Part shown: piece after piece, positions 1-64,000 of the stretch
How the letters are laid out: each line of letters opens with the position of its first letter
Numbering within the stretch: position 1 is the first letter of the stretch
Origin: Candidatus Omnitrophota bacterium
GTDB taxonomy: Bacteria; Omnitrophota; Gorgyraeia; Gorgyraeales; Gorgyraeaceae
Direction: 5' to 3'
DNA: 64,000 nucleotides
Assembly: GCA_018819285.1 (NCBI GenBank)
Contig: JAHJQM010000010.1
Span: 10,930 to 74,929 of the forward strand
Translations under genes and position numbers: made by a program
The notes under the pieces: generated by a model
What the model was told of the DNA's origin: nothing
Database searches by the model: none
Seen by the model: the letters and a program-made list of their open reading frames with translations, nothing else

Positions 1-663
1 CATAATGAAAACTGGCACGCAGGGGTGATGGGTATTGTTGCTTCCAGGATATCAGATAGATTTAACAGGCCAGCGATCCTTATTTCAACTAAAGACGGTA
101 TAGGAAGAGGCTCTGGGAGGTCTATTGAAAATTTCCATTTATTCGAAGCACTCAGCAGCTGCGAGGAATTCTTAAAAGAATACGGAGGGCACCAATATGC
201 GTGTGGCCTGACTATACTTGAAAAAAATCTGGCTGGATTTATAAAATTGATAAATGAATTAGCTGTCAACACCATGACAACAGAAGATTTAATCCAATCG
301 CTTTGTATTGATATGGATATAGAGTTAAACATGCTCGATTATAAAATAGCAGAGGATATAGCGAAGCTTGAACCTTTCGGAGAAGGAAATCCTGAGCCGA
401 TATTTTGTTCCAGAAATCTGAGATTAGCTCAGCCGTTGAGGGTATTGAAAGGAGAGCATATTAAATTTCAAGTTACTGATGGTAAGAAAAATTTTGAGGC
501 AATAGGGTTTGGGATGGCTAGGGATAGCGATATAGAACTTGCGCTGAGAAATAATATTATGTTTGATATGGCTTATACTGTTTCGCTTAATAATTGGCAG
601 GGTGTAAGTACTGTTCAGCTGAAGATAGAGGATATCAAGCCTTCTGGACCTTGCCGGCTTTAA
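1..663 (+). CDS. recJ: single-stranded-DNA-specific exonuclease RecJ, C-terminal part (5' end lies outside the window)
   Basis: ORF stays open to position 1. Translation (…GIVASRISDRFNRPAILIS…GGHQYACGLTI…) matches the RecJ DHHA1/OB-fold C-terminal region. Confidence 0.8.
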   Translation, partial: HNENWHAGVMGIVASRISDRFNRPAILISTKDGIGRGSGRSIENFHLFEALSSCEEFLKEYGGHQYACGLTILEKNLAGFIKLINELAVNTMTTEDLIQSLCIDMDIELNMLDYKIAEDIAKLEPFGEGNPEPIFCSRNLRLAQPLRVLKGEHIKFQVTDGKKNFEAIGFGMARDSDIELALRNNIMFDMAYTVSLNNWQGVSTVQLKIEDIKPSGPCRL

Positions 664-862
664 GGCAGGATGTGCATATCTTTATTGTTTTTACAGTGCC
701 TTTTACAATAATCTTAGCAGCCTGCAGATTAGGCATAAATCTTCTTCGGTTTACTCCTGTTATCTTTAATCCTACGCCGCCTTTTGCTTTTGCCAAACCT
801 CTTCGCGCAATGGTTCTTCCCGCTATAGGCCTTTTTCCGCATATTTCACAAACTTTTGACAT
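635..862 (-). CDS. rpmB: 50S ribosomal protein L28
   Basis: MSKVCEICGKRPIAGRTIARRGLAKAKGGVGLKITGVNRRRFMPNLQ… is a typical L28. The internal ATG at 862 was chosen over the longer ORF start at 913. Confidence 0.85.
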   Translation of the reverse strand: MSKVCEICGKRPIAGRTIARRGLAKAKGGVGLKITGVNRRRFMPNLQAAKIIVKGTVKTIKICTSCLKAGKVQKA

Positions 863-997
863 GTATAAATCTCCTTTATTTGTATAATGATTTAGGTTAG
901 AATAATAGCACAATATAATTATATATGCAAGGAGAATTTCTAATCAAATTTAAACAAACTCTAGACTTAAAGCCAAAGAATATTTTATTTCTATAAA

Positions 998-2638
998 ATG
1001 AAATATCAAACTATTGCGGATAAAAATATAATAATCTATTTTATTTTAATAATATCTTTAGGTTTCGTTGTTTATTTTAATTCTATAAACAGTGGCTTTA
1101 TCTGGGATGATCATCTTCTAGTTAAGGATAATCTTTACATAAGAAATTTGCCTAACATAGGGAAGTTTTTTAGCGGGGCTATATCTACGGATACTAATAC
1201 AAAGTATTTTTTTTATCGCCCCCTTCAGATGGTTAGTTATGCGATAGAGTATTCATTGTGGAAATTAGACGCTAGGGGGTACCATCTTGTAAATATCTTT
1301 TTACATATTTCAGTAGCTTTCGCTATCATTTGGTTTATTAATATTCTTTACGCTGATATCTTTCTGGCATGCCTTACAGCTATTCTATTTATCGTTCATC
1401 CTGTACATATAGAATCAGTAAGTTATATTTCCGGACTTTCAGATATGTTAGGGGCGTTATTTATCTTTATTTGTCTATCCCTTTATATACGCTCGAAATC
1501 TTATGCAATTATTGGACTAACTTATATTGCCGCATTATTATCTAGGGAGACAGGCTTAATTCTTCCGGCATTAATTTTAATTTATCACTTTGCTTTCAAG
1601 AAAAAAATTAATTTTAAACATTTTCTTTTTATTTTGGAAATAACTTTTACCTATATTTTATTAAGGGTTATTTTTTTAAAGCCAGAAATAATTTATTTTA
1701 CCAGTATTTTTCAAAGGGTTTTGGGTTTTTTTGCAGCTTTAACTACGTATTTTAGGCTGTTAGTATTTCCGCTTGACCTGCATATGGCATATGGGCTAAA
1801 AACATTTAGCTTGATCAACGCTAATGTAATAACAGGCTTTTTAATATTTGTTTTTCTTTTGTTTTATGCCTTAAAGAAAAAGAAAGATAACGAATTGATT
1901 TTTTTCTCTATTTTCTGGTTTTTAGTTGCGCTTTTACCGGTCTCAAATATTTATCCAATCAATGCTTATATGAGCGAGCATTGGTTGTATGTTCCATCGA
2001 TAGGTTTTTTTCTAATTTTGGCAAAAGGCCTAGTGTGTTTATACAAAAATAAAAATTTTTATCCTATTGCCATTATTTCTATCGTGACTCTATTAACTAT
2101 TTATTCTCTCTTGACTATTAGGCAGAATGAATATTGGAAAGATCCTGTATTTTTTTATAAAAGGACATTAAAATATGCTCCTCATGATTTGAGATTGTAT
2201 ATTAATCTTGGTAATGCGTATGCTGACACAGGTAAATTTCAGAAGGCAATATACTGGTACAAAAAAGCATTGATACGCGCGCCTAATAATTGGAAATTAT
2301 ATCTTAATCTAGGTGCAGCGTATGCTGATATGGGTAGATTGCAAAAGGCAGTACGCTGGTACAAAAAGGCATTAAAAATAAACCCGGATTCTATAAGTGT
2401 TTATAATAACTTAGGAGTGTTGTACATACGTCTTGGCAAATGTAAAGAGGCGATATCGTCATACAGGAAAGCATTAGAAATAAATCCAGATTATGCCAGG
2501 GCATATTTTGGTTTAGCTGAAGCTTATTTTTATGATAAGCAATATAATCTAGCTATTAAATATTGCGATGAAGCAGTTAAGTTTAAATACAATGTTCCAA
2601 AAGAATTTTTAGATATGTTGAACTCATATAGAAAATAG
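998..2638 (+). CDS. polytopic membrane protein with C-terminal TPR repeats (PMT_2/DUF1736-like glycosyltransferase-family-39-type N-terminal domain)
   Basis: About 10 predicted TM helices followed by at least four 34-aa TPR units (AYADTGKFQKAIYWYKKAL… repeated). Confidence 0.6.
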   Translation: MKYQTIADKNIIIYFILIISLGFVVYFNSINSGFIWDDHLLVKDNLYIRNLPNIGKFFSGAISTDTNTKYFFYRPLQMVSYAIEYSLWKLDARGYHLVNIFLHISVAFAIIWFINILYADIFLACLTAILFIVHPVHIESVSYISGLSDMLGALFIFICLSLYIRSKSYAIIGLTYIAALLSRETGLILPALILIYHFAFKKKINFKHFLFILEITFTYILLRVIFLKPEIIYFTSIFQRVLGFFAALTTYFRLLVFPLDLHMAYGLKTFSLINANVITGFLIFVFLLFYALKKKKDNELIFFSIFWFLVALLPVSNIYPINAYMSEHWLYVPSIGFFLILAKGLVCLYKNKNFYPIAIISIVTLLTIYSLLTIRQNEYWKDPVFFYKRTLKYAPHDLRLYINLGNAYADTGKFQKAIYWYKKALIRAPNNWKLYLNLGAAYADMGRLQKAVRWYKKALKINPDSISVYNNLGVLYIRLGKCKEAISSYRKALEINPDYARAYFGLAEAYFYDKQYNLAIKYCDEAVKFKYNVPKEFLDMLNSYRK

Positions 2639-2671
2639 CTTAAGATAATATAATGTGCAAGAAAAATAGAT

Positions 2672-3595
2672 ATGATAGACTATATTAAAAAAGCTTATAA
2701 ATTAATGGAATCGTGCAGGCTTTGTCCGCGTAAATGCGGAGTTGATAGATTGAAGGGCCAGACGGGATTCTGTAAAGCAGGGAAGTTGCCGATGGTTTCA
2801 AGTTTTCACGCTCATTTTGGCGAAGAGCCTCCAATCTCAGGCAGGAACGGCTCAGGTACGATATTTTTTACGCATTGCAGTCTCAGGTGCGTATTCTGTC
2901 AGAATAATCCTATAAGCCAGTTAGGCCAGGGCAAAGAAACAAGCGCAGAAGAACTAGCAGTCATGATGCTGAGATTACAGACAGAAGGCTGCCATAATAT
3001 AAATTTTGTAACGCCTACTCACTATATACCGCAGATGTTGGAAGCGATATTTATTGCAAGAGATAAGGGTTTGAAAGTTCCATTAGTTTATAATTGCGGC
3101 GGATATGAATCAGTAGAGGCCCTGGAGATTTTAGACGGGATAATTGATATATATATGCCAGATATGAAATATTCCGACAATACATCAGCTAAAAAATATT
3201 CAAATGCCCCGGATTATTTTGAGGTTAATAAAATTGCAGCAAAAGAGATGTACAGACAAGTAGGAGGTTTAAAGATGTATAGAGGCATTGCGAATAAAGG
3301 AATTTTGATAAGGCACCTTGTATTGCCTGAGGATTTAGCTGGCAGTCAGAAAATATTTGAATTTATCGCTAATGAGTTATCGCCAGATACATATGTTAAT
3401 ATAATGGCGCAATATTATCCGTGCCATTCAGCAAATAAATTTCCAGAAATAGACCGCAGGATCACTGCCAGAGAATACATAGAAGCGATCAAATTAGCTG
3501 AAAAAGCAGGCCTCAAAAACGGCTTCAGGCAGGTTATGAGTACTATAAAACGCAAACGTATCCCAGAATGGACTGACAACCTGAAAATAAGTTGA
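2672..3595 (+). CDS. radical SAM protein, PflX family (COG1313, putative activating enzyme)
   Basis: CPRKCGVDR…GFC N-terminal Cys cluster. GEEPPISGRNGSGTIFFTHCSLRCVFCQN radical-SAM motif. Confidence 0.75.
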   Translation: MIDYIKKAYKLMESCRLCPRKCGVDRLKGQTGFCKAGKLPMVSSFHAHFGEEPPISGRNGSGTIFFTHCSLRCVFCQNNPISQLGQGKETSAEELAVMMLRLQTEGCHNINFVTPTHYIPQMLEAIFIARDKGLKVPLVYNCGGYESVEALEILDGIIDIYMPDMKYSDNTSAKKYSNAPDYFEVNKIAAKEMYRQVGGLKMYRGIANKGILIRHLVLPEDLAGSQKIFEFIANELSPDTYVNIMAQYYPCHSANKFPEIDRRITAREYIEAIKLAEKAGLKNGFRQVMSTIKRKRIPEWTDNLKIS

Positions 3596-3622
3596 CACTC
3601 TAACATTGTCAGAGTGTCAACT
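3589..3622 (+). repeat. REP-like 35-bp palindromic hairpin element, copy A (AAGTTGACACTCTAACATTGTCAGAGTGTCAACTT)
   Basis: Seen in sequence. The TGA inside AGTTGAC is the stop codon of the upstream radical-SAM gene. One of 7 near-identical copies in the window. Confidence 0.9.
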
Positions 3623-5707
3623 TATAGGATGATGGGTATGAAAGATTTAAATATTTCTGCAAGATTTGTTAAGGGCGTCGGGCCTTCCAGGTTAAGTACA
3701 TTGAGCCATCTAGGCATAGAGACTATATATGACCTTCTTTATTGTTTTCCGCGCAGGCATGAGGACAGGAGCAGGATCAAGAAGATAACTGAGATAAGGC
3801 CTGGAAATTTTGAAACAATAAAAGTAAAGGTGCTTACCTTTGGAGACCGCATGTCAAAAAAAGGCATGAGTATATTTCAAGTGGCTGTCGGAGATTCTAC
3901 CGGGGTAGTTCACGCTACATGGTTCAATCAGCCGTATATGAAAGATAAATTTAAAATAGGCCAGGAATTGATTTTATATGGAAAGGTGGAAAAATATAAT
4001 TATCTGCAGATAAATAATCCTGAATACGAAATCTTAACTGGCACAAAAGAAGATTTTGTACATATAGCGAGAATTGTGCCTGTATACCCGCTTACTGAAA
4101 GTTTGAACCAGCGATGGTTCAGAAATATTATGAAATTTACAGTGGATAATTATGTGGACGAGGTTAGAGAGATATTGCCGTTTGAGATGCGCAAAAGAAA
4201 CAATCTCATGATACTTAAAGAAGCTGTGAGAAATATCCATTTTCCAGTGAGTGATTTGGTTCTGAAAAAAGCCAGGGAAAGGATTATATTTGACGAGTTT
4301 ATGATATTACAGACAGGTATTGCGTTAAAAAGAGCTAGTATCAAGATAGATTTGAGCGGTTATAGCCATAAATTGGAAGGCGACCTGATAGGCAAATTTA
4401 AAAATAATATGCCGTTTCAATTAACAAAAAGCCAGTCAAAGGTGATAAGAGAAATAGAAGAAGACATGAAGAGCCAAAAGCCGATGAATAGGCTTATACA
4501 GGGAGATGTTGGCAGTGGGAAAACAATAGTGGCTTTATATGCGCTTATTCTGACTGTTCAAAATGGATACCAGGGCGCTTTGATGGTTCCCACAGAGATA
4601 CTCGCAGAGCAGCATTATAGAAATATAAAGACATTGATAAAGCCTCTTGGAATAAATGTAATGCTTTTATCGGGAGATTTAAAAGAAGAAGAGCGCAGGC
4701 GCAGGCGGCAGATGATAGAAACAGGCGAGGCAGATATTATCATAGGCACTCATGCCCTTATTCAAGAAGGAGTCAATTTTAAAAAATTAGGCCTTGCAGT
4801 AATAGACGAACAGCACAAATTCGGAGTCATGCAAAGGGCAATATTAAAATCAAAATCACAAAATCCAGATATACTTGTTATGACAGCGACTCCTATACCA
4901 AGAACTCTGGCATTGACTGTTTATGGAGATATGGATGTGTCAACAATAGACGAATTGCCTCCTGGTAGAGGCGGCGTCAAGACGTTTTTCTTCGAAGAAA
5001 AAAATAGAGACAAAGCTTATAAGATCGCAGAAGAGGAAATAAAAATAGGCAGGCAAGTTTATATAGTTTATCCTATCATAGATGAATCAGAGAAATCAGA
5101 TTTGAGAGCAGCTATTAAGATGCATAAAGATCTGAGCCAGCGTTTTACTGATTTAAAAATAGGGCTTTTGCATGGAAGGATGAAATCAAAAGAAAAAGAG
5201 ACGGTAATGTGCGATTTTAAAGACCGTAAAATAGATATGCTGGTTTCAACCGTAGTTATAGAAGTAGGCGTGGATATCAGCAATGCCAGCGTGATGATTA
5301 TAGAGCATGCCGAAAGATTCGGGCTTAGCCAACTGCATCAATTAAGAGGTAGAATTGGAAGAGGTAAGCACATATCTTACTGCATATTAGTCAGCGAACC
5401 AAAGACAGATGATGCAAAACACAGGTTAAGCGCTATGCTGAATACCCAAGATGGTTTTAAGATAGCGGAAGCTGATCTTGAAATCAGAGGGCCTGGAGAA
5501 TTTTTCGGCACAAAGCAGCATGGCCTTCCTGAATTGAAGATAGCCAATATAGTAAGGGACAGGGATCTGTTAGAACTTGCTAAAGCAGAGGCATTTGATT
5601 TAATTAAAAGAGACAGGTTTTTAAGATTACCTGAAAACAGATTGATAAGAGATAGCCTTTTGTCTAAATTTAGCAAGGAAGACTTAGAACTGGCTTCAGT
5701 AGGATAA
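3614..5707 (+). CDS. recG: ATP-dependent DNA helicase RecG
   Basis: Wedge domain, DEAH-type helicase motifs (GDVGSGKT, DEQH) and a C-terminal helicase domain; 697 aa. Confidence 0.9.
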   Translation: MSTYRMMGMKDLNISARFVKGVGPSRLSTLSHLGIETIYDLLYCFPRRHEDRSRIKKITEIRPGNFETIKVKVLTFGDRMSKKGMSIFQVAVGDSTGVVHATWFNQPYMKDKFKIGQELILYGKVEKYNYLQINNPEYEILTGTKEDFVHIARIVPVYPLTESLNQRWFRNIMKFTVDNYVDEVREILPFEMRKRNNLMILKEAVRNIHFPVSDLVLKKARERIIFDEFMILQTGIALKRASIKIDLSGYSHKLEGDLIGKFKNNMPFQLTKSQSKVIREIEEDMKSQKPMNRLIQGDVGSGKTIVALYALILTVQNGYQGALMVPTEILAEQHYRNIKTLIKPLGINVMLLSGDLKEEERRRRRQMIETGEADIIIGTHALIQEGVNFKKLGLAVIDEQHKFGVMQRAILKSKSQNPDILVMTATPIPRTLALTVYGDMDVSTIDELPPGRGGVKTFFFEEKNRDKAYKIAEEEIKIGRQVYIVYPIIDESEKSDLRAAIKMHKDLSQRFTDLKIGLLHGRMKSKEKETVMCDFKDRKIDMLVSTVVIEVGVDISNASVMIIEHAERFGLSQLHQLRGRIGRGKHISYCILVSEPKTDDAKHRLSAMLNTQDGFKIAEADLEIRGPGEFFGTKQHGLPELKIANIVRDRDLLELAKAEAFDLIKRDRFLRLPENRLIRDSLLSKFSKEDLELASVG

Positions 5708-5744
5708 ACAACTGTGCTCAAGACCAGGTCTTGAGCACAGTTGT
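5708..5744 (+). repeat. perfect 17-bp-stem palindrome ACAACTGTGCTCAAGAC-CAG-GTCTTGAGCACAGTTGT (family 2, copy 1); likely recG terminator
   Basis: Seen in sequence immediately after the recG stop. Shares a 20-nt core with the element at 47789-47834. Confidence 0.85.
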
Positions 5745-5760
5745 TAGAAAGTAAATAGAT

Positions 5761-6324
5761 ATGAAAATAGTAGCAGGTGAATATAAAGGCAGGATCATAG
5801 ATATGCCGGTTGGAATAAGGCCTACGTCTGATAAAGTAAGAAAGTCTTTGTTTGAGATACTCAAAAATCAGATTGGAGGAGCAAGTTTTTTAGATCTTTA
5901 TTGCGGAAGCGGAGCAATAGGCATAGAGGCATTGTCGCGCGGCGCAGAAAAAACCGTATTTATTGATAATAATCATGGTTGTATCCCTGTCTTAAAAAAA
6001 AATCTGAATAAGATAGGAATTTCGCAAACTTCATATGACATATATAATAAAGATTGTATAAATGGTATAGGCATACTTCAAAAGTCAGGGGCTTCTTTTG
6101 ATATTGTATTTCTTGATCCTCCTTATTACATGGGCTTGGCTAAAAATACCTTGATAGAACTATCCAATTGTGATATACTAACGCCTAATGTTTTGGTTAT
6201 AGCAGAGGTATTTAAGAAAGAAAGTCTTCCTGAAGTATTGGGCAATTTCAAGAAAACCAAGTCGTATAAATACGGCGATACGCTATTGGAATTTTATGAA
6301 AAATATAGCCATATATCCAGGTAG
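5761..6324 (+). CDS. rsmD: 16S rRNA (guanine966-N2)-methyltransferase RsmD
   Basis: LDLYCGSGAIGIEALSRGA SAM-binding motif and DPPY motif; 187 aa. Confidence 0.8.
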   Translation: MKIVAGEYKGRIIDMPVGIRPTSDKVRKSLFEILKNQIGGASFLDLYCGSGAIGIEALSRGAEKTVFIDNNHGCIPVLKKNLNKIGISQTSYDIYNKDCINGIGILQKSGASFDIVFLDPPYYMGLAKNTLIELSNCDILTPNVLVIAEVFKKESLPEVLGNFKKTKSYKYGDTLLEFYEKYSHISR

Positions 6325-6772
6325 TTTTGACCCTATTACGTATGGGCATTTGGACATCATAAAAAGGGCAATCAAAATATTTGATAAAGTTATTGTAGCA
6401 GTGGCGCATAATAGCGAAAAAGACCCCCTTTTTAATGTTTCTGAAAGAGTCGAACTTTTAAAAAAGGTTACCAGAGGCATTAAAGGTGTTGAGATAGATG
6501 ATTTTCAAGGCCTAGTAGTAGATTATGTGAAAAGCAAAAAATCTAAAGTTGTCATAAGAGGACTCAGGATGATTTCAGATTTTGAATTTGAGTTTCAGAT
6601 GGCGCTTACAAACAGGAAACTTTCTAAAGATGTTGAGACAATATTCATGATGCCATCAGAGGCATATTCTTATCTGTCTTCAAAATTAATAAAGGAAGCT
6701 GCTAGCCTTGGAGCAAATTTAAAAGGTTTTGTGCCGGCATTTGTTGAAAAAGCAATAAAAGCGAAATTATGA
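6296..6772 (+). CDS. coaD: phosphopantetheine adenylyltransferase
   Basis: MKNIAIYPGSFDPITYGHLDII… (T/HxGH nucleotidyltransferase motif); 158 aa. Conserved rsmD-coaD gene order. Confidence 0.9.
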   Translation: MKNIAIYPGSFDPITYGHLDIIKRAIKIFDKVIVAVAHNSEKDPLFNVSERVELLKKVTRGIKGVEIDDFQGLVVDYVKSKKSKVVIRGLRMISDFEFEFQMALTNRKLSKDVETIFMMPSEAYSYLSSKLIKEAASLGANLKGFVPAFVEKAIKAKL

Positions 6773-7782
6773 ACTTTTTAGAAAAGATATACGAACGTGG
6801 CCGTAAGGCGAAGAAAAAGATTCTACTATCAGAACCGCACGATGAAAGAGTTCTTAGGGCCATAGAGAGTATTTTAAAATCCGGGATTTGTGTGCCTGTT
6901 CTGATAGGCGATCATGAAGAGGCAAATGGAGTGGCAAAAAAACAAGGGATAGATTTGAAAGGACTGGAGATAATAGATAATAAAAAATCAAAAGATTTGG
7001 ATAAATATGTAGCCTTATATTGCGAAAAACGTAAGCACAAAAAAATTAGTTCCGAAGATGCATTAAAAATAATCACAGAAAATCCTGTTTTTTACGCCAG
7101 CCTTATGGTTAGCGCTGGAGATGCAGATGGATCTGTGGCAGGCGCTTCTATAACTACCCGTGATGTTGCAAAAGCGGCTATCTATTGCATAGGCCCAGCA
7201 GAGAATATAAAAACAGTTTCGAGCTCAACGCTTTTAATACTGGACGATAAGACTCTCGGGTCTAACGGTATCTTTATATATGCTGATGCAGGTATCGTGC
7301 CTGATCCAACTGCAGACGAGCTGGCAGATATTGCAATATCAAGCGCAAGGATGGCAAAGATACTATTAGATGACCAGCCAAAGATTGCGATGTTGAGTTA
7401 CTCAACTAAAGGCAGCGGCGGCTCTAGTAAAAGCATACAGAAAGTCCAAGAAGCTACAAGGATTGCAAGAGAGAGAGAGCCTGACTTACTCATAGAAGGA
7501 GAAATACAGGTCGATTGTGCAGTAGTGCCGGAAGTAGCTCATAGAAAAGACCCTAATTCCAGAATTAAAGGCAGAGCAAATATTTTTATATTTCCAAATT
7601 TAGATGCCGGAAATATTTCATATAAATTAACTCAACGCCTTGCAAAAGCGCGCGCTATAGGACCGCTTCTCCAGGGTCTTCAGAAACCAGCCAGCGACCT
7701 GTCGCGCGGCTGCGATTTTCAGGATATTATAGATGCAGTTGCGATAACAGCTGTCAGGGCACAAGGCGGGTTATTAGTTTAG
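6769..7782 (+). CDS. pta: phosphate acetyltransferase
   Basis: PTA_PTB family similarity along the full length; 337 aa; immediately upstream of acetate kinase. Confidence 0.85.
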   Translation: MNFLEKIYERGRKAKKKILLSEPHDERVLRAIESILKSGICVPVLIGDHEEANGVAKKQGIDLKGLEIIDNKKSKDLDKYVALYCEKRKHKKISSEDALKIITENPVFYASLMVSAGDADGSVAGASITTRDVAKAAIYCIGPAENIKTVSSSTLLILDDKTLGSNGIFIYADAGIVPDPTADELADIAISSARMAKILLDDQPKIAMLSYSTKGSGGSSKSIQKVQEATRIAREREPDLLIEGEIQVDCAVVPEVAHRKDPNSRIKGRANIFIFPNLDAGNISYKLTQRLAKARAIGPLLQGLQKPASDLSRGCDFQDIIDAVAITAVRAQGGLLV

Positions 7783-7785
7783 AAC

Positions 7786-7852
7786 TAATTCCTTAGCTAA
7801 TTTACACCCGCTAAAGTTCTTTGACGGGTGTAAATTCAGAGGTGACTATACA
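7786..7852 (+). promoter_or_regulatory. conserved 5' leader cassette L1, copy 1: TTAATTCCTTAGCTAATT + 10-bp-stem hairpin (TTTACACCCG…CGGGTGTAAA) + AAATTCAGAGGTGACTATACA, then TTG start of ackA
   Basis: Seen in sequence. The same flanking motifs recur at 21901-21983 and 52021-52099. Confidence 0.7.
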
Positions 7853-8896
7853 TTGTTAATTCTTGTTTTAAATAGCGGGAGTTCTTCAATAAAATACAAG
7901 CTTTTTGATATTCAAGTTAGTTCGGAAAGGCTTTTGGATAAAGGGCTTTTAGAGAGGATAGGAGAAAAGATCCCTAGCCATAAAGAGGCTATTAATATTA
8001 TATTAGATAAGGCAGGGTCTAAGATAGATGCTGTGGGCCACAGGGTTGTGCATGGAGGCGACAGATTCAAGGAGTCTATTTTAATAGATGATAATGTTAT
8101 AAAAGCGATAGAGGATTTTATTGAACTGGCGCCGCTGCATAATCCGCCAAGCCTATTGACAATAAATGAATCGAGGAAAATACTCTCAAATATTCCCCAT
8201 GTGGCTGTATTTGATACAGCTTTTTATTATGACATGCCTGAGTATGCGTATTTTTATGCGATCCCCTATAAATTTTATGAAAAGTATAAGATTCGTAAAT
8301 ATGGTTTTCATGGAACCAGCCACAGATATGTATCTGAACAGGCAGAGCGTCTTTTAAAGAAGCCTTTAAATGAACTCAAGCTTATTACATGTCACCTTGG
8401 GAATGGGTGCAGCATAACCGCTGTAAAAAACGGCAAGGCAATTGATACAAGCATGGGTTTTACTCCTCTAGAAGGCCTTGTGATGGGCACGCGTTCAGGC
8501 GATCTGGACCCGGCTATCATACCTTATATAATGGAAAAAGAAAATATAGATGTAAATGCAGTTATGGATATTCTAAATAAAAAAAGCGGACTTTTAGGTA
8601 TTTCCGGGTTAAGCAACGACATGCGTGAACTGATGAAAGAAAAAGGCGCAAATAAAAAAGCAAAATTGGCGTTGGATATTTTTATTTACAGGATAAAAAA
8701 ATATATAGGTGCTTATATGGGCGTAATGTCAGGATGCGATGCAGTGATTTTCACAGGGGGCATAGGAGAGAATAACCCAGGCCTTATTGAGGAAATTTGT
8801 AAAGGCGTCGTTTCAAAGGAGACAAAGACCCTGGTGATTCCTACAGACGAAGAATTGATGATTGCCCGGGACACCTATCGCATTGCAGTAAGTTGA
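7853..8896 (+). CDS. ackA: acetate kinase (TTG start)
   Basis: LVLNSGSSSIKYKLF N-terminus and a C-terminal …VIPTDEELMIARDT… motif. TTG start 8 nt after a GAGGTGA Shine-Dalgarno. Confidence 0.85.
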   Translation: MLILVLNSGSSSIKYKLFDIQVSSERLLDKGLLERIGEKIPSHKEAINIILDKAGSKIDAVGHRVVHGGDRFKESILIDDNVIKAIEDFIELAPLHNPPSLLTINESRKILSNIPHVAVFDTAFYYDMPEYAYFYAIPYKFYEKYKIRKYGFHGTSHRYVSEQAERLLKKPLNELKLITCHLGNGCSITAVKNGKAIDTSMGFTPLEGLVMGTRSGDLDPAIIPYIMEKENIDVNAVMDILNKKSGLLGISGLSNDMRELMKEKGANKKAKLALDIFIYRIKKYIGAYMGVMSGCDAVIFTGGIGENNPGLIEEICKGVVSKETKTLVIPTDEELMIARDTYRIAVS

Positions 8897-8924
8897 CACT
8901 CTGACATTGTCAAAGTGTCAACTT
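8890..8924 (+). repeat. REP-like palindromic hairpin element, copy B
   Basis: AAGTTGACACTCTGACATTGTCAAAGTGTCAACTT followed by ATTTTG. Its internal TGA terminates ackA. Confidence 0.9.
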
Positions 8925-8935
8925 ATTTTGAAAAT

Positions 8936-9373
8936 ATGAAAATATATGTCGATAAGATACCAGAAGGCGGACTAGAATTATCCGAAAAGATCCAACCGGA
9001 AGCGCTTTTAATAGATACGGAAGGCATAAATTTTATTAAACCTATAGATGTAAAGGCGGATGTTTCAAAGATTTGCACTGAGATTTTTGTGGATGTTGCG
9101 CTGGAAACGTATGTAGAATACACATGCGGGAAATGCCTTAGCAAATTTGAAGATATTTTTAGAAAAAAGTTTAACATGGTACAGGAGGTCAGGCCTGCGG
9201 AAGTAGTGGAACTGGACGATGAGATAAGACAGGAGATAATACTAGATTGTCCTGTGAAAATTATTTGTAAAGCTGAATGCAAGGGGCTTTGTCCTAATTG
9301 CGGACAGAATCTAAATACAGGGGATTGTGGTTGCGAACATAATGGGCCGATTGAGAATCGGCCTCTACATTAA
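8936..9373 (+). CDS. yceD: YceD/DUF177 family protein (large-subunit rRNA accumulation protein)
   Basis: C-terminal CxxC…CPNCGQNL…CGC cysteine cluster. Conserved position directly upstream of rpmF-plsX. The ATG at 8936 was chosen so the start does not overlap the REP hairpin. Confidence 0.7.
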   Translation: MKIYVDKIPEGGLELSEKIQPEALLIDTEGINFIKPIDVKADVSKICTEIFVDVALETYVEYTCGKCLSKFEDIFRKKFNMVQEVRPAEVVELDDEIRQEIILDCPVKIICKAECKGLCPNCGQNLNTGDCGCEHNGPIENRPLH

Positions 9374-9383
9374 ATCTTGCTTT

Positions 9384-9430
9384 GTCCCGCCCTTTTGGCG
9401 GGCTACTAAGAAGACTCGCCAAAAGGGCGG
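9384..9430 (+). promoter_or_regulatory. GC-rich alternative-hairpin element in the yceD-rpmF spacer (CCCGCCCTTTTGGCGGGC … CGCCAAAAGGGCGGGG)
   Basis: Two 15-nt segments are exact reverse complements. Each can also fold locally, giving mutually exclusive structures. Confidence 0.5.
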
Positions 9431-9457
9431 GGCTTCGCAAAATATGGAGGTTACAAA

Positions 9458-9658
9458 ATGCCTTTACCGAAAAGAAGACATTCAAGTTCAAGACAGGGTA
9501 AAAGAAGAGGTTCTCAGAAAGTCCACGTGCAAAGCATTGCCATGTGTCCTAATTGCAAATCACCCAAATTGCCTCACCGCGTATGCAGCGTATGCGGCTA
9601 TTACAAAGGCAGGCAAGTGATACAGATTAAAGAGAAGAAGAAGAGGGAGAAAAAATAG
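9458..9658 (+). CDS. rpmF: 50S ribosomal protein L32
   Basis: MPLPKRRHSSSRQGKRR…CPNCKSPKLPHRVCSVCGYYKG; 66 aa. Confidence 0.9.
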   Translation: MPLPKRRHSSSRQGKRRGSQKVHVQSIAMCPNCKSPKLPHRVCSVCGYYKGRQVIQIKEKKKREKK

Positions 9659-9705
9659 TTTTTATTTTTGAGTTATCATTTATTGTTGCACAATGAGGGT
9701 TTTAT

Positions 9706-10707
9706 ATGATTAAGATTGCCCTTGATGCCATGGGTTCCGATAATGCCCCGTTTTCAGACGTAGAAGGAGCTGTTTTAGCAGCCCGTGAATTTAATTACGA
9801 GATTACATTGGTGGGGAATCAGGATTCAATAAAAAAAGAGCTCGAAAAATACAAACCCATTCCTTCCAATATATCAATACATCATGCCTCTGAAGTTATT
9901 GGAATGCATGAGCAGCCTGTTTTAAGCGTAAGAAGAAAAAAAGATTCATCTATAGTTAGTCTCTCTAATCTTGCAAAAGAGAAAAAGGTAGATGCAATAG
10001 TAAGCGCTGGCAATACCGGAGCCATGGTATGCGCTGCAACGCTTAAATGCAGGCTTCTTCAGGGCATAGAAAGGGCTGGGATAGGGATTGTTATGCCTAC
10101 TCTTAAAGGCCCTATAGTGATGATAGACGGAGGCGCTAATATAGATGCTAAACCATCTCATCTTTTACAATATGGCATCATGGCCAGCGCTTATTCAGAA
10201 TATATACTTAATAAAAAATCTCCGAGAGTAGGGCTTTTAAATGTAGGCGAAGAAGAATCAAAAGGCACAGGTTTTCTAAAGGAAACTTACAGCCTTCTTG
10301 AGTCTTCAGGGCTTAATTTTATAGGCAATGTAGAAGGCAGGGATTTTTTTGTTGGCGATTGTGATGTAATAGTATGCGATGGGCTTGTGGGCAATGTAGC
10401 TTTAAAGGTTACTGAAGCAGTTGCTCATGCGCTTGGAGAAATGCTTAAGAAAGAATTAAAGAGCAGCTTCTTGTCCGCAGTGGGAGCTCTGCTGGCTAAA
10501 AATGCTTTCATGTCAATGAAGAAAAAAATGGATTACGCTGAGCATGGCGGGGCTCCGCTTCTCGGGGTTAACGGTGTATGTATAATAGGACATGGTTCAT
10601 CGAATCCTAAGGCAATAAAAAACGCTATTCGAGTTGCAGGAGAAGAGGTAGTTAAAAACGTAAATCAGCATATCATAGAAGCGATTGCTATCAGGAAGGA
10701 GCAATAA
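9706..10707 (+). CDS. plsX: phosphate:acyl-ACP acyltransferase PlsX
   Basis: MIKIALDAMGSDNAP… and a full-length PlsX match; 333 aa. Confidence 0.9.
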   Translation: MIKIALDAMGSDNAPFSDVEGAVLAAREFNYEITLVGNQDSIKKELEKYKPIPSNISIHHASEVIGMHEQPVLSVRRKKDSSIVSLSNLAKEKKVDAIVSAGNTGAMVCAATLKCRLLQGIERAGIGIVMPTLKGPIVMIDGGANIDAKPSHLLQYGIMASAYSEYILNKKSPRVGLLNVGEEESKGTGFLKETYSLLESSGLNFIGNVEGRDFFVGDCDVIVCDGLVGNVALKVTEAVAHALGEMLKKELKSSFLSAVGALLAKNAFMSMKKKMDYAEHGGAPLLGVNGVCIIGHGSSNPKAIKNAIRVAGEEVVKNVNQHIIEAIAIRKEQ

Positions 10708-11684
10708 TGGAACAGGCTGGCATACTTGGATTAGGTTGTTATCTACCAGTCATGAAGCTGACAAATAAAGACTTGGAAAAAATGGTTGATACATCAGACG
10801 AATGGATAATGACAAGGACCGGGATTAAAGAAAGAAGGATTGCCCCAAAGGAATTTGCTGCGAGCGATCTGGGAGTGGAGGCTGCCAGAGCTGCCATTAA
10901 AGACGCAGGACTGGTTTCTGAAGACATAGATTTGATTATTGTTACTACAGTAACTGGAGATATGGCATTTCCATCTACCTCATGTATCATACAGGATAAG
11001 ATAGGCGCTTATAACTCAGCCGCATTTGATATAAATGCAGCGTGTTCAGGTTTTATATTCGGGATAATTACTGCGAAACAATTTGTGGATTCAGGACTTT
11101 ATAAAAATGTGCTGGTTATAGGCGCAGAGAAGATGACTAATCTTGTTGACTGGCAAGATCGGTCTACGTGTGTATTGTTCGGAGACGGAGCAGGCGCATG
11201 CGTTATAGGAAAGAGTAAAGATAGACGGATTATCTCTCATTTTATAGGCTGCGATGGTTCAGGCAGTAATCTTTTAAAACTTCCAGCAGGAGGCTCCAGG
11301 ATTCCTACAACAGAAGAGACTGTTAAGGCCAAGCTTCATTTTTTAAAAATGGAAGGCAACGAGATATTTAAGATTGCGGTAAAGGTAATGGCAGATGCTG
11401 CGAATAAGGCAATTACAAAAGCAGGGCTTTTATGCAGCGATATAGATTTACTGATACCTCATCAGGCAAATATAAGGATATTAATGGCTGTTGCAAAAAA
11501 GATGGGCTTGCCGGAAAAAAAGATTTTTCTTAATATAGAAAAATACGGCAATATGTCATCGGCTTCAACAGCTGTTGCGCTGGTAGAGGCAAATAAAGAA
11601 CAGAGGATTAAAAAAGGCGATAATGTCGCGCTTGTTGCATTTGGAGCAGGGTTGACTTACGGAGCAGTAGTCATAAAATGGTAA
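10707..11684 (+). CDS. fabH: 3-oxoacyl-ACP synthase III
   Basis: Active-site AACSGF Cys, C-terminal HQANIRI and GAGLTYG motifs; 325 aa. Confidence 0.9.
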   Translation: MEQAGILGLGCYLPVMKLTNKDLEKMVDTSDEWIMTRTGIKERRIAPKEFAASDLGVEAARAAIKDAGLVSEDIDLIIVTTVTGDMAFPSTSCIIQDKIGAYNSAAFDINAACSGFIFGIITAKQFVDSGLYKNVLVIGAEKMTNLVDWQDRSTCVLFGDGAGACVIGKSKDRRIISHFIGCDGSGSNLLKLPAGGSRIPTTEETVKAKLHFLKMEGNEIFKIAVKVMADAANKAITKAGLLCSDIDLLIPHQANIRILMAVAKKMGLPEKKIFLNIEKYGNMSSASTAVALVEANKEQRIKKGDNVALVAFGAGLTYGAVVIKW

Positions 11685-12613
11685 AAAATATTTGCTTTAT
11701 TTTTCCGGGGCAAGGGTCGCAGTATGTTGGAATGGGAAAAAAACTGTATGATAATTCTCCGGAAGCAAAGGCTATATTTGACCAGGCAGAAAAAATTTTA
11801 CCAGGATTAGATCTGAAGAAGCTCTGTTTTGAAGGCCCGATCGAAGAATTGACACAGACGGCAAATAGTCAAGTTGCGATTTTAACTGCGAGCATAGCTG
11901 CATTACAGGCCTTAGGCTCCGATCTCAAGCCTGTTTTTTGCGCTGGATTAAGCCTGGGAGAATACAGCGCTTTGGTTGCAAGCGGAGTTTTAGAATTTTC
12001 AGATGCTATCCGGCTAGTGAGACGAAGAGGGGAATTAATGGAACAGGCAGCTTTAAATAATCCAGGAACCATGGCGTCTATACTTGGAATTTTCGTAGAA
12101 GATCTGAAAGAAATCTGTAAAAAGACAGACTCTGAGATAGCAAATCTAAATTGTCCGGGACAGATAGTTATATCAGGAAAAAAAGAATCTGTTCAAAAAG
12201 CCATGGCCCTGGCTGAGCAAAAAGGCGCTAAAAAGGCAATTATATTAAATGTAAGCGGGCCTTTTCATTCTTCATTTATGAAAGAAGCTGCAGAGGAGTT
12301 TAAAAAAGAGCTTGGTAAAACAAGATTTTCCAGCCCTAAAGTCTCTATTATAAGCAATGTAACAGCTGATTGTGAAAACAGAGTGGAGTTCATAAAAGAA
12401 AACCTTGTGAAACAATTATACAGCCCTGTGAGATGGGAAGAGTCTATATTGAAAATCAGCCAAGAAGGCTGCGATACGTTTTTTGAGATAGGGCCTGGAA
12501 AGGTGCTAAAAGGGCTTTTGCGTAGAATAAATCCGGAATTAACAGTTTATAATATAGAAACTATAGAAGATATAAAAAACCTTATTTCTATCCCGATCGA
12601 CAAACGGAATTAA
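11678..12613 (+). CDS. fabD: malonyl-CoA:ACP transacylase
   Basis: FPGQGSQYVGMG and GLSLGEYSAL active-site motifs; 311 aa. Confidence 0.9.
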   Translation: MVKNICFIFPGQGSQYVGMGKKLYDNSPEAKAIFDQAEKILPGLDLKKLCFEGPIEELTQTANSQVAILTASIAALQALGSDLKPVFCAGLSLGEYSALVASGVLEFSDAIRLVRRRGELMEQAALNNPGTMASILGIFVEDLKEICKKTDSEIANLNCPGQIVISGKKESVQKAMALAEQKGAKKAIILNVSGPFHSSFMKEAAEEFKKELGKTRFSSPKVSIISNVTADCENRVEFIKENLVKQLYSPVRWEESILKISQEGCDTFFEIGPGKVLKGLLRRINPELTVYNIETIEDIKNLISIPIDKRN

Positions 12614-12626
12614 GAAAGGAATGATT

Positions 12627-13376
12627 ATGTGCGAATTAGTTTTAGAAGGCAAGCTGGCTATTGTAACAGGAGGAGCGAGAGGTATTGGCAAGGAGATAGC
12701 AATGCTCTTTGCAAAACAAGGAGCCAATATCGCCATATGCGATGTAAATCTGGAAGAGGCTGAAAAAACAGCAAAAGAAATACAGGATTCAGGCCGTGAA
12801 AGCCTTGCTTTTAAGGTTGACGTTACTGACCAAAGCCAAATACAGGACATGGTGGATAAAATTCTTGACAAATTCAATAAAATAGATATACTTATTAACA
12901 ATGCTGGCATAACAAAAGACAATCTTCTTCTAAGGATGTCAGAAGAGGAGTGGGATAAGGTAATAGCAGTAAACCTTAAAGGCACTTTTCTATGCACGAA
13001 GATAGTTTCAAAGGTTATGCTCAAGCAGCGTTTTGGCAAGATAGTTAATCTTGCGTCGATCATTGGAATCATGGGCAATGCAGGCCAGGCAAATTACGCA
13101 GCTTCAAAGGCAGGTATAATAGGACTTACAAAAAGCGTGGCAAAAGAACTGGCTTCGCGTAATATATGCGTAAATGCAATAGCCCCAGGATTTATAAAGA
13201 CAGACATGACAGCCAGATTGGCTGAAGAGGTCCAGAAGAAAATGCTTTCCGTGATCCCTCTTGCAAGATTTGGCGAAGCAAAAGATGTGGCGGATTTAGC
13301 AATATTCCTTTCGAGCGAAAGCTCTTCATATATAACAGGCCAGGTGATACAGGTAGATGGCGGAATGGTGATGTGA
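12627..13376 (+). CDS. fabG: 3-oxoacyl-ACP reductase
   Basis: GKLAIVTGGARGIGKE Rossmann motif, NAG and YxxxK (YAASKAG). Start set at the second ATG (12627) for better Shine-Dalgarno spacing; the ORF opens at 12621. Confidence 0.9.
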   Translation: MCELVLEGKLAIVTGGARGIGKEIAMLFAKQGANIAICDVNLEEAEKTAKEIQDSGRESLAFKVDVTDQSQIQDMVDKILDKFNKIDILINNAGITKDNLLLRMSEEEWDKVIAVNLKGTFLCTKIVSKVMLKQRFGKIVNLASIIGIMGNAGQANYAASKAGIIGLTKSVAKELASRNICVNAIAPGFIKTDMTARLAEEVQKKMLSVIPLARFGEAKDVADLAIFLSSESSSYITGQVIQVDGGMVM

Positions 13377-13482
13377 AAATAAAAAGTTAGTTAAAAGTGA
13401 AAGGTGAAAAATTAAAGGTTTTTACCTTATACTTTAAGCTTTATACCTTTAACCAACATTTGTACTTAAGGAGGAATTAAAC

Positions 13483-13722
13483 ATGGCAGTTGCTGAAAAA
13501 GTAAAATCAATAATAGCAGAGCAGCTTGGCGTGAAGCAAGAAGAGGTGACTCCAGAGGCATCTTTTATAGACGATCTTGGCGCAGATTCTCTTGATACAG
13601 TAGAGCTCGTAATGGCTCTTGAAGAAGAATTTGGCATAGAGATTCCTGATGAAGATGCTGAAAAGATAACCACTGTAGGCGATGCTGTCAAGTATATAGA
13701 AGAAAAAGGCACCAAAAAGTAA
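13483..13722 (+). CDS. acpP: acyl carrier protein
   Basis: [27 protein letters not shown] phosphopantetheine-attachment motif; 79 aa; strong AAGGAGG Shine-Dalgarno. Confidence 0.95.
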
Positions 13723-13802
13723 TATTTTGAATACATGGGGTTAGGAGGGGTATTGAATTGGTTTTTAAATCTCTTCTGACCCTTTATTTTTAAGGACTAT
13801 CT

Positions 13803-15038
13803 ATGAAACGCAGAGTTGTTGTGACAGGGTTGGGTGTGATTTCTCCGATAGGATGCGCTAAAGAGGATTTCTGGACTAACCTTATAAAAGGAAAGAGCGG
13901 CATAGGGCCTCTGACTTATTTTGACGCTAGCCAATATGAATCCCGCATTGCAGGAGAGATTAAGGATTTTGCGCCACACCCTTTTATTTCTGTTAAAGAC
14001 CTCAGAAGAATGGAGAAATTTGTACAGTTTGGCGTAACTGCTGCGAAAAACGCTATTGATGATTCAGGCCTTGACGTATCAAAGGAAGATCCGTATAAAA
14101 TAGGCGTTATAGTGGGTTCAGGAATAGGAAGCCTGAGAATAATAGAGGAAGAGCATAAAGTAATACTTGAAAAAGGGCCATCCCGCATGACCCCGTTTCT
14201 TATCCCAATGCTTATTGTAAATATGGCAGCAGGCCATATATCTATTATGATAGGCGTTAAAGGCCCGAATCTCTGCACTACAACAGCGTGTGCGTCTGGT
14301 TCTCACGCTATAGGTGAAGCAATGAGGATTATTCAATACGGCGACGCAGATGTTATGATAGCAGGCGGAACAGAGAGCTGCATTACTGCTCTTGGTATAG
14401 GAGGCTTTTGCGCATTAAGAGCTCTTTCTACTAGAAATAAGGATCCAGAAAGAGCTTCCAGGCCTTTTGATAAAGATAGAGATGGCTTTGTAATGTCAGA
14501 AGGCTGCGGTATTGTAATTTTGGAAGAATTGGAACACGCAAAGAAAAGAAACGCTAAGATATATAGCGAGATAGTTGGCTATGGCATGACCGGAGACGCG
14601 TATCATATGACAGCGCCGGATCCTGAAGGAAGGGGAGCTTCTAGGTGCATGGTAAATGCGCTGAAAGACGGTAGCCTGAAACCCGAAGATATTTCCTATA
14701 TAAATGCCCATGGCACATCCACAATGCTCAATGATAAAGTAGAGACTATGGCGATAAAGAAAGTATTTGGAAACCATGCAAAAAAAGTAGCTGTTTCATC
14801 TACAAAATCAATGCTAGGCCATCAATTAGGCGCAGCAGGAGCTGTAGAATTTGTCATCTGCTGCCTTTCCATAGAAAGAGGTATTATTCCTCCTACAATA
14901 AACTACGAAACCCCAGACCCAGATTGCGACCTTGACTATGTGCCCAATAAGGCGCGCCAGTTAAAGGTCAATACCTGCCTATCAAATTCTCTTGGCTTTG
15001 GTGGCCACAATGCCACGCTCTGCGTAAAAAAGATATAA
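13803..15038 (+). CDS. fabF: 3-oxoacyl-ACP synthase II
   Basis: KAS I/II fold with active-site Cys (TTACASG) and His-His (HGTST … GHQLGAAG); 411 aa. Confidence 0.9.
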   Translation: MKRRVVVTGLGVISPIGCAKEDFWTNLIKGKSGIGPLTYFDASQYESRIAGEIKDFAPHPFISVKDLRRMEKFVQFGVTAAKNAIDDSGLDVSKEDPYKIGVIVGSGIGSLRIIEEEHKVILEKGPSRMTPFLIPMLIVNMAAGHISIMIGVKGPNLCTTTACASGSHAIGEAMRIIQYGDADVMIAGGTESCITALGIGGFCALRALSTRNKDPERASRPFDKDRDGFVMSEGCGIVILEELEHAKKRNAKIYSEIVGYGMTGDAYHMTAPDPEGRGASRCMVNALKDGSLKPEDISYINAHGTSTMLNDKVETMAIKKVFGNHAKKVAVSSTKSMLGHQLGAAGAVEFVICCLSIERGIIPPTINYETPDPDCDLDYVPNKARQLKVNTCLSNSLGFGGHNATLCVKKI

Positions 15039-15108
15039 ATATCTCCGGCATTATAATCTGACCTTTTTTTAATTGATTTAATAATTCAGTTGGAACTATA
15101 CTGAATTA

Positions 15109-16635
15109 ATGCTCGTCTCTAAATCTACGCCTTTTATTAAGCTGAAAAATCTCAAAATAAAGCCTGATATATTTGAAAAGATCCCTGCCAAAGTTGCATG
15201 CCATTATAAAGTTATGCCAATAAAATTTGAAAAAAATACGCTTATAGTGGCCATAGAAGATCCGCTAAATCTGATGGTTTTGGATGATATAAGTTTATTT
15301 TTAGGATTTAAAATAGTGCCTGTGTGCGCGAGCCTTTCTGATATATTAGAAGCTATTAAAGAGTACTATGGTCTGGGAGCCGAAACAATAGAGGAGATAA
15401 TAGGCGCAGGCGATATGGATAAGGATTTACCAGCGCAAAAAGCCGGGATAGAAAATATAGATGAAATGGCTCAGGACGCATCTGTAGTGAAGTTTGTGAA
15501 TCAGATGCTCGCACAGGCTGTAAAAGATGATGCTACGGACATACATATAGAACCTTACGAAAATGAGCTTAGAGCCAGGTATAGGGTGGATGGTATTTTA
15601 TATGATGTGGCTATACCTCAAAATATAACATATTTTAAATCAGCCATAGTCTCTAGGATAAAGATTATGGCTGATCTGGATATCGCAGAGCGCCGCCTTC
15701 CTCAGGATGGCAGAATAAAGATTAAGGTATCTGGCCAGGAAATAGACCTCAGGGTGTCTATATTGCCCACGCAATTCGGAGAAAGCATAGATATTAGAAT
15801 CCTTATCAGTTCTATGCTTTATAGTCTGGAAAATCTGGGATTATCGCCTGCTGATATCGAGCTATTGGAAAAACTTATAAAAAAGCCGCATGGAATTATT
15901 TTTATTACAGGGCCTACTGGCGGCGGCAAAACTACCACTCTTTATGCGTGTTTATCAAAAATAAATAATAAAGACAAAAAAATCATTACTATAGAAGATC
16001 CTATAGAATACCAGTTAAAAGGCATTACTCAGATACAGGTTCATCCAAAGATAAGATTAGATTTTGCAGCAGGGTTAAGGTCTATGTTAAGGCATGACCC
16101 TGATATTATGATGGTGGGAGAAGTCAGGGATTTCGAAACAGCAGAAATAACGATCAGAGTTGCTTTGACAGGGCATTTGGTATTTAGCACGCTTCATACC
16201 AATGATGCAGCAGGGGGCGTAACCAGGCTTTTAGATATGGGCGTTGAGCCATATCTAGTGGCAAGTTCAGTGGAATGTTTTATTGCACAGAGGCTTGTCA
16301 GGGTTATCTGTCCTGATTGCAAAACCAGGATAGGACCAAATGAAGAAATTTTGAAGGAATTTGGAATTGATAATATAGATAATGGAAAAATTTACGAAGC
16401 GAAAGGTTGCAAATCCTGCAAATTTACAGGATATAAAGGCAGGACTGCGATATATGAGTTTTTAATCATGAAGGATGAAATTCGAGAGATGGTTCTAAAC
16501 CGCTCATCGTCAAGCGAGATAAAAAATAAAGCATTGGAACTTGGAATGCGCACTCTTCGGATGGATGGCTTGAAAAAGATAAAAAAAGGTTTAACTACTT
16601 TTAACGAAGTAATAAGAGTTACTAAAGAGGATTAA
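15109..16635 (+). CDS. gspE: type II secretion system ATPase GspE (PilB-type)
   Basis: N-terminal T2SSE_N domain, Walker A GPTGGGKTTT, Asp and His boxes, C-terminal CxxC…CxxC zinc site; 508 aa. Confidence 0.85.
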   Translation: MLVSKSTPFIKLKNLKIKPDIFEKIPAKVACHYKVMPIKFEKNTLIVAIEDPLNLMVLDDISLFLGFKIVPVCASLSDILEAIKEYYGLGAETIEEIIGAGDMDKDLPAQKAGIENIDEMAQDASVVKFVNQMLAQAVKDDATDIHIEPYENELRARYRVDGILYDVAIPQNITYFKSAIVSRIKIMADLDIAERRLPQDGRIKIKVSGQEIDLRVSILPTQFGESIDIRILISSMLYSLENLGLSPADIELLEKLIKKPHGIIFITGPTGGGKTTTLYACLSKINNKDKKIITIEDPIEYQLKGITQIQVHPKIRLDFAAGLRSMLRHDPDIMMVGEVRDFETAEITIRVALTGHLVFSTLHTNDAAGGVTRLLDMGVEPYLVASSVECFIAQRLVRVICPDCKTRIGPNEEILKEFGIDNIDNGKIYEAKGCKSCKFTGYKGRTAIYEFLIMKDEIREMVLNRSSSSEIKNKALELGMRTLRMDGLKKIKKGLTTFNEVIRVTKED

Positions 16636-16637
16636 TA

Positions 16638-17870
16638 GTGCCTAGGTTTATATATCGAGTAAAAAAAGGGCCAGAGGAAAACTTAGAAGGCGCTATTGAG
16701 GCAGATTCAGAGAATGCAGCTGTTAATAAATTGATCCAATCTGGGTATTATCCTGTATGGGTTACAGAGAAGGAGAGTTTTGTACGAAAATCTTTTATTT
16801 CATACGGGAAGAGTCGAGAAGATTTATATAGGGTAAAGATTAAAACAAAGGAAACGGCTAATTTTACAAGGCGCCTATCAGAACTTTTAGGCTCAGGCCT
16901 TGCGCTTTATAATGCATTAGGTGTAATTGAGAATCAGACGGAAAATAATAATTTAAAACTGATAATAGGGACTGTTAAGAGCCGCATAAAAGATGGAAAA
17001 AAATTTTCAGAGGCATTGGAAAATTATCCTTATATTTTTTCAGAGCTATGCGTAAACCTTGTGCGTTCAGGAGAAGAATCAGGTTTAGTGAACGAGGTGC
17101 TGGAGAATATATCGGATTTCCTGGATAAGGATGAAGATATGAGGTCCAAGGTCATTGTAGCGTTGGCGTATCCTGGCCTGATGGCAATAGTAGGCCTTGC
17201 CACAGTATTTATTCTAGTTATATTCATTGTCCCGAGATTAGTTAATATCTTCATAGAAATGGGCGAAGAGTTGCCGCTGGTGACCAGGATACTTTTAAGG
17301 ATAAGCGATTTCATAAAGGCTTATTGGATTTTATTAATCCTTTTCATGGGAGGCTTGATCTTTTTACTTAAGAGTGGCAAGTTAAACCCTATTGCAAAAA
17401 ATAAAATAGACAGGATCAAGTTAAGATTACCTATTTTAGGAGATCTTGTAAGAAATGTAGAATTTGCAAGATTTTCCAGGACTCTTTCCATGCTTCTCAA
17501 AAACGGGGTTCCGATATTGGATTCTTTAAAGATTACTTCAGGGGTGGTAACAAATAATGCGATAAGAAGAGATATAAGCGCTATTCATAATGATGTTAAG
17601 CTAGGACTGAGTCTTGCTACGGCAATGAAAAAAAGAGAATGCTTTCCTTTGTTTTTAGCGAATATGGCAGCAGTGGGAGAAGAGGGCGGTTTCCTGGATA
17701 AGGCATTGTTTAATATCGCGCGTAATTATGAAATAGAATCAGATAAGACTATGAAAACACTAACAGCTTTTTTGGAGCCGGCTTTTATTCTGATAATGGG
17801 CCTAGTGGTTGGTTTTATAGTAATTAGCATGCTTTTGCCGGTATTTCAGATATCACTGGTAACACATTGA
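16638..17870 (+). CDS. gspF: type II secretion system inner-membrane platform protein GspF
   Basis: Two T2SSF repeats and three TM segments; 410 aa; directly downstream of gspE. Confidence 0.85.
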   Translation: MPRFIYRVKKGPEENLEGAIEADSENAAVNKLIQSGYYPVWVTEKESFVRKSFISYGKSREDLYRVKIKTKETANFTRRLSELLGSGLALYNALGVIENQTENNNLKLIIGTVKSRIKDGKKFSEALENYPYIFSELCVNLVRSGEESGLVNEVLENISDFLDKDEDMRSKVIVALAYPGLMAIVGLATVFILVIFIVPRLVNIFIEMGEELPLVTRILLRISDFIKAYWILLILFMGGLIFLLKSGKLNPIAKNKIDRIKLRLPILGDLVRNVEFARFSRTLSMLLKNGVPILDSLKITSGVVTNNAIRRDISAIHNDVKLGLSLATAMKKRECFPLFLANMAAVGEEGGFLDKALFNIARNYEIESDKTMKTLTAFLEPAFILIMGLVVGFIVISMLLPVFQISLVTH

Positions 17871-17883
17871 AATGGAGGGTTGG

Positions 17884-18300
17884 ATGAAAACTAAAAAAGG
17901 TTTTACCTTGATCGAATTAATGCTGGTTGTAATCATTATTGGCGTGCTCGTTTCAATGGTAGTCCCGAGACTTGTTGGGCGATCAGAAGAGGCCAGAGTA
18001 GCTGCTAGTAAGGCAGATATAAATGCCAACATCTCAGTTGCGTTTGATTTATATGAGCTGGATAACGGAAAATATCCTACTACAGAAGAGGGGCTAAGGG
18101 TATTACTTACAAAGCCTGCTTCAGCTGTAAAATGGAAAGGCCCTTACCTTAAAAAAGAACCCATTGATCCATGGGGAAGAAAATATCTATACAGGTCTCC
18201 AGGCGATCATGTTAGTGATTATGATCTTTATTCTTATGGCCCTGATGGGATAGAAGGCGGAGGAGACGATGTTACTAACTGGGAAGAGGCAAAAATGTGA
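17884..18300 (+). CDS. gspG: type II secretion major pseudopilin GspG
   Basis: Prepilin leader MKTKKG|FTLIELM with E+5. Downstream motifs …KADI…LYELDNGKYPTTEEGL…GPYLKK…DPWG…Y…YGPDG are characteristic of GspG. The ATG at 17884 has a GGAGG Shine-Dalgarno; the ORF opens at 17872. Confidence 0.85.
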   Translation: MKTKKGFTLIELMLVVIIIGVLVSMVVPRLVGRSEEARVAASKADINANISVAFDLYELDNGKYPTTEEGLRVLLTKPASAVKWKGPYLKKEPIDPWGRKYLYRSPGDHVSDYDLYSYGPDGIEGGGDDVTNWEEAKM

Positions 18301-18637
18301 AGGTTTCTTATTGCTTGAGATAATGATAAGCGTTTTAATATTATCTATAGGGGTTGTATCGGTATTGAGTTCTTTCGCAGGTCTAATAAGGGCGACAGAG
18401 CTTTCAAAGAGTTATTTTAAGGCAGGTCTTCTTCTGGAAGAAAAATTGTTAGAGTTTTATAATAGCGATATCGAAGAAGGTATATCAAGAGGAGAGTTTA
18501 GCGATTTTGACAACAGATTTTCATGGGATCTGGATGTGGTTAAATCAGAAGACGGTTTTTGCAAAGAAGTTAGCCTGAAGGTTCTATGGCGCGAAAAAGA
18601 TAAAGAAAAAGATTTATCTGTCTTAACATATATATGA
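18269..18637 (+). CDS. gspI: minor pseudopilin, GspI-like
   Basis: Class III signal peptide (KCEG|FLLLEIM, E+5); ~120 aa; lies between gspG and gspJ-like. Confidence 0.55.
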   Translation: MLLTGKRQKCEGFLLLEIMISVLILSIGVVSVLSSFAGLIRATELSKSYFKAGLLLEEKLLEFYNSDIEEGISRGEFSDFDNRFSWDLDVVKSEDGFCKEVSLKVLWREKDKEKDLSVLTYI

Positions 18638-19224
18638 CACGCAGGTCTTTTGCTCTTATAGAACTTATAATTGCAACTGTGATGCTGGCCATCATAATTG
18701 TTTCCATATACAGCGTTTTTAGCGTGGGTATAAAGGCATGGCGCAGAGGAAGCGAAGGCAGAGATTTTCAGAAAATCAGGATAGGGCTTTTAAGAATGCA
18801 GAAAGAACTGCAAAACTCTTTCTTTTTTTCTGAAGTGCCTTTTAAAGGTGTTTCTAAAGAAATTATTTTTCCGATGGTCATATCCGGAGAGAATAGAGAC
18901 GACGTCTATGTAATTAATTATTATATAGCAGAAGACAGGGGTGACGGATACAGCGCTCTGAAGAAAAGAAAAACTCTTTTTATGGATAATAAGATTCCTG
19001 GAGAGAAAGATGCGGACGAGGTTGTATTTCTGGCGAATTCAATAAATTTTGAATATGCGTATGAATTAAAAAACGGATTGAAGGGTTTTAAATGGAAGGC
19101 TGCGTGGGGAGAATCCCAGAAAAAAAATCCTTTAGCAGTTAAGGTTAATTTTAGTCTAGGAGCAGATGAAGGCGTCTATCATAAGATAATATTTATTATG
19201 CAAGGGGCTTTGGGGATAGAATGA
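18634..19224 (+). CDS. gspJ: minor pseudopilin, GspJ-like
   Basis: MTRRS|FALIELIIA prepilin-type N-terminus; ~196 aa; correct operon position. Confidence 0.5.
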   Translation: MTRRSFALIELIIATVMLAIIIVSIYSVFSVGIKAWRRGSEGRDFQKIRIGLLRMQKELQNSFFFSEVPFKGVSKEIIFPMVISGENRDDVYVINYYIAEDRGDGYSALKKRKTLFMDNKIPGEKDADEVVFLANSINFEYAYELKNGLKGFKWKAAWGESQKKNPLAVKVNFSLGADEGVYHKIIFIMQGALGIE

Positions 19225-20063
19225 AAAGCAAAAAGGCTAGCATATTAATATTTGTTATGTGGGCGCTTATAATTTTATCTTTATTAAGCATAACCGTTTC
19301 TTATAATTCCGCAGCTGATATAAAACTTGCTAAATATGAATCCTTGGGCATAAAATCGTTATATCTTGCAAAGGCCGGAATTGCAAAGATGATAATCGAA
19401 TTGAATAAAGATAAAAATAATTACGATAGCCTTAATGAAGATTGGAATAAAGAAAGGGAGTTTATATTAGGCGGGAGCAAGGTTATATACAGAGCTTGCG
19501 ATGAAGGAGCAAGGCTTAATCTTAACAGTTCAAATTTAAATAAGGAGTATTTAATTAGGCTAGGACTGGATGATGATGTATGTCAGGGGCTGTTGGGTTA
19601 CAGGATTAAAAAAGGAGAAAAGGGCTTCGAGTTTATGGAGGAGTTATTTTTGATAGATGGAATGACGCGAGATATCTATTTAAGCATAAAAGATTATATG
19701 ACAATTTATAGAGGTCTTGGCTCAAGAGTTAATATAAATACAGCTGACGAAAATATTTTAAAAATAGTTTTAGGAGATGACACCTTGATGATAAATAAAA
19801 TAATTACATACAAGGAAGGCAATGATGGCGAAATCTGCACCGAAGATGACGGGATATTTACAGAAGATAATTTCAGTTTTATATTTGAAAATTTTGGAGT
19901 TACACCTGAAGCTATTTTAAATTATCAGACTTTGTTTGATGTGAGCTCAGGATTTTTTAGAATACTGGCAGACGCATCTTTTTCAGAAGATAAGAGTCAG
20001 ATGAAGAGCGTTACGGCAATAGTAGATAAGTTAGGGAAAATTTATTATTGGGAAGAGGAGTAA
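19221..20063 (+). CDS. gspK: minor pseudopilin GspK-like
   Basis: N-terminal TM segment, DEGARLNLNS and VNINTA motifs typical of GspK; 280 aa. Confidence 0.6.
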   Translation: MKSKKASILIFVMWALIILSLLSITVSYNSAADIKLAKYESLGIKSLYLAKAGIAKMIIELNKDKNNYDSLNEDWNKEREFILGGSKVIYRACDEGARLNLNSSNLNKEYLIRLGLDDDVCQGLLGYRIKKGEKGFEFMEELFLIDGMTRDIYLSIKDYMTIYRGLGSRVNINTADENILKIVLGDDTLMINKIITYKEGNDGEICTEDDGIFTEDNFSFIFENFGVTPEAILNYQTLFDVSSGFFRILADASFSEDKSQMKSVTAIVDKLGKIYYWEEE

Positions 20064-20064
20064 G

Positions 20065-21201
20065 TTGGATAAGTCTAAAGATATTTTGATTATACCAAGA
20101 TATCAGGTTGCTTTAAGATTCATAGAGATTCCTTCTACAGATCCTTCTGAGATTAAGAGCATGATGGAATTTCAGACCTTTAAAGAATCGCCCTATCAAA
20201 AGAAAGAGATCATAACAAGCTTCAGAAATATAGGATCTTATAAAAAAGGATTTTCTTGTATAATGCTGGCTATCGCAAAAAGACAGCACATAGAAGAGAT
20301 AATGGCGCAAAATGGGGCAAAGCCGGAGAATATAAGACTGGAGACAGAGCTATTATATTTATACCTCTTAAAAAAAAGCATAGTTAAGCAGGACAAGGTG
20401 AGCTTGGTTATAAATATCCGGAGAGATTATTTAGAAATTATGATAATAGATAATATAAAACCTGTTTTTTCAAGAGGGCTGAGCAGCTTGGAGGGATGGC
20501 TGGAAGAAATAAAGCGGTCTCTATCCTCATACAAAAGAGATAAAAATAATAAAGAAATAGAAAAACTAGTTGTTATGCATAGCTCAAATCTGAGCATGGA
20601 AGATATAAGGTTTAATATAAAAACGTTTTTTTCAATCCCTGCGAATTTTTATGAATATGAAGAGAATTTGAACAGCCTGGATATGCCTCTCGAGGTAGAT
20701 CTTTTGCCAATAGAATATATTGATAAAAGATTGAATAAGGAGAACATAAGGCAGGTTTTCCTGACATATTTTCTTCTACTTATTGTCATGGCCATGCTGG
20801 CATCTTTTTTTATTTTTAAGATCCGGGAAAAAAATAAAACAATTTTAGCGATTTCCGAAAAAACTGATAAAATCCAGAAAGATGCAGACCGATTGAATCT
20901 TTTTCTTAAAAAGACAGGGCTTCTGAAATCTCAGAAGGAAGAAGGTGAGCGCATCGTAAATATTCTAAAAGAGTGTTATGAACTTGTACCGCAGGACATA
21001 TCTCTTGCAGGCTTGGATTATGGCGAAAAAGACATTCTTTATTGTAAAGGTATAGCTAGATATATGCCTAGCGTATTTAATTTCATAAAGGTTCTTGAAA
21101 AATCAAAATATTTCAAAAAGATAGAAGTGAAATACGCGACAAAGAAAGAAATAGAAAATCAGGAGTTTACTGATTTCAGCATAGCATGTTTTACGCATTG
21201 A
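20065..21201 (+). CDS. gspL: GspL-like bitopic assembly protein (cytoplasmic actin-like domain + TM + periplasmic domain); TTG start
   Basis: Single TM around residue 235. Size and position match GspL. GAGGAG Shine-Dalgarno 5 nt before the TTG at 20065. Confidence 0.45.
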   Translation: MDKSKDILIIPRYQVALRFIEIPSTDPSEIKSMMEFQTFKESPYQKKEIITSFRNIGSYKKGFSCIMLAIAKRQHIEEIMAQNGAKPENIRLETELLYLYLLKKSIVKQDKVSLVINIRRDYLEIMIIDNIKPVFSRGLSSLEGWLEEIKRSLSSYKRDKNNKEIEKLVVMHSSNLSMEDIRFNIKTFFSIPANFYEYEENLNSLDMPLEVDLLPIEYIDKRLNKENIRQVFLTYFLLLIVMAMLASFFIFKIREKNKTILAISEKTDKIQKDADRLNLFLKKTGLLKSQKEEGERIVNILKECYELVPQDISLAGLDYGEKDILYCKGIARYMPSVFNFIKVLEKSKYFKKIEVKYATKKEIENQEFTDFSIACFTH

Positions 21202-21202
21202 T

Positions 21203-21712
21203 ATGATTCCTGTAAACCTTTCAAAAAGAGAAAAATGTATTTTTATCATAACGATAATTTTCACTATTATTGCATTATTGTATAATTTTATATTTAAGCC
21301 TGGCCTTATGAAATTACAGATTTTGAATAACGAGATAACAGCTAAAACGGCTATAATGAATAAAGGCATTAGATTGAAAGATAGAAAAGACTCTATTATC
21401 CAGGAATATAATAGGTATGCAAAATCTACTAAAAATATATCCAAGATTTTGAGCGAAGTGGAAAGCTATGCGGATTCTATCGGTATAAAAACTAGCAATA
21501 TAAAACCTGGCCAGGCAATGGAGATGGGGTTTTATAAGGAATATGCTGTAGAGCTTCAGATAGAAGGGGGACTAAAAGATATTATTAAATTCCTATCAGA
21601 GCTTGCGAAACTGCCAACCCTAGCGGTGTTAAAGAAATTTAATTTCAGGCTTATCTCACAAAATCCATCTATTTTCAAAGGCACAATAATCTTTTCCAAA
21701 ATCATCATATAA
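21203..21712 (+). CDS. gspM: GspM/PilO-like protein
   Basis: N-terminal TM followed by a periplasmic domain; 169 aa; lies after gspL-like. Confidence 0.45.
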   Translation: MIPVNLSKREKCIFIITIIFTIIALLYNFIFKPGLMKLQILNNEITAKTAIMNKGIRLKDRKDSIIQEYNRYAKSTKNISKILSEVESYADSIGIKTSNIKPGQAMEMGFYKEYAVELQIEGGLKDIIKFLSELAKLPTLAVLKKFNFRLISQNPSIFKGTIIFSKIII

Positions 21713-21728
21713 CCACAATGTCGCCGTT

Positions 21729-21763
21729 ATGTTACAAAACAAGTCATACTCGTTTTGTAACAT
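21729..21763 (+). repeat. 35-bp palindrome ATGTTACAAAACAAGTCATACTCGTTTTGTAACAT (P3, copy 1)
   Basis: Seen in sequence. 11-bp arms with a conserved 13-nt centre. A second copy lies at 22231-22265. Confidence 0.85.
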
Positions 21764-21777
21764 TTGAAACCGCCCTA

Positions 21778-21806
21778 TACTTGACATTTTGCATATCATG
21801 GTATAT
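21778..21806 (+). promoter_or_regulatory. candidate sigma70-type promoter TTGACA-N17-TATACT
   Basis: Seen in sequence (…cctatacTTGACAttttgcatatcatggtaTATACT…). Lies between the P3 palindrome and the MerR-like gene. Confidence 0.4.
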
Positions 21807-21858
21807 ACTTACTCTCTAAATGGAGAGTAAGCTATCGCTGTCTATATGGATAGTTGTA

Positions 21859-21893
21859 AGTTTACACTCTAACATTGTCATGGTGTAAACTTA
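21859..21893 (+). repeat. REP-like palindromic hairpin element, copy C (variant AAGTTTACAC…GTGTAAACTT with compensatory T/A pair)
   Basis: Seen in sequence. The G:C to T:A double change keeps the stem intact. Confidence 0.85.
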
Positions 21894-21900
21894 TATAAGA

Positions 21901-21983
21901 TTAATTCCTTAGCCAATTGCGCGTCAGCTGCTTCACTTTGCGAAGTAAAGTAGCGGGAGAGAAATTCAGAGGTGATTATACAT
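21901..21983 (+). promoter_or_regulatory. 5' leader cassette L1, copy 2 (TTAATTCCTTAGCCAATT … AAATTCAGAGGTGATTATACA + TTG)
   Basis: Seen in sequence. Confidence 0.7.
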
Positions 21984-22222
21984 TGGAAAAGATATATTTG
22001 ATAAAAGACTTAGCAAGATTGAGCGGGCAGACAGTTTACACGCTTAAATATTATCTGAATATCGGGCTTATTAAGGAGGTCGCTAGAAGCCCTGAGACTA
22101 ATTTTAGGTATTTTGATGATACTACATTAGAAAGATTAAAGAGAATCAGGGAATTGCGTAAAGAGAATAAGTCAATAGCAGAGATAAAAGATATTTTGGG
22201 TTTGACCACTTCAATCGCGTAG
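21984..22222 (+). CDS. MerR-family helix-turn-helix transcriptional regulator (DNA-binding domain only, ~79 aa; TTG start)
   Basis: LIKDLARLSGQTVYTLKYYLNIGLI…RYF is a MerR HTH signature. The TTG lies 8 nt after GAGGTGA, as in ackA. The 21917 ORF in the track reads through the leader. Confidence 0.6.
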
Positions 22223-22230
22223 ATTACCTA

Positions 22231-22265
22231 ATGTTACAAAATAAGTCATACTAGTTTTGTAACAT
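22231..22265 (+). repeat. 35-bp palindrome ATGTTACAAAATAAGTCATACTAGTTTTGTAACAT (P3, copy 2)
   Basis: Seen in sequence, between the MerR-like stop and the gspA Shine-Dalgarno, followed by AAGAGGTTTTTTA. Confidence 0.85.
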
Positions 22266-22281
22266 AAGAGGTTTTTTAGAG

Positions 22282-23112
22282 ATGTCATACTATAGCGTAC
22301 TAAACTTAAATAAAGAGCCGTTTTCAACAAGCCCTGATCCATATTTCTTTTATCCATCTATTTCGCATAAGCAAGCAATGCAAAGGCTTGAAATAGCCGT
22401 CAGATTAAAAAGAGGCCTTAGCGTTATTTTAGGCGATGTGGGCATTGGAAAAACTACTCTTGCAAGAGCCTTTATACAGGAGCTGCACTCTACTAATGGA
22501 GCCATAACTCATATGATATTGGACCCTACCTATGATTCGGAATTTCAATTTGTAACAACCCTCGCTAAGCTTTTCGGAATAAAGGGCTCATTTCGCTCTA
22601 CTCTGGATTATAAAGAAGCAATAGAAAGGTTTTTATTTAAGAAATGCGTTAATGAAAGCCATGTAATATCCCTAATTATAGACGAAGGACAGAAAATGAG
22701 TTTAGCTACATTAGAACTCTTGCGCACTCTTTTAAATTACGAGACCAATGAATACAAGCTTCTCCAGCTTGTTATCATGGGCCAGATGGAACTTTTGCCT
22801 AAACTGCAGCGTATAAATAACTTTTCAGATAGAATTAGTTTAAAATACATACTGAATCCATTGGATTATAATGAGACGAAAAACATGATAGAATTCAGGC
22901 TAAAACAGGCAGGCGCTGCATCGGGCAAGGAGATATTTACAGAAAAGGCAATACTGATGATATATCAATATACTCAAGGTTACCCTAGAAAGATTGCTGC
23001 TGTATGTCATAATCTATTGGAAGAGCTTGTAATGAGAGATAGAAAGATTATTGAGGAGGATCTGGTGAACGAGGTAATAGAAAAGGATAGAAAGGTGGTT
23101 TTGATATCATGA
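22282..23112 (+). CDS. gspA: ExeA/GspA-family AAA ATPase of type II secretion
   Basis: FGL…PF N-terminus, Walker A GDVGIGKTTL, Walker B IIDEGQ; 276 aa; followed by a small bitopic partner. Confidence 0.7.
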   Translation: MSYYSVLNLNKEPFSTSPDPYFFYPSISHKQAMQRLEIAVRLKRGLSVILGDVGIGKTTLARAFIQELHSTNGAITHMILDPTYDSEFQFVTTLAKLFGIKGSFRSTLDYKEAIERFLFKKCVNESHVISLIIDEGQKMSLATLELLRTLLNYETNEYKLLQLVIMGQMELLPKLQRINNFSDRISLKYILNPLDYNETKNMIEFRLKQAGAASGKEIFTEKAILMIYQYTQGYPRKIAAVCHNLLEELVMRDRKIIEEDLVNEVIEKDRKVVLIS

Positions 23113-23633
23113 TAGAGTCTACCCCTGAAGAGAAACTTTTGAATCTTATTAAAAAAGGCCAGTCAAAGGTAAGGTTTGGCAAGGATTTGAAGATATTCAC
23201 AAAGGTGAATATGATATTAATCAGTCTTATAGCAGTAATTACAGTTGTTTTCCTGGCAGATATTTTTATTTTTAAAAAGGACCCTTCGTTAGAGCCTGTT
23301 ATTGTAGGTACTCAACAGACTAAAGCGCCTCAGGCGCTTCAAATGCAACCAGCAGCAGCAGAAAAAATAGAAGAAGATAGTGTAATGGATCATGCCAGCC
23401 TGGATAAAAATATAAATATAAAAAAGATCTCCAAAGAAGAGATTTTGGGGAATCTTAATTTGTTAGGTATTATTACAGGCGATAATAATCAGGCAATCAT
23501 AGAGGATAAAACTTTAAAGAAAACGTTTTTTCTTTATAAAGGCGACTTGTTTGGAGAATTAAAGGTATATGATATAAGAGATAGCGTAGTGATTTTAGAA
23601 TATAAAGGAGAAAAAATAGAATTAAATATATAG
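23109..23633 (+). CDS. gspB: bitopic membrane protein, GspB/ExeB-like (PilP/GspC-HR-like C-terminal beta domain)
   Basis: N-terminal cytoplasmic segment, one TM, periplasmic C-terminus; translationally coupled to gspA. Confidence 0.4.
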   Translation: MIESTPEEKLLNLIKKGQSKVRFGKDLKIFTKVNMILISLIAVITVVFLADIFIFKKDPSLEPVIVGTQQTKAPQALQMQPAAAEKIEEDSVMDHASLDKNINIKKISKEEILGNLNLLGIITGDNNQAIIEDKTLKKTFFLYKGDLFGELKVYDIRDSVVILEYKGEKIELNI

Positions 23634-23669
23634 ATTCCAAACGATTTGTAATATAAATGGAGAAAATAT

Positions 23670-25661
23670 ATGAAAAAACTTATTATCGGCATGCTATTAT
23701 TTCTAGCATTTTCAAGCCTGGTTTTTGGAGCGCACCAGGATGACTCAGATTTGATATCGCTGGATCTAAAGGGTATGGACATAAGGGATGTATTCAAGAT
23801 TTTATCACAGAAGAGCGGGCTTAATATAGCGGTTGATAGCGGAGTGAACGGAACAATCACGCTTTATTTAAAGGATGTGAGCATTATGGATGCCATAAGC
23901 ATAATTGCCTCGACCAATAAACTTGCTTATGAGCAGACAGGCACGCTTATGAGAATTATGAATGAAAAAGATTATGAAAAGGCCTATGGAAAAAGTTTTG
24001 ACGATAAGAAGAGAACAGAGGTTATTAAGCTGAATTACGCTAACGCTGTTGAAGTAGGGCAGGCCTTGAATCAGATGAAGTCTGATATGGGCAAGGTTAT
24101 ACCGGAAGATGTTTCTAACACCATAGTTATAATAGATACTTCTGAGAATATTGTAAAGATGAGAGATGTTGTTTCAAAGATGGATATACGGTTAGTTACA
24201 GAAGTTTTTTCTCTTGATTATGCAAAGGCAGAATTGCTTAAGGATAAAATAGGCGAGATGGTTTCTAAGGGCGCTGGAAGCGTAAGGTTTGACGAAAAGA
24301 CAAACAAGCTTGTAGTTAAAGATACACAGGAGAAGATAGATGATATTCGCAAAGTAATAGATGCATTTGATGAAAAAACAAGGCAGGTCCTGATAGACGC
24401 CAGTATTATCCAGGTAACGCTTTCGGATAAGTATAGTTATGGGATAGACTGGACAAATATAGCAAAGCTTGGAGATATAAGGCTTACAGGCGATACGAAT
24501 CTTAGTACAGGCTTGTCAAATGTAACTCCGTCAACCCTCAGTATAGCTACTACAGGCGGAAATTATTCCGCAATAGTCAGCTTATTAAAAACATACGGAG
24601 AGGCCAATGTTTTGTCAAGGCCCAGGATTACGGTTCTTGACAGACAAGAGGCTAAAATCCTGGTAGGCGCAAAAGAGGTCTATGTTACAAGCGAGGTTAC
24701 AACTACAAGCGGAGGCACATATCACACTACAGACCATGTCCAGTTTGTAGATGTAGGCGTCAGGCTTGCAGTGACTCCAGAGATCAATAAGGCAGGTTTT
24801 GTTACATTGAAGATAAAACCAGAAGTCTCTAGCGCTGATGCAACAAAGACAGTGGAGTTAAAAAATCCTGATGGTTCTACAAGGACAATAGTGCCTTACG
24901 TGACTACTTCTGAAGCAGATACTCATGTTTCAGTGAAAGATGGGTCAACTATAATAATAGGTGGATTAATAAAAGATACCATGGTAGATCATAGAGAAAA
25001 GGTACCTTTTTTAGGGGATGTGCCTTTAATAGGAAAACTTTTTTCTACCAAAGGTAAGACCAAAGAAAAAACAGAACTCGTAATATTTCTGACTCCGCAT
25101 ATTATTGAGGGAGACAAAACTACAGAAGAGACGCAAAGGTATATAGCTGACTGGGATAAAAAGGCGGAAGAGATAAAGATAGAAGAACCGAAGGAGCCGG
25201 AGATTAAGTTATCTAAGCGAGCGCCTGAGAAAAAAGAAAAACAGCTAAAACAAAAGACAGCCACTGGAGAAGTTGCAGCTAAGAAAAAAGGACAACCAAA
25301 ACAAAAATGGGCACCTATTTTAGGTTCAGGGGGTGGCGAAGAATTGGAAGATAGCGCCACAAAATCGTCAGTTACTAATAGGACGCCTTATGAAGAATAC
25401 TATTTAAATATAGGACAGGAAATTAATGATTTAGCAAAACAGGATAAGGATGTTAGCGGGATAAATGGAGAGGTGGAGCTAAAGTTTACGCTGGATAAAG
25501 AAGGTTTTTTAATAAGAGGACCTATAGTGCTCAATCAGCCTGATCTCAGGCTTGTGAGAAGCGCTGTAAAAATCGTAAAAAAAGCAGCGCCATTCAGTGG
25601 TTTTCCAAAGGCGTTAAATAAGGATCAGGCAGATTTTAATGTAGTGGTAAGGTATGAATAA
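23670..25661 (+). CDS. gspD: type II secretion secretin GspD with an unusual C-terminal TonB_C-like domain
   Basis: Signal peptide, N0/STN-like and N1-type domains, a canonical secretin core (…VPFLGDVPLIGKLF…VIFLTPHII), a K/E-rich linker and ~90 aa resembling a TonB C-terminal domain (GEVELKFTLDKEGFL…SGFP). Confidence 0.8.
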   Translation: MKKLIIGMLLFLAFSSLVFGAHQDDSDLISLDLKGMDIRDVFKILSQKSGLNIAVDSGVNGTITLYLKDVSIMDAISIIASTNKLAYEQTGTLMRIMNEKDYEKAYGKSFDDKKRTEVIKLNYANAVEVGQALNQMKSDMGKVIPEDVSNTIVIIDTSENIVKMRDVVSKMDIRLVTEVFSLDYAKAELLKDKIGEMVSKGAGSVRFDEKTNKLVVKDTQEKIDDIRKVIDAFDEKTRQVLIDASIIQVTLSDKYSYGIDWTNIAKLGDIRLTGDTNLSTGLSNVTPSTLSIATTGGNYSAIVSLLKTYGEANVLSRPRITVLDRQEAKILVGAKEVYVTSEVTTTSGGTYHTTDHVQFVDVGVRLAVTPEINKAGFVTLKIKPEVSSADATKTVELKNPDGSTRTIVPYVTTSEADTHVSVKDGSTIIIGGLIKDTMVDHREKVPFLGDVPLIGKLFSTKGKTKEKTELVIFLTPHIIEGDKTTEETQRYIADWDKKAEEIKIEEPKEPEIKLSKRAPEKKEKQLKQKTATGEVAAKKKGQPKQKWAPILGSGGGEELEDSATKSSVTNRTPYEEYYLNIGQEINDLAKQDKDVSGINGEVELKFTLDKEGFLIRGPIVLNQPDLRLVRSAVKIVKKAAPFSGFPKALNKDQADFNVVVRYE

Positions 25662-25702
25662 TTCTCTTGACGTATTAAAGATAATAATATAATCTATCTA
25701 CC

Positions 25703-26653
25703 ATGTTAAAATATCTTATATTATCTATATTATTTATAGTTTTTACACAGCTTGGGTTTGCAGAACCTGTCGGGACTGTTGAAGATAGTAAATCTTCATG
25801 GTATGCGGTAATTGGAACTGAGAATAAAGGCAAAAAACTTTACATGAAAGGAGATCTCTTTTCTCCTGATAAAAATCCCGCAAAGTCTCTCAGGATATTA
25901 GATATAAAAAAGAATAGCCTTGTATTAGAAGATGTGATCTTAAAGAATAGCATTATAGTAAGGCCGGGAGAAAATATCCCAATAGAAGGAGCTGGGATGA
26001 TTTTTGAAAAAACAGTTGAATCCAGCGTATTGGAGTATAATTATAATAAACCCCCTAAAAAATTTACAAAAAATCAGTTAGAAGATTTTACGATAAAAAG
26101 CCTGGAAAAGAAAAAGATCGTGCTGGAAAAGCCTTATAACGCTTCTTCCCAGGTGAAACAACTTTCAAATAAGGAAAAGGAGATTTTTAATAGCCCCAGA
26201 GATCAGGATGCAGATAAAAATGTCATCATAACAGAACTTTTTAATAAAATAGATTCAAAGAAAATAGGCGATAATGTATGGGTGCTGGATAGGCCGAGCG
26301 CTGAATCTGCGATACGCAATGCAGGCGTTGCTCTTATCTCTGCAATAAAAAGAGTTGAACCGAGATACAGGCTGGGAGAAGGCCCAAGCTTAAAATTTAA
26401 CACAGATCTTGGGGCAGCAGTAGTGAATAAAGAAGGGTTTCTGGTACAGAGTATAGCTGTTGCAAAGCTTACAGAGAACTTTGGTATAAGAAAGGGTGAT
26501 ATTATCAAGAGCATAAATGGATACCCCGTGAATAGCCTTCTTGGGATATACAGGGCGTACGAGAATATTACGTCAGATAAAGGCGCCAAGTTTTTAAGTC
26601 TTAATATTGCAAGGGATGGAAAGACGAAGACATTGGTTTATAAAATAAAATAA
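25703..26653 (+). CDS. gspC: GspC-like protein with C-terminal PDZ domain
   Basis: N-terminal signal/TM segment and a C-terminal PDZ (GIRKGDIIKSINGYPVNSL). PDZ-bearing GspC is specific to type II secretion. Confidence 0.5.
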   Translation: MLKYLILSILFIVFTQLGFAEPVGTVEDSKSSWYAVIGTENKGKKLYMKGDLFSPDKNPAKSLRILDIKKNSLVLEDVILKNSIIVRPGENIPIEGAGMIFEKTVESSVLEYNYNKPPKKFTKNQLEDFTIKSLEKKKIVLEKPYNASSQVKQLSNKEKEIFNSPRDQDADKNVIITELFNKIDSKKIGDNVWVLDRPSAESAIRNAGVALISAIKRVEPRYRLGEGPSLKFNTDLGAAVVNKEGFLVQSIAVAKLTENFGIRKGDIIKSINGYPVNSLLGIYRAYENITSDKGAKFLSLNIARDGKTKTLVYKIK

Positions 26654-26660
26654 TAATAAA

Positions 26661-26785
26661 TAGCTAACTAAAAAGTCAAAAGTCAAAAGTAAAAAGTTAA
26701 AATTAAAAAGATACAATACAAAGGAAATAAAGGTTTTGAATTTTTAATTGTAGTTTTGACTTTTTAGTTTTTACTTTTAAGCTAA
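26661..26785. repeat. ~125-nt AT-rich imperfect inverted repeat containing tandem AAAAGTC units (AAAAGTCAAAAGTCAAAAGTAAAAAGT)
   Basis: Seen in sequence. Arms at 26661-26710 and 26741-26785 with a ~30-nt loop. Lies between gspC and bcd. Confidence 0.7.
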
Positions 26786-26809
26786 TCTATTATACAGAAA
26801 GGGGATATT

Positions 26810-27964
26810 ATGGATTATCTATTGACAGAAGAACAGGTAATGATAAGGGATATTGCGAGACAGATTGCACAGGAAAAGATAAAGCCTGTTGCGGCGAAGT
26901 ATGACGCAGAAGGTATTTTCCCGTGGGATATAGTGAAGATAATGGCTGCGAGCGACTTATGTGGCATATATATTGAAGAAAAATATGGCGGAACAGGCGG
27001 AGGAGCCATGGAGCTGGTGCTCGCGACTGAAGAATTATCCAGAGCGTGCGGCGGCATTTCACTTGCTTTTGCTGCAACAGCGCTTGGCACATTCCCTATA
27101 ATTTTATTTGGCACAGAAGAACAAAAAAAGAAATATCTGCCTGATATAGCTAAAGGAAAAAAATTAGCCGCGTTCGGTTTGACTGAAGCAGGCGCTGGAA
27201 GCGACGCAGGCGCTATTGCTACAACCGCAGAGAAAAAAGGCGATCATTATGTTTTAAACGGCACAAAGCAATGGATTACTAATGGCGGAGAAGCAGAAGT
27301 TTATACGGTTGTTGCGTCTACAGACAGATCCAAGGGAGCGCGCGGCGCAGCAGCGTTTATTGTTGAAAAAGGCATGAAGGGTTTTGAATTCGGCAAAAAG
27401 GAAGATAAGATGGGCATACGGGCGTCTGCTACGAGAGAGCTCGTATTTACAGATTGCAAAATCCCAAAGGAAAACCTGCTCGCGAAGGAAGGTATGGGAT
27501 TTATTGTGGCAATGAAAACATTTGACCAGTCAAGGCCAGGAGTAGCTGCACAGGCAGTAGGGATTGCCCAGGGCGCGCTTGATCTGACAGTTCAATATAT
27601 GAAAGAAAGAAAGCAGTTCGGGAAAAGTATAACTAGTTTTCAGGGCCTGCAGTTTATGCTGGCTGATATGGCTACTGAGATAGAGGCATCAAGGGCGCTG
27701 GTGTATGCATGCGCCCGCATGCTTGACAGCGGTAATACAAAGGTTTCAAAAGATTCTGCTATGGCAAAACTTTTTGCTTCTGATGTTGCAATGAAGGTGA
27801 CAACAGACTGTGTACAGTTATTCGGCGGTTACGGCTATATGAGAGATTATCCTATTGAGAAATATATGCGCGACGCAAAGATTACACAGATATATGAAGG
27901 CACTAATCAGATACAGCGCAGTATTATTGCAAATCATCTGATCAAGGAAAGCGCTGCGAAATGA
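26810..27964 (+). CDS. short-chain (butyryl-CoA-type) acyl-CoA dehydrogenase
   Basis: Full ACAD fold; catalytic Glu near the C-terminus (YEGTNQIQ); 384 aa. Confidence 0.85.
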   Translation: MDYLLTEEQVMIRDIARQIAQEKIKPVAAKYDAEGIFPWDIVKIMAASDLCGIYIEEKYGGTGGGAMELVLATEELSRACGGISLAFAATALGTFPIILFGTEEQKKKYLPDIAKGKKLAAFGLTEAGAGSDAGAIATTAEKKGDHYVLNGTKQWITNGGEAEVYTVVASTDRSKGARGAAAFIVEKGMKGFEFGKKEDKMGIRASATRELVFTDCKIPKENLLAKEGMGFIVAMKTFDQSRPGVAAQAVGIAQGALDLTVQYMKERKQFGKSITSFQGLQFMLADMATEIEASRALVYACARMLDSGNTKVSKDSAMAKLFASDVAMKVTTDCVQLFGGYGYMRDYPIEKYMRDAKITQIYEGTNQIQRSIIANHLIKESAAK

Positions 27965-28743
27965 ATGTCATTGTATGTATAAAACAGGTTCCGGATACAA
28001 CAAATGTCAGGATAGACCCTGAGACAAATACCCTGGTACGTTCAGGCGTCCAGAGTATAATAAATCCGTTTGACATGTATGCCATTGAAGAGGCTGTAAG
28101 GCTCAAAGAGAAATTCGGGGGCCTCGTGACTATAGTAACAATGGGCCCTCCTCAGGCAGAAGAGGCGTTGCGCGAGGCAATATCTCTGGGAGGCGATGAA
28201 GCTGTGCTGATTTCAGACAGGGCATTTGCAGGAAGCGATACATGGGCTACCAGCTATACGCTTTCAAAGGCTATTCAGAAAATAGGAAAATTTGACATTG
28301 TAATCTGCGGAAAACAGGCGATAGACGGCGATACTGCCCAAGTGGGGCCTGGCATTGCCGCATTTTTGGATATACCTCAAATAACTTTTGTTAAGAAGAT
28401 AGAAGATATAAAAGATTCTTTCATGCGCGCAGAAAGGATGACAGAAGAAGGTTATGATATTGTTGAATCGCCTTTGCCATGCCTTATTACTGTGGTTAAA
28501 GAAATTAACGAGCCAAGGCTACCTTCTTTAAAAGGCAAGATGAGGGCAAAAAAAATAGAAATTAAAAAACTAGAAGCAAAAGACTTGGACACAGACCCTG
28601 ATTTGCTTGGGCTAAAAGGATCTCCTACAAAAGTCGTCAAGATATTTACGCCTCCTCCGAGAAAAGGCGGCCAGATTTTAGAGGGGGAAGCAAAGGATGT
28701 TTGTGCGAAGTTAGTAGAGTTATTAAAAAGCGAGGTTTGTTAA
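27961..28743 (+). CDS. etfB: electron transfer flavoprotein beta subunit
   Basis: MNVIVCIKQVPDT… ETF-beta family; 260 aa. Confidence 0.85.
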   Translation: MNVIVCIKQVPDTTNVRIDPETNTLVRSGVQSIINPFDMYAIEEAVRLKEKFGGLVTIVTMGPPQAEEALREAISLGGDEAVLISDRAFAGSDTWATSYTLSKAIQKIGKFDIVICGKQAIDGDTAQVGPGIAAFLDIPQITFVKKIEDIKDSFMRAERMTEEGYDIVESPLPCLITVVKEINEPRLPSLKGKMRAKKIEIKKLEAKDLDTDPDLLGLKGSPTKVVKIFTPPPRKGGQILEGEAKDVCAKLVELLKSEVC

Positions 28744-28749
28744 AAGCTG

Positions 28750-28784
28750 TAAGTTGACAAACTAACATTGTCAGAGTGTAAACT
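28750..28784 (+). repeat. REP-like palindromic hairpin element, copy D (degenerate: AAGTTGACAAACTAACATTGTCAGAGTGTAAACTT)
   Basis: Seen in sequence directly after the etfB stop. Confidence 0.7.
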
Positions 28785-28806
28785 TTGGCTAAGCGGAAAA
28801 AGTGTT

Positions 28807-30015
28807 ATGTCAATCAAAGTCATCAATGAAAAATGCGTTGGATGTAAATTATGTGTCAAGTCCTGCCCGTTCGGCGCAATAGAGATCATCAATAAAAAGG
28901 CAGTCATAGACCTTGATAAATGTACATTGTGCGGAGCGTGTATAGAATCGTGCAAGTTTGACGCCATTGTACTTACTAAGCTCAGCCCAACAGACATACA
29001 ATTTCCTAAGAAATTCGATGAATATAAAGATGTGTGGGTATTCTGCGAACAGAAAAAAGGCGTTGTACAAAGCGTTGCATATGAACTTTTGGGCAAAGGA
29101 AGAGAGCTTAGCGATACGCTTGGGAATGAATTGTGCGGAGTTTTATTAGGCGAAAATATGAAGGAGGAAGCGCATAAGATTATTCATAGAGGCGCCGACA
29201 AGGTATATCTTGTGGATTCTCCTGCGTTAAAACATTATCAGGATGAGCCATATTCAAAGGTATTAATTCAATTAATAAAAGAATATAAGCCTGAGATAGT
29301 GCTTTGCGGAGCTAGTTCGACAGGCAGGTCGTTGATATCGCGGGTTGCGATAGGCATTCATGCGGGCCTTACGGCGGATTGTACAGGCCTTGATATAGAT
29401 AAAAAAGAAAGACTTCTATTACAAACCAGGCCTGCATTCGGCGGGAATATTATGGCTACTATTATCTGCCCCAATCACAGGCCTCAGATGTCAACTGTAA
29501 GACACAAGGTAATGAAAGAAGCTGCTGAAAATAAACATCATAAAGGAAAGATCATAGAAAAAAGTTACGACAGTAATATTTATTTTTCTAGAACGAAGCT
29601 TCTTGATATTGTGGAAGAGATAGAGGAGACAGTTAATTTAACAGAGGCAAACGTGATTGTTTCCGGCGGAAGGGGTATGCAATCCCCGGAGAATTTTAAA
29701 CTTATTGAAGGCCTGGCAAAGGCTCTGGGCGGCGCTGTGGGAGCATCGCGCGCTGCAGTTGACAGCGGCTGGAAAACTTATTCGCACCAGGTTGGACAGA
29801 CAGGAAAAACAGTTTGCCCAAAGATTTACATAGCCTGTGGCATCTCTGGCCAGATACAGCATCTTGTGGGCATGCAGTCTTCAGAGATAATAGTAGCGAT
29901 AAATAAAGACCCTTATGCGCCCATATTCAGTGTGGCGACCTATGGGATAGTTGGGGATGTATTTGAAGTTGTACCGGAGCTAACCAGACAATTTAAAGAG
30001 GCGTTAAAAAGATAA
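28807..30015 (+). CDS. etfA: electron transfer flavoprotein alpha subunit with N-terminal 2x[4Fe-4S] ferredoxin domain
   Basis: CVGCKLCVKSCP and CTLCGACIESC ferredoxin motifs, then an ETF-alpha FAD-binding domain. ATG at 28807; the ORF opens at TTG 28768 inside the REP element. Confidence 0.85.
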   Translation: MSIKVINEKCVGCKLCVKSCPFGAIEIINKKAVIDLDKCTLCGACIESCKFDAIVLTKLSPTDIQFPKKFDEYKDVWVFCEQKKGVVQSVAYELLGKGRELSDTLGNELCGVLLGENMKEEAHKIIHRGADKVYLVDSPALKHYQDEPYSKVLIQLIKEYKPEIVLCGASSTGRSLISRVAIGIHAGLTADCTGLDIDKKERLLLQTRPAFGGNIMATIICPNHRPQMSTVRHKVMKEAAENKHHKGKIIEKSYDSNIYFSRTKLLDIVEEIEETVNLTEANVIVSGGRGMQSPENFKLIEGLAKALGGAVGASRAAVDSGWKTYSHQVGQTGKTVCPKIYIACGISGQIQHLVGMQSSEIIVAINKDPYAPIFSVATYGIVGDVFEVVPELTRQFKEALKR

Positions 30016-30016
30016 T

Positions 30017-33000
30017 ATGTATTTCAAATCTATAGAACTATTTGGTTTTAAATCATTCGCCGATAAAACAAGGTTGGATTTTGAGCCTGGTATTACTGCT
30101 ATTGTGGGGCCCAATGGATGCGGAAAATCTAATATTGCAGACAGCATAAAGTGGGTTCTTGGAGAACAATCTGCAAAGGTCTTGCGTGGCGGCAAAATGG
30201 AGGATGTTATATTCAACGGTACCGACGGCAAGGAACCTGTGAGTTTTGCAGAAGTTTCCCTCACGCTTTCCAATCAGGATAGGGCGTTGCCAATAGAATA
30301 TGACGAAGTTACTGTCACCAGGCGTCTCTATCGCTCAGGAGAGAGCGAGTATCTTTTAAATAAAACTCCAGTCCGGCTTAAGGATATAAATGAGCTTTTC
30401 ATGGGCACCGGTATAGGCACAAGCGCTTATTCTATTATTGAACAGGGCAAGATAGATCAGGTCTTGAGCTCAAAGCCAGAAGAGAGGCGCGAGGTTTTTG
30501 AAGAGGCGAGTGGCATTACAAAATACAAGACAAAAAAGAAAGAGGCATTGCGTAAACTGGAAGACACAGAACAAAACTTATTAAGGATAAATGATATTAT
30601 AGTAGAAGTAAAACGCCAGATCAATTCAATAGAACGCCAGGCGAAAAAGGCAGAGCGCTATAAAGAACGCTACGAAGAATTAAGGTCAATTGAGTTAAAG
30701 CTCTCGAGAATAGACCTTGAGATATTGAGGAGTAAGAACTTGAATTCCGAAGGGAATACAAGCGAGTTAAATCAGAAAGAAGCAGAGCTTGATTTGGAGT
30801 TAAATAGATTGTCACGGGATTTATCATTATTAAACAAGGACAGCTCTCATGTGGAAAACAAAAGAGTGAACCTGAAATCCAGAATAGTAGAACTTAATTC
30901 TGAAATTTCAAAAGCCAGCAATAGAATCTCTATGGATAAAGAAAGAGTGGATGAGCTTACAAAGCGCCGCTCAGGCCTTGAGGTTGAGATAAAAAAAAGC
31001 GAAGATATACTTATATCTCAAGAAAAGGAGATAGCGAATCTCAAGGAAAAGATATCTGTGCTGGAAAAGGAAGACAACGAGAGGTTCAGCAAGGTAACAG
31101 AAAAAGAAAAAAGATTTGAAGAAATATCAAAGACAGTAAAAACAAGCGAAACAGCATTGTCCAATTCAAAGGCAAATATCATAGATATTGCTTCAAGACA
31201 GGCGAAGCTGAGAAACCAGGTGGCGAAGATATCCACTACTATTTCAACCCATGACTCAAGGCTCAAGAGGCTGGAATCAGAAAAATCAACTGTCTCAGAG
31301 GAAAAAAATAACCTGCAAGCGAAATTAAACGAAGTCTTGGCAGAAATAACAGCAATTGAAAAAGAAGCAGTCAGTCTTAAGCTAGAAAGAGATTCTGTAT
31401 CCGTCTCCGTATCAGCTATCCGAAGTCATATAAACTCGCTTACAGAAGAATCCAAAAAAATAGAAACACTCCTTGCATCCAATAAATCCAAATTAGAATT
31501 TTTGGAAGAGGCAAGGCTTAGATACGAAGGGTTTTCCGCAGGCGTAAAGGCAATACTTGGAAGCCAGTCAAGGATAGACGGTGTCAGGGATTGCCTTGCA
31601 AATCTGTTAACAGTTAAAAAAGGCTATGAGGTCGCAATAGAAACAGCAATGTCTGAGTATCTGCAAAGCATAGTAGTTGATACCATGGAATCTGTGGATA
31701 AGGCTATAATGTATCTTAGAGAGCATTCATACGGCAAGGCCTCATTTATATATCCAGGGTATTTTAATTCAGCTGATATTGCGCTAGAGGCTGCTGTGGA
31801 TATTAATGACAGCCGCATCCTTGGAAAAGCAGCTGATTTTGTAAATACCGGCGATTCTTATAAAAACATCTTGAGGCATATATTGAAAGATGTTTTTATA
31901 GTAAATGACCTTAAGGATGCAAGGGCCCTGCTGGATAATACCAAGGGGCCTGCAAGGCGCAAGTTTATTACTTTGTCAGGCGAGGTGGTCGAGGATGGGT
32001 TTATAACAGGCGGGAGCTCTAAAAAGGAAGAGCTTGGCCTGATAAATAGAGATGCCAGGATAAATGAGATCCGCCAGGCAATCAGCGAGCTGGAAACGCA
32101 TTTAGGAAAACTTGAAGAAGAAAGGATTGGGAAAGAAAAAGAAGAGGGTGAGTTAAAAACTAAACTTGAAACGCTTACAAACGTAATCAGCGAAAAAAAT
32201 ATACTATTTGCTAATGTCTCCAACCAAAGGTCCAATATAGAGGAAAATATAAAAGGCATAGGAGATGAGATATCGCTTGTGAACCTTGAGATAGATGAGG
32301 TGAATTCTGAAATCTTGATTCTGAAACAGGAAGAAAAGACTTCTCTTAAGACGCTGCTAGAGCTTGAGAATGAAAGCAAGATTAATGAAGAAAGGATACA
32401 TAGTAACGAGATCCTTATAACAGAATGCGCAAAAGAAAGAGAGCAGCTTCTTGTAGAGATTGCAGAGGCAAGGACTGAGCTGGGGTCGCTCGAAAGCAAG
32501 AAGGAAGGCTTGTCGGGCACGTTGAATATACTGGAATCATCTTTGCGCGATGCCAAGAATAATGTAGAGTCCAGAAAGCTGGAAATAACGAGCTCCATTA
32601 AAAAGACGGAAGAGCTAAATATAGAGATAAGAGAATTTGAAAAAAATATAACTGTCCTGTCAGAAGAAGGTTCCGGAAGGGATAAAGAGTTGAACGAGGT
32701 AGAGGCTGTATATTCCGAGATAACAGAAAAAACAGCGTATTACGAAACTAAATCGAAAGAGATAGAAAGCCAGATAAATAATATAAGGTCAAAGATGCAT
32801 TCTGTGGATTTGCAGAAGGCGGAGGTGAATTACGGCATAGAGAATCTGACTCAACGCATAAGGGATGTTTATAAAACTGAGCTTTTGGAATTTCAACTGG
32901 CAGAAGATTGGCAGGCTTTAGATAAGGAAATCCTGAAAAATAATGTAGAGGAAATGCGCAATCAATTGGATTCCATGGGTGCGGTAAATCTGATAGCTAT

Positions 33001-33604
33001 AGAGGAGAATAAAGAGCTTCAAGATAGATTTGTATTTTTGACAACCCAGAGAGATGACTTATTAAAGGCAAAAGACAGCATATTGGAGGCAATTAATAAA
33101 ATAAATAAAACAACAAAAGAGCTCTTTATGGAAACATTCAAGAATATTCAAGTGGAATTCAGAAACTTTTTCAAAATGCTTTTTGGAGGAGGAGATGGAG
33201 AACTTATGCTCCTGGATGATGGCAATGTGCTTGAGTGCGGGATTGAAATAGTCGCAAGGCCTCCGGGGAAAAGACTTCAAAATGTTTCGCTTCTTTCAGG
33301 AGGAGAAAAAGCCCTTACCGCAGTAGCTCTTATATTTGCAATATTTAAAGTAAAGCCAAGCCCATTCTGCGTTTTGGATGAAATAGACGCGCCTCTTGAT
33401 GAATCAAATGTTGACAGATTTTCAAGAAGCCTCGATATGTTTACAAATACATCCCAATTTATCGTTGTAACTCACAATAAAAAGACCATTGATAAGGCTG
33501 ATGTGATGTATGGCATTACTATGCAGCAATCTGGCGTATCAAAGGTTGTTTCTGTGAAATTCTCAGATGCGAAGAAACAGGAAGCGGTAGAGCCGAAGGT
33601 TTAA
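30017..33604 (+). CDS. smc: chromosome segregation protein SMC
   Basis: Walker A GPNGCGKSN, long coiled coils, hinge, and C-terminal LSGGEKALTAVALIFA and Walker B DEIDAPLD; 1195 aa. Confidence 0.9.
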   Translation: MYFKSIELFGFKSFADKTRLDFEPGITAIVGPNGCGKSNIADSIKWVLGEQSAKVLRGGKMEDVIFNGTDGKEPVSFAEVSLTLSNQDRALPIEYDEVTVTRRLYRSGESEYLLNKTPVRLKDINELFMGTGIGTSAYSIIEQGKIDQVLSSKPEERREVFEEASGITKYKTKKKEALRKLEDTEQNLLRINDIIVEVKRQINSIERQAKKAERYKERYEELRSIELKLSRIDLEILRSKNLNSEGNTSELNQKEAELDLELNRLSRDLSLLNKDSSHVENKRVNLKSRIVELNSEISKASNRISMDKERVDELTKRRSGLEVEIKKSEDILISQEKEIANLKEKISVLEKEDNERFSKVTEKEKRFEEISKTVKTSETALSNSKANIIDIASRQAKLRNQVAKISTTISTHDSRLKRLESEKSTVSEEKNNLQAKLNEVLAEITAIEKEAVSLKLERDSVSVSVSAIRSHINSLTEESKKIETLLASNKSKLEFLEEARLRYEGFSAGVKAILGSQSRIDGVRDCLANLLTVKKGYEVAIETAMSEYLQSIVVDTMESVDKAIMYLREHSYGKASFIYPGYFNSADIALEAAVDINDSRILGKAADFVNTGDSYKNILRHILKDVFIVNDLKDARALLDNTKGPARRKFITLSGEVVEDGFITGGSSKKEELGLINRDARINEIRQAISELETHLGKLEEERIGKEKEEGELKTKLETLTNVISEKNILFANVSNQRSNIEENIKGIGDEISLVNLEIDEVNSEILILKQEEKTSLKTLLELENESKINEERIHSNEILITECAKEREQLLVEIAEARTELGSLESKKEGLSGTLNILESSLRDAKNNVESRKLEITSSIKKTEELNIEIREFEKNITVLSEEGSGRDKELNEVEAVYSEITEKTAYYETKSKEIESQINNIRSKMHSVDLQKAEVNYGIENLTQRIRDVYKTELLEFQLAEDWQALDKEILKNNVEEMRNQLDSMGAVNLIAIEENKELQDRFVFLTTQRDDLLKAKDSILEAINKINKTTKELFMETFKNIQVEFRNFFKMLFGGGDGELMLLDDGNVLECGIEIVARPPGKRLQNVSLLSGGEKALTAVALIFAIFKVKPSPFCVLDEIDAPLDESNVDRFSRSLDMFTNTSQFIVVTHNKKTIDKADVMYGITMQQSGVSKVVSVKFSDAKKQEAVEPKV

Positions 33605-34746
33605 GCGCAGATTTTATTTTTGCCAGATCTTTTGGCTTCGTAGAGAGCCCTGTCAGCATAGGCTATCAAATCCTCTTTTTTCTCTCCGTCTTCAGGAAAC
33701 GATGAGACACCTATACTTATAGTTATATTTTTAAGGCCAGGGCTTGTTTCAACAGCCCTTCTTATGCGCTCAGCCAGGATAAGCGCTTCTTCTTTTTTTG
33801 TTATAGGAAGGATTATACCGAATTCTTCTCCGCCATAACGCGCTACTGCATCTATCTTTCTTGAAACATCCCTGAATATTTTCGAAATTTCCCTGATGAT
33901 ACTGTCGCCTGCCTGATGGCCATAGGTGTCATTGAAGACCTTAAAGTTATCTATGTCAATCATAAGAAGCGTAAAGCAAAATTTCATAAGAGAAGATTTT
34001 TTTATCTCTTCTTCCAACAGGTACTGAAAATATCCGTGGTTCCATAATCCTGTAAGAGAATCAGAATTTGAAAGCACCACAGTCTGTTCATAAAGCCTGG
34101 AGTTTTCAATTGCGAGGCCTGCCTGGTTTGCGAACATGGTCAATACTCTAACAGCGTCATTTGTTATGGGGTTTTTGTTAAATCTATTATCCGCCAGCAG
34201 GACGCCTATTACCTTATCCTTTGCTTTTAAAGGCACTGTCACAAATTCGTCCAGATCCAAAATGATGGAAAATTCATTTTTCACTTTTTGTTTTGCCTCC
34301 AGAGTATTGATTATAAAAGGCAGGCCTTCCATGACTGTGAGCGCGATTACTCCTGAATCTTCTCTGATAGGAATTTTTATTGATTTTATTGTCTGATTGA
34401 GCTTGGATTTTTTGAGATTATCGAATTGGGTTTCTATACTTATCAGTTCCTCTAGTCCGATTTTATTTTTCTCTATATGTGTCCAGATTTTAGAAGCATC
34501 TTCTGCGCTGTCAGGGCCTATGCCCATTTTGCCTTCCAGCCGGTTTTCTTTTTCATTCACAAGGAAAAGCATGGCTCTGTTAAAGCTCAGGCCTGCATGG
34601 GATGTGGCAGCTGTAAGTATAATATAGAGAATTTCCTCCAGATTGAGTGTGGTGCGCATGGCATTGCCTATATCATAAAGCATTTCCAACTCAGTCCTTG
34701 TCTTGCTTAACTCTTCCTGGTAATTTTCATTTTCTATATTGGCCAT
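33601..34746 (-). CDS. GAF-domain diguanylate cyclase (GGDEF, GGEEF active site, RxxD I-site)
   Basis: N-terminal GAF; C-terminal GGDEF with RKIDAVARYGGEEF; 381 aa; convergent with smc. Confidence 0.85.
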   Translation of the reverse strand: MANIENENYQEELSKTRTELEMLYDIGNAMRTTLNLEEILYIILTAATSHAGLSFNRAMLFLVNEKENRLEGKMGIGPDSAEDASKIWTHIEKNKIGLEELISIETQFDNLKKSKLNQTIKSIKIPIREDSGVIALTVMEGLPFIINTLEAKQKVKNEFSIILDLDEFVTVPLKAKDKVIGVLLADNRFNKNPITNDAVRVLTMFANQAGLAIENSRLYEQTVVLSNSDSLTGLWNHGYFQYLLEEEIKKSSLMKFCFTLLMIDIDNFKVFNDTYGHQAGDSIIREISKIFRDVSRKIDAVARYGGEEFGIILPITKKEEALILAERIRRAVETSPGLKNITISIGVSSFPEDGEKKEDLIAYADRALYEAKRSGKNKICA

Positions 34747-34794
34747 ATTTTAATTATACCATATGCATCTAATTATGCAAAAGGTAAATAAGGG

Positions 34795-34823
34795 TTGACA
34801 GAAAAGTATAAGTTGGTATAATA
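34795..34823 (+). promoter_or_regulatory. consensus sigma70 promoter TTGACA-N17-TATAAT driving the FMN riboswitch/rib operon
   Basis: Seen in sequence (gggTTGACAgaaaagtataagttggtTATAATac). Confidence 0.7.
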
Positions 34824-34828
34824 CATAT

Positions 34829-34948
34829 AATCTTCGGGAGAGGGTGAAATTCCCCACCGGCGGTACAGTCCGCGAGCTCTCATAAAAGAGGGCAGACTTG
34901 GTGCGATTCCAGGACCGATTGTGAAAGGCTAGATGGTAGAAGATAAGT
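34829..34948 (+). ncRNA. FMN riboswitch (RFN element) aptamer
   Basis: TCTTCGGGAGAGGGTGAAATTCCCCACCGGCGGTA … AGAGGGCAGACTTGGTGCGATTCCAGGACCGATTGTGAAAGGCTAGATGG matches the conserved RFN core; upstream of ribBA. Confidence 0.85.
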
Positions 34949-34964
34949 ATAGTATTTTTATATT

Positions 34965-34992
34965 GCCCGAAGATTTTCTTCGGGCGTTTTAA
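34965..34992 (+). terminator. riboswitch expression-platform intrinsic terminator (GCCCGAAGA-TTTT-CTTCGGGC followed by GTTTTAATT)
   Basis: Seen in sequence between the aptamer and ribBA. Confidence 0.75.
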
Positions 34993-35041
34993 TTACAGGA
35001 ACCTTATCCCGATCGCCGAACGCCGAACGGGAACGGAATGC

Positions 35042-36250
35042 TTGACTGTTATGAAATTCAATACAATACCTGAAATTATTAAGGATCTGAGAAAAGGCAA
35101 GATGGTCATTGTTGTGGATGACGAAGACCGCGAAAACGAGGGAGACCTTGTTATTGCAGCCAGCTTTGCTACGCCTTCAGCGATTAATTTCATAATAAAG
35201 TATGCCAGGGGGCTTGTGTGCATGCCCATGGAAGGCGAAAGGCTCGATGAGCTTGGGCTGCATCCAATGTTTGAGGACAATCAGGATACGTTTAAGACTG
35301 CATGGGCTATCTCTGTGGATGCTAAAAAAAGGACGACTACAGGCATATCCGCTCATGACAGATCAGTTACTGTAAAGGACCTTATAAGCCCTAATACAAA
35401 ACCCGATGATCTTGCAAGGCCTGGCCATGTATTTCCTTTGCGGGCAAAAGATGGCGGAGTTTTAACACGAGCGGGCCATACAGAGGCATGCGTTGATTTA
35501 ATGAAGCTGGCAGGATTGTATCCTGCAGGGGTTATATGCGAGATAATAAATGATGACGGCACCATGGCCAGGCAGAAAGACCTGGCAAGATTTTCAAAAA
35601 AATATAAACTTAAAATATGCACGATTGCCAGTTTAATTAATTACAGGCGGAAATCAGAGAGGCTAGTGACTTGCATTGCCTCCAGCCAAATCCCTACAGA
35701 TTATGGGATTTTTAAATTATATCTTTATGAATCAAGTGTTGATAAATATCAGCATATAGCGCTTGTAAAAGGCGATGTGAAAGGAAAAAGAGATGTTTTA
35801 GTGCGCGTACATTCAGAATGCCTTACAGGCGATATATTTGGCTCTAGAAGATGCGATTGCGGGGAACAGCTTCGTAAGACTATGAAACTTATAGGAGAAA
35901 GACCAAGGGGCGTTCTTTTATATATGAGGCAGGAAGGCCGCGGCATAGGACTGGCGAATAAGATAAAGGCATATACGCTGCAGGATAAAGGCTTTGATAC
36001 AGTAGAGGCAAATGAACAGCTTGGTTTTAAGCCGGATTTGAGGGATTATGGCATAGGCGCTCAAATACTAGCAGACTTGGGATTGAAGACGATACAGCTT
36101 ATTACAAATAATCCGCGCAAGATAGTGGGTTTATCAGGTTATGGACTGGAGGTGGTAAAAAGGGTTCCTATGGAAGTGCAGCCTAATAGCGCTAATAAGA
36201 GGTATCTGGAAACCAAGAAGGAAAAATTAGGACATAAATTGAAATTTTAA
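35042..36250 (+). CDS. ribBA: bifunctional 3,4-dihydroxy-2-butanone-4-phosphate synthase / GTP cyclohydrolase II
   Basis: DHBP synthase N-terminal domain (…DRENEGDL…) plus GTP cyclohydrolase II with the CxxC…C zinc site ([15 protein letters not shown]). The start may instead be the ATG at 35051. Confidence 0.9.
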
Positions 36251-36327
36251 AAGGTCCCTCGCAGCCTGATGAAAAATAATGGCTGCTCGGGATCAAATTT
36301 TGTTTCACAAAATTTGGGAGGTGTAGC
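36250..36327 (+). promoter_or_regulatory. dual-hairpin 5' leader L2, copy 1 (GGTCCCTCGCAGCC…GGCTGCTCGGGATC; CAAATTTTGT-TTC-ACAAAATTTG; GGGAGG Shine-Dalgarno)
   Basis: Seen in sequence. Paralogous to 54184-54277 with compensatory base changes in both stems. Confidence 0.7.
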
Positions 36328-36792
36328 ATGTATAAAGTAATTCAGGGAGAACTTATTGCAAAGGGCAGGAAATTTGGTATCATAGCATCTAGATTCAATG
36401 ACTTTATTACCAACAGGCTGCTGGAAGGATGCGTTGATGAACTTGCAAGACATGGCGCGAAAGATAGCGATATGGAGGTTGTCTGGGCTCCTGGCGCATT
36501 TGAAATACCTGTTCTTGCTAATCATATGGCGAAGAGCAAAAAATATGATTCAATAATATGCCTAGGCACTATAATAAAAGGAGCAACGCCTCATTTTGAT
36601 TATATTGCAAGCGAGGCGTCAAAAGGCATTGCGAATATTTCTTTAAATACAGGCGTGCCTTTGATATTCGGAATAATTACAGCTGATTCAATAGAGCAGG
36701 CAATAGAAAGAGCAGGCACGAAACAGGGCAACAAAGGCCGTGACGCAGCCCGTTCAGCTATTGAAATGGCTAACCTGGTGGCGGAACTTTAA
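36328..36792 (+). CDS. ribH: 6,7-dimethyl-8-ribityllumazine synthase
   Basis: Full-length lumazine synthase match; 154 aa. Confidence 0.9.
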
Positions 36793-36793
36793 T

Positions 36794-37222
36794 ATGCGTA
36801 AACGCACTTTTGCAAGGGAATGCGCTTTAAAGATCCTTTATAGGATAGAGATTTCTAAAGAGTCTGTAGATTCTAGCTTTAAAGACTTCTGGTCAAAAGC
36901 GTCTGAGTCTATAAATAAGGAATCCCATGATTTTGCTGAAACGCTGGTAAAAGGCACATGCGAAAATATTAAGACAATAGATGAGACTATTTCAAAATAT
37001 ACGGATAATTGGGATATCTCCAGGATGGCTGTCATAGACAGGAACATTATGCGCATGTCTATATATGAGATGCTTTATAGAGATGATATACCGCCAAACG
37101 TTTCTATAAACGAGGCTATAGAGCTTGCCAAAAAATATGGGGATGTTGATTCTGGAAAGTTTGTAAATGGGATACTTGATAAAATAAAAAAAGTAGAATT
37201 AAAAGATAAATGGGCAAAGTAG
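36794..37222 (+). CDS. nusB: transcription antitermination factor NusB
   Basis: [16 protein letters not shown]… NusB family. The internal ATG at 36794 was chosen, just after the ribH stop. Confidence 0.85.
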
Positions 37223-38055
37223 CTGACCTTCATGTTCATACAGATGTTTCCGATGGCACCTTTTCTCCTAAAAAGGTTGTTGGATTAGCCAAGCTGGAAG
37301 GCCTGGACGCTATTGCAATAACAGACCATGACACTTGCGCTGCGATTACTCCTGCCATTATAATTGCAAAGGATATGGATATAGAGATTATCCCTGGTGT
37401 GGAATTGACTGCAGAATTGGAAGACGGTGAAATACATATACTGGGGTATTTTATAGACTGGCAGGATAGCTCATTTATAAAAAAACTGGAAGAATTGTGC
37501 AGGGTCAGGGAAGAGAGGGCAAAAGAGATTTTAAGAAGGCTGAGCGAACAGGGCATTGATTTGAAATATGAGGATTTACTGGAAATTGTGGGTTCTAGGA
37601 CTGGCTCTGTGGGAAGACTGCACATAGCAAATCTTTTGTATAAAAAAGGAAAGGTAGCTTGTATTAGAGAAGCATTTACAAAATATATTGGTAATGATTC
37701 GCCTGCGTATGTAAAGAAATTCAAATTATCTCCAAAAGAGGCAGTGGATATGATAAAAGCTGTAGGCGGGGTCAGTGTTCTAGCTCATCCTAAAACAATT
37801 AATATAGAAACTAAACCTTTAAAAGATATTGTAAAAATGCTTGCAGGTGAAGGCATACAGGGTATAGAGGCGTATCATTCAGATCATAATAACAGGGAAT
37901 CATCCGAATTCAAGAAACTGGCAAGCGAATATGGCTTGCTTATAACAGGCGGCTCTGATTGCCATGGGCTTGGGAAAAAAGAGGTACTGCTGGGCAAGGT
38001 AAAGGTTCCGTATGAGCTTGTGGAAAAGCTAAGAGATGCGGCGATAGCAAGGTAA
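37210..38055 (+). CDS. PHP-domain phosphoesterase (TrpH/YciV/RNase AM family)
   Basis: [11 protein letters not shown]… and ITDHDT PHP motifs; 281 aa. Confidence 0.7.
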
Positions 38056-38058
38056 TTT

Positions 38059-39162
38059 ATGAAAAGACATGAATTTTTTATGAGAAAGGTTTTGGATCTG
38101 GCTGAAAAAGGAAAAAGTACTACCAGCCCTAATCCTATGGTAGGCGCGTTGGTCGTAAAGAATGGGAAAATTATAGCAAGCGCTTATCATAGACGGCCAG
38201 GAGGCCTGCACGCAGAGGCTATCGCGCTAAAAAGAATTGGCCAGAAAGCAAGAGGCGCGACGCTTTATGTGAATCTTGAGCCATGCGCCCATTTAGGAAG
38301 AACGCCTCCATGCTCAAAGGCAATTATAAAAAGCGGGATAAAAGAGGTTTATTGCTCAATGATTGACCCAAATCCTTTGAATAATGGAAAAGGCAAAAAG
38401 GAATTAGAGAAAAATGGCGTTAACGTTAGAGTGGGGATTTTAGCTAAAGAAGCAGCAAAGTTAAACGAAGTTTTTATAAAATATGTTACAAAGAAGATGC
38501 CTTTTGTGACAATAAAGGTTGCCGAGTCTCTAGACGGCAAGATAGCTACAAAGACAATGGATTCCAAATGGATTACAGCGGATGAGTCCAGAGATTATTC
38601 GCACAGGCTGCGCAGCGAGATGGATGCTGTGCTTGTGGGCGTGAATACAATAATGAGAGATAACCCTATCCTGACTTCAAGAAAGAATAAATCACCTATA
38701 AAGATTGTGCTAGATTCAAATCTAAGGGTTCCTGAAAGCGCAAAGATTTTTTCAAAGGAATCTCCGGCGCTGAATATAGTGGCAATCCTGAGAAAGTCAT
38801 TAAAGGTCTCGCATATATTAAAAAAAGTGGAGAGATTTAATAAAAAAGGAATTCTCATTATAGCGTGCCCTGGCAAGAATAACAGGATTAACCTGGAATG
38901 GCTTTTAAAAGAGCTGGCAGAACTTGAGATCAGCCGCTTATTAGTAGAAGGCGGAGGAGATACTATAGCAGGATTTTTAGAGCAAGACTTTGTAGATAAG
39001 GCCTTATTTTTCATAGCCCCAAAGATTATAGGCGGCAGAAATGCAGTGACTTCTGTTGAAGGCAGGGGCGTAGAGAAAGTAAGGCAGGCCATAGAACTGA
39101 AAGACATGAAAGTTAAAATGCTTGGCGAAGATATTTTAGTAAGCGGCAGGCCGGTAAGTTGA
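38059..39162 (+). CDS. ribD: bifunctional riboflavin biosynthesis deaminase/reductase RibD
   Basis: CMP/dCMP-type deaminase zinc motif (HAEAIAL … PCAHLGRTPPC) plus a RibD_C reductase domain; 367 aa. Confidence 0.9.
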   Translation: MKRHEFFMRKVLDLAEKGKSTTSPNPMVGALVVKNGKIIASAYHRRPGGLHAEAIALKRIGQKARGATLYVNLEPCAHLGRTPPCSKAIIKSGIKEVYCSMIDPNPLNNGKGKKELEKNGVNVRVGILAKEAAKLNEVFIKYVTKKMPFVTIKVAESLDGKIATKTMDSKWITADESRDYSHRLRSEMDAVLVGVNTIMRDNPILTSRKNKSPIKIVLDSNLRVPESAKIFSKESPALNIVAILRKSLKVSHILKKVERFNKKGILIIACPGKNNRINLEWLLKELAELEISRLLVEGGGDTIAGFLEQDFVDKALFFIAPKIIGGRNAVTSVEGRGVEKVRQAIELKDMKVKMLGEDILVSGRPVS

Positions 39163-39211
39163 CACTCTGACATTGTCAGAGTGTCAACTTACAATGTCAG
39201 AGTGTCAACTT
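39156..39211 (+). repeat. REP-like palindromic hairpin element, copy E, with an extra duplicated half-site (1.5 copies)
   Basis: AAGTTGACACTCTGACATTGTCAGAGTGTCAACTT followed by ACAATGTCAGAGTGTCAACTT. Its internal TGA terminates ribD. Confidence 0.9.
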
Positions 39212-39232
39212 ATATACTAGAGAGAGGAGTTC

Positions 39233-39862
39233 ATGTTTACTGGGATTATTGAAGAAGTTGGCATTGTAAAAGGGATAAATAAAACCGCGACAGGCGCTTT
39301 ATTGAAGATAAAAGCTAGTAAAGTGCATTCCGACGCTAAAATAGGCGACAGTATTTGCGTAAACGGTTCATGCCTGAGCGTAGTTGAAATCAGCGGGAAT
39401 ATTTTAAGTTTTGATGTAGTACCTGAAACGCTTAAAAGGACTGCTCTGGCCCACTTGAAGATTGATTATTCTGTGAACCTGGAAAGAGGCATTAAGGCTG
39501 ATTCCAGGATTGGCGGCCATTTTCTCACAGGCCATGTGGATTACAAGGGCAGCATTATTGATATATCCAGAAAATCAGAAGGCGTTGGTTTTAAGTTGTC
39601 GCTTCCAAAAGAATATTCCAGTTTTGTGGTTGAAAAAGGCTCTGTGGGACTTGATGGCGTTAGCCTTACAGTGGCAAGCGTGACAAAAGAATATTTTACA
39701 GTATATCTTATACCTCATACACTTAAAAGCACTACGTTTTCTATGAAGAAAAGGGGCGATTTTATAAATGTCGAGACAGATATAATAGGAAAATATATAG
39801 CAAAAGATAAAGCAAAAGCCAGCGACTTCAAGGATATTCTAAAGGAATACGGTTATATGTAA
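39233..39862 (+). CDS. ribE: riboflavin synthase alpha subunit
   Basis: MFTGIIEEVG… and an internal repeat of the lumazine-binding domain; 209 aa. Confidence 0.9.
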   Translation: MFTGIIEEVGIVKGINKTATGALLKIKASKVHSDAKIGDSICVNGSCLSVVEISGNILSFDVVPETLKRTALAHLKIDYSVNLERGIKADSRIGGHFLTGHVDYKGSIIDISRKSEGVGFKLSLPKEYSSFVVEKGSVGLDGVSLTVASVTKEYFTVYLIPHTLKSTTFSMKKRGDFINVETDIIGKYIAKDKAKASDFKDILKEYGYM

Positions 39863-39869
39863 CAAGATA

Positions 39870-40910
39870 ATGCCACGCCGAATATTTGTTAAAATATTTT
39901 TTGGGTTTGTAATATTAGTTGTCATATTTTCCGCGACGGTCTATTTTTTTGCTAAACCTGTTCTTCTCTTTATAGCTCAGAAAGAACTTCATAAGATTTT
40001 CAAAGAAAGCTCTGTTCAGGGCATAAAAGTCACGCTTGATTTCGCGGAATTCCAAAATATAAAGATCAGAGAAAAGATGTTTGATGTGAATATTAAAAAG
40101 GCAAGGGTTTATTATGATCTGCGCTCAATATTGAATAAGGAAATAAATAAAGCAGAAGCTATTGACGTAGATTTGAATTTCTATAAAGACGATATAAAAA
40201 TAAAGGCAAGGGCGTCTTTACAATTAGACATGCCTACGAAGTCTATTGATTACATGAAACTCAATATTTCTTCATGTAAGACTAATTTATTTGAGATAGA
40301 AGGGTTGATTCTAAGCGCATCTCAGGGCCAGGATACAGGAGAATTTTACATAAAAGGGATTAATTACAATAACTTAAAAGTAGCTGATGTCATGGGAAAA
40401 AGCGAGTTAAAAGGCAAGTCCCTGTGTATAAAACCTTTATTAATCAGTTTTCTCGGTGGAAATGTGAAAGGAGAATTTAATATTACATTGGACCAGGATA
40501 TAGATTATAATTTAAGCCTTGATACGCAGGGCATGGAGATAAAGAGATTTGTGGATGATATGAAGCTTAACGAGAAATTTAACATGACAGGGAGATTGGG
40601 TGGCGCGTTTTATCTCTCAGGTAAAGGTCAGGATATAAAAGACATAAAAGGCGATTTTAATACAGATGCCCCAGGTGGCGTATTGATTATAAAGGACAAA
40701 ACGTTTCTTGAGAATGTCGCGAAACAGTCAAACCAGCCGCTTGATATAATAGTGGAAAGTTTCAGGAATTACAATTATAATAATGGGATGATAAAGCTTT
40801 TTATGGAAAGCGGGAATATAGGGCTTGATTTAGAATTAGATGGAAGTTCAGGCAAGCGGAGCCTTGCGGTTATTTTGCATGATTTTAACAAAGGAAAGGA
40901 GAGACAATGA
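39870..40910 (+). CDS. membrane-anchored AsmA/YdbH-like protein (short)
   Basis: N-terminal TM anchor. Genomic pairing with a YdbL/DUF1318 gene as in the ydbH-ynbE-ydbL locus. Weak call. Confidence 0.35.
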   Translation: MPRRIFVKIFFGFVILVVIFSATVYFFAKPVLLFIAQKELHKIFKESSVQGIKVTLDFAEFQNIKIREKMFDVNIKKARVYYDLRSILNKEINKAEAIDVDLNFYKDDIKIKARASLQLDMPTKSIDYMKLNISSCKTNLFEIEGLILSASQGQDTGEFYIKGINYNNLKVADVMGKSELKGKSLCIKPLLISFLGGNVKGEFNITLDQDIDYNLSLDTQGMEIKRFVDDMKLNEKFNMTGRLGGAFYLSGKGQDIKDIKGDFNTDAPGGVLIIKDKTFLENVAKQSNQPLDIIVESFRNYNYNNGMIKLFMESGNIGLDLELDGSSGKRSLAVILHDFNKGKERQ

Positions 40911-41479
40911 AAAAATTCTGGATAATATTTATTGCGCTGGCCGCGTTTTTTGGTTGCGCTAGAGTAAGGGTGGAAGCGCCAAAGGAGCCGATAAAACTGG
41001 ATATATCAATGAGATTGGATATATATCAGCATGTGGCAAAGGATATTAACGCAATTGAAGACATTGTTTCTGGTAATGAAAAGAAGCCTAGCGGAAGTAA
41101 ACAGGGAACCTGGTTAGATGTATTTATAAGAGACGCTTATGCCCAGGAATCATTCGGGCCTGAGGTCGAGAAAGCAGCTTATAGCCGCAGGGACAGGAAA
41201 AGTGAATTAGATTCATGGGAGGAAAAGGGAGTTATCGGAGAGAGTAAACTTGGCATGGTTGAAATAAGAGGAAGCGCAGATTCTTCAACCAAGGCTTTAA
41301 TTGATGCAGAGAACACAGACCGCATGGTGATATATAACGCCATTGCAACTAAAAACAGGATTTCTATTGAAGAAGTACAGAAAATGTACGCTAAAAAGCT
41401 TCAGGACGGAGCTAACCCTGGAACACCTATAGAAACTTTAAATGAATCCACGGGCCAGTATGAGTGGAAGGTAAAATGA
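40907..41479 (+). CDS. YdbL/DUF1318-family lipoprotein
   Basis: Signal peptide with Cys (FFGC). C-terminal …ENTDRMVIYNAIA…IEEVQK… motif typical of DUF1318. Confidence 0.5.
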   Translation: MKKFWIIFIALAAFFGCARVRVEAPKEPIKLDISMRLDIYQHVAKDINAIEDIVSGNEKKPSGSKQGTWLDVFIRDAYAQESFGPEVEKAAYSRRDRKSELDSWEEKGVIGESKLGMVEIRGSADSSTKALIDAENTDRMVIYNAIATKNRISIEEVQKMYAKKLQDGANPGTPIETLNESTGQYEWKVK

Positions 41480-42516
41480 TAATAATAGTTAATTTAGTAG
41501 GTTTTTTTATTATAGCTATCCTGATGTTATTTTTTAATAAAAAGGCCAGAGAGTCTGCATTAAAGGAGAACGAAGAAAAGATAAATGTTCTTCGTCGCGA
41601 ATGGGGCGATACGCTTTCTAAGAACACAGAGCTTATTTTAAAACAGCTTAATGAAAGCGCCAAGGTCCAGCAGATAGTAAGCTCCGGCATGGGAGAGAGG
41701 CTTGATAACGCGACAAAGGTTTTCGGCGATGTGAAAAAAAGCCTTGGTTCCCTGGATGAAAAAACCCAGCAGATTTACGAGGTTGGCAAGGATATAGCGA
41801 GTTTACAGGAAATACTCAAGGCCCCTAAGATGAGGGGCGGGCTTGGAGAACTGTTTTTAGAGTCGCTTCTTGAGCAGATAATGCCTTATAAGGATTTTTA
41901 TGAGCTTCAGTATTGTTTCAAGACAGGCGAAAGAGTGGATGCTGCCATCAAGATAGGCAGCAGGCTTGTGCCTGTGGATTCAAAATTTCCACTCGAGAGT
42001 TTTAAACGTTTTGTGGAAGTGACAGGCGATGAGGATAAAAAACGCGCGAAAAGGGAATTTATAAAAGCTGTAAAGACACATATAGATGACATTGCAGCTA
42101 AATATATACTTCCTGACGAAGGTACTTATGATTTTGCCCTTATGTACATACCTGCGGAAAATGTGTATTATGAGACGATCATAAAAGACGAGGTCTTCGG
42201 AGAAGAAAAATCCATATTCAGCCATGCCATATCCAAAAAAGTAATACCTGTATCTCCGAATAGTTTTTATGCGTATCTGCAGGTTATTATCCTTGGCATG
42301 AAAGGGTTGAAGGTAGAAGAAAAGGCGCAGGAAGTGATCAAGATGCTTATTACCTTGAAAGGCTCTCTTGGAAAATTCACAGAGGATTTTGAGATAATAG
42401 GGACTCATCTTGATAATATAAAATCAAGTTATGAAAGGGCAGTAAAAAGTTTAGATAAATTCGAAGACAAGCTACTCTCAGTGGATTCACTGGAAGAAAA
42501 GAAAAAGTTAACTTGA
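41464..42516 (+). CDS. rmuC: DNA recombination protein RmuC
   Basis: N-terminal TM, coiled coil and a conserved RmuC C-terminal domain (…KMRGGLGELFLE…VPVDSKFP…); 350 aa. Confidence 0.8.
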   Translation: MEGKMIIIVNLVGFFIIAILMLFFNKKARESALKENEEKINVLRREWGDTLSKNTELILKQLNESAKVQQIVSSGMGERLDNATKVFGDVKKSLGSLDEKTQQIYEVGKDIASLQEILKAPKMRGGLGELFLESLLEQIMPYKDFYELQYCFKTGERVDAAIKIGSRLVPVDSKFPLESFKRFVEVTGDEDKKRAKREFIKAVKTHIDDIAAKYILPDEGTYDFALMYIPAENVYYETIIKDEVFGEEKSIFSHAISKKVIPVSPNSFYAYLQVIILGMKGLKVEEKAQEVIKMLITLKGSLGKFTEDFEIIGTHLDNIKSSYERAVKSLDKFEDKLLSVDSLEEKKKLT

Positions 42517-42527
42517 AGTTTTAGCAA

Positions 42528-42562
42528 GGTTTGGAACACGAGGCTGTGCCCCGTTCCAAACC
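42528..42562 (+). terminator. hairpin GGTTTGGAAC-N15-GTTCCAAACC after rmuC
   Basis: Seen in sequence; 10-bp stem. No strong T-tract, so terminator function is tentative. Confidence 0.4.
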
Positions 42563-42600
42563 TGTATGAAGCTTTTAAAAATATCCACTTAGATTTGGAA

Positions 42601-42677
42601 CGGGGAGTAGCGCAGTTGGCTTAGCGCGCTTGCTTCGGGAGCAAGAGGCCGGCGGTTCGAATCCGCCCTCCCCGACC
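42601..42677 (+). tRNA. tRNA-Pro (anticodon CGG)
   Basis: Cloverleaf folded by hand: acceptor CGGGGAG/CTCCCCG, D-arm GCGC…GCGC, anticodon stem CTTGC/GCAAG with loop TTCGGGA, T-arm GGCGG-TTCGAAT-CCGCC, discriminator A and encoded CCA. Confidence 0.8.
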
Positions 42678-42749
42678 ACTCTAAAAATTACCCCTTAATC
42701 AAGTATAATATTACCCGGAATAAAGAGGTAATCCAGAGAAAAGGGTTGC

Positions 42750-45040
<2,291 letters not shown>

Positions 45041-45102
45041 CTAACTTTACAAATTGTGCCTGGCACGAATTGTAAAGTTAGAAAGATAGGGAAGGGAGTT
45101 AT

Positions 45103-45597
45103 ATGGTAAAAAATGCATGGATACAGAAATCTATTATAGTTGTTTTGTGCATATGTATTGCAGGGTGCGCGGGGATGCAGAGAAAGTTTACGCGTAAAAA
45201 ACAGCAGGAGGAAAAGCCGTTACCTATTGTTACTACATATGATTATCCAATAGAGCAGAGGGTGGACGAACTTTATAAAAAACGGTTTTTATTCTGGAAA
45301 TCATGGCAAGGGGAATTGATTTACAGGATGGACGACTCTTATAAAAAAAGAACAGAGTGTTATAATGAACTAATGCAGAATTTACTGGAGATGCAGAAAT
45401 ATCTTAATGACGAAAAATATAAAGAGCTGGAAGGTTTTATGGTAGAAATAAAATCAGTAGACCCTGATGTTAAAAAGATAAATTTGACAAACAGCGAGAA
45501 ATACAGAATTACGCAGGTTTTAGAGAAGACAAAACGGCTTATAGATAAAAGATTTTCGTATAGCCACATAAAGGATTTTCTCCAGTTAAGGAAATAA
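45103..45597 (+). CDS. hypothetical lipoprotein
   Basis: Signal peptide with lipobox IAGC; no recognisable domain; 164 aa. Confidence 0.45.
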   Translation: MVKNAWIQKSIIVVLCICIAGCAGMQRKFTRKKQQEEKPLPIVTTYDYPIEQRVDELYKKRFLFWKSWQGELIYRMDDSYKKRTECYNELMQNLLEMQKYLNDEKYKELEGFMVEIKSVDPDVKKINLTNSEKYRITQVLEKTKRLIDKRFSYSHIKDFLQLRK

Positions 45598-45600
45598 AAA

Positions 45601-46209
45601 GTGCTTATCAAGAAAATAGTCGTAGGGCCTCTGGAATCAAATTGTTATCTCGTAGGCGATGAGCATACAAAAGAGATTTTTGTAATAGACCCAGGCGGAG
45701 ATTACAAGGAAATTAAAAGCGTTATAGATAAATACAGCCTGAAACCAAAAGCTGTTATAAATACCCACGGCCATGGAGACCATATAGGCGCCAATAAGGA
45801 GTTCAGTATTCCTGTATGGATACACCGGCTGGACGCTGATTTTTTGATGGATCCTTCTAAAAATCTGTCAGGCGCATTTGGATTTCTTCTTAAAACAAAA
45901 TCTGCTTCAAGATTATTAGAAGATGGGGATATGCTAGATATAGGTAAATATAACCTTGAGGTTATCCACACCCCTGGACATACGCCAGGCTCTATTTGCC
46001 TGAAGGGCGCTGGAGTGATTCTCACAGGAGATACGCTTTTTTGCCAAGGCATAGGCAGGACTGATTTTACATACGGCTCGGAGGAAGATATTACAAGCTC
46101 TATAAAAGAAAAATTGTTCACGCTGGATGATGATTATGTTATTTATCCAGGCCATGGGCCGAGTTCTACGATAGGAAACGAAAAGATTAATAACCCATTT
46201 ATTTTATAA
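45601..46209 (+). CDS. MBL-fold metallo-hydrolase (GTG start)
   Basis: THGHGDHIG metal-binding motif; glyoxalase-II-like; 202 aa. Confidence 0.75.
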   Translation: MLIKKIVVGPLESNCYLVGDEHTKEIFVIDPGGDYKEIKSVIDKYSLKPKAVINTHGHGDHIGANKEFSIPVWIHRLDADFLMDPSKNLSGAFGFLLKTKSASRLLEDGDMLDIGKYNLEVIHTPGHTPGSICLKGAGVILTGDTLFCQGIGRTDFTYGSEEDITSSIKEKLFTLDDDYVIYPGHGPSSTIGNEKINNPFIL

Positions 46210-46221
46210 CTTCTGATCCAT

Positions 46222-47109
46222 ATGGATGAATTAATAGAGCAATTTTTGAGTTATATATCTGTTGAAAAGGGAATGGCGAATAATACACTCAGTTCCTATA
46301 AAAGAGATCTTTGTAAATTCGCTGGTTATTTAAAATCAAAAAAGATTGATTCCATAGATAAGGTCTCCAGGCAGATGATAAATTCATTTATGATGGCTGA
46401 AAAGGACAGGGGGCTCGCTTCTAATTCGGTTTCAAGGGAACTTGCGTGCATAAAGAGTTTTTTTAAGTTTCTTTTAAAGGAAAATATAATCAAAGAGAAC
46501 GCAACAACTATTATAGAATCCCCCAAATTATGGAAAAAACTTCCATTTACTCTGAGCGTGAGCGAGGTTGAGACCTTGTTGAATGCCCCGAATGTCAGAG
46601 ATCTCATGGAGATGAGAGATAAGGCTTGCCTGGAGCTTATGTATGCTACAGGTATGAGAGTTTCAGAGCTTGTAAACCTTAAAATGGATGATATTAATAT
46701 GGGGGTTGGTTTTGCAAAATGTTTTGGAAAAGGCTCAAAGGAAAGGATAGTGCCTTTTGGCAGAAAGGCAAAAGAAAGCTTAGATAGGTATCTGGAAAAA
46801 TCCAGGCCGCAATTTTTGAAAAAGAGTATTTCAAATTATTTATTTTTAACCAGGTTATCTAAGCCTATGTCGCGCCAGACATTCTGGAAGATTATAAAAA
46901 GATATGTAAAGGTAGCCAGGATTAAAAAAAATATTACACCTCATAGCTTAAGGCATTCTTTTGCAACGCACATACTTGAGAGAGGCGCTGACCTGAGAAT
47001 AGTGCAAGAGATGCTTGGGCATGCAGATATCTCTACCACGCAGATTTATACGCATGTAAGTAAAGACAGGTTGAAATCGATTCACCAGAAGTATCATCCT
47101 AGACCATAA
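46222..47109 (+). CDS. xerD: site-specific tyrosine recombinase XerD/XerC
   Basis: N-terminal SAM-like domain (…SYKRDL…) and C-terminal catalytic R…HxxR…Y (HSLRHSFATHIL…IYTHV); 295 aa. Confidence 0.8.
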   Translation: MDELIEQFLSYISVEKGMANNTLSSYKRDLCKFAGYLKSKKIDSIDKVSRQMINSFMMAEKDRGLASNSVSRELACIKSFFKFLLKENIIKENATTIIESPKLWKKLPFTLSVSEVETLLNAPNVRDLMEMRDKACLELMYATGMRVSELVNLKMDDINMGVGFAKCFGKGSKERIVPFGRKAKESLDRYLEKSRPQFLKKSISNYLFLTRLSKPMSRQTFWKIIKRYVKVARIKKNITPHSLRHSFATHILERGADLRIVQEMLGHADISTTQIYTHVSKDRLKSIHQKYHPRP

Positions 47110-47139
47110 AAATACACCTCCAGAGGCGGTGAGGTCCAT

Positions 47140-47781
47140 ATGGCTGACATTTTAAAATCTATACGAAGTTATTTTGAGATGGAAAGGGAAAACGGTATAT
47201 CCGAATATCTTTTTTCATCCAAGTCAAAGGATATCCAGCTGTCTTTGGTTAAAAACCAAGTATTGAATTGCCAGAAATGTCCGTTGGGAAAGATGCGGAC
47301 AAATAGCGTATTTGGTTCAGGCAATATAAACGCAAAGCTCGTATTTGTCGGAGAGGCGCCTGGCCGTGACGAAGATATACAAGGCATACCTTTTGTAGGA
47401 GAGGCCGGCATGCTTCTCACAAAAATAATAGAGGCAATGGGCATTAAAAGAGACGATGTTTATATTTGTAATATTTTAAAATGCCGGCCACCACAAAATA
47501 GAAATCCATTGCCAGAAGAAATCTCTATATGCATAGACTATCTTTACGCTCAGATAGATATGATAAAGCCAAAGATAATATGCGGGCTTGGAAAATTTGC
47601 CAGCCAGACCCTTCTCGGAACAGAGGCGCCTATAAGTAAGCTCAGAGGCAACTGGCGCGAATATAGAGGAATAAAATTTATGCCTACATATCATCCCGCA
47701 TATCTTCTGCGTAATCCCGGGGATAAGAAATTGGTATGGGGAGATATGAAAAAGATAATAGAAGCGTTGAAAGACCACTAA
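47140..47781 (+). CDS. uracil-DNA glycosylase, family 4
   Basis: CxxCPL…, GEAPG and PFVGxAG motifs; 213 aa. Confidence 0.8.
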   Translation: MADILKSIRSYFEMERENGISEYLFSSKSKDIQLSLVKNQVLNCQKCPLGKMRTNSVFGSGNINAKLVFVGEAPGRDEDIQGIPFVGEAGMLLTKIIEAMGIKRDDVYICNILKCRPPQNRNPLPEEISICIDYLYAQIDMIKPKIICGLGKFASQTLLGTEAPISKLRGNWREYRGIKFMPTYHPAYLLRNPGDKKLVWGDMKKIIEALKDH

Positions 47782-47788
47782 TGGAGAA

Positions 47789-47834
47789 GACCAGGACTTG
47801 AGCACAGTAATTGCTGTGCTCAAGACCTGGTCTT
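47789..47834 (+). repeat. 20-bp-stem palindrome AGACCAGGACTTGAGCACAG-TAATTG-CTGTGCTCAAGACCTGGTCT (family 2, copy 2)
   Basis: Seen in sequence between udg and priA. Shares its core with 5708-5744. Confidence 0.85.
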
Positions 47835-47842
47835 GTGAAGAG

Positions 47843-49846
47843 ATGTATGCAGATATAGTTATTAACCGGCCCATAGAAAGGCCTTTTACATATTCTATCC
47901 CGGAATCTCTTAAGGAGGATATTAAGATAGGGAGTATAGTAGAGGTGTCTTTTGGAAACAAGGTAGTTACGGGTTATGTGGTAGGGCTTTCTGATGAATG
48001 CGACATAGAAAAAATTAAGCCTATAAATAGTATTTTTGATAAAACCCTGTGTGTAGATTCCAAGATGCTGGAGCTTACAAAATGGATTTCAACGTATTAT
48101 TATTCTTCCTGGGGAGAGTCGATCTCAGCAGCTATTCCCAGCGTTCTTAAAAAAGGCGCCTCCGGGAAAAGACAAAGAAAAGAAAAACACAATGAAGAAG
48201 AAAAGGAGTTTGAATTTATAGACGGCTCTGATAAGCATCTTATGCCCAATGAAGAACAAAAGCTCGCGCTCGATTGCATAACGAATTCAATAGATGCCAG
48301 GATTCACAGGGTTTTTCTTCTGCATGGCGTAACAGGAAGCGGAAAAACAGAGGTTTATCTTCAATCAATAGCCCATGCCTTAGAGCTCGGGCTTTCCAGC
48401 ATAATACTTGTTCCTGAGATTTCGCTTACGCCGCAGACCGTAGCGCGCTTCAAAGCAAGATTCGGGGATAAAATAGCAGTATTGCATTCAAGGCTTCTCG
48501 GGTCCAAGCGTATTTCTGAATGGCATAGAATAAGTTCAGGCGCAGCCCAGATTGTTATAGGGCCGCGCTCAGCTGTATTTGCGCCTCTTAAAAATCTAGG
48601 GCTGATAGTCGTAGACGAGGAACACGAGACATCTTATAAACAGGAGGATGTGCCCAGGTATAACGCAAGGGACGTGGCAATAAAAAGGGCGGAGCTTTCA
48701 AAAGCTATTGTAATACTGGGGAGCGCCACCCCGTCATTAGAATCTTTTTATGCAGCTAAAAATGGAAAATTTACTCTTATAGAACTCCCTGAAAGGATAG
48801 ATTCCAGGCTTTTACCGGCAGTAGATATAGTAGACATGCGGGAGGAGATGACAAGGGCCAAGAAGATCCCTATATTTTCGCAGAAACTTAAAGAATGGAT
48901 AGAGAAGGATATAGCTGAGAAAAAACAGGTCATACTTTTTTTAAATAGGCGCGGCTTCTCAACATTCATAAATTGCAGAAAATGCGGATATGTCATTAAA
49001 TGCAAACGCTGCAGCGTCAGCCTCACGTATCATTTTGATAAGAAAAAACTTGTGTGCCACCATTGTAATTTTAATATGGCTCCTCCTGAAATCTGTCCTG
49101 AATGTAACGCTAGCTATTTAAAATACTGGGGCCTTGGCACAGAAAAGGTTGAAAGCGAAGCCCACAGGCTTTTTCCGCAAGCCTCTATAGCGCGCATGGA
49201 TACTGACGCTACCCACAAGCGCGGCGCGCACAATAAGATACTTTTAAAGTTTAAAGACGCTCATCTGGATATTCTAATAGGCACTCAGATGATAGCCAAA
49301 GGCCTGGATTTTCCAAAGGTTACGCTTGTCGGAGTTATATCAGCTGACACAGCTTTAAATCTTCCTGATTTCAGGTCAGCTGAGCGCACATTTAATTTAT
49401 TGACGCAAGTTGCAGGCCGCGCTGGAAGGGGCGATCTGGGAGGCAGGGTAATAATACAGAGTTATACGCCTGGGCATTATTCAATCCAGGCATCTAAAAA
49501 TCATGATTACAATACGTTTTACGACAAAGAGATATCACTGCGAAAAGAACTATATCTTCCGCCATTCTGCCATATGGTTAGCTTGACCCTTAGGGGCAGA
49601 AAAGAAGAAAGGGTTTTTAAGGCAAGCTATAATTTAAAGTCCAGCCTTGAAAAAGAAACAAAATCTAAAAATATAGAAATCTTAGGGCCTGCGCCTGCTC
49701 CGATTTCAAAGATGAAGGGCATGTACAGGTGGAGCATATTTTTAAGGTCAGAAACCGCAGGAGATATTACATCTATTTTGAAAAAGGCGCTGGATAAGAA
49801 TAAAAACTCAGGAATTATTATAACAGTGGATGTGGACCCGTCTTAA
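47843..49846 (+). CDS. priA: primosomal protein N' (PriA helicase)
   Basis: Walker A GVTGSGKTEVY, DEEH, Cys-rich zinc region (CRKCGY…CKRC…CHHC…CPEC); 668 aa from the ATG at 47843. Confidence 0.9.
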   Translation: MYADIVINRPIERPFTYSIPESLKEDIKIGSIVEVSFGNKVVTGYVVGLSDECDIEKIKPINSIFDKTLCVDSKMLELTKWISTYYYSSWGESISAAIPSVLKKGASGKRQRKEKHNEEEKEFEFIDGSDKHLMPNEEQKLALDCITNSIDARIHRVFLLHGVTGSGKTEVYLQSIAHALELGLSSIILVPEISLTPQTVARFKARFGDKIAVLHSRLLGSKRISEWHRISSGAAQIVIGPRSAVFAPLKNLGLIVVDEEHETSYKQEDVPRYNARDVAIKRAELSKAIVILGSATPSLESFYAAKNGKFTLIELPERIDSRLLPAVDIVDMREEMTRAKKIPIFSQKLKEWIEKDIAEKKQVILFLNRRGFSTFINCRKCGYVIKCKRCSVSLTYHFDKKKLVCHHCNFNMAPPEICPECNASYLKYWGLGTEKVESEAHRLFPQASIARMDTDATHKRGAHNKILLKFKDAHLDILIGTQMIAKGLDFPKVTLVGVISADTALNLPDFRSAERTFNLLTQVAGRAGRGDLGGRVIIQSYTPGHYSIQASKNHDYNTFYDKEISLRKELYLPPFCHMVSLTLRGRKEERVFKASYNLKSSLEKETKSKNIEILGPAPAPISKMKGMYRWSIFLRSETAGDITSILKKALDKNKNSGIIITVDVDPS

Positions 49847-50415
49847 TTTCCGAATTCGCGTTTGAGGGTTCCAAGGGCATCAAGGTTTTTGAAGGATTTC
49901 AGGACTTCTGTGTCGTTAGGGTTTATTTTAAGCGCTGATTCGTAAGTTGCTTTAGCATTGCGATAGTCTTCTTTTTTTACGTATAACTCTCCAAGTTTTT
50001 TAAGCGTGTCTATATCTTTTGGATTCGCCAGTTTCGCCTCTTCCAGATTATTTATTGCGTGGAGCAGCATTCCTTTTTTATAAAATATATCAGCTATATT
50101 TTTTAATGTTTCAAAGTCATTGGGGTTAGAAGCCATTATCTTTTCAAGTAACTCAAGGCATCCTGGCATATTGCCTTTTTTCAACATGCCATTAGCCTGC
50201 ATTGAAAGAAAAAATTTATTTACTGAACTGGCAATAGAAGGTTTAGAACCTTCTGCTTTCTTTTGAAGCGAAAGGTGCAGATAGCGCCTGGCTTCCAGGT
50301 GGTCGTATCGGGCTGATAGTATCTGAGAAAATAGCTCAATGGCGTAATCGTAATTTTGCTTTTCAAATGCCAGAAGCCCTTTATTGTAAAATTCTTTTAA
50401 TTCCTTTTCATCCAT
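49843..50415 (-). CDS. TPR-repeat protein
   Basis: About five TPR-like 34-aa units; 190 aa; convergent with priA. Confidence 0.55.
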   Translation of the reverse strand: MDEKELKEFYNKGLLAFEKQNYDYAIELFSQILSARYDHLEARRYLHLSLQKKAEGSKPSIASSVNKFFLSMQANGMLKKGNMPGCLELLEKIMASNPNDFETLKNIADIFYKKGMLLHAINNLEEAKLANPKDIDTLKKLGELYVKKEDYRNAKATYESALKINPNDTEVLKSFKNLDALGTLKREFGN

Positions 50416-50484
50416 ATGAAACAATTCTACATTAAGGTTATATGATTGTCAAGATGGAAGAGGTATGGTAAAATAAAAAAGCAT

Positions 50485-50991
50485 ATGGCAAAGTTAGAAA
50501 TAAAAATATATCCAGACCCGGCGTTACGGAAGAAAGCCAGGCAGGCAGGAAAAGTAGGCAACGATGAGCGCAAGCTTGCTTATGATATGATAGAGACAAT
50601 GCGCTCTAGCAATGGGGTTGGCCTGGCAGCTCCTCAGGTAGGCATCAGTAAGCGCATTATAGTTGTAGAAGATATGGTTGGAAATAATAAGATAGCCTTA
50701 ACCTTAATTAATCCTAAGATAACCCAGAAAAAAGGAAAGGTAAAGTTTTGCGAAGGCTGTTTGAGTTTACCAGGCGTTTCCAGCGATGTTATAAGGCCTG
50801 AGTTTATTACAGTAGAGGCGCTTAATCTTGACGGAGATATGTTTAAGATAAACGCAGAAGGCCTTCTTGCCAGGATAATACAGCACGAAACAGATCATCT
50901 GGACGGAATACTTTTTGTAGACAAGATAGGATTTTTGAAGCGCAAGAAGATTATCAAGCAGTTTGGCGCGAAGGTCTGTATGGAATTTTAA
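50485..50991 (+). CDS. def: peptide deformylase
   Basis: GVGLAAPQVG, EGCLS and HETDHLDG motifs. ATG at 50485 (MAKLEIKIYPDP…). Confidence 0.85.
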   Translation: MAKLEIKIYPDPALRKKARQAGKVGNDERKLAYDMIETMRSSNGVGLAAPQVGISKRIIVVEDMVGNNKIALTLINPKITQKKGKVKFCEGCLSLPGVSSDVIRPEFITVEALNLDGDMFKINAEGLLARIIQHETDHLDGILFVDKIGFLKRKKIIKQFGAKVCMEF

Positions 50992-50993
50992 AT

Positions 50994-51028
50994 AAGTTGA
51001 CACTCTGACATTGTCAGAGTGTCAACTT
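50994..51028 (+). repeat. REP-like palindromic hairpin element, copy F (consensus)
   Basis: AAGTTGACACTCTGACATTGTCAGAGTGTCAACTT immediately after the def stop. Confidence 0.9.
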
Positions 51029-51053
51029 ATAATACATTAATTCATAGGGGACT

Positions 51054-51992
51054 ATGCATTTGAAAATAATATTTTTCGGCAGCTCAAATTTTGCTGTACC
51101 TATATTAGAGGCACTTGCTAAGAACGAGAATATTGTTCTTGTGATTACGCAGCCAGACAGGCAAAAAGGCAGGTCTCTTAAGATAGCGCCTACAGCGGTA
51201 AAATCAAAAGCCGGAGAACTTAGGATTGAAACGTTTCAGCCTGTAAGAGTAAATTCCAAGGAATCCATAGAATTTCTTAAAAAATTTAATGCGGATTTGT
51301 TTATTGTAGCAAGCTTTGGCCAGATACTTTCGAAATTAGTACTGAGTTTACCAAAATTATATTGCCTGAATATCCATGCCTCGCTTTTACCGAAATATAG
51401 AGGGGCGGCTCCTATAAACTGGGCTATTGCTAATGGAGAAAAAGAGACAGGCGTAACCATTATGCGCATGAATGAAAAAATGGATGAAGGGGATGTTGTT
51501 CTTAAGGAAATATTGCCTGTAAGCGAACAGGATAACGCTGTTACATTATCCGAAAAACTTTCTATAAAAGGCGCAAATATTTTATTGGATACTATAAGGT
51601 TAATAAGAAACAATGAAGTTGAATTTATAGCGCAGGATCATAGTAAGGCAACTTATGCGCCTAAATTAAAAAAAGAAGACGGCCTGATTAACTGGGCTAA
51701 TAGCGCTGATGAAATCTGCAATAGAATCAGGGCTTTTACGCCATGGCCAGGATGTTTTATCTCGCTGGATAAAAAAATACTTAAGATATGGAAGGCAGGG
51801 CCAATTACGGATTTGATTGATAAAAAGTCAATGCCTGGCACAATATTAGGAGTCAGTAAAAATGGCATACTGGTTAAAACAGGGAAAGGGGCTTTAAAAA
51901 TAGAAGAGCTTCAATTAGAAAGTTCGCGAAGAATGACTGCAAAAGAATTTATAGCCGGTCACAAAAATTTTTCTTGCATAAATAATTTTTAA
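51054..51992 (+). CDS. fmt: methionyl-tRNA formyltransferase
   Basis: Formyl-transferase N domain (HASLLPKYRG) plus C-terminal domain; 312 aa; conserved def-fmt gene order. Confidence 0.9.
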   Translation: MHLKIIFFGSSNFAVPILEALAKNENIVLVITQPDRQKGRSLKIAPTAVKSKAGELRIETFQPVRVNSKESIEFLKKFNADLFIVASFGQILSKLVLSLPKLYCLNIHASLLPKYRGAAPINWAIANGEKETGVTIMRMNEKMDEGDVVLKEILPVSEQDNAVTLSEKLSIKGANILLDTIRLIRNNEVEFIAQDHSKATYAPKLKKEDGLINWANSADEICNRIRAFTPWPGCFISLDKKILKIWKAGPITDLIDKKSMPGTILGVSKNGILVKTGKGALKIEELQLESSRRMTAKEFIAGHKNFSCINNF

Positions 51993-52020
51993 TGATATAA
52001 TTCAACCGTTGTATTAACAG

Positions 52021-52099
52021 TGGGAGTATATTAATTCCTTAACCAATTTTGCCCAGCCGCTATGTGAAGCGACTGGCAAAATTCAGTGGTGACTATACA
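52021..52099 (+). promoter_or_regulatory. 5' leader cassette L1, copy 3 (TTAATTCCTTAACCAATT … imperfect hairpin … AAATTCAGTGGTGACTATACAT + ATG)
   Basis: Seen in sequence. Confidence 0.7.
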
Positions 52100-53129
52100 T
52101 ATGCCAGAATTAAGACGAGATCCTGTAATAGGAAGATGGGTTATAATATCTACTGAGAGGGCTAAAAGGCCGAGCGATTTTAACATCAAGCATGCGGATG
52201 AACCAGAAATGGAATGTCCTTTTTGCGAAGGCCATGAAAAAAAGACGCCTACAGAAATATTTGCAATAAGAAAACCAGGCACAAAAAAAGATACCCCAGG
52301 CTGGAACGTGAGGGTTGTGCCCAGCATAGCTCCGAAATTCAAGATAGAAGGGGAACTTGAGAGGCGCGGAGCTGGGATGTATGATGTTATGAATAATATA
52401 GGCGCCCATGAAGTGCTAATAGAGTCCCCTAAGCACCTTACTGATATATATCAATTATCAGAACTTGAAATACAAGATGTAATTAATGCTTCTATCTATC
52501 GCATCAGCGAACTCGAAAAAGACATTCGTTTTAAATATTGCCTTTTATTTAAAAATCACGGATTGAAAGCAGGAGGCAGTAAGAAAACAAAACACCTCAG
52601 GTCTCAGCTTATCGCAACGCCTGTTACGCCTACAAGAGTCAAAGAGGAACTCAGGGGCTCCATGTTTTATTTCGAATATAAAGAAAGGTGTATTTTCTGC
52701 GACATTATACGCCAGGAAATAGAAACAGGCGCAAGGATCATAATGGAGACAAAAACCATTGTGGCAATTGCGCCTTTTGCTTCAAGGTTTCCTTTTGAGA
52801 TATGGATAATGCCTAAAATTCACAGGGCAGATTTTATGAATATACAGGCTGATGAAATAAAAGATCTGGCAAATGTTTTAAAGACAGTATTTGCTAAACT
52901 TTCAAAGATATTGAACGACCCACCATATAATTATATGCTGCATACAGCTCCTTTCAGGCGGACAAGAAGACCTGGATATTGGCATACGATAGAAGAGGAT
53001 TATCATTGGCATATTGAAGTTATGCCAAGGATAACGCAGGTAGCTGGTTTTGAGTGGGGTTCAGGATTTTACATAAATCCTACTCCTCCGGAAGAAGCGG
53101 CAAAGCATTTACGTGAGGTAATTTTATAA
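52100..53129 (+). CDS. galactose-1-phosphate uridylyltransferase-like protein (HIT superfamily); active-site HxHxQ replaced by H-L-R-S-Q
   Basis: RDPVIGRWVIIS N-terminus and CPFCEGHE zinc motif. Paralog of the next gene; the second (nucleophilic) His is Arg. Confidence 0.7.
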
Positions 53130-54133
53130 TGAGTCAATTGCGAAGAGATCCAATAACAGGAAGATGGGTGGAGATAGCTGTCTCTCATCCAAAAAAATGT
53201 AATGAATTTGACATGAAACCGCAGACTAAGAAAGGCGGGACATGTCCTTTTTGTCCTGGAAACGAAAAGATGACGCCTCCTGAAATAGAGGCAGTTAGAG
53301 GCCTTAAGACAGAGCCTGATACCCCAGGCTGGACAGTCAGAGTTGTCTCTAATAAATTTCCTGCGTTGAAGATAGAAGGAGAGCTGGATAGGCGCGGCAT
53401 AGGTATGTTTGATATGTCAAACGGCATTGGCGCACACGAGGTAATAGTTGAAAATACAGATCATTATAAAAACCTGGCTGACCTGACGCAGGATGAGATA
53501 AGAGATGTGATATCAAAATATAAATCCAGGACCATAGATCTGGAAAATGATGCAAGGTTCAGATATATTTTACTTTTTAAAAATCACGGGGAATCTGCAG
53601 GCGCGTCGCTTGAGCATTCGCATACCCAGCTAGTAGCATTGCCTATTGTGCCTAAGAGGGTTAAGGAAGAATTAAAAGGCGCCCAGAATTATTTTAAATA
53701 CAGAGAGAGATGCGTTTTCTGCGATATGATAGCGCAGGAGCAGCAGGAAAAAGAGAGAATAGTGTTTGAAAATAAACATTTTCTAGCATTTTGCCCTTTC
53801 GTGTCTCGCTTTCCATTCGAGATATGGTTATTGCCAAAATCTCATAGCTCTGAATTTAAATCAATAGATGATTCTGCGATTTACGATATGGCAGGCGCAT
53901 TAAAAGAAGTCCTTGTGAGGTTGAAATTAAGACTTAATGACCCTGCGTATAATTTTATAATTCACACTGCGCCTATTAGAGACGGGGTTTATGAAGAATT
54001 CCATTGGCATCTTGAGATAATGCCCAAATTGACAAATGTAGCTGGTTTTGAATGGGGTTCAGGCCTCTATATAAATCCTTCCTCGCCTGAAATAACTGCT
54101 AAGTGCTTAAGAGAAACGTGCACAGCAAAGTAA
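53129..54133 (+). CDS. galT: galactose-1-phosphate uridylyltransferase-like protein (canonical H-S-H-T-Q active site)
   Basis: RDPITGRWVEIA, CPFCPGNE and SLEHSHTQL motifs; 334 aa. Confidence 0.75.
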   Translation: MSQLRRDPITGRWVEIAVSHPKKCNEFDMKPQTKKGGTCPFCPGNEKMTPPEIEAVRGLKTEPDTPGWTVRVVSNKFPALKIEGELDRRGIGMFDMSNGIGAHEVIVENTDHYKNLADLTQDEIRDVISKYKSRTIDLENDARFRYILLFKNHGESAGASLEHSHTQLVALPIVPKRVKEELKGAQNYFKYRERCVFCDMIAQEQQEKERIVFENKHFLAFCPFVSRFPFEIWLLPKSHSSEFKSIDDSAIYDMAGALKEVLVRLKLRLNDPAYNFIIHTAPIRDGVYEEFHWHLEIMPKLTNVAGFEWGSGLYINPSSPEITAKCLRETCTAK

Positions 54134-54175
54134 AATATAATTCACATTAAGAGTAGAGAAAATAAAATAGGTTAA

Positions 54176-55288
<1,113 letters not shown>

Positions 55289-55295
55289 GTGAGGA

Positions 55296-55470
55296 CATGA
55301 CTTACGGAGTCCGAAGGACGACATAAGTCATATGTCCGAACTTATCCTCGCCATTTTGCGGGGGATTTGAACAAACTAGAAGCCGGTTATTTTAATGTAC
55401 TACGCAAAATGGCAAGGATTAATTCGCGCATTGACTTACGTTCACTCGCTATGCTCGTTCCGTAAGTCAA
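55296..55470 (+). other. ~175-nt intergenic region with nested long-range inverted repeats (GACTTACGGAG…TTCCGTAAGTC; CTCGCCATTTTGCG…CGCAAAATGGCAAGG; local hairpins)
   Basis: Seen in sequence; no ORF. Candidate structured RNA or regulatory region. Confidence 0.4.
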
Positions 55471-55481
55471 GCGCTCACTAA

Positions 55482-56159
55482 ATGGAAAATGCTGAGGCAA
55501 GGGAATTTTCAAAGAAGATACTAGCTATCCAGGAAGAGGAAAGGCATAGGATATCTCGGGATCTTCATGACGAGATAGGCCAATTCTCAGTATCTCTTGG
55601 CTCAGCGTTGAACATAATTGAAAAAGAGATAACGAAACGTAATCTCGATAGCGCCCTCCGCGTAATAAAAGACGCAAAAATAATCTTAGCTAATACAGCA
55701 GAGAAAATCAGAGCGCTTTTTATAGACCTGAGGCCTGCGGAGTTAGGCATGCTTGGACTTCCGTCAGTCTTGCGCGAACTTTTCTCGCATTACACAAAGT
55801 CATATCCTTTAAATATAAAATTCAAAGAAAATATAGGCAATATTCATATAAAGGAAGAGGTGGCGATTACCCTGTACAGGGTAATACAGGAGGCATTTAA
55901 TAATATTGTAAAGCATGCAAAGGCAAGAAATGTAAAGATAGAGTTATTGCTTAAAAAAGGAGAAATAAGTTTTACAATAGAAGACGATGGAATAGGGTTT
56001 GATGCAGAGGTATTTTTCAAAGATATAAACATGGATAAGCTTGGTTTACGTGGGATGAGAGAGCGGGTGGATTTATTGGATGGAAAGTTTTTACTGCAGT
56101 CTAAATCTAAGAATGGGACAAATATAAATGTAACTTTTCCAATAATTGAAGAGGCGTAA
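55482..56159 (+). CDS. cytoplasmic histidine kinase without sensor domain (HisKA_3 + HATPase_c)
   Basis: H-box RDLHDEIGQ; N, G1 and G2 boxes (DDGIGF, GLRGMRER); 225 aa; no TM or input domain. Confidence 0.8.
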   Translation: MENAEAREFSKKILAIQEEERHRISRDLHDEIGQFSVSLGSALNIIEKEITKRNLDSALRVIKDAKIILANTAEKIRALFIDLRPAELGMLGLPSVLRELFSHYTKSYPLNIKFKENIGNIHIKEEVAITLYRVIQEAFNNIVKHAKARNVKIELLLKKGEISFTIEDDGIGFDAEVFFKDINMDKLGLRGMRERVDLLDGKFLLQSKSKNGTNINVTFPIIEEA

Positions 56160-56812
56160 TGATGGCTATAGAAGTAGTCCTGGCGGATGACCATGCGATA
56201 GTAAGACAGGGCTTAAGCGCTGTGATATCTCAGGAACAAGATATAAAGGTTATCAAAGAGGCGTCAAATGGTAAAGAGGTTGTGGATATTGCAAAGAATG
56301 CTTCAGTGGATATATTCATAATTGATATAACCATGCCTATATTAAATGGCCTTGAGGCCTCAAGCCAGATAATGCAGATTAACCCAAGGAATAAAGTAAT
56401 TATACTAAGCATGCATGATAATAGGGCATTTATAGAGAGGGCTTTAAGCCTGGGAATAAAAGGGTATGTGTTAAAAGATTCAGCAGCCGATGAGATTATT
56501 CAGGCCATACGAGTAGTTTACAAGAATGAATATTTTCTTAGTCCTAGGATATCCACATTTGTAATACAGGATTACATTGATTCAAGAGGCCAGAAGATAG
56601 GAGAAAAAAAGATAGTCAGTCTTACTGGGAGAGAAAGAGAGGTTCTTCAACTTATTGCAGAAGGCTATATAAATAAGGAAGTTGCGACACATCTTAAGAT
56701 TTCTTTAAAGACCGCGCTTGCCCACAGAAATAATATAATGCAGAAACTCGGGATACACCGCCAAGCAGACCTCATTAAATATGCACTCAAAGAAGGTATA
56801 ACCACTATATAG
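56159..56812 (+). CDS. response regulator, NarL/FixJ family (REC + LuxR HTH)
   Basis: VLADDH…D phosphoacceptor region. C-terminal LTGREREVLQLIAEGYINKEVA…SLKTALAHRNNIMQKLG. Confidence 0.85.
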   Translation: MMAIEVVLADDHAIVRQGLSAVISQEQDIKVIKEASNGKEVVDIAKNASVDIFIIDITMPILNGLEASSQIMQINPRNKVIILSMHDNRAFIERALSLGIKGYVLKDSAADEIIQAIRVVYKNEYFLSPRISTFVIQDYIDSRGQKIGEKKIVSLTGREREVLQLIAEGYINKEVATHLKISLKTALAHRNNIMQKLGIHRQADLIKYALKEGITTI

Positions 56813-56944
56813 TAACCACTATATATTGTATAGGAAAAAAAGCTCTCTAAAGTAGGTAGTTATACCTATTTACAGATGCTGGGCTTTCTGGTATCATTTG
56901 GGCTCACGCGATTGGTGTCATACGCCAAAAAAAAGGAGGGGGAA

Positions 56945-57220
56945 ATGGCTATTAAGAAATGTTCGTCAAAAAAGGTGATTTTTAAGATAAGCGCGCCAAC
57001 TGCAAAGGATGTGCGCCTGGCAGGAGATTTTAATTCATGGGATGCATCTAGAGCCAATCTTAAAAAATCTAAAGATGGAGTATGGACAAGAGATTTGACC
57101 CTTAAGTCTGGACGTTATGAGTATAAATATTTAATTGACGGCCAATGGCAGAGAGACCCTTTAAATAATCTTTTCATAGTAAACGCTTTCGGTTCAGAAA
57201 ATTCAGTAATCGAGTTATAA
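56945..57220 (+). CDS. stand-alone CBM48/AMPK-beta-like glycogen-binding-module protein (~91 aa)
   Basis: VIFKISAPTAKDVRLAGDFNSWD…GVW…L…G.YEYKYLIDGQW matches CBM48. ATG at 56945 preceded by AAGGAGGGGG; the ORF opens at 56876. Confidence 0.55.
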   Translation: MAIKKCSSKKVIFKISAPTAKDVRLAGDFNSWDASRANLKKSKDGVWTRDLTLKSGRYEYKYLIDGQWQRDPLNNLFIVNAFGSENSVIEL

Positions 57221-57253
57221 GTTTACACTCTGACATTGTCAAAGTGTAAACTT
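57219..57253 (+). repeat. REP-like palindromic hairpin element, copy G (TTTACAC/GTGTAAA variant)
   Basis: AAGTTTACACTCTGACATTGTCAAAGTGTAAACTT. The TAA of the conserved ATAAGTT terminates the CBM48 gene. Confidence 0.9.
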
Positions 57254-57269
57254 ATTTAGGCGGAGGAGT

Positions 57270-58430
57270 ATGCGGATAGCCATATTTTCATGGGAATCTA
57301 TGCATTCTATTTGCGTGGGCGGGGTGGGCGTGCACGTTACAGAACTTGCATGCGGCCTTGAGCGTAAAGGCAATGAGGTTCATGTTTTTACGCGAGCTGG
57401 TAACTCTGATCAGGCATGGTATGAATGCATTCACGGCGTACATTACCATAGATGCCATTTTAACCAGAGCCCTGATTTTGTAGAAGAAATAAACAATATG
57501 TGCCGTTCTTTTGTGAATGCATTTTTCCAAACAGAGAGCGTCACAGGCCCTTTTGATGTGATTCATAGCCATGACTGGCTGACCTCAAACGCAATGGTCT
57601 GGATAAAACAGGTTAGGCCAAGCAAGGCTGTTCTTACTATACACTCAACTGAATATGGCAGGTGTGGAAACAATTTTCATGACGGCGATTCTGCAAAGAT
57701 CAGAGACCATGAAAGACATGGCACATACTGCGCAGACCATGTAATCAGTGTTTCAAATGCGCTTAAGGCTGAAATTCAGTGGATGTATAATGTGCCTGAC
57801 TGGAAGGCGGACGTAGTATATAATGGAGTTAATTACAAGAATTTTGACGGCTGGATAGATCCTGCGGCAGTCCGGCGTTATTATGGAATAGGGCCTATGG
57901 ATCCAATGGTTCTTTTTGTGGGCAGGATTGTTTATCAAAAAGGCCCGGATCTTTTGATAGAGGCTATTTCGCATATACTTAAATATTACAATAATGCAAA
58001 GTTTGTTTTTGTGGGAGACGGAGAGATGCGCTGGGGCGTGGAGGATAGGGCAAAAGAGATCGGCGTTCATCACGCCACAAGGTTTATAGGCTTTAATAAT
58101 GGATGGAAGCTTTCCGATCTTTACAAGGCAACAGACATTGTGTGCATGCCTTCGAGAAACGAGCCTTTTGGAATAGTCTTATTAGAGGCGTGGAGCGCAG
58201 GGAAGCCTGTGGTGGCCACTTCAAACGGCGGGCCCGGGGAAATAATATGGCATGACATAACAGGTTTAAAAGTTTATCCAAATCCTGAATCAATAGCATG
58301 GGGCGTAGGCACTGCGTTTTCAGATTTTGACCACGCAAGGTGGATGGGCGCTAATGGCAGGATTGCAGTTGAAACTGTTTTTTCCTGGGATGCTGTAGCT
58401 GACCAGGTATTGGACATTTATGGCCGTTAA
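57270..58430 (+). CDS. GT-B glycosyltransferase (family 4, glycogen/alpha-glucan synthase-like)
   Basis: N-terminal …VGGVGVHV…; C-terminal E-x7-E region EPFGIVLLEAWSAGKPVVAT; 386 aa; lies in the alpha-glucan locus. Confidence 0.75.
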   Translation: MRIAIFSWESMHSICVGGVGVHVTELACGLERKGNEVHVFTRAGNSDQAWYECIHGVHYHRCHFNQSPDFVEEINNMCRSFVNAFFQTESVTGPFDVIHSHDWLTSNAMVWIKQVRPSKAVLTIHSTEYGRCGNNFHDGDSAKIRDHERHGTYCADHVISVSNALKAEIQWMYNVPDWKADVVYNGVNYKNFDGWIDPAAVRRYYGIGPMDPMVLFVGRIVYQKGPDLLIEAISHILKYYNNAKFVFVGDGEMRWGVEDRAKEIGVHHATRFIGFNNGWKLSDLYKATDIVCMPSRNEPFGIVLLEAWSAGKPVVATSNGGPGEIIWHDITGLKVYPNPESIAWGVGTAFSDFDHARWMGANGRIAVETVFSWDAVADQVLDIYGR

Positions 58431-59670
58431 AAAACCAAAAATTAAAAAAAGAAATTCTATAGAACGCGTTTATAAAGATGGGAGAGAGGCTATTATAAAG
58501 GCTATGAAGAAGAAGCCGCTCCTACAAAAGAAAACTCCGCGAGTAACGGCTACTGTTTCCAGTGTGGTCAAGCCCGCTGTAATTCTAGAAAAAAAAGTAC
58601 AATCAACGCCCATAACAATAAATGAGTACGAACTCCCTTCTTATAACAATACAACAAGGATTACTTTGATAGCAAAAGACCCTTTCTGGGTATATGCTTA
58701 CTGGGAAATTGCCGAGAGTTCAATAGAAGACGTAAAGCGCCAGTTAGGCGGCAACTTGGACGGCACAAGGTTTATTGTCCGTATGTATGATGTGACATAT
58801 AAAGATTTTAACGGGTTTAACGCCAATCATTGGTTTGATATAGAAGTAGGCCGGTATTCAAATAACTGGTATATAAGCTTATGGAATGACAATGTATCTT
58901 ATTGTGCAGATTTAGGCATAGTCCATGCTTCCGGAAGATTTTTCCCGATAGCCAGGTCTAATTTTGTGCATACGCCTCGGTCCAATTCATCTAACAGGTT
59001 TGAAGAGATATGGATGGACCTTGCTCAGGAGCAGGAGCTCTCAGGTGCGCCGACGCCTTGCAATAAAATTAAAGGAGCTGCCTATCCTAAGACAGGTCAA
59101 AGGGTTCAATACGATGCAGCAGGCAGGTTCAGCTACTCTAGCGTATCTAAAAAAAGAAAGCTTTACCTTAGTGAAGCAGATTTAAGAGCGTATTACAGTA
59201 AATTTTCTCCTTTATTGAGAAAACGGTTGTTCTTGCGTATTTCCAGAAAAAAAATATACAAGTATTTATATTCCAAGATGTCAGGCGCAGAATGGCAGGA
59301 CTTGCTTTATTTTAGAAGGCTACATGAGGCAAAATTTGGCAGAAAGATTATGATTGGCGCCTCTGAATTTACATATCTGGGCGGAAGCGAAAATCTTCAA
59401 GGCGGGGCAAGCGAATTTGTCCAGCCGGATAAAAAACGCAAATTCTTTTTTGAAATAGGCGCAGAGCTTATTGTTTATGGCCGCACAGAACCTGACGCAG
59501 AGGTAATGCTTGGGGATAAAAAAGTGGATCTCAAGCCTGACGGAACTTTCAGCATGAGGTTTGCGCTTCCTGATGGGAAAATCCCGTTACCTTTTATAGC
59601 CACTTCAAAAGATAAAATAGATATTAGGAAAATTACAACCCAAGTAGAACGCAACACATCCTATGCATAA
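58420..59670 (+). CDS. DUF4912-domain protein
   Basis: …DPFWVYAYWEI…RMYDVT…WYISLW… central region typical of DUF4912, which is commonly encoded next to GH57 genes; 416 aa. Confidence 0.55.
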   Translation: MAVKKPKIKKRNSIERVYKDGREAIIKAMKKKPLLQKKTPRVTATVSSVVKPAVILEKKVQSTPITINEYELPSYNNTTRITLIAKDPFWVYAYWEIAESSIEDVKRQLGGNLDGTRFIVRMYDVTYKDFNGFNANHWFDIEVGRYSNNWYISLWNDNVSYCADLGIVHASGRFFPIARSNFVHTPRSNSSNRFEEIWMDLAQEQELSGAPTPCNKIKGAAYPKTGQRVQYDAAGRFSYSSVSKKRKLYLSEADLRAYYSKFSPLLRKRLFLRISRKKIYKYLYSKMSGAEWQDLLYFRRLHEAKFGRKIMIGASEFTYLGGSENLQGGASEFVQPDKKRKFFFEIGAELIVYGRTEPDAEVMLGDKKVDLKPDGTFSMRFALPDGKIPLPFIATSKDKIDIRKITTQVERNTSYA

Positions 59671-61288
59671 AGGTTATCTATGTTTAGTTCTTCATGCACA
59701 CCTTCCATTTGTCAGACATCCTGAAGAGGAGAATTTTCTTGAGGAGAACTGGCTCTACGAAGCCATCACAGAAACTTATATACCTTTTATACAAGTTTTT
59801 GAAAAATTAATCGAAGACCATGTGGATTTCCGCATAACAATGTCCCTGACGCCCACCTTGGCGTCCATGCTTCAGGACGAACTCCTTCAAAACAGATATA
59901 TAAGGCATATTGATAAATTAATAGAACTTGCTGACAAGGAGGTCCAGCGCACAGGCTATGACCCTAAATTTCACGGCCTTGCCCTGATGTATTACAGGAA
60001 GTTTGTGGAGACAAGAGAGATATTTATAGATAAATGCAAAAAAGACCTGGTATCCGCATTTAAAAGATTCCAGGATCTTGGATGTGTTGAGATACTTGCT
60101 TCCTGCGCTACTCACGGATTTCTTCCTATATTAGGTGTAAATCCAACTGATGCAGATGCCCAGGTAAAAGTTGGCGTTGAACATTACAGAAAGACATTCG
60201 GCAGGGACCCTGTTGGGTTCTGGCTTCCTGAATGTGGATATGCCCCAGGCATTGACAATTTTTTAGCAGACTCTGGGATTAAATATTTCTTTGTAGATTC
60301 GCATGGAATTGTAAACGCAGATCCAACGCCAAAGTATAGCGTATACGCGCCTTTATACTGCCCTTCAGGAGTTGCCGCATTCGGGAGAGACTGGGAATCT
60401 TCCAAGCAGGTCTGGAGCTCAAAAGAAGGTTATCCAGGAGACCCTGATTACAGGGAATACTATAAGGATATAGGCCATGAATTGGAGTATGAGTATATAA
60501 AACCGTATATTCATCCAATTGGATTCAGGATAAATACAGGGCTTAAATACTGGAGGATAACAGGAGGTACTGATCATAAGGAGCCGTATGTGCCTGAATG
60601 GGCAAAGGAAAAAGCAGCTACGCACGCAGGGAACTTTATGTTTAACCGCGAAAAACAGATAGAGCATATTGCGTATCATATGGACAGAAAGCCTATGATC
60701 ATTTCTCCTTATGACGCAGAATTATTCGGGCACTGGTGGTTTGAAGGCCCGATGTGGATTGATTTTTTGATACGTAAAATTGCGTATGACCAAAAAACAG
60801 TAAAGCTTGCCACGCCGTCAGATTATCTAAGAGAATACCCTGTTAACCAGATGTCGGTTCCGTCAACATCTACTTGGGGTTATAAAGGTTATAATGAGGT
60901 TTGGCTGGAAGGAAGCAACGACTGGATTTACAAACATCTGCATGTTGCAGGCGAGAGGATGAAAGAATTGGCTGAAAGATTTTTCGATTGCATGGAAAAG
61001 GACAAAAATGACCTGGAGAGACGCGCATTGAATCAGGCTGCGAGAGAGCTTCTCCTTGCGCAGGCAAGCGATTGGCCATTTATAATGAAAACAGGCACGA
61101 TGGTAGAATATGCTAATAAAAGGGTGAAGCTTCACATAAATAGATTTACACATATTTACAAGGATATGCTGAACGGCTCTATTGATAAAGAATGGCTTAA
61201 AGAGGTTGAATCAAGGGATAATATTTTTTCTGATATGGATTGTGCTAAATATTATATTCAAAACAAAATAAGTAAAGGAGTGGTATGA
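59663..61288 (+). CDS. glycoside hydrolase family 57 1,4-alpha-glucan branching enzyme
   Basis: LVLHAHLPFVRHPE N-terminus with downstream catalytic Glu/Asp regions (WLPECGY, SPYDAELFGHWWFEG); 541 aa. Confidence 0.8.
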   Translation: MHKGYLCLVLHAHLPFVRHPEEENFLEENWLYEAITETYIPFIQVFEKLIEDHVDFRITMSLTPTLASMLQDELLQNRYIRHIDKLIELADKEVQRTGYDPKFHGLALMYYRKFVETREIFIDKCKKDLVSAFKRFQDLGCVEILASCATHGFLPILGVNPTDADAQVKVGVEHYRKTFGRDPVGFWLPECGYAPGIDNFLADSGIKYFFVDSHGIVNADPTPKYSVYAPLYCPSGVAAFGRDWESSKQVWSSKEGYPGDPDYREYYKDIGHELEYEYIKPYIHPIGFRINTGLKYWRITGGTDHKEPYVPEWAKEKAATHAGNFMFNREKQIEHIAYHMDRKPMIISPYDAELFGHWWFEGPMWIDFLIRKIAYDQKTVKLATPSDYLREYPVNQMSVPSTSTWGYKGYNEVWLEGSNDWIYKHLHVAGERMKELAERFFDCMEKDKNDLERRALNQAARELLLAQASDWPFIMKTGTMVEYANKRVKLHINRFTHIYKDMLNGSIDKEWLKEVESRDNIFSDMDCAKYYIQNKISKGVV

Positions 61289-62607
61289 AAATAAATTCAT
61301 ATTTTGGCATAGCGCTTCATATGCATCAACCAGTAATTCCAGCAGGCGGCTCTGACATCAGGACAGCGAAACTGATTTCTAATTTGCAATATATGATGGA
61401 TCATCAGGATATCGGAGACAATCACAATGCGTCTGTATTTTTGAATTGTTATTCAAGGATAGCTGATTTTGTAAGAGAACTTTCGGGCGAAGGTAAAAAT
61501 CCAAGGATCATGCTGGATTATTCGGGAAATCTTCTTTGGGGCCTTAAGGATATGGGTGAAGAAAGAGTCTTGGATAATCTCAAGCTCGTTACCTGCGATA
61601 AAAAATATTCCGGGTATGTGGAATGGCTCGGGACAATGTTGTCGCATTCCGTGGTCAGTTCTACTCCTGTCCCGGACATAAGACTTCATATAAAAGAATG
61701 GCAGGGTTATTTTGCGTCAATATTCGGACAAAAAGCCCTTAAAAAGGTCAAAGGGTTTTCTAGCCCTGAGATGCATCTTCCGATCCATCCTGATGTGTGT
61801 TTTGAATACATAAAAGCTTTGAAAGAATGCGGATATAAATGGCTCATGGTCCAGGAGCATACGATAGAAAACCTGGACGGCACGTCTGTAAGAAGGCCGC
61901 ATTTTCCACATAAGTTAGTCGCTAAAAATTCTCTTGGAGAAAAGGCAGAGATAACAGTTATTATAAAGACTCAAGGGTCTGATAATAAACTCATTGGCCA
62001 GATGCAGCCATATTACGAAGCCAAGACTTTAGGACATGAGATATACTGCGGTGTTGAACTTCCACCTTTTGTAGCTCAGATAGGGGATGGAGAAAATGGT
62101 GGAGTAATGATGAATGAATTTCCAGAAGCGTACAAGAAGGCTTTTCGAGAAACAGGCTGTGAAGGCACAGCCGGCATGAATGGAACAGAGTACCTTGAAT
62201 TTGTAAAACAGGCTGGTTTGGACGAAAAGTCATTTATGCCTGTACAGCCTATTTCTCAGAGCAAGATCTGGGAATTTTTAAAGGAATATTCTCATGGCGC
62301 AGCTGACAAGGCTATTGAAAAAGTGAAACAAAAATATCCAGGCTTCAGTTTAGAAAAGGCATCATGGACGAACGATAAAGATTGGGTAAAGGGTTACGAA
62401 GATATAATGGATCCCATAATCCAGCTTAGCGCGGCATTTCATAAGAAATTTGACAATAAAAATATAGATAAAGCAAGCCCTGCTTATAAAAAAGCGCTTC
62501 TTTATTTATTATTATCTCAGACAAGTTGCTTTCGTTATTGGGGAACAGGCGTATGGACAGATTATGCAAAGGAGATCTGCCGCAGGGGTATGGAAGCGCT
62601 AAAATAA
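61285..62607 (+). CDS. GH57-like protein (HxHQP motif)
   Basis: IALHMHQP N-terminal motif; 440 aa; family assignment is tentative. Confidence 0.5.
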   Translation: MKINSYFGIALHMHQPVIPAGGSDIRTAKLISNLQYMMDHQDIGDNHNASVFLNCYSRIADFVRELSGEGKNPRIMLDYSGNLLWGLKDMGEERVLDNLKLVTCDKKYSGYVEWLGTMLSHSVVSSTPVPDIRLHIKEWQGYFASIFGQKALKKVKGFSSPEMHLPIHPDVCFEYIKALKECGYKWLMVQEHTIENLDGTSVRRPHFPHKLVAKNSLGEKAEITVIIKTQGSDNKLIGQMQPYYEAKTLGHEIYCGVELPPFVAQIGDGENGGVMMNEFPEAYKKAFRETGCEGTAGMNGTEYLEFVKQAGLDEKSFMPVQPISQSKIWEFLKEYSHGAADKAIEKVKQKYPGFSLEKASWTNDKDWVKGYEDIMDPIIQLSAAFHKKFDNKNIDKASPAYKKALLYLLLSQTSCFRYWGTGVWTDYAKEICRRGMEALK

Positions 62608-62636
62608 ATGTAACAATATTATTTCATACTTTTGCT

Positions 62637-62941
62637 CTGCTCAGGCCAGCAGTTTGAGAGGCCTTTTTGACACGAGCGGGCACGGTGTCTGTTGAGCCAG
62701 GTGGGGCCATTCGGCACTGAATCGTTTCGCCGTCCGCTACGGTTTATGGTTCGTTCTTCTGTCGACTATCGTATTGTCAACCGATCAGAACTCACCATAA
62801 ATCCTTGCGGACTTTTGCCGAAACGATTCTAATGTGCCTCAGACCCCGCCTGGCTCAACAGACGAGCGAGTGTCAAAACGGAGCAAAATTTTTACGCTGG
62901 GAAAATTTTGCGTCCTCGCAAACTGCTGGTCTGGGCAGAGA
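62637..62941 (+). ncRNA. ~305-nt GC-rich nested inverted-repeat element (candidate structured ncRNA or MITE-like insertion)
   Basis: Outer arms CTCTGCTCAGGCCAGCAGTTTGAGAGG (62637-62663) and CCTCGCAAACTGCTGGTCTGGGCAGAG (62915-62941). Further nested reverse-complement blocks lie inside. No ORF of note, and GC content is clearly above flanking DNA. Confidence 0.45.
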
Positions 62942-63032
62942 TCAGGAACATAGCCATTAAAATAGGTCTTAAACAGACTGATTGACAAGGATTTTATTAT
63001 CTGATATAGTCTATAAAACACAAGGAGGAAAG

Positions 63033-63224
63033 ATGATAAAGAAACTGAAGAAAGTCTTATCGCTGGATAATAATGAAAATCGTGTCAGCCGTGAAGAATT
63101 TATGCAGCTTGTCCAGAAAAAGGCATACGAAATTTATGAAAAAAGAGGGTGTCAATCTGGCAATGACCTGGAAGATTGGCTTAATGCTGAAAGGTTAGTG
63201 AAAGAAGACCTTGGAGTAAAATGA
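63033..63224 (+). CDS. DUF2934-family small protein
   Basis: …AYEIYEKRG…GNDLEDWLNAE… motif; strong AAGGAGG Shine-Dalgarno before the ATG at 63033; ATGA overlap with the next gene. Confidence 0.5.
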   Translation: MIKKLKKVLSLDNNENRVSREEFMQLVQKKAYEIYEKRGCQSGNDLEDWLNAERLVKEDLGVK

Positions 63225-64000
63225 TATACTGGGCGCCGCTTCTACATTTTTATCAGCCTCCGACGCAGTCTCATGATGTCCTTGCAAAAATCTGCGAAGA
63301 ATCCTACAGGCCATTAGTAAAAGTATTTAAAGAGCATCCCGAATCCAGGATTACTATAAATATGTGCGGGGTGCTTACTGAAATGCTGGGTATCCATGGT
63401 TATGGGGATGTCGTAACGGGTCTCAGGGAGCTTGGAAAAAGCGGCCAGGTTGAGTTTGTTGAATCTGCAAAATTCCACGCTATACTGCCTTTAATACCAA
63501 AGAAAGAAGCCAGGAGGCAGATAGAATTAAACAGATTAACAAACCTGTCTTTTTTTAAAAATAGCTATAAGCCAAAAGGATTTTTTCTGCCAGAGATGTG
63601 CTACTCCGATGAAACAGCCTCTATCGTAAGAGATATGGGTTATGAATGGGTTATAGTGAGCGGTATTGCCTGCCAAGGAAAATGGCCTATGGATTACGTG
63701 CCAACTTTTAAACTTTCTTCAGGCGCCATAAAGGCATTTTTCAGAGACGATATAGTCAGCAACATGATCAGTTTTAAAAACCTGGACGCCAATGGATTTG
63801 TCTCTAACGTTAAAGGCTTGGGCAAGGGGAAAGAAGATGTATATATAATTACAGCAATGGATGCGGAAACATTTGGCCACCATATAAGAGATTGGGAAAA
63901 GATATTTCTTGGAGCTGTTTACGAAATTATAGAGGATTCAGAAGAGATAAAAGTAATTAATATCAGCGACCTTCTAAAGATATTTCCTGCAGTAAAGACA
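63221..64000 (+). CDS. glycoside hydrolase family 57 protein, N-terminal part (continues beyond the window)
   Basis: LLHFYQPP N-terminal motif and …MDAETFGHH…; the ORF is open to the window end. Confidence 0.7.
   Translation, partial: MIYWAPLLHFYQPPTQSHDVLAKICEESYRPLVKVFKEHPESRITINMCGVLTEMLGIHGYGDVVTGLRELGKSGQVEFVESAKFHAILPLIPKKEARRQIELNRLTNLSFFKNSYKPKGFFLPEMCYSDETASIVRDMGYEWVIVSGIACQGKWPMDYVPTFKLSSGAIKAFFRDDIVSNMISFKNLDANGFVSNVKGLGKGKEDVYIITAMDAETFGHHIRDWEKIFLGAVYEIIEDSEEIKVINISDLLKIFPAVKT

Follow-up and report, generated by a model that had tools for sequence, protein, structure and literature searches.

On computational evidence, two adjacent genes of the galactose-1-phosphate uridylyltransferase (GalT) family in a Candidatus Omnitrophota bacterium quite probably specify a nucleotidyltransferase of the GalT/ADP-glucose phosphorylase fold that is an obligate heterodimer, each gene encoding one subunit, with a single composite working active site. 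Both genes lie on the forward strand of the stretch of DNA that was analysed (64,000 nucleotides, referred to here as the window). Copy 1 (positions 52101–53129, 342 aa) is a GalT-fold protein whose own-chain (cis) pocket is degenerate and whose partner-directed (trans) elements are intact, and copy 2 (positions 53129–54133, 334 aa) is the predicted catalytic subunit, with a complete cis pocket and a degenerate N-terminal arm. The residue patterns suggest that the two proteins associate physically, and the cis/trans geometry of the pair would be that of characterised relatives. In the following, P1 and P2 denote the upstream (copy 1) and downstream (copy 2) members of such pairs.

The start codon of copy 1 was assigned to the ATG at position 52101 and not to the GTG at 52086, because its orthologues begin with MPELR. 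A first-pass annotation of this DNA had described tandem GalT-like genes with an overlap, and indeed two same-strand ORFs were found at a TAATG junction, in which the stop codon of copy 1 (TAA, 53127–53129) and the start codon of copy 2 (ATG, 53129–53131) have one base in common. A ribosome-binding-like GAGG site (53115–53118, forward strand) lies within the end of copy 1, so that site and overlap together span 53115–53131. Among 56 scored pairs, roughly three in four had the P2 start at -17 to +9 nt from the P1 stop, -1 being the most frequent value. A stop/start overlap of this kind would be expected to give about equal synthesis of both subunits. The gap gene (glyceraldehyde-3-phosphate dehydrogenase, 54278–55288, forward strand) is a conserved neighbour, located downstream of the pair in 50 of 59 loci and also downstream of a fused form described below. 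The DNA of the locus is AT-rich and a promoter/terminator scan was uninformative.

Copy 1 and copy 2 share 51% identity across 340 aa (E 3e-130), and both match the Pfam families GalP_UDP_transf (PF01087) and GalP_UDP_tr_C (PF02744) above the gathering scores. The best Foldseek matches were 2H39, 1Z84, 6K5Z and 1HXP. The best solved relative of both is 1Z84, the ADP-glucose phosphorylase At5g18200 (E 1e-70 for copy 1 and 1e-76 for copy 2, 40% identity over residues 3–330), compared with E values of 1e-19 and 1e-22 and 27% identity for E. coli GalT. HxHxQ with a nucleophilic second His is present in copy 2 and absent from copy 1, and only copy 2 qualifies as a catalytic member of the HIT/GalT branch. 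The GalT-like family is large, with about 2,000 clusters at E <= 1e-30, and orthologues of copy 1 are annotated variously as galactose-1-phosphate uridylyltransferase, DUF4931 protein or HIT-domain protein. The AF2 monomer model of copy 1 was of modest confidence (pLDDT 68), its weakest stretches being those that extend to the other subunit in homologues, namely the arm and the loops.

Reciprocal residue losses in the two copies

In At5g18200 and the class I GalTs, two identical chains form a dimer and the active sites lie at their interface. One chain provides the cis part of each site, made up of the HxHxQ loop, which is held by zinc and carries the nucleophilic His, together with the nucleoside strand N-K-F and the residues Asn152, Gly158 and Ser160; the trans part, from the other chain, comprises an N-terminal arm with two phosphate-binding arginines and a C-terminal F-E-W-G hexose loop, whose equivalents in E. 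coli and human GalT are contributed by the second subunit. In human GALT, Arg48 (equivalent to R20 here) works from the chain opposite Gln188, and glucose-1-phosphate is bound mainly by Arg48 and Arg51. From the inter-subunit contacts R48A–F99B and R51B–D98A, each Arg pair packs against the N-D-F motif of the opposite subunit. The human variants R51L and R51Q are among those found in patients with classical galactosaemia. The cis/trans assignment used here was carried over from the E. coli and human enzymes, which are 27% identical, and not from At5g18200 itself.

In copy 1, HMMER alignment placed the segment K-H165-L-R167-S-Q169 over S-H184-S-H186-S-Q of At5g18200 and P-H164-P-H166-G-Q of E. 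coli GalT. Since the alignments to these solved structures put R167 at the nucleophile position, the catalytic His is Arg in copy 1 (codon AGG, 52599–52601), as the first-pass annotation had proposed, and the neighbouring zinc-ligand His is retained (H165-L-R167-S-Q169, 52593–52607). The change is conserved in orthologues: this position was Arg in 55, His in four and Lys in one of 60 P1 sequences, and H-x-R-S-Q was found in nearly all of the 120 closest homologues of copy 1. Such conservation indicates that the replacement is due neither to chance nor to decay.

Other cis residues of copy 1 were altered as well. The residues S75-I76-A77 (52323–52331) stand in place of the N-K-F nucleoside/ribose-binding motif (N77-D78-F79 in E. 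coli); position 75 was Ser in 55 of 60 P1 sequences, and Asn in all 59 P2 sequences and in 68 of 71 single-copy genes. Ser160 was replaced by Gly (49 of 60 P1 sequences), position 161 carried a new basic residue (Arg or Lys in 43 of 64), and Asn152 and Gln169 were kept, apart from individual orthologues with F, N, H or R at position 169.

The elements of copy 1 directed towards the partner are preserved. The N-terminal arm carries the phosphate-binding pair Arg20 and Arg23 (52158–52169; Arg28/Arg31 in E. coli and Arg48/Arg51 in human GALT), retained in 58 of 59 and 59 of 59 P1 sequences, respectively. The loop A315-G-F-E-W-G-S-G-F-Y324 (53043–53072), which in GalT enzymes enters the active site of the partner and holds the hexose, has F317, E318 and Y324 invariant or nearly so. 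The zinc-binding CPFC motif (C39, C42) and the remaining zinc ligands were present in both copies, in line with the earlier annotation; the Cys2His2 site (C39, C42, H112 and H165 or H163) is invariant in P1 and P2, as are both metal sites.

Copy 2 had been described as having the canonical HxHxQ motif, which holds (H163-S-H165-T-Q167, 53615–53629; His165 codon 53621–53623), but it is not canonical in its arm, where His20 and Lys23 (53186–53197) occupy the sites of the family's conserved arginine pair. The nucleophilic His was present in 58 of 58 P2 sequences, and the nucleoside-binding motif N75-K76-F77 (53351–53359) is intact. At position 20, Arg occurred in only six P2 sequences, and at position 23 it was outside the six commonest residues (two of 29 in the genome-only set), compared with 70 of 71 and 66 of 71 single-copy genes with Arg at these positions. 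These two P2 positions, which would face the P1 pocket, vary freely. The F-E-W loop of P2 is still conserved in unfused pairs.

Residue patterns were scored in 60 tandem pairs drawn from two collections. P1 orthologues had lost cis residues (His to Arg, NKF to S-I-A, Ser160 to Gly) and retained Arg20/Arg23, whereas P2 orthologues had all cis residues and had lost the Arg pair of the arm. Among about 120 columns conserved in single-copy enzymes, the P1 losses included N75, K76, A79, A159, L161, H167 and, conservatively, V105; seven of ten fell within cis segments (Fisher p = 3e-5) and none in the arm. The P2 losses (R20, R23 and I16) were all in the arm, with none within cis segments. Because the arm arginines act on the site of the partner in human GALT, all of these losses map to one of the two sites in a copy 1:copy 2 dimer, leaving the other complete. 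The complete site would consist of the cis part of copy 2 with the arm and loop of copy 1, and the doubly degenerate site of the cis part of copy 1 with the trans elements of copy 2.

The idea of a heterodimer with an active and an inactive member, raised in the first-pass annotation, is thus strongly supported as regards the heterodimer, but the division into active and inactive chains needs correction, since copy 2 is degenerate too. As copy 2 itself is without the partner-directed Arg pair, neither homodimer should be fully competent and the two proteins should be interdependent. HxHxQ in both orthologues of a pair, which had been named as an observation against such an arrangement, did occur in four of the 60 pairs; the conclusion stands, however, because in these pairs P1 keeps its other degenerate residues and the partner is still without Arg23.

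Selection, co-evolution and natural fusions

Both genes are under strong purifying selection, with dN/dS values of 0.04–0.09 for copy 1 and 0.04–0.10 for copy 2. There is hardly any chance that copy 1 is a decaying, functionless duplicate: the catalytic His and several binding residues are gone, but its dN/dS is like that of copy 2, its reading frame is intact across at least 60 genomes and metagenomes, and its arm, loop and metal sites are invariant. A pseudogene reading is contradicted by dN/dS and conservation and was rejected. Wherever the downstream DNA was readable, an HxHxQ partner in the same orientation lay immediately downstream of the H-x-R gene. Catalytic loss, purifying selection and a constant adjacent active paralogue, the signature of a pseudoenzyme partner, were all found.

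The pairwise distances of P1 and P2 were correlated (r = 0.91), and the partial correlation was 0.76 after removal of the flanking genes gap and fmt, with other partial values at or below 0.11; correlated distances could arise between paralogues of one fold without contact. P1 and P2 were each monophyletic in the observed NJ tree, with exact-set bootstrap values of 7/100 and 30/100 and a mean overlap of 0.94–0.96. A recent tandem duplication was rejected as the origin of the pair. Two single-copy subfamilies differ in the length of one loop; P1 shares the long form (GYWxTIxxDYHWH) with one of them and P2 the short form with the other, and the identity between P1 and P2 (49%) is lower than that of either to single-copy enzymes (51–53%).

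Three natural fusions (P0121, P0289 and P0290) were found in three assemblies, each consisting of a P1-like unit joined to a P2-like unit, with 52–56% mutual identity and a common synteny ending in gap. In the P1 part, the arm (R20 and R23) and the AGFEWGTG loop are invariant, and the CPFC, NKF and GAHE motifs and the HxH/R-Q loop are gone. The P2 part has no arm, all cis motifs are present and its own F-E-W loop is degenerate. The fusion lineage would represent the next evolutionary step, in which unused parts were deleted.

These fusions also bear on two other readings of copy 1. According to the first, the copies form separate homodimers, copy 2 being a normal enzyme and copy 1 either a binding protein or an enzyme with a new non-covalent chemistry, e.g. 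direct phosphorolysis stabilised by Arg167. The strong conservation of copy 1 with a fixed Arg, and the retention of both metal sites, Asn152 and Gln169, would fit this. However, the nucleoside-binding N-K-F motif and Ser160 are likewise gone from copy 1, and copy 2 lacks an Arg pair that is kept by nearly all single-copy enzymes and in which changes of Arg51 are galactosaemia alleles. Moreover, what one copy has lost the other retains, the losses converge on a single site, and the two genes invariably occur side by side; in the one lineage where they are fused, the copy 1 pocket is gone. Separate homodimers are therefore very unlikely. A changed, non-covalent chemistry in copy 1, which the first-pass annotation had considered plausible, is disfavoured by the loss of N-K-F and Ser160, by the loss of Gln169 in some orthologues and by the deletion of the pocket in the fusions.

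The second reading retains the proposed heterodimer and adds to it a regulatory function of the copy 1 pocket, as a binding site for a phosphorylated metabolite or an anion, much as in the non-catalytic subunits of ADP-glucose pyrophosphorylase. Because the replacement residues are conserved (Ser75 and Arg167 each 92%, together with the basic residue at position 161), the pocket may keep a role and need not be simply dead. The replacements are fixed and do not drift (Ser75 and Arg167 in 55 of 60 sequences each, Gly160 in 49), a second basic residue is present at position 161 (43 of 64), and Asn152 and Gln169 are retained, whereas the P2 positions 20 and 23 facing the pocket are free to vary. 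On the other hand, the fusion lineage deleted the whole pocket with its zinc site while the gene stayed under constraint, Arg167 is His in four pairs and Lys in one, Gln169 is exchanged in single orthologues, and a conserved Arg could merely stabilise an empty pocket or the interface. A regulatory site is accordingly regarded as a tentative addition to the heterodimer, with perhaps a modest chance of being correct.

Glucan metabolism and the probable substrate

An alpha-glucan locus of six ORFs lies downstream of the pair on the forward strand (56876–64000). It comprises a CBM48 protein (56876–57220), a GT4/GT5-like glucan synthase (57270–58430), a DUF4912 protein (58420–59670), a GH57 branching enzyme (59663–61288), a GH57-like protein (61285–62607) and a further GH57 protein (63191 to the end of the window). 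The pair adjoins gap and is located outside the glucan operon; at another locus (L058), the same operon closes with a single-copy member of the GalT-like family. Of 71 single-copy loci, 28 had a GT5 glycogen synthase in the flanking DNA, and GH57 and DUF4912 genes were frequent neighbours; in other phyla, single-copy relatives adjoin genes for glycogen synthase and GH57 enzymes or form fusions with them. Both GlgA–GalT-like fusions (19 cluster members) and GH57–GalT-like fusions were found.

The first-pass annotation had noted that no glgC was visible near the glucan locus. This agrees with the present analysis of the window, in which no nucleotidyltransferase was found among the neighbours of the pair and the glucan locus or among 11 further large ORFs (nine of them glgC-sized). 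The annotation had also suggested that the pair might provide NDP-glucose for glucan synthesis; the gene neighbourhood and the fusions in other phyla uphold a link to glucan metabolism, as either supply or removal of NDP-glucose, and the reaction could run in either of these directions. By analogy with the closest solved relative, the substrate is probably ADP-glucose, in glycogen metabolism. The reaction would then be ADP-glucose + phosphate <-> glucose-1-phosphate + ADP, by a ping-pong mechanism via an adenylyl-His165 intermediate on copy 2. To judge from the known equilibrium of glycogen phosphorylase, the direction that makes ADP-glucose would be disfavoured when phosphate is at normal levels.

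Public annotation would instead make the complex a true UDP-glucose:galactose-1-phosphate uridylyltransferase of the Leloir pathway. Copy 2 does score above the cut-off of the galT model TIGR00209 (121.1 bits vs. 102.1), copy 1 falls just under it (100.7), and many orthologues carry the name galactose-1-phosphate uridylyltransferase. However, At5g18200 is a much nearer relative of both copies than E. coli GalT is (40% vs. 27% identity), their scores against PRK11720 (114.7 for copy 1 and 145.9 for copy 2) are far from its cut-off of 448, and no galK or galE was found among the annotated neighbours of the pair and the glucan locus within the window. The association of relatives with GT5 glycogen synthase and GH57 genes, by linkage or by fusion, also argues against a Leloir enzyme, which is considered unlikely.

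A broader and rather speculative proposal is that the family provides ADP-glucose widely and without the use of ATP (glucose-1-phosphate + ADP -> ADP-glucose + Pi), feeding glycogen synthase, recycling its ADP, and replacing or supplementing GlgC in many anaerobic or uncultured phyla. This would cover the single-copy enzymes, the heterodimer and the GlgA and GH57 fusions, and in the heterodimer the remodelled pocket of copy 1, where two basic residues are new, would act as the point of allosteric control over this route. As a large, little-studied bacterial family tied to glycogen genes, these proteins make the role of bacterial ADP-glucose phosphorylase directly testable. Metabolic reconstructions of Omnitrophota should not treat either gene of the pair as an enzyme in its own right.

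Comparison with known systems

All solved GalT/ADP-glucose phosphorylase structures obtained from PDB searches consist of a single protein species. A literature search yielded no account of this pair, nor of any member of the family that is heteromeric or a pseudoenzyme. Arabidopsis At5g18200 (1Z84, 2H39) resembles the two copies in length, in the two-half-domain HIT fold and in both Cys/His metal sites, and it shares the HxHxQ loop with copy 2 and the arm arginines (R41/R44 in At5g18200) with copy 1. Unlike the pair, it is a homodimer with two equal sites; here, two diverged genes known from their sequences would each supply half of the residues. The E. coli and human enzymes have the same fold and a site that crosses the interface, to which one chain contributes the His nucleophile and Gln and its partner the Arg pair and hexose loop, but they are homodimers acting on UDP-hexose and are only about 27% identical to the pair, which has no Leloir-pathway neighbours.

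Non-catalytic paralogue subunits are known in ADP-glucose pyrophosphorylase, namely in the large and small subunits of plants and in GlgC/GlgD of Firmicutes. This is likewise a duplicated ADP-glucose enzyme in which one paralogue is non-catalytic and works only in the hetero-oligomer. The fold is unrelated, however, and the catalytic subunit is not itself degenerate, because the active sites there are not composite. In trypanosomatids, impaired or dead paralogues combine into active enzymes with interface sites (deoxyhypusine synthase, and AdoMetDC with its prozyme), but these are eukaryotic proteins of unrelated families that are not encoded in operons.

The Omnitrophota pair would be a clean natural example of losses in two chains that converge on one of two interface sites. 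A similar arrangement occurs in heterodimeric ABC exporters (TM287/288, TAP1/2), which have one consensus and one degenerate nucleotide site. There, too, two composite sites lie at a pseudo-symmetric interface and the non-canonical residues of both chains converge on one of them, although the exporters are unrelated in fold and chemistry and still bind ATP at their degenerate site.

The tandem pair and its conservation

Copy 1 (52101–53129, forward strand; 342 aa) and copy 2 (53129–54133, forward strand; 334 aa) are 51% identical, and each contains two Pfam GalT domains. The ATG at 52101, not the GTG at 52086, was taken as the start of copy 1 because the N-termini of its orthologues read MPELR. 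The copy 1 stop (TAA) and the copy 2 start (ATG) overlap by one base (TAATG, 53127–53131), with a GAGG 10 nt 5' of this overlap. In HMMER and MAFFT alignments, for which an E. coli GalT sequence identical to 1HXQ was used, K-H-L-R-S-Q of copy 1 aligned with S-H184-S-H186-S-Q of Arabidopsis At5g18200 and P-H164-P-H166-G-Q of E. coli GalT. The nucleophilic histidine is thus kept in copy 2 as His165 and replaced in copy 1 by Arg167, which confirms the arginine noticed in the first-pass annotation. AF2 gave a copy 1 monomer of modest confidence (pLDDT 68), weak in the arm and the crossing loops.

Family loci were collected by scanning one genome per species (80 loci) and metagenomes (80 more). In the 60 loci with two family genes, both were always on the same strand, with P1 (the orthologue of copy 1) upstream and P2 (that of copy 2) immediately downstream, and wherever the DNA downstream of an H-x-R gene was readable, it contained a P2-type partner. 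The distance from P1 stop to P2 start was −17 to +9 nt in about three quarters of 56 scored pairs (modal spacing −1), and the gene order priA-(def)-fmt-P1-P2-gap was conserved. Of the 120 homologues closest to copy 1 (60–92% identity), most came from Candidatus Omnitrophota MAGs and nearly all had H-x-R-S-Q. The other phyla sampled, including Nitrospirota, Acidobacteriota, Desulfobacterota, Zixibacteria, Elusimicrobia, Margulisiibacteriota and Auribacterota, had a single copy with HxHxQ throughout. Both genes showed dN/dS of 0.04–0.10, ruling out that copy 1 is a decaying gene. Seven records titled 'uncultured Planctomycetia/Planctomycetales' (L005, L007, L013, L017, L021, L023, L029) had priA-fmt-P1-P2-gap as in Omnitrophota MAGs, and their taxonomic labels may be imprecise.

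A recent tandem duplication was considered as the origin of the pair. A long loop (GYWxTIxxDYHWH) is common to P1 and one single-copy subfamily, and a short loop to P2 and the other; P1 and P2 are 49% identical to each other, and each is 51–53% identical to the single-copy enzymes. A neighbour-joining tree gave a P1 and a P2 clade with mirrored branching, with low bootstrap for exact monophyly. The pair is therefore old and not a recent duplicate.

Likely substrate and the link to alpha-glucans

The best solved relative of both copies was At5g18200, an ADP-glucose phosphorylase (PDB 1Z84; E = 1e-70 for copy 1, 1e-76 for copy 2). The match to E. coli GalT was much weaker (1e-19 and 1e-22), and both copies were well below the cut-off of the NCBIfam strict GalT model. 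Judged by sequence and fold, both are placed with ADP-glucose phosphorylase, not with Leloir GalT.

A GT5 glycogen/starch synthase was found in the flanks of 28 of 71 single-copy loci, usually directly adjacent, and GlgA, GH57 or DUF4912 genes accompanied the long-loop subfamily at about 20 of 23 loci. The operon downstream of the pair in the window (CBM48, GT, DUF4912, GH57, GH57-like) recurs in an Omnitrophota MAG (L058), where its last gene is a single-copy family member. Fusions were also detected: GlgA with a GalT-like unit (P0148, 814 aa; 19 cluster members, some labelled Coprothermobacterota), and GH57 with a complete GalT-like unit (P0160, 875 aa; P0234, 858 aa; P0165, a fragment) on several independent contigs. 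These neighbourhoods and fusions link the family to the metabolism of alpha-glucans and make ADP-glucose its most likely substrate. The glycogen phosphorylase equilibrium suggests that phosphate at its usual levels would disfavour the synthesis of ADP-glucose from glucose-1-phosphate and ADP; the GlgA fusions argue for supply of ADP-glucose rather than its removal. No glgC-like gene was present among the scanned ORFs of the window.

In P0148, the GT5 part carries a KVGGLGDV motif, and the GalT-like unit is complete, with HPHSQ and both arm arginines. The glucan synthase of the window (57270–58430) is short (386 aa) and GT4-like and matches the GT5 starch-synthase domain only in part; it is unlike the ~490-aa GT5 GlgA beside single-copy members elsewhere. 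A DUF4912 protein (58420–59670) lies between this synthase and the GH57 branching enzyme; at four other loci (L025, L040, L058 and L128), from several phyla, a DUF4912 gene immediately precedes that of a GH57 branching enzyme, which suggests that DUF4912 is an unrecognised component of GH57-type glycogen operons. At Zixibacteria-type loci (L066:4616–5911, and L054, L057 and L069) the gene immediately before the GalT-like gene and GlgA encodes a 432-aa protein with NTP_transf_4 and hexapeptide repeats, so pyrophosphorylase-type and phosphorylase-type routes around NDP-glucose may coexist in these genomes.

Reciprocal residue losses

P1, P2 and single-copy sequences were compared by column (window copy numbering). 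The nucleophile (167/165) was R in 55, H in 4 and K in 1 of the P1 sequences, and H in 58/58 P2 and 69/71 single-copy sequences. N75 was S in 55/60 P1, and N in 59/59 P2 and 68/71 single-copy members; K76 was mostly I in P1 (K in 58/59 P2, 68/71 single-copy); F77 was A, S or K in P1 (F/Y in 59/59 and 70/71); and S160 was G in 49/60 P1 (S in 58/58 P2, S/T in 69/71 single-copy). For the arm the pattern was reversed: R20 was kept in 58/59 P1 and 70/71 single-copy sequences and in only six P2, and R23 in 59/59 P1 and 66/71 single-copy sequences, while in P2 arginine was outside the six commonest residues at position 23 (2/29 in the genome-only set).

Across ~120 reference columns with at least 88% conservation in single-copy enzymes, the P1 losses (N75, K76, A79, V105, A159, L161 and H167 among them) fell in cis-pocket segments in 7 of 10 cases (Fisher p = 3e-5), and none in the N-terminal arm. 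The P2 losses included I16, R20 and R23 in the arm, with zero in cis segments. The degeneration of P1 and P2 is reciprocal. Both metal sites (C39, C42, H112, H165 and C197, C200, H241, H302) were invariant in P1 and P2. The replacement residues of the P1 pocket were conserved, a second basic residue arising at position 161, and P2 positions 20 and 23 drifted freely (H, N, K or Q, and K, G, L or T, respectively). The P1 pocket may thus keep a structural or ligand-binding role. Four P1 orthologues retained the histidine (L004, L028, L095, L099); they still had S75, a non-Lys residue at 76 and an altered loop, and their partners lacked R23. The His-to-Arg change is one among several P1 changes and not the decisive one.

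Two divergent metagenome pairs (L114, L122) had H-Q-R-I/M-Q and Y-K-F in P1, and Arg20 without Arg23 in P2; they may represent a less degenerate stage of the arrangement. Two single-copy members (L121:1375–2433, L146:2905–4065) carried Gln in place of the nucleophilic His (HSQSQ, QPQSQ), and the available flanking sequence showed no partner; that of L146 additionally lacked the zinc-ligand His and Asn152. A third (L135:1297–2334; no partner seen on its 4.8-kb contig) kept HAHSQ, with Met and His for the arm arginines and N-I-S for N-K-F.

A proposed composite active site

Like class I GalTs, At5g18200 is a homodimer with active sites between the subunits, each pocket being completed by the neighbour. 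The hexose-1-phosphate site of human GALT combines Lys334–Gln346 of one chain with Gln188 and Asn173 of the other. Arg28/Arg31 of E. coli (human Arg48/Arg51, here R20/R23) touch the substrate, and human Arg48 has been assigned to the chain that does not supply Gln188. Molecular-dynamics studies of human GALT reported stable inter-subunit contacts (R48A-F99B, R51B-D98A) and identified Arg48 and Arg51 as the main binders of glucose-1-phosphate; R51L and R51Q occur among GALT variants of classical galactosaemia patients. It follows that the two arginines of each chain pack against the N-D-F strand of its partner. We take this strand to be N75-K76-F77 here.

We infer the same cis/trans geometry for the pair, by transfer across 27–40% identity. 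The cis residues of P2 with the P1 arm and loop would form a complete site, and the P1 cis residues with the P2 arm a site degenerate on both sides; P1 and P2 homodimers would each be without a complete site. P1 and P2 are thus probably subunits that depend on each other, each half-degenerate, and that together make an enzyme with a single composite active site. The heterodimer of active and inactive partners proposed in the first-pass annotation appears right as a heterodimer, but its active/inactive split would understate the change, since the copy 2 side is also degenerate (R20/R23 lost). Co-evolution gave independent support: over 32 loci, pairwise distances of P1 and P2 were correlated (r = 0.91; partial r = 0.76 controlling for flanking gap and fmt), all other partial correlations being ≤0.11.

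An exhaustive profile-free search found a natural P1-P2 fusion of 599 aa (P0121), and a follow-up search two relatives at 52–56% identity (P0289, P0290), the three coming from three assemblies (L161:5001–6800, L162:6001–7791, L163:3001–4800). An S1-domain gene and tyrS precede all three; at L161 and L162 pgm lies further upstream and gap-pgk-tpi downstream, and the L163 contig ends just past the fusion gene. Each runs from a P1-like unit through a short linker into a P2-like one. The P1 portion of every fusion kept the arm (MSELRK..RWV..AVERAKRP, R20 and R23 invariant), the C-terminal half-domain and the AGFEWGTGxYINP loop, but had no CPFC zinc site, NKF strand or GAHE, and none of the HxH/R-Q loop. 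The P2 part begins at CPFC without any arm; NKFPAL, GxHEVIIE and FKNxGxxAGASLEHxHTQL were invariant and its own F-E-W loop variable. This lineage amounts to a natural deletion analysis, the retained parts exactly matching the proposed single composite site. It also shows that any role of the P1 pocket would be dispensable. An internal duplication of a different kind was seen in P0156 (871 aa), with two complete GalT-like units in tandem, both HxHxQ, after a low-complexity N-terminus.

Literature searches found no earlier account of a GalT-branch member that is heteromeric or a pseudoenzyme. The characterised class I GalTs and At5g18200 are homodimeric, whereas the enzyme proposed here, on computational evidence throughout, would be built from two diverged genes.

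Follow-up and report, generated by a model that had tools for sequence, protein, structure and literature searches.

A glycogen metabolism locus with an embedded sensor-less two-component switch in an uncultured Omnitrophota bacterium

Storage of intracellular alpha-1,4/alpha-1,6 glucan by bacteria is exemplified by the classical glgBXCAP-type pathway (E. coli; GlgC–GlgA–GlgB, GlgP and GlgX). The locus of an uncultured Omnitrophota described here is a core for glycogen (alpha-glucan) metabolism with an embedded sensor-less two-component switch, and it shares with the classical operon this purpose, the clustering on one strand, a GT5 ADP-glucose-type GlgA, a branching enzyme and a glucanotransferase. 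It differs in that four GH57 paralogues take over the branching and remodelling that GH13 and GH77 enzymes perform there, in that the contig, as far as retrieved, shows no GlgC or GlgP while two GalT-like transferases stand where a sugar-nucleotide enzyme would be expected, and in the additional genes for CBM48, GT4, DUF4912 and DUF2934 proteins and the two-component system.

Its individual parts also have described counterparts. The GH57 branching enzymes of Thermus thermophilus (TT1467/TTHA1902), Thermococcus kodakarensis (TK1436) and Pyrococcus horikoshii combine a GH57 catalytic domain with BE_C, as does the enzyme encoded here, which keeps their catalytic Glu and Asp. In contrast to those enzymes, its gene is translationally coupled to a DUF4912 gene, and to our knowledge no DUF4912-type partner has been described for any of them. 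The two-component pair has the HisKA_3 H-box with HDxxxQ, the HATPase_c domain, the receiver and the GerE helix-turn-helix in common with NarL/DegS–DegU-type systems and with the catalytic core of DesK; the kinase is cytoplasmic like DegS, and the predicted palindromic target carries a NarL-like heptamer, TACCTAT. Unlike these systems, the kinase has no transmembrane, PAS, GAF or DegS N-terminal domain and amounts to a minimal catalytic core.

Gene content and organisation of the locus

The window, by which we mean the whole 64-kb stretch of DNA analysed, was drawn from a metagenome contig of 78,974 bp, for which the public name of an identical protein indicates Candidatus Omnitrophota. A sequence-only reading had proposed an alpha-glucan locus at 55482–64000, and its domain calls (kinase, NarL/GerE-type regulator, CBM48, GT4, DUF4912, three GH57 enzymes and DUF2934) all hold: the nine genes lie on the + strand and each Pfam match exceeds the gathering score. 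The cluster extends upstream at 52086–55288 by two GalT-like genes and gap, and beyond base 64000 of the window the parent contig carries GlgA (GT5; 553 bits to TIGR02095, cut-off 328) together with a 4-alpha-glucanotransferase of family GH57. By gene calls on the parent contig, the whole locus covers approximately 16 kb and 14 genes in three units. That no glgC or glgP was in view is correct for the gene calls of the window on either side of approximately 45–49.7 kb, where neither Pfam family was found, but the canonical GlgA and the 4-alpha-glucanotransferase lie just outside. The features are as follows.

52086..53129, + strand: GalT-like nucleotidyl transferase 1 (HIT superfamily; DUF4921/DUF4931-type; Pfam GalP_UDP_tr_C, GalP_UDP_transf, DUF4931_N and DUF4921; NCBIfam galT_1 101.4 bits, cut-off 102.1)
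53129..54133, + strand: GalT-like nucleotidyl transferase 2 (Pfam DUF4921 6.5e-15, GalP_UDP_transf and HIT; NCBIfam galT_1 121 bits, cut-off 102)
54278..55288, + strand: gap, type I glyceraldehyde-3-phosphate dehydrogenase (Gp_dh_N, Gp_dh_C; TIGR01534 456 bits, cut-off 367)
55289..55481, + strand: structured spacer of 193 nt from gap to the kinase gene (RNA fold −75.5 kcal/mol, z = −7.5)
55482..56159, + strand: input-less histidine kinase, 225 aa (HisKA_3 (DHp) residues 20–88, HATPase_c 128–221)
56159..56812, + strand: NarL/GerE-type response regulator (Response_reg 1.3e-25, GerE 6.4e-18)
56853..56868, no strand: predicted regulator operator, 6-4-6 palindrome TAGGTA-N4-TACCTA (TAGGTAGTTATACCTA), abutting the −35 box
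56869..56897, + strand: predicted sigma-70-like promoter of the CBM48 operon, TTTACA-17-TATCAT with TG (consensus scan, 10/12 + TG)
56945..57220, + strand: stand-alone CBM48 protein, 91 aa (CBM_48 6e-12, AMPK1_CBM 5e-11)
57270..58430, + strand: GT4 retaining glycosyltransferase, GlgA/GlgM-like (Glycos_transf_1, Glyco_transf_4, Glyco_transf_5)
58420..59670, + strand: uncharacterised DUF4912 protein (PF16258; 112.7 bits, cut-off 29.4)
59663..61288, + strand: GH57 glycogen branching enzyme (Glyco_hydro_57 2.7e-40, BE_C 2.6e-37)
61285..62607, + strand: GH57b, divergent GH57 enzyme of an uncharacterised subfamily, 440 aa (weak Pfam GH57 match, 7e-8)
62635..62940, no strand: nested hairpin of 306 nt between GH57b and the next promoter (inverted repeats)
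62982..63010, + strand: predicted strong sigma-70-like promoter, TTGACA-17-TATAGT with TG, for DUF2934–GH57c–glgA–4-alpha-glucanotransferase (consensus scan, 11/12)
63033..63224, + strand: DUF2934 protein, 63 aa (Pfam 3.4e-12, 46 bits, cut-off 22)
63221..64000, + strand: GH57c, cut by the window end (Glyco_hydro_57 1.6e-34)

The first unit would join sugar-nucleotide and glycolytic enzymes (the two GalT-like proteins and Gap) to the two-component pair. The second, with its own predicted promoter, would comprise CBM48, GT4, DUF4912, the branching enzyme and GH57b, the last four being coupled in translation by overlaps between stop and start codons. DUF2934, GH57c, GlgA and the 4-alpha-glucanotransferase would form the third unit behind a separate strong, conserved promoter. 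Taken whole, a glycogen locus of three units with the regulator acting on the CBM48 promoter is in our judgement the probable explanation of the data.

Gene order was compared in 80 species-representative genomes, the best 80 of at least 558 DUF4912 matches, a sample that is skewed towards Omnitrophota-like sequences and consists mostly of metagenome-assembled genomes. In this sample, the core CBM48–GT4–DUF4912–branching enzyme–GH57b is common in Omnitrophota, and gap and the GalT-like genes accompany the cluster in relatives, in one case (L022) placed downstream of GH57b.

The two-component system and its predicted operator

According to Pfam, the 225 aa of the kinase leave no room for a further domain, and its sequence retains the phospho-accepting His as well as the HDxxxQ phosphatase motif. 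The 13 positional orthologues are all short (225 to approximately 250 aa), so that the missing input domain, already noticed in the sequence-only reading, is a conserved state and not a truncation. The clade (223–269 aa) is found only at this genomic position, its most distant members showing the same context in a search seeded with the kinase, and a drop in score divides it from its nearest relatives, which bear GAF or PAS domains. The recognition helix of the regulator (KT.L.HRNNIM.KL) is kept in 17 loci.

Kinase and regulator lie directly upstream of CBM48 in 14 of the 80 genomes (best 80 of at least 558 DUF4912 matches), which form two diverged clades with approximately 45% kinase identity between them. 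The system was first thought to head the locus; it is instead embedded, following gap in its own clade. The 193-nt spacer that separates the two genes here is a lineage-specific insertion, and because only 6–14 nt lie between gap and the kinase gene in three relatives (L030, L006 and L012), the system is probably co-transcribed with gap. Such co-transcription had been named as an argument against a link to the glucan genes; the short distances bear it out literally, but the link stands because gap and the GalT-like genes themselves travel with the cluster. In the distant clade, moreover, where gap is absent from the vicinity, the pair is bordered by GH57c or the 4-alpha-glucanotransferase on one side and by CBM48 on the other, and thus has glucan genes on both flanks.

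The palindrome upstream of CBM48 has a single exact match in the 64-kb window, and the promoter next to it is conserved in relatives. Every locus with the two-component system contains exactly one match to TARGYA-N4-TRCYTA, always fused to the TTTAC(A) of the −35 box, and an N3-spaced variant occurs in L085 and L086. The palindrome was not found in loci lacking the system, with the exception of one contig edge, 14 of these negative loci having the CBM48–GT4 core together with more than 2 kb of upstream sequence. Altogether, 15 matches were obtained in 1.13 Mb; shuffled sequences gave 1.45 on average and never more than 5. The palindrome is therefore likely the operator of the regulator, and its conservation at the CBM48 promoter and strict co-occurrence with the system support the assignment of the two-component system to the glucan genes as its probable functional partners. 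That the pair is a chance neighbour, tied to gap and central metabolism and exerting no control over the glucan genes, would agree with the probable co-transcription and with the many Omnitrophota that hold the glucan core without it. We consider it highly improbable given the position of the pair amid glucan genes in the second clade, the restriction of the palindrome to loci with kinase and regulator, and the membership of gap and the GalT-like genes in the conserved cluster.

A more trivial origin of the co-occurrence would be that the palindrome ends the two-component transcript as its 3′ hairpin or terminator, since it invariably follows the regulator gene and can fold into a 6-bp stem closed by a 4-nt loop. 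Yet the stem is short and AT-rich, with two G–C pairs in most copies, and was not called by a terminator scan; the distance to the regulator stop codon varies from tens of nucleotides to more than 400 nt while the fusion to the −35 box persists in all loci; and the half-site TACCTAT fits the NarL heptamer, TACYYMT. We accordingly give the terminator little credence. As an operator, the palindrome would be bound by a dimer of the phosphorylated NarL-type regulator, which would most likely activate transcription of the CBM48 operon. Activation is favoured by the position of the palindrome, whose centre near −43.5 is typical of LuxR- and DosR-type activators, which usually abut the −35 box without overlapping the hexamers. 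The core promoter is already good, however, with no evident need of an activator, and the regulator may repress the operon instead, with the input-less kinase acting mainly as a phosphatase that relieves repression. The near-consensus TTTACA-17-TATCAT with its extended −10 TG and the retained HDxxxQ motif are in keeping with repression, which we nevertheless regard as rather unlikely since the palindrome abuts the promoter hexamers without overlap, the usual place of a LuxR/DosR activator. Where the two-component system is missing, the operons have other upstream sequence and no palindrome, which is uninformative on activation versus repression.

With no input domain and a gene that is always joined to an upstream carbohydrate-gene transcript, the kinase would be governed by the amount made and by the energy state of the cell. 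Its output is most likely set by its own abundance together with the cellular ATP/ADP or acetyl-phosphate state, a dedicated ligand being less likely. The regulation as such is optional, as the five-gene core occurs without the two-component system in many Omnitrophota.

Candidate partners of the glucan enzymes

The true start of the CBM48 protein is the ATG at 56945 behind an AAGGAGG Shine–Dalgarno sequence, which confirms the 91 aa of the stand-alone module first proposed. It aligns to the CBM of AMPK beta1 (5e-9) and retains the glycogen-binding W, K, W and N positions, and in 31 of 36 loci its gene immediately precedes GT4. Both observations agree with the earlier suggestion of an AMPK-beta-like module that could target the synthase, and since the binding residues are kept, CBM48 plausibly serves the neighbouring GT4: it would bind glucan and act in trans with the glucosyltransferase. 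Counterparts are the CBM of the AMPK beta subunit and PTST1 of plants, whose CBM48 serves to direct granule-bound starch synthase (GBSS) to starch. The protein here is likewise an AMPK-type CBM48, with the Trp, Lys, Trp and Asn positions retained, and is encoded beside a glucosyltransferase gene. By analogy, it could bring its enzyme to glucan as PTST1 serves GBSS. In contrast to both, it is a bare bacterial module of 91 aa lacking a coiled coil or other interaction domain, and its putative partner is a GT4 and not a GT5 enzyme.

The sequence-only reading had also considered CBM48 as the input of the kinase, in which case it would be a sensory partner that reports glucan status. In favour of this, CBM48 heads the operon under predicted control of the regulator and adjoins the two-component genes, and in eukaryotes the CBM of AMPK beta takes part in regulation. 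Against this, CBM48 is paired with GT4 in 17 loci without a two-component system, directly upstream of it, so that GT4 is the constant partner, and neither fusion nor covariation with the kinase was seen; a sensory role thus appears quite improbable.

The best NCBIfam match of the GT4 enzyme is the GlgM-type model glgA_Coryne over its full length (160 bits against a cut-off of 302), and its nearest solved relatives are MshA, BshA, sucrose-phosphate synthase, GlgM (6tvp, 6e-20) and archaeal GlgA. No solved relative of GH57b was found by sequence. Across 33 orthologues, conservation reaches 95% or more for its catalytic Glu (SSPEMH) and Asp (GDGENGG), and both residues line up with those of the paralogues. 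One could envisage that CBM48–GT4 and GH57b make alpha-glucan by a non-classical route in parallel with GlgA, in which GT4 would act, for instance, as a priming synthase or a GlgM-like maltose-1-phosphate synthase, while polymerisation or transfer would fall to GH57b. Apart from the GlgM similarities, this would fit the canonical GlgA alongside, owing to which GT4 is not needed for ordinary elongation, and the constant presence in the core of an uncharacterised GH57 subfamily with intact catalytic residues. GT4 genes embedded among those of GH57 enzymes are named in a review as a question still to be answered (PMC11046441). The GlgM-model score is far under its cut-off, though, and MshA, BshA and sucrose-phosphate synthase score equal or higher, which makes the parallel route unlikely in our view. 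We know of no GlgE-like activity in GH57.

The branching enzyme matches the Thermococcales and Thermus NCBIfam models over its full length (1e-98 to 1e-103), with scores under the equivalog cut-offs (346 against 1000 and 330 against 920), and has no carbohydrate-binding module of its own. Of the other paralogues, GH57c comprises 403 aa on the full contig and has the 4-alpha-glucanotransferase of T. litoralis as its nearest solved relative (1.8e-12).

DUF4912 had been described as recurring next to GH57 genes, and the association can be narrowed to the branching enzyme: counted from the DUF4912 side, its gene directly precedes that of the branching enzyme, in the same orientation, in 69 of 74 informative loci (best 80 of at least 558 matches), with a median gap of approximately 20 nt. 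The pairing spans about nine phylum-level lineage labels, which according to record titles include Omnitrophota, Planctomycetes, Bacillota, Verrucomicrobia, Krumholzibacteriota, Poribacteria, Firestonebacteria and Abyssobacteria. In four loci (two cyanobacteria, one Sumerlaeota, one unclassified), no branching enzyme was found within 10 kb of DUF4912. The family comprises 4,499 clusters at E ≤ 1e-10, the best 150 all being ≤633 aa. The protein consists of a basic disordered N-terminus, the FN3-like DUF4912 domain (approximately 77–195), a linker and a C-terminal beta-sandwich (approximately 346–412). The N-terminal tail has a median of 25% Lys + Arg and is joined to a Rho_N helix motif in some phyla. 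The structure model, of moderate confidence, shows two beta-sandwich domains of FN3-like fold (mean pLDDT 57, 75–86 in the domains), with no enzyme fold found, and no profile similarity to CBM48 was detected. The FN3-like fold of the model is generic.

We propose from the model and the gene pairing that DUF4912 may be a non-catalytic protein of two beta-sandwiches with a basic disordered tail that works with the GH57 branching enzyme. It may be compared with the scaffolds and tethers of other bacterial inclusions, such as PhaM and the phasins of PHB granules and the McdB adaptors of the ParA-type McdA: DUF4912 would likewise be non-catalytic, combines a Lys/Arg-rich disordered tail with folded domains and is encoded with a polymer-modifying enzyme. 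It has no sequence relationship to PhaM, phasins or McdB. ParA–CBM48 fusions occur near DUF4912–branching enzyme pairs in three loci; such a gene is not present in this window.

DUF2934 and the downstream unit

The link of DUF2934 to GH57 genes is looser than was initially supposed. The gene adjoins a GH57 gene in nine of the 80 related loci, or 10 with this contig (best 80 of at least 558 DUF4912 matches), and is missing from most GH57c orthologues. The 306-nt hairpin upstream (RNA fold −171 kcal/mol, z = −13.4) had no Rfam match and is not present in five relatives (L004, L006, L008, L010 and L013); it is a lineage-specific insertion. The promoter that follows it is the best promoter match in the region and is conserved, spacer included, in five close relatives, and the stop codon of DUF2934 overlaps the GH57c start.

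Gene content and conservation of the glycogen cluster

The locus is a GH57-based glycogen cluster that combines a dedicated input-less two-component regulator with a widely conserved pair of genes for a DUF4912 protein and a GH57 branching enzyme. Every gene within 52086-64000 is encoded on the + strand, and the Pfam calls for all nine genes from 55482 to the window end exceed their own gathering scores, confirming the gene and domain content that had been described from the sequence alone.

Genes from the kinase to the window end (window positions, strand, product and Pfam families)
55482-56159, +, kinase, 225 aa: HisKA_3 (residues 20-88), HATPase_c (residues 128-221), no other family
56159-56812, +, regulator: Response_reg and GerE
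56945-57220, +, CBM48: CBM_48 / AMPK1_CBM
57270-58430, +, GT4: Glycos_transf_1, Glyco_transf_4, Glyco_transf_5
58420-59670, +, DUF4912 protein: DUF4912
59663-61288, +, branching enzyme: GH57 and BE_C
61285-62607, +, GH57b, the second GH57 protein: GH57 (7e-8)
63033-63224, +, DUF2934 protein: DUF2934
from 63221, +, GH57c, the third GH57 protein: GH57

Two GalT-like HIT-superfamily transferases and gap lie upstream of the kinase. Genes past the window end were read on the 78,974-bp metagenome parent contig: GH57c, complete there, has 403 aa and is followed 3' by the GT5 glycogen synthase GlgA (14812-16266 of L001, the window's own locus; TIGR02095 553 bits, cut-off 328) and then by a GH57 4-alpha-glucanotransferase with two accessory domains. 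Neither an NTP_transferase-type GlgC nor a phosphorylase was present in the gene calls of the retrieved window parts, which cover all but roughly 45-49.7 kb. The GalT-like pair (DUF4921/DUF4931-type paralogues, 52086-54133) accompanies the glucan cluster in several lineages and may supply or recycle the NDP-glucose donor.

A DUF4912 homologue alignment was used to fetch 80 loci from species-representative genomes, and all ORFs in these loci were scored against 14 proteins of the window's locus. Across Omnitrophota, this comparison revealed a recurring core of CBM48, GT4, DUF4912, branching enzyme and GH57b, to which the GalT-GalT-gap module, GH57c, GlgA and the 4-alpha-glucanotransferase are attached in variable order. 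In L022, for example, GH57c and the 4-alpha-glucanotransferase precede the core, and GalT, GalT and gap follow it. Because GalT-GalT-gap joins the core in varying order, gap belongs to the conserved neighbourhood and is not foreign to it. In L085 and L086, which are among the most distant loci bearing the two-component system, a glycogen phosphorylase gene (PF00343; L085:16403-18720, L086:10816-13132) stands immediately 3' of GH57b, so that degradation genes are able to enter the same cluster.

The CBM48 gene, whose ATG at 56945 behind AAGGAGG gives the 91 aa originally proposed, encodes a clear member of its family (PF02922 46.1 versus a cut-off of 22.4, PF16561 43 versus 26.8). The protein aligned to the AMPK beta1 carbohydrate-binding module (5e-9), and its alignment with 1z0m and 4yef retains FNSW, YEYK, GQW and SEN, with the Trp, Lys, Trp and Asn sugar-binding positions kept. 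By these sequence criteria it is a glycogen-binding module of the AMPK-beta type, and glucan binding is predicted. In 31 of 36 informative loci a small CBM48 ORF directly precedes GT4, and 17 of these have no two-component system; GT4 is therefore the constant partner of CBM48. The best family match of GT4 is the GlgM-type glgA_Coryne model TIGR02149; at 160.3 bits it falls far short of the cut-off of 302.4, so that GT4 family membership stands while an identity as GlgM (alpha-maltose-1-phosphate synthase) is not supported by this model. Among solved structures it is closest to MshA, BshA, a sucrose-phosphate synthase, GlgM and archaeal GlgA. The role of GT4 genes nested among GH57 genes was listed as an unresolved question in a 2024 review (PMC11046441), and the CBM48-GT4 pairing bears on this question.

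Input-less kinase, regulator and candidate operator

The kinase belongs to the HisKA_3-type histidine kinases (NarX/DegS/DesK class), with 33.3 bits for PF07730 (cut-off 24) and 50.7 bits for PF02518 (cut-off 26.4), and its H-box RISRDLHDEIGQ is readable in the sequence. It departs from the usual definition of a sensor kinase in that no input domain, be it transmembrane, periplasmic, PAS, GAF, HAMP or similar, is found N-terminal to DHp: only 19 residues precede HisKA_3. The kinase and regulator genes directly precede CBM48 in 14 of the 80 loci. These 14 come from two diverged clades, with about 45% identity between the kinases of one and the other; the distant clade has the pair between GH57c or the 4-alpha-glucanotransferase and CBM48. 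The kinases of all 14 loci are short. A search from the kinase side returned a clade of proteins of 223-269 aa (42-100% identity) with HisKA_3 and HATPase_c only, followed by a drop in score, beyond which the next relatives carry GAF or PAS domains. Even the most distant loci of this clade have the order GH57c, 4-alpha-glucanotransferase, kinase, regulator, CBM48, GT4, DUF4912, branching enzyme and GH57b. Having no input domain is therefore a derived condition that is conserved and goes with this locus.

The regulator is of the NarL/FixJ type (PF00072 90 bits, PF00196 64.6 bits) and, reaching no NCBIfam equivalog cut-off, is left without a more specific name. In the window and in one relative (L030) only, TAACCACTATATA is tandemly duplicated across the regulator stop codon (56799-56825). 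The same contig carries pta and ackA (acetyl-phosphate metabolism; 6769-8896) and an acylphosphatase gene (about 42400-42700). With an input-less kinase as its partner, the regulator might take acetyl-phosphate as phosphodonor.

Comparing the spacers between regulator and CBM48, we found a palindrome of the general form TARGYA-N4-TRCYTA, which in the window reads TAGGTAGTTATACCTA (56853-56868) and runs directly into TTTACA, the -35 hexamer of a promoter-like site (56869-56897) that has an extended -10. In a regular-expression scan of all loci, each locus bearing the two-component system had exactly one copy, always in the regulator-CBM48 spacer. Loci that lack the system had none; 14 of these carry the CBM48-GT4 core with upstream sequence exceeding 2 kb. 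The sole exception is a copy at the contig edge of L027. In total, 15 matches were found in 1.13 Mb, whereas block shuffles gave 1.45 on average and never more than 5. Of loci fetched independently via the kinase, L087 and L088 contain the N4 palindrome, and a variant with a 3-nt spacer occurs in L085 and L086.

A palindrome behind a stop codon might also be read as a terminator. Its distance to the regulator stop ranges widely, from tens of nt to over 400 nt, yet it always joins the -35 box in the same way, which argues against a terminator, and we regard the palindrome as a candidate operator of the NarL-type regulator. The recognition helix of the regulator is conserved across the two-component loci; a test for covariation between helix and half-site found the helix essentially invariant, leaving little to covary. 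No second copy, as would be expected for autoregulation or control of other glucan promoters, was found in the window or contig. LuxR-/DosR-type regulators bound near -43.5 usually point to activation, and the palindrome is centred near -43.5, which by analogy suggests that the regulator acts as an activator from this position, although repression is possible.

With a minimal kinase core, a NarL-type regulator, a defined candidate 16-bp site and a defined promoter, the system amounts to a compact circuit for glycogen genes that lends itself to reconstitution in vitro or in E. coli, which is useful for an uncultured phylum and, more broadly, for understanding the control of kinases that have no input domain.

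DUF4912 and the GH57 enzymes

The branching enzyme has the hallmarks of its GH57 class (PF03065 138.9 bits, PF09210 127.7 bits), and its PE and DAE motifs, holding the catalytic Glu and Asp, could be aligned. It scores below the equivalog cut-offs of NF041133 and NF041566; from domains and motifs it is a GH57 glycogen branching enzyme with predicted activity. A tblastn search of plasmids with it, meant to sample cultured organisms for the reverse association, returned only two 27%-identical actinobacterial GH57 genes and was of no use for that purpose. GH57b matches PF03065 weakly and in its N-terminal half only (32.5 versus 21.2). Conservation across 33 orthologues reaches at least 95% for its HQP, the SSPEMH Glu and the GDGENGG Asp. 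The catalytic Glu and Asp align with those of its three paralogues, and no solved relative was found by sequence. GH57c is closest to the catalytic domain of the T. litoralis 4-alpha-glucanotransferase.

The DUF4912 protein (PF16258 112.7 bits, cut-off 29.4) carries a DPxW..AYWE motif that is at least 90% conserved in 82 sequences. That DUF4912 recurs next to GH57 genes, as the sequence-only reading had stated, is borne out in a more specific form: in 69 of 74 informative loci the next gene downstream is a same-strand GH57 branching-enzyme gene, the gap between the two having a median of about 20 nt. These loci come from MAGs labelled with about nine phyla, among them Omnitrophota, Planctomycetes, Bacillota, Verrucomicrobia, Krumholzibacteriota, Poribacteria, Firestonebacteria and Abyssobacteria. 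Two cyanobacteria, one Sumerlaeota and an unclassified MAG are exceptions to the gene order. The family is large (4,499 clusters at 50% identity and E<=1e-10). No DUF4912-GH57 fusion was seen among the best 150 of 6,645 members, all of at most 633 aa, nor in another set of 120 listed homologues.

An AlphaFold model of DUF4912 shows two beta-sandwich domains (pLDDT 75-86) with disorder between and before them. The N-terminal tails are basic (median 74 aa, 25% Lys+Arg), and some homologues add a Rho_N motif. A diverged CBM48 was rejected as an identity for either domain because hhalign against a profile of 35 stand-alone CBM48 gave a probability below 2%; aligned to each other, the two domains likewise showed no similarity (below 2%). 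The DUF4912 profile found nothing significant among all PDB sequences. In distant homologues, the match of the C-terminal domain to Pfam Glucodextran_B stayed below threshold in three of four cases and is a hint only. From synteny and modelled fold, we read DUF4912 as a putative non-catalytic partner of the GH57 branching enzyme. We know of no carbohydrate-binding module in GH57 branching enzymes and of no account of how they engage the polymer in vivo. Only two papers of the searchable library name DUF4912, neither of them on glycogen, and the library gave no earlier account of cluster linkage or regulation for DUF4912, DUF2934, stand-alone CBM48, ADP-glucose phosphorylase/GalT or Omnitrophota glycogen.

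Three Omnitrophota loci encode, a few kb from the DUF4912-branching enzyme pair, a ParA/MinD-type ATPase with a C-terminal AMPK-type CBM48 (L085:3975-5255, -; L073:921-2024, +; L058:5925-7004, +; Pfam AAA_31 2e-45, CbiA, AMPK1_CBM 9e-15); the window has no such gene. These fusions suggest active positioning of glycogen granules and, together with the basic tail, hint at a granule-organising role for DUF4912. The two beta-sandwich domains would then hold enzyme or glucan, and the tail, which includes Rho_N in some phyla, would anchor granules to the nucleoid or, alternatively, serve as an adaptor for the ParA-CBM48 ATPases. That DUF4912 is both the missing non-catalytic partner and part of such an organising system seems to us improbable, yet if true it would give glycogen granules a machinery for positioning and segregation, analogous to PhaM for PHB granules or McdAB for carboxysomes. 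A family without known function now has a concrete, testable context, and current views of glycogen metabolism are extended, not overturned.

Transcription units and intergenic elements

Only 6-14 nt lie between gap and the kinase gene in three close relatives (L030, L006, L012), so the two-component genes are probably co-transcribed with gap. In the window, a 193-nt highly structured insertion (55289-55481) separates the two genes, folding into three hairpins and a terminal closing stem (-75.5 kcal/mol, z = -7.5); L004 and L011 have different hairpins at this place. Co-transcription with gap had been named as counting against an alpha-glucan locus headed by a sensor-less two-component system, an interpretation that is supported in part. 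The system probably shares a transcript with gap, while its functional link to the glucan genes is kept by the evidence for the candidate operator and by its embedded position in the other clade.

Downstream, overlaps join GT4 and DUF4912 (11 nt), DUF4912 and the branching enzyme (8 nt), and the branching enzyme and GH57b (4 nt). A second near-consensus promoter (62982-63010) precedes DUF2934 and is kept in five relatives. In the window, L004, L006, L008, L010 and L013 the conservation includes the spacer (TTATCTGATAT), and a TATCnGATA palindrome overlaps the -10 region. This conservation exceeds the need of a bare promoter and may reflect a second regulatory site. The DUF2934 protein itself (PF11154 46.2 bits, cut-off 22) is encoded upstream of GH57c in the window's own clade only; in other loci it comes after GH57b (L041) or after a different GH57 gene (L064, L065), and it was found neither fused to nor upstream of distant GH57c orthologues. 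Its proposed recurrence beside GH57 genes is hence a real association, but a loose one that is clade-limited before GH57c.

Between GH57b and the DUF2934 promoter lies a near-perfect nested hairpin of 306 nt (62635-62940; -171 kcal/mol, z = -13.4). Rfam covariance models gave no match to it at a permissive E<=1 across 55000-64000, so it is not a known RNA, and its arms have no other copy in the window. Five close relatives lack the hairpin and have a spacer of 61-178 nt instead; it looks like a palindromic insertion specific to this lineage, outside what is conserved of the system. Small palindromic insertions with motifs such as GATCAATTTTG...CAAAATTTG are also present in the regulator-CBM48 spacer of L013 and in the promoter-DUF2934 spacers of L010 and L013. 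The intergenic palindromic insertions of the clade suggest that these genomes harbour a family of short palindromic elements. Finally, the CBM48-GT4 spacer of the window (57221-57251) contains a hairpin with a 9-bp stem, GTTTACACT...AGTGTAAAC, followed by TTATTT; it is not conserved, given a spacer of 13 nt in L006, and may be a partial terminator allowing an excess of CBM48.

Follow-up and report, generated by a model that had tools for sequence, protein, structure and literature searches.

What is the long self-complementary spacer that separates a GH57-like gene from a DUF2934 gene in this Candidatus Omnitrophota genome, and how did it come to be there? The window that we analysed, a stretch of 64,000 nucleotides, has the GH57-like ORF at 61285-62607 and the DUF2934 ORF at 63033-63224, and an initial annotation of the DNA between them, made from the letters alone, had offered a choice between a structural non-coding RNA and a MITE. 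We find that the spacer carries one copy of a previously undescribed, low-copy, non-coding palindromic repeat family with a unit of ~306 nt, seen in our scans only within one narrow Candidatus Omnitrophota clade. The element is real and previously uncatalogued; in kind it is a bacterial intergenic palindromic repeat whose conservation is unusually like that of an RNA, and it may be a REPIN- or MITE-like element that is possibly also a structured RNA.

The spacer had been described as GC-rich and almost fully self-complementary, and so it is: the element, 306 nt at 62635-62940 on the + strand (CTCTG...CAGAG), is nearly all self-paired through nested inverted repeats, with a GC content of 52.6% against 39% for the window. 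Its folding is well beyond chance on both strands and with both RNA and DNA energy sets: the MFE is -171.1 kcal/mol for the + strand RNA (z = -13.97, with 0 of 100 shuffles as good), -165.4 kcal/mol for the - strand RNA (z = -13.88) and -95.9 kcal/mol for the + strand as ssDNA (z = -13.9). The 27-nt outer arms proposed earlier are present and 89% complementary, 1-2 nt away from where they had been placed (62635-62661 pairs with 62914-62940); their mismatches on the + strand, read as two G.U wobbles and one A.G, are indeed U.G, G.U and A.G, and the central GTCGAC lies at 62761-62766. Further in, 62662-73 pairs with 62870-81, 62687-706 with 62844-63, 62719-29 with 62819-29 and 62732-57 with 62787-812, and 62883-92 forms a separate small hairpin with 62902-11. 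The predicted fold is a three-way junction rather than a plain hairpin, built from an outer stem (P1), a side hairpin (P3) and a long arm that runs from a stem (P2a) through an asymmetric internal loop to an apical hairpin, itself interrupted by several small internal loops. The features are as follows; two subfamilies, A and B, are distinguished, the latter formed by the copies between nadC and uvrB.

62605-62634, + strand: AT-rich 30 nt, the left part of a 369-bp indel; missing in the empty-site relatives L005, L026, L027 and L024, and not carried by other copies
62635-62940, + strand: the repeat unit, CTCTG...CAGAG, 306 nt, 95-97% identical to copies at other loci (BLAST, nhmmer and MAFFT against L007, L009, L016 and L032; fold)
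62635-62661, + strand: 5' arm of P1, the outer stem; distal ~20 nt locus-specific and always paired; helix 1, with double changes in 11 of 25 pairs
62662-62673, + strand: 5' arm of P2a, CCTTTTTGACAC, beginning at the three-way junction; helix 2
62674-62686, + strand: 5' strand of the asymmetric internal loop, GAGCGGGCACGGT, invariant in subfamilies A and B (alignments), with one variant in the basal module of L032
62687-62863, + strand: apical hairpin module, GTCTGTTGAG...CTCAACAGAC, whose internal loops are conserved and whose 9-nt tip loop follows GTCGAC
62864-62869, + strand: 3' strand of the asymmetric internal loop, GAGCGA, conserved (alignments, fold)
62870-62881, + strand: 3' arm of P2a, GTGTCAAAACGG, paired with the 5' arm
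62883-62911, + strand: side hairpin P3, with a conserved 9-nt loop YACGCTGGG (TACGCTGGG here, CACGCTGGG elsewhere); helix 8, with double changes in 6 of 12 pairs
62914-62940, + strand: 3' arm of P1, paired with the 5' arm
62941-62973, + strand: 33 nt completing the 369-bp indel on the right; absent from other copies; holds TTAAAATAG and CTTAAA, resembling the gene's original end

We rejected a coding role, as A and B copies differ by indels of 1-2 nt, not multiples of three, and searches of the element for an internal promoter or terminator gave weak pattern matches only. Comparison with Rfam 15 (4227 models, including 6S, SRP, RNase P, ribozymes, HEARO and OLE) gave no match near the gathering score, and the check that was to identify a known RNA thus came back empty for every copy tested: for the window copy, the A and B copies of L016 and the split copy of L032, the best E-values were 0.5-7, to unrelated families. 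A gathering-mode scan of the whole window returned only an FMN riboswitch and a tRNA-Pro, both elsewhere in the window. A chance palindrome or an assembly artefact (a chimeric inverted duplication) has next to no probability. Logan unitigs do break inside the element, as might be expected of an artefact, but the arms are imperfect, with indels, z is -14, and the reading is refuted by independent copies, the same sequence being present at several loci in independent ENA (a MEGAHIT contig), JGI, NCBI and Logan assemblies.

The proteins encoded beside the element assign the window to Candidatus Omnitrophota. Among 185,579 species genomes (one per species), an exact-word scan found full copies only in the Omnitrophota MAG UBA10183, which has two on different contigs, and we see no evidence for the GC-richer donor that had been suggested. 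A metagenome scan returned the same two UBA10183 loci and a contig (L016/L035) with two copies flanking nadC, and genomic context supplied further copies in GWA2_41_15 and CG1_02_40_15 (L028), as well as a split copy in GWA2_41_15. GWA2_41_15 and UBA10183 are 100% identical over their shared loci and have at least three loci with the element; CG1_02_40_15 has one. The window genome has at least three copies, the one in the window plus an A and a B copy on another contig: the GH57-like protein of the window (MBU1327817) and the NadC protein of L035 (MBU1328225) have accessions 408 apart, which places the two contigs in one MAG. Because the 95-97% identity between copies at different loci spans exactly 62635-62940 of the window, we take that stretch as the repeat unit.

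Copy number is apparently low, at 2-3 per genome by exact-word scan, and an exact 19-mer present in both arms occurs at only two loci in the UBA10183 assembly. The element is single-copy within the 64-kb window, and family searches by nhmmer --max and loop-motif scans found no more copies in ~319 kb of related sequence, diverged copies being ones that exact words may miss. BLAST of the element against plasmids and phages gave no match, and three scans of viral contigs gave nothing or GC-rich chance matches. Matches to the 19-mer in Bryobacterales, Pirellulales, Acidimicrobiaceae and others are lone words without the partner arm, which we take as chance; the match in L006 is an exception to this assignment. 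BLAST and the scans together make the element multi-copy and dispersed, as the initial annotation had allowed it might be.

Copies were seen at five junctions:

GH57-like / DUF2934: in the window
cytidylyltransferase-like / ThiD2: in L007
valS / nadC: in L009, L013, L016, L032 and L033
nadC / uvrB: in L016 and L028-31
phosphoglycerate-mutase-like / aspartate kinase: in L032

At all five, the element and both flanking genes are co-directional, and the element is always in the sense orientation. It starts at the upstream stop codon or within ~30 nt of it, and in two cases supplies that stop codon itself, to the cytidylyltransferase-like gene in L007 and to the GH57-like gene in the window, whose present TAA (62605-62607) is the first three bases of the 369-bp indel. 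In L009 the downstream start codon lies only 16 nt past the stem, and in the window the element sits between the stop codon and a conserved promoter. The neighbouring genes are housekeeping genes of unrelated function (glycogen, NAD, DNA repair, thiamine, aspartate kinase).

Filled and empty alleles are both found at three of these junctions. The GH57-like/DUF2934 junction is empty in L005, L026, L027, L024 and the outgroup L038; the empty alleles have a 57-72-nt spacer, which in L005, L026, L027 and L024 reads ...AAATAG ACTNATTGACA..., and the flanks of the closest relatives are 92-97% identical to those of the window (96-98% in the comparison with L005). At valS/nadC the empty allele is that of L028, and at nadC/uvrB that of L032, in which nadC and uvrB overlap. 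In the outgroup Ga0302250, none of the 4 comparable junctions holds the element. The element was thus acquired at five or more junctions, each between housekeeping genes that run in the same direction, and its presence varies among related genomes. Because each comparable junction is empty in some relative, we regard it as a gain in a narrow clade and not as a conserved syntenic gene; with that, and with copies of 95-97% identity at unrelated loci, the idea of a single-copy, syntenic non-coding RNA falls away.

The boundaries of the inserted DNA are less tidy than those of the repeat unit. Relative to the empty alleles, the window has 369 extra bp (62605-62973), made up of the 306-nt unit and the 30 and 33 nt on either side that no other copy carries; at nadC/uvrB, the block missing from the empty allele is ~350 bp, with ~20 extra nt on each side of the unit. 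CTAAAA and CTTAAA mark the limits of the 369-bp block, the empty allele having CTGAAA there, and TAAAATA recurs 358 nt apart at the window locus; as candidate target-site duplications, neither CTNAAA nor TAAAATA is perfect or shared between sites. We looked for such duplications at the ends of the element, as had been advised, and found no perfect or general one: the ends of the 306-nt unit at four sites have no common direct repeat, the insertion sites have no common flanking 4-5-mer, and the 5' flanks CTTTTG, TCTTTA, TTGGCT and GTTAAG share no word. Just downstream of the window junction, L005 and the window have a TAG>CAG change in common, and either insertion into an already mutated allele or precise excision in L005 would fit the sequences. 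That L005 might be a secondary deletion was first prompted by homologues with C-termini ending ...EALK*; L026, L027 and L024 are collinear with L005, which weakens that reading.

The copies agree better in how they pair than in what they spell. Subfamily B is ~65% identical overall to the window copy in the structural alignment (207 of 311 columns) and ~81% identical over a 202-nt core. We aligned seven distinct copies, with the two nested small hairpin insertions of the L028 B copy removed by hand, and obtained a consensus of 115 pairs, for which 95.1% of cells are standard pairs, compared with 35-45% when the partner is slid; 35 pairs are changed on both sides, compared with 4-9 in the slid controls. 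None of 500 shuffles reached the observed percentage paired, the double-change counts or the covariation score, and 107 of 500 reached the observed number of pair types. The double changes come from all helices except two short invariant ones. In subfamily B the P3 stem is replaced wholesale (AAAAUUUU/AAAAUUUU becomes GGACGC/GCGUCC) around an unchanged 9-nt loop. Orthologous B copies in two species whose nadC genes are 88% identical show compensated substitutions and a compensated 3-nt indel in both arms, and retain the fold at ~13% divergence.

Conversely, it is the unpaired positions that are held nearly constant. Between A and B, identity is 80-82% in unpaired columns and 60-68% in paired ones (Fisher p = 0.0004-0.002), a difference that persists without the distal outer stem (p = 0.027). 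Among A copies the interior is near-invariant, and the distal ~20 nt of P1 vary by locus yet remain complementary. The architecture is also modular: L032 has the apical hairpin alone, followed by a basal module with a 25-nt mini-hairpin in place of the apical part, and each of the two folds independently. Thus the stems change in matched pairs, through compensatory substitutions and compensated indels that maintain the fold, and the unpaired loops stay near-constant. On the + strand, G.U outnumbers A.C by 30 to 8 cells and 15 to 6 pairs (p = 0.04 by pairs), a mild indication that it is the sense strand that folds; the earlier caution that wobble support from the single copy is weak was a fair one, and the excess seen across the family strengthens the case for an RNA only moderately.

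One comparison must be read with particular care. In two lineages, the orthologous A copies at valS/nadC have 5 differences over 306 positions, against 32% at four-fold sites of nadC, which would suggest purifying selection, but the low-divergence tract around this copy reaches ~45 nt into valS and ~75 nt into nadC. Because the tract enters both flanking genes, recent recombination of the filled allele explains at least part of the similarity, and we temper the inference of selection accordingly.

We favour a REPIN-like, structure-dependent, non-autonomous mobile repeat that is carried passively in operon transcripts, a reading that we hold with about as much belief as doubt. In behaviour the element would resemble a non-autonomous element of the REPIN/REP type rather than a cut-and-paste MITE, and would be copied or moved in the form of a folded single strand. 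This would most likely be the sense strand, which in genomes of such strong strand bias lies exposed as template for lagging-strand synthesis. A putative structure-specific enzyme acting in trans, for example an HUH/Y1 transposase (RAYT or IS200-like) or a recombinase, would read the conserved loops and need of the stems only that they pair. Filled alleles probably also spread between strains via homologous recombination, and the inserted element, necessarily co-transcribed within the operon mRNA, would have to be tolerated there as a three-way-junction rod of great stability.

Such mobility agrees with a dispersed, multi-copy element whose loci are 95-97% identical, with gain and loss at comparable junctions, with the other mobile palindromes of these genomes, with the sense orientation at all five sites of a conserved fold that is stable as ssDNA too, and with the low-divergence tract of 45-75 nt in both flanking genes, which fits recent transfer by recombination. 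It sits less easily with the lack of a consistent target-site duplication or shared flanking word, with the low copy number (2-3 per genome) and with blocks absent from empty alleles (369 bp, and ~350 bp at nadC/uvrB) that exceed the 306-nt unit; variation is highest at the termini, where MITEs conserve their TIRs and REPINs their REP ends; the orthologous B copies kept their pairing, which is not predicted for a merely selfish fixed copy; and the loops are better conserved than the stems, as in a functional RNA. A structured RNA family used by the host explains the conserved loops and the upkeep of the fold at fixed orthologous loci better, and the patchy presence and unrelated neighbours worse; we regard it as possible, if on balance doubtful. 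Such an RNA would be transcribed in operons, would be released or anchored by its outer stem (for instance by RNase III cleavage of P1, like rRNA processing stems) and would act as a multi-copy non-coding RNA or in cis, its GAGCGGGCACGGU/GAGCGA internal loop, CACGCUGGG hairpin loop and apical loops binding protein or RNA and its copies arising by duplication. Besides the loops and the 35 covarying pairs, it would account for a swappable apical hairpin of the kind found in many structured RNAs, an outer stem that needs pairing and not sequence, an invariably sense position inside operons, the excess of G.U over A.C, the fold retained by orthologous B copies after ~13% divergence and the 5 differences in 306 positions of the orthologous A copy. 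The last of these is explained in part by recent recombination, however, and the wobble asymmetry fits a sense-strand ssDNA hairpin equally well. The element has neither its own promoter nor a terminator, flanks genes unrelated in function and matches nothing in Rfam, and because each comparable site is empty in close strains or the outgroup, no site is essential. The original suggestion of a structural RNA survives in the compensated fold, the conserved loops and the wobble excess, and fails as a syntenic gene.

A passive hairpin between cistrons, comparable to REP, ERIC or terminator hairpins, belonging to one of several post-stop palindrome families and acting through its stability alone, is a very unlikely reading. 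It would protect the 3' end of the mRNA, attenuate transcription or serve as a processing site, with pairing maintained mainly by quasi-palindrome template-switch correction rather than by sequence-specific function. Other palindrome families do lie directly after stop codons, with seven copies in the window and more in the outgroup, and 3 of the 4 junctions that bear the element in the ingroup hold other palindromes in the outgroup (p about 0.02), so that these junctions attract or tolerate hairpins generally. Templated correction would easily produce 3-nt indels compensated in both arms, and the window copy, between stop codon and promoter, is where a terminator would be. But templated correction or pure stability would erase the asymmetric loops, which are the best-conserved parts; the stems are followed by no U-tract, save two weak pattern matches within the element; 306 nt and a three-way junction far exceed what stability needs; and termination in L009, so close to the start codon, would silence nadC. 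A new class of ~300 nt, specific to Omnitrophota, in which the invariant loops of the three-way-junction rod are read by a dedicated partner, we consider unlikely; its members would be either a processed cellular RNA or the substrate of a structure-guided mobility mechanism with a locus-specific outer stem and no TIR or target-site duplication.

Known families resemble the element in part. REPINs are ~70-120 nt long and number tens to hundreds per genome, with conserved REP words at their ends and a variable spacer. As ssDNA or mRNA they form hairpins that commonly show compensatory changes, and RAYTs move them (PMC3116915). Our element is likewise non-coding, extragenic and multi-copy, an inverted doublet predicted to fold over its full length into a hairpin that compensatory changes maintain, with no target-site duplication expected and a presence that varies among related strains. 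It differs in being 306 nt long, in its three-way junction and in having ~3 copies per genome (2 loci in UBA10183 by the exact 19-mer, not tens to hundreds), and its variable ends and conserved interior are the opposite of the REP-word pattern, conserved REP words being missing from its ends. The definition of a MITE rests on conserved TIRs and flanking direct repeats, and MITEs often form long RNA stem-loops; one such element, bcr1 from the Bacillus cereus group, has base-pair changes that compensate each other and a genomic distribution that is not conserved (PMC3184786). Like Correia/CREE, ERIC and bcr1, the element is small, non-coding, intergenic and co-transcribed as a long RNA stem-loop, at the upper end of the size range of MITE-like transcribed repeats, and like MITEs it is dispersed and multi-copy with insertion polymorphism between related genomes. 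It nevertheless has no consistent flanking repeats, its loops are more conserved than its stems, and its arms, although complementary, are most variable in the distal ~20 nt of each, where conserved TIRs would be. The ~319 kb of related sequence that we covered revealed no parent IS. Of the two original alternatives, then, the dispersed copies and their presence or absence favour the mobile one, and the poor conservation of the termini and the lack of a consistent target-site duplication argue against a classical MITE.

OLE, GOLLD, ROOL and HEARO are large structured bacterial non-coding RNAs that form GC-rich islands in AT-rich genomes. The element is also a GC-rich intergenic island of several hundred nt, with covarying stems, conserved loops and a hairpin of variable length set in a conserved scaffold, but it matches none of the 4227 Rfam models, is multi-copy at unrelated housekeeping junctions, is absent from close relatives and has no associated gene class. 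The attC sites of integrons are recombination sites that fold as single strands; they are 57-141 nt long, conserved in structure more than in sequence, orientation-specific and variable in their apical part, and they begin with RYYYAAC (5') and finish with GTTRRRY (3'). The element shares the structure-over-sequence conservation, the variable apical part and the fixed orientation. We rejected this identity: GTTGAGC and GCTCAAC occur in the reversed order and in subfamily A only, no integrase is near, and the flanking genes are essential housekeeping genes (valS, nadC, uvrB, GH57, thiD) rather than cassettes. An IS200/IS605-derived PATE, which has separate subterminal hairpins on the left and right and inserts 3' of a fixed tetra- or pentanucleotide, was likewise rejected, the element being one continuous rod and not two end hairpins, with 5' flanks that share no word.

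To our knowledge, the Omnitrophota are uncultivated, and their non-coding DNA and mobile elements are almost unexplored. In this setting the family is a clean, testable case: a large element with clear filled and empty alleles and dozens of compensatory pairs from a second subfamily, whose combination of invariant loops, free stems and a locus-specific outer stem fits the definition of neither a MITE nor a REPIN. If an enzyme reads the loops, the family would point to structure-guided mobilisation in a phylum that has been little studied; if it is in RNA that they are read, the family would be a large structured RNA not known before. The family also matters for MAG annotation, both for the gene ends that its stop codons alter and for the short-read assemblies that it breaks, Logan unitigs terminating inside it.

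We considered whether the P1 arms might be remnants of the window's CTGTGCTCAAGACC palindrome, entered by a 280-nt unit, and dropped the idea, the similarity being gapped and at chance level. Tiny hairpin insertions are nested within one copy of the element, and a different palindrome lies at the same spot in L023; together these show a genome milieu of mobile palindromes.

At the GH57-like|DUF2934 junction, the 306-nt palindromic element (window 62635-62940) lies after the upstream stop codon and before a promoter located 5′ of DUF2934. This promoter is a strong sigma-70-like sequence (window 62982-63010, TTGACA-17-TATAGT with TG, score 11/12) that is kept in the four related loci that are empty at this junction (L005, L024, L026 and L027) and in L023. 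In the L023 strain, whose GH57-like protein is 90% identical, exactly this position behind the stop codon is occupied by another kind of palindromic element, about 75 nt long (TTATTCCGTTCGCCGATCGGGATCGG...) and bordered by AATAG(A) repeats, and a further hairpin separates the L023 promoter from the DUF2934 start (palindromic element and hairpin, L023 3815-3893 and 3950-4020).

Gene ends in the window also carry smaller palindromes. One REP-like family, AAGTTKACAC...GTGTMAACTT, consists of near-perfect palindromes of 35-39 nt placed directly 3′ of stop codons, and a second small family (CTGTGCTCAAGACC / GGTCTTGAGCACAG) was found at two gene ends.

Small palindromes at gene ends in the window
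3589-3623, REP-like palindrome
8890-8924, REP-like palindrome
21858-21892, REP-like palindrome
28751-28785, REP-like palindrome
39156-39190, REP-like palindrome, with an additional arm to 39212
50994-51028, REP-like palindrome
57219-57253, REP-like palindrome
5707-5745, second family
47787-47834, second family

TTGACAC occurs 16 times, as compared with 3.4 expected, and is likewise the core of the P2a stem of the 306-nt element. In the outgroup (loci L037 and L038), a related REP-like variant is found at 7 junctions, among them 3 of the 4 that hold the 306-nt element in the ingroup; the GWA2_41_15 and L028 loci lack the family. Alongside one REP-like palindrome, inside the window's 570-nt intergenic region (21713-22281), lies a 34-nt stretch (21730-21763, minus strand) that is 100% identical to the GWA2_41_15/UBA10183 genome (L009 1282-1315 / L018 1491-1524).

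In L028, the element's divergent B copy contains tiny nested GC hairpins (GAAGCCCCGCCCTTT...AAAGGGCGGG; L028 7345-7426 and 7446-7478) accompanied by the short duplications GACGA and CGAAG, and a hairpin at window 9374-9443 shares their GGGCGGG core. In L032, the split copy is followed on its 3′ side by a degenerate fragment that resembles the apical module's 3′ arm (GAAACGATTCAATGT...CTTGGCTCAG; L032 4140-4185); this locus has multiple past insertion or rearrangement events. Short-read assemblies are fragmented by the repeat: SRR6514730 Logan unitigs terminate within element copies at each of the three loci in the window genome (L002 at its end, L004 at its start and L036 at both ends).

One 86-nt match to the element's 3′ half came from a Bryobacterales MAG (JAHCHD010000097.1; L006 548-636, minus strand; nhmmer E = 2e-4). 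It includes CCTGGCTCAACAGACGAGCGTGT and adjoins a tRNA gene, with no partner arm to the match, and reflects either chance or a distant relative from another phylum.

Within the window, the sole Rfam or ARAGORN hits are an FMN riboswitch (34826-34948, 100 bits) and a tRNA-Pro(CGG) (42601-42678). Almost all of its ORFs lie on the plus strand and its GC skew is positive, which together indicate strong co-orientation with replication.
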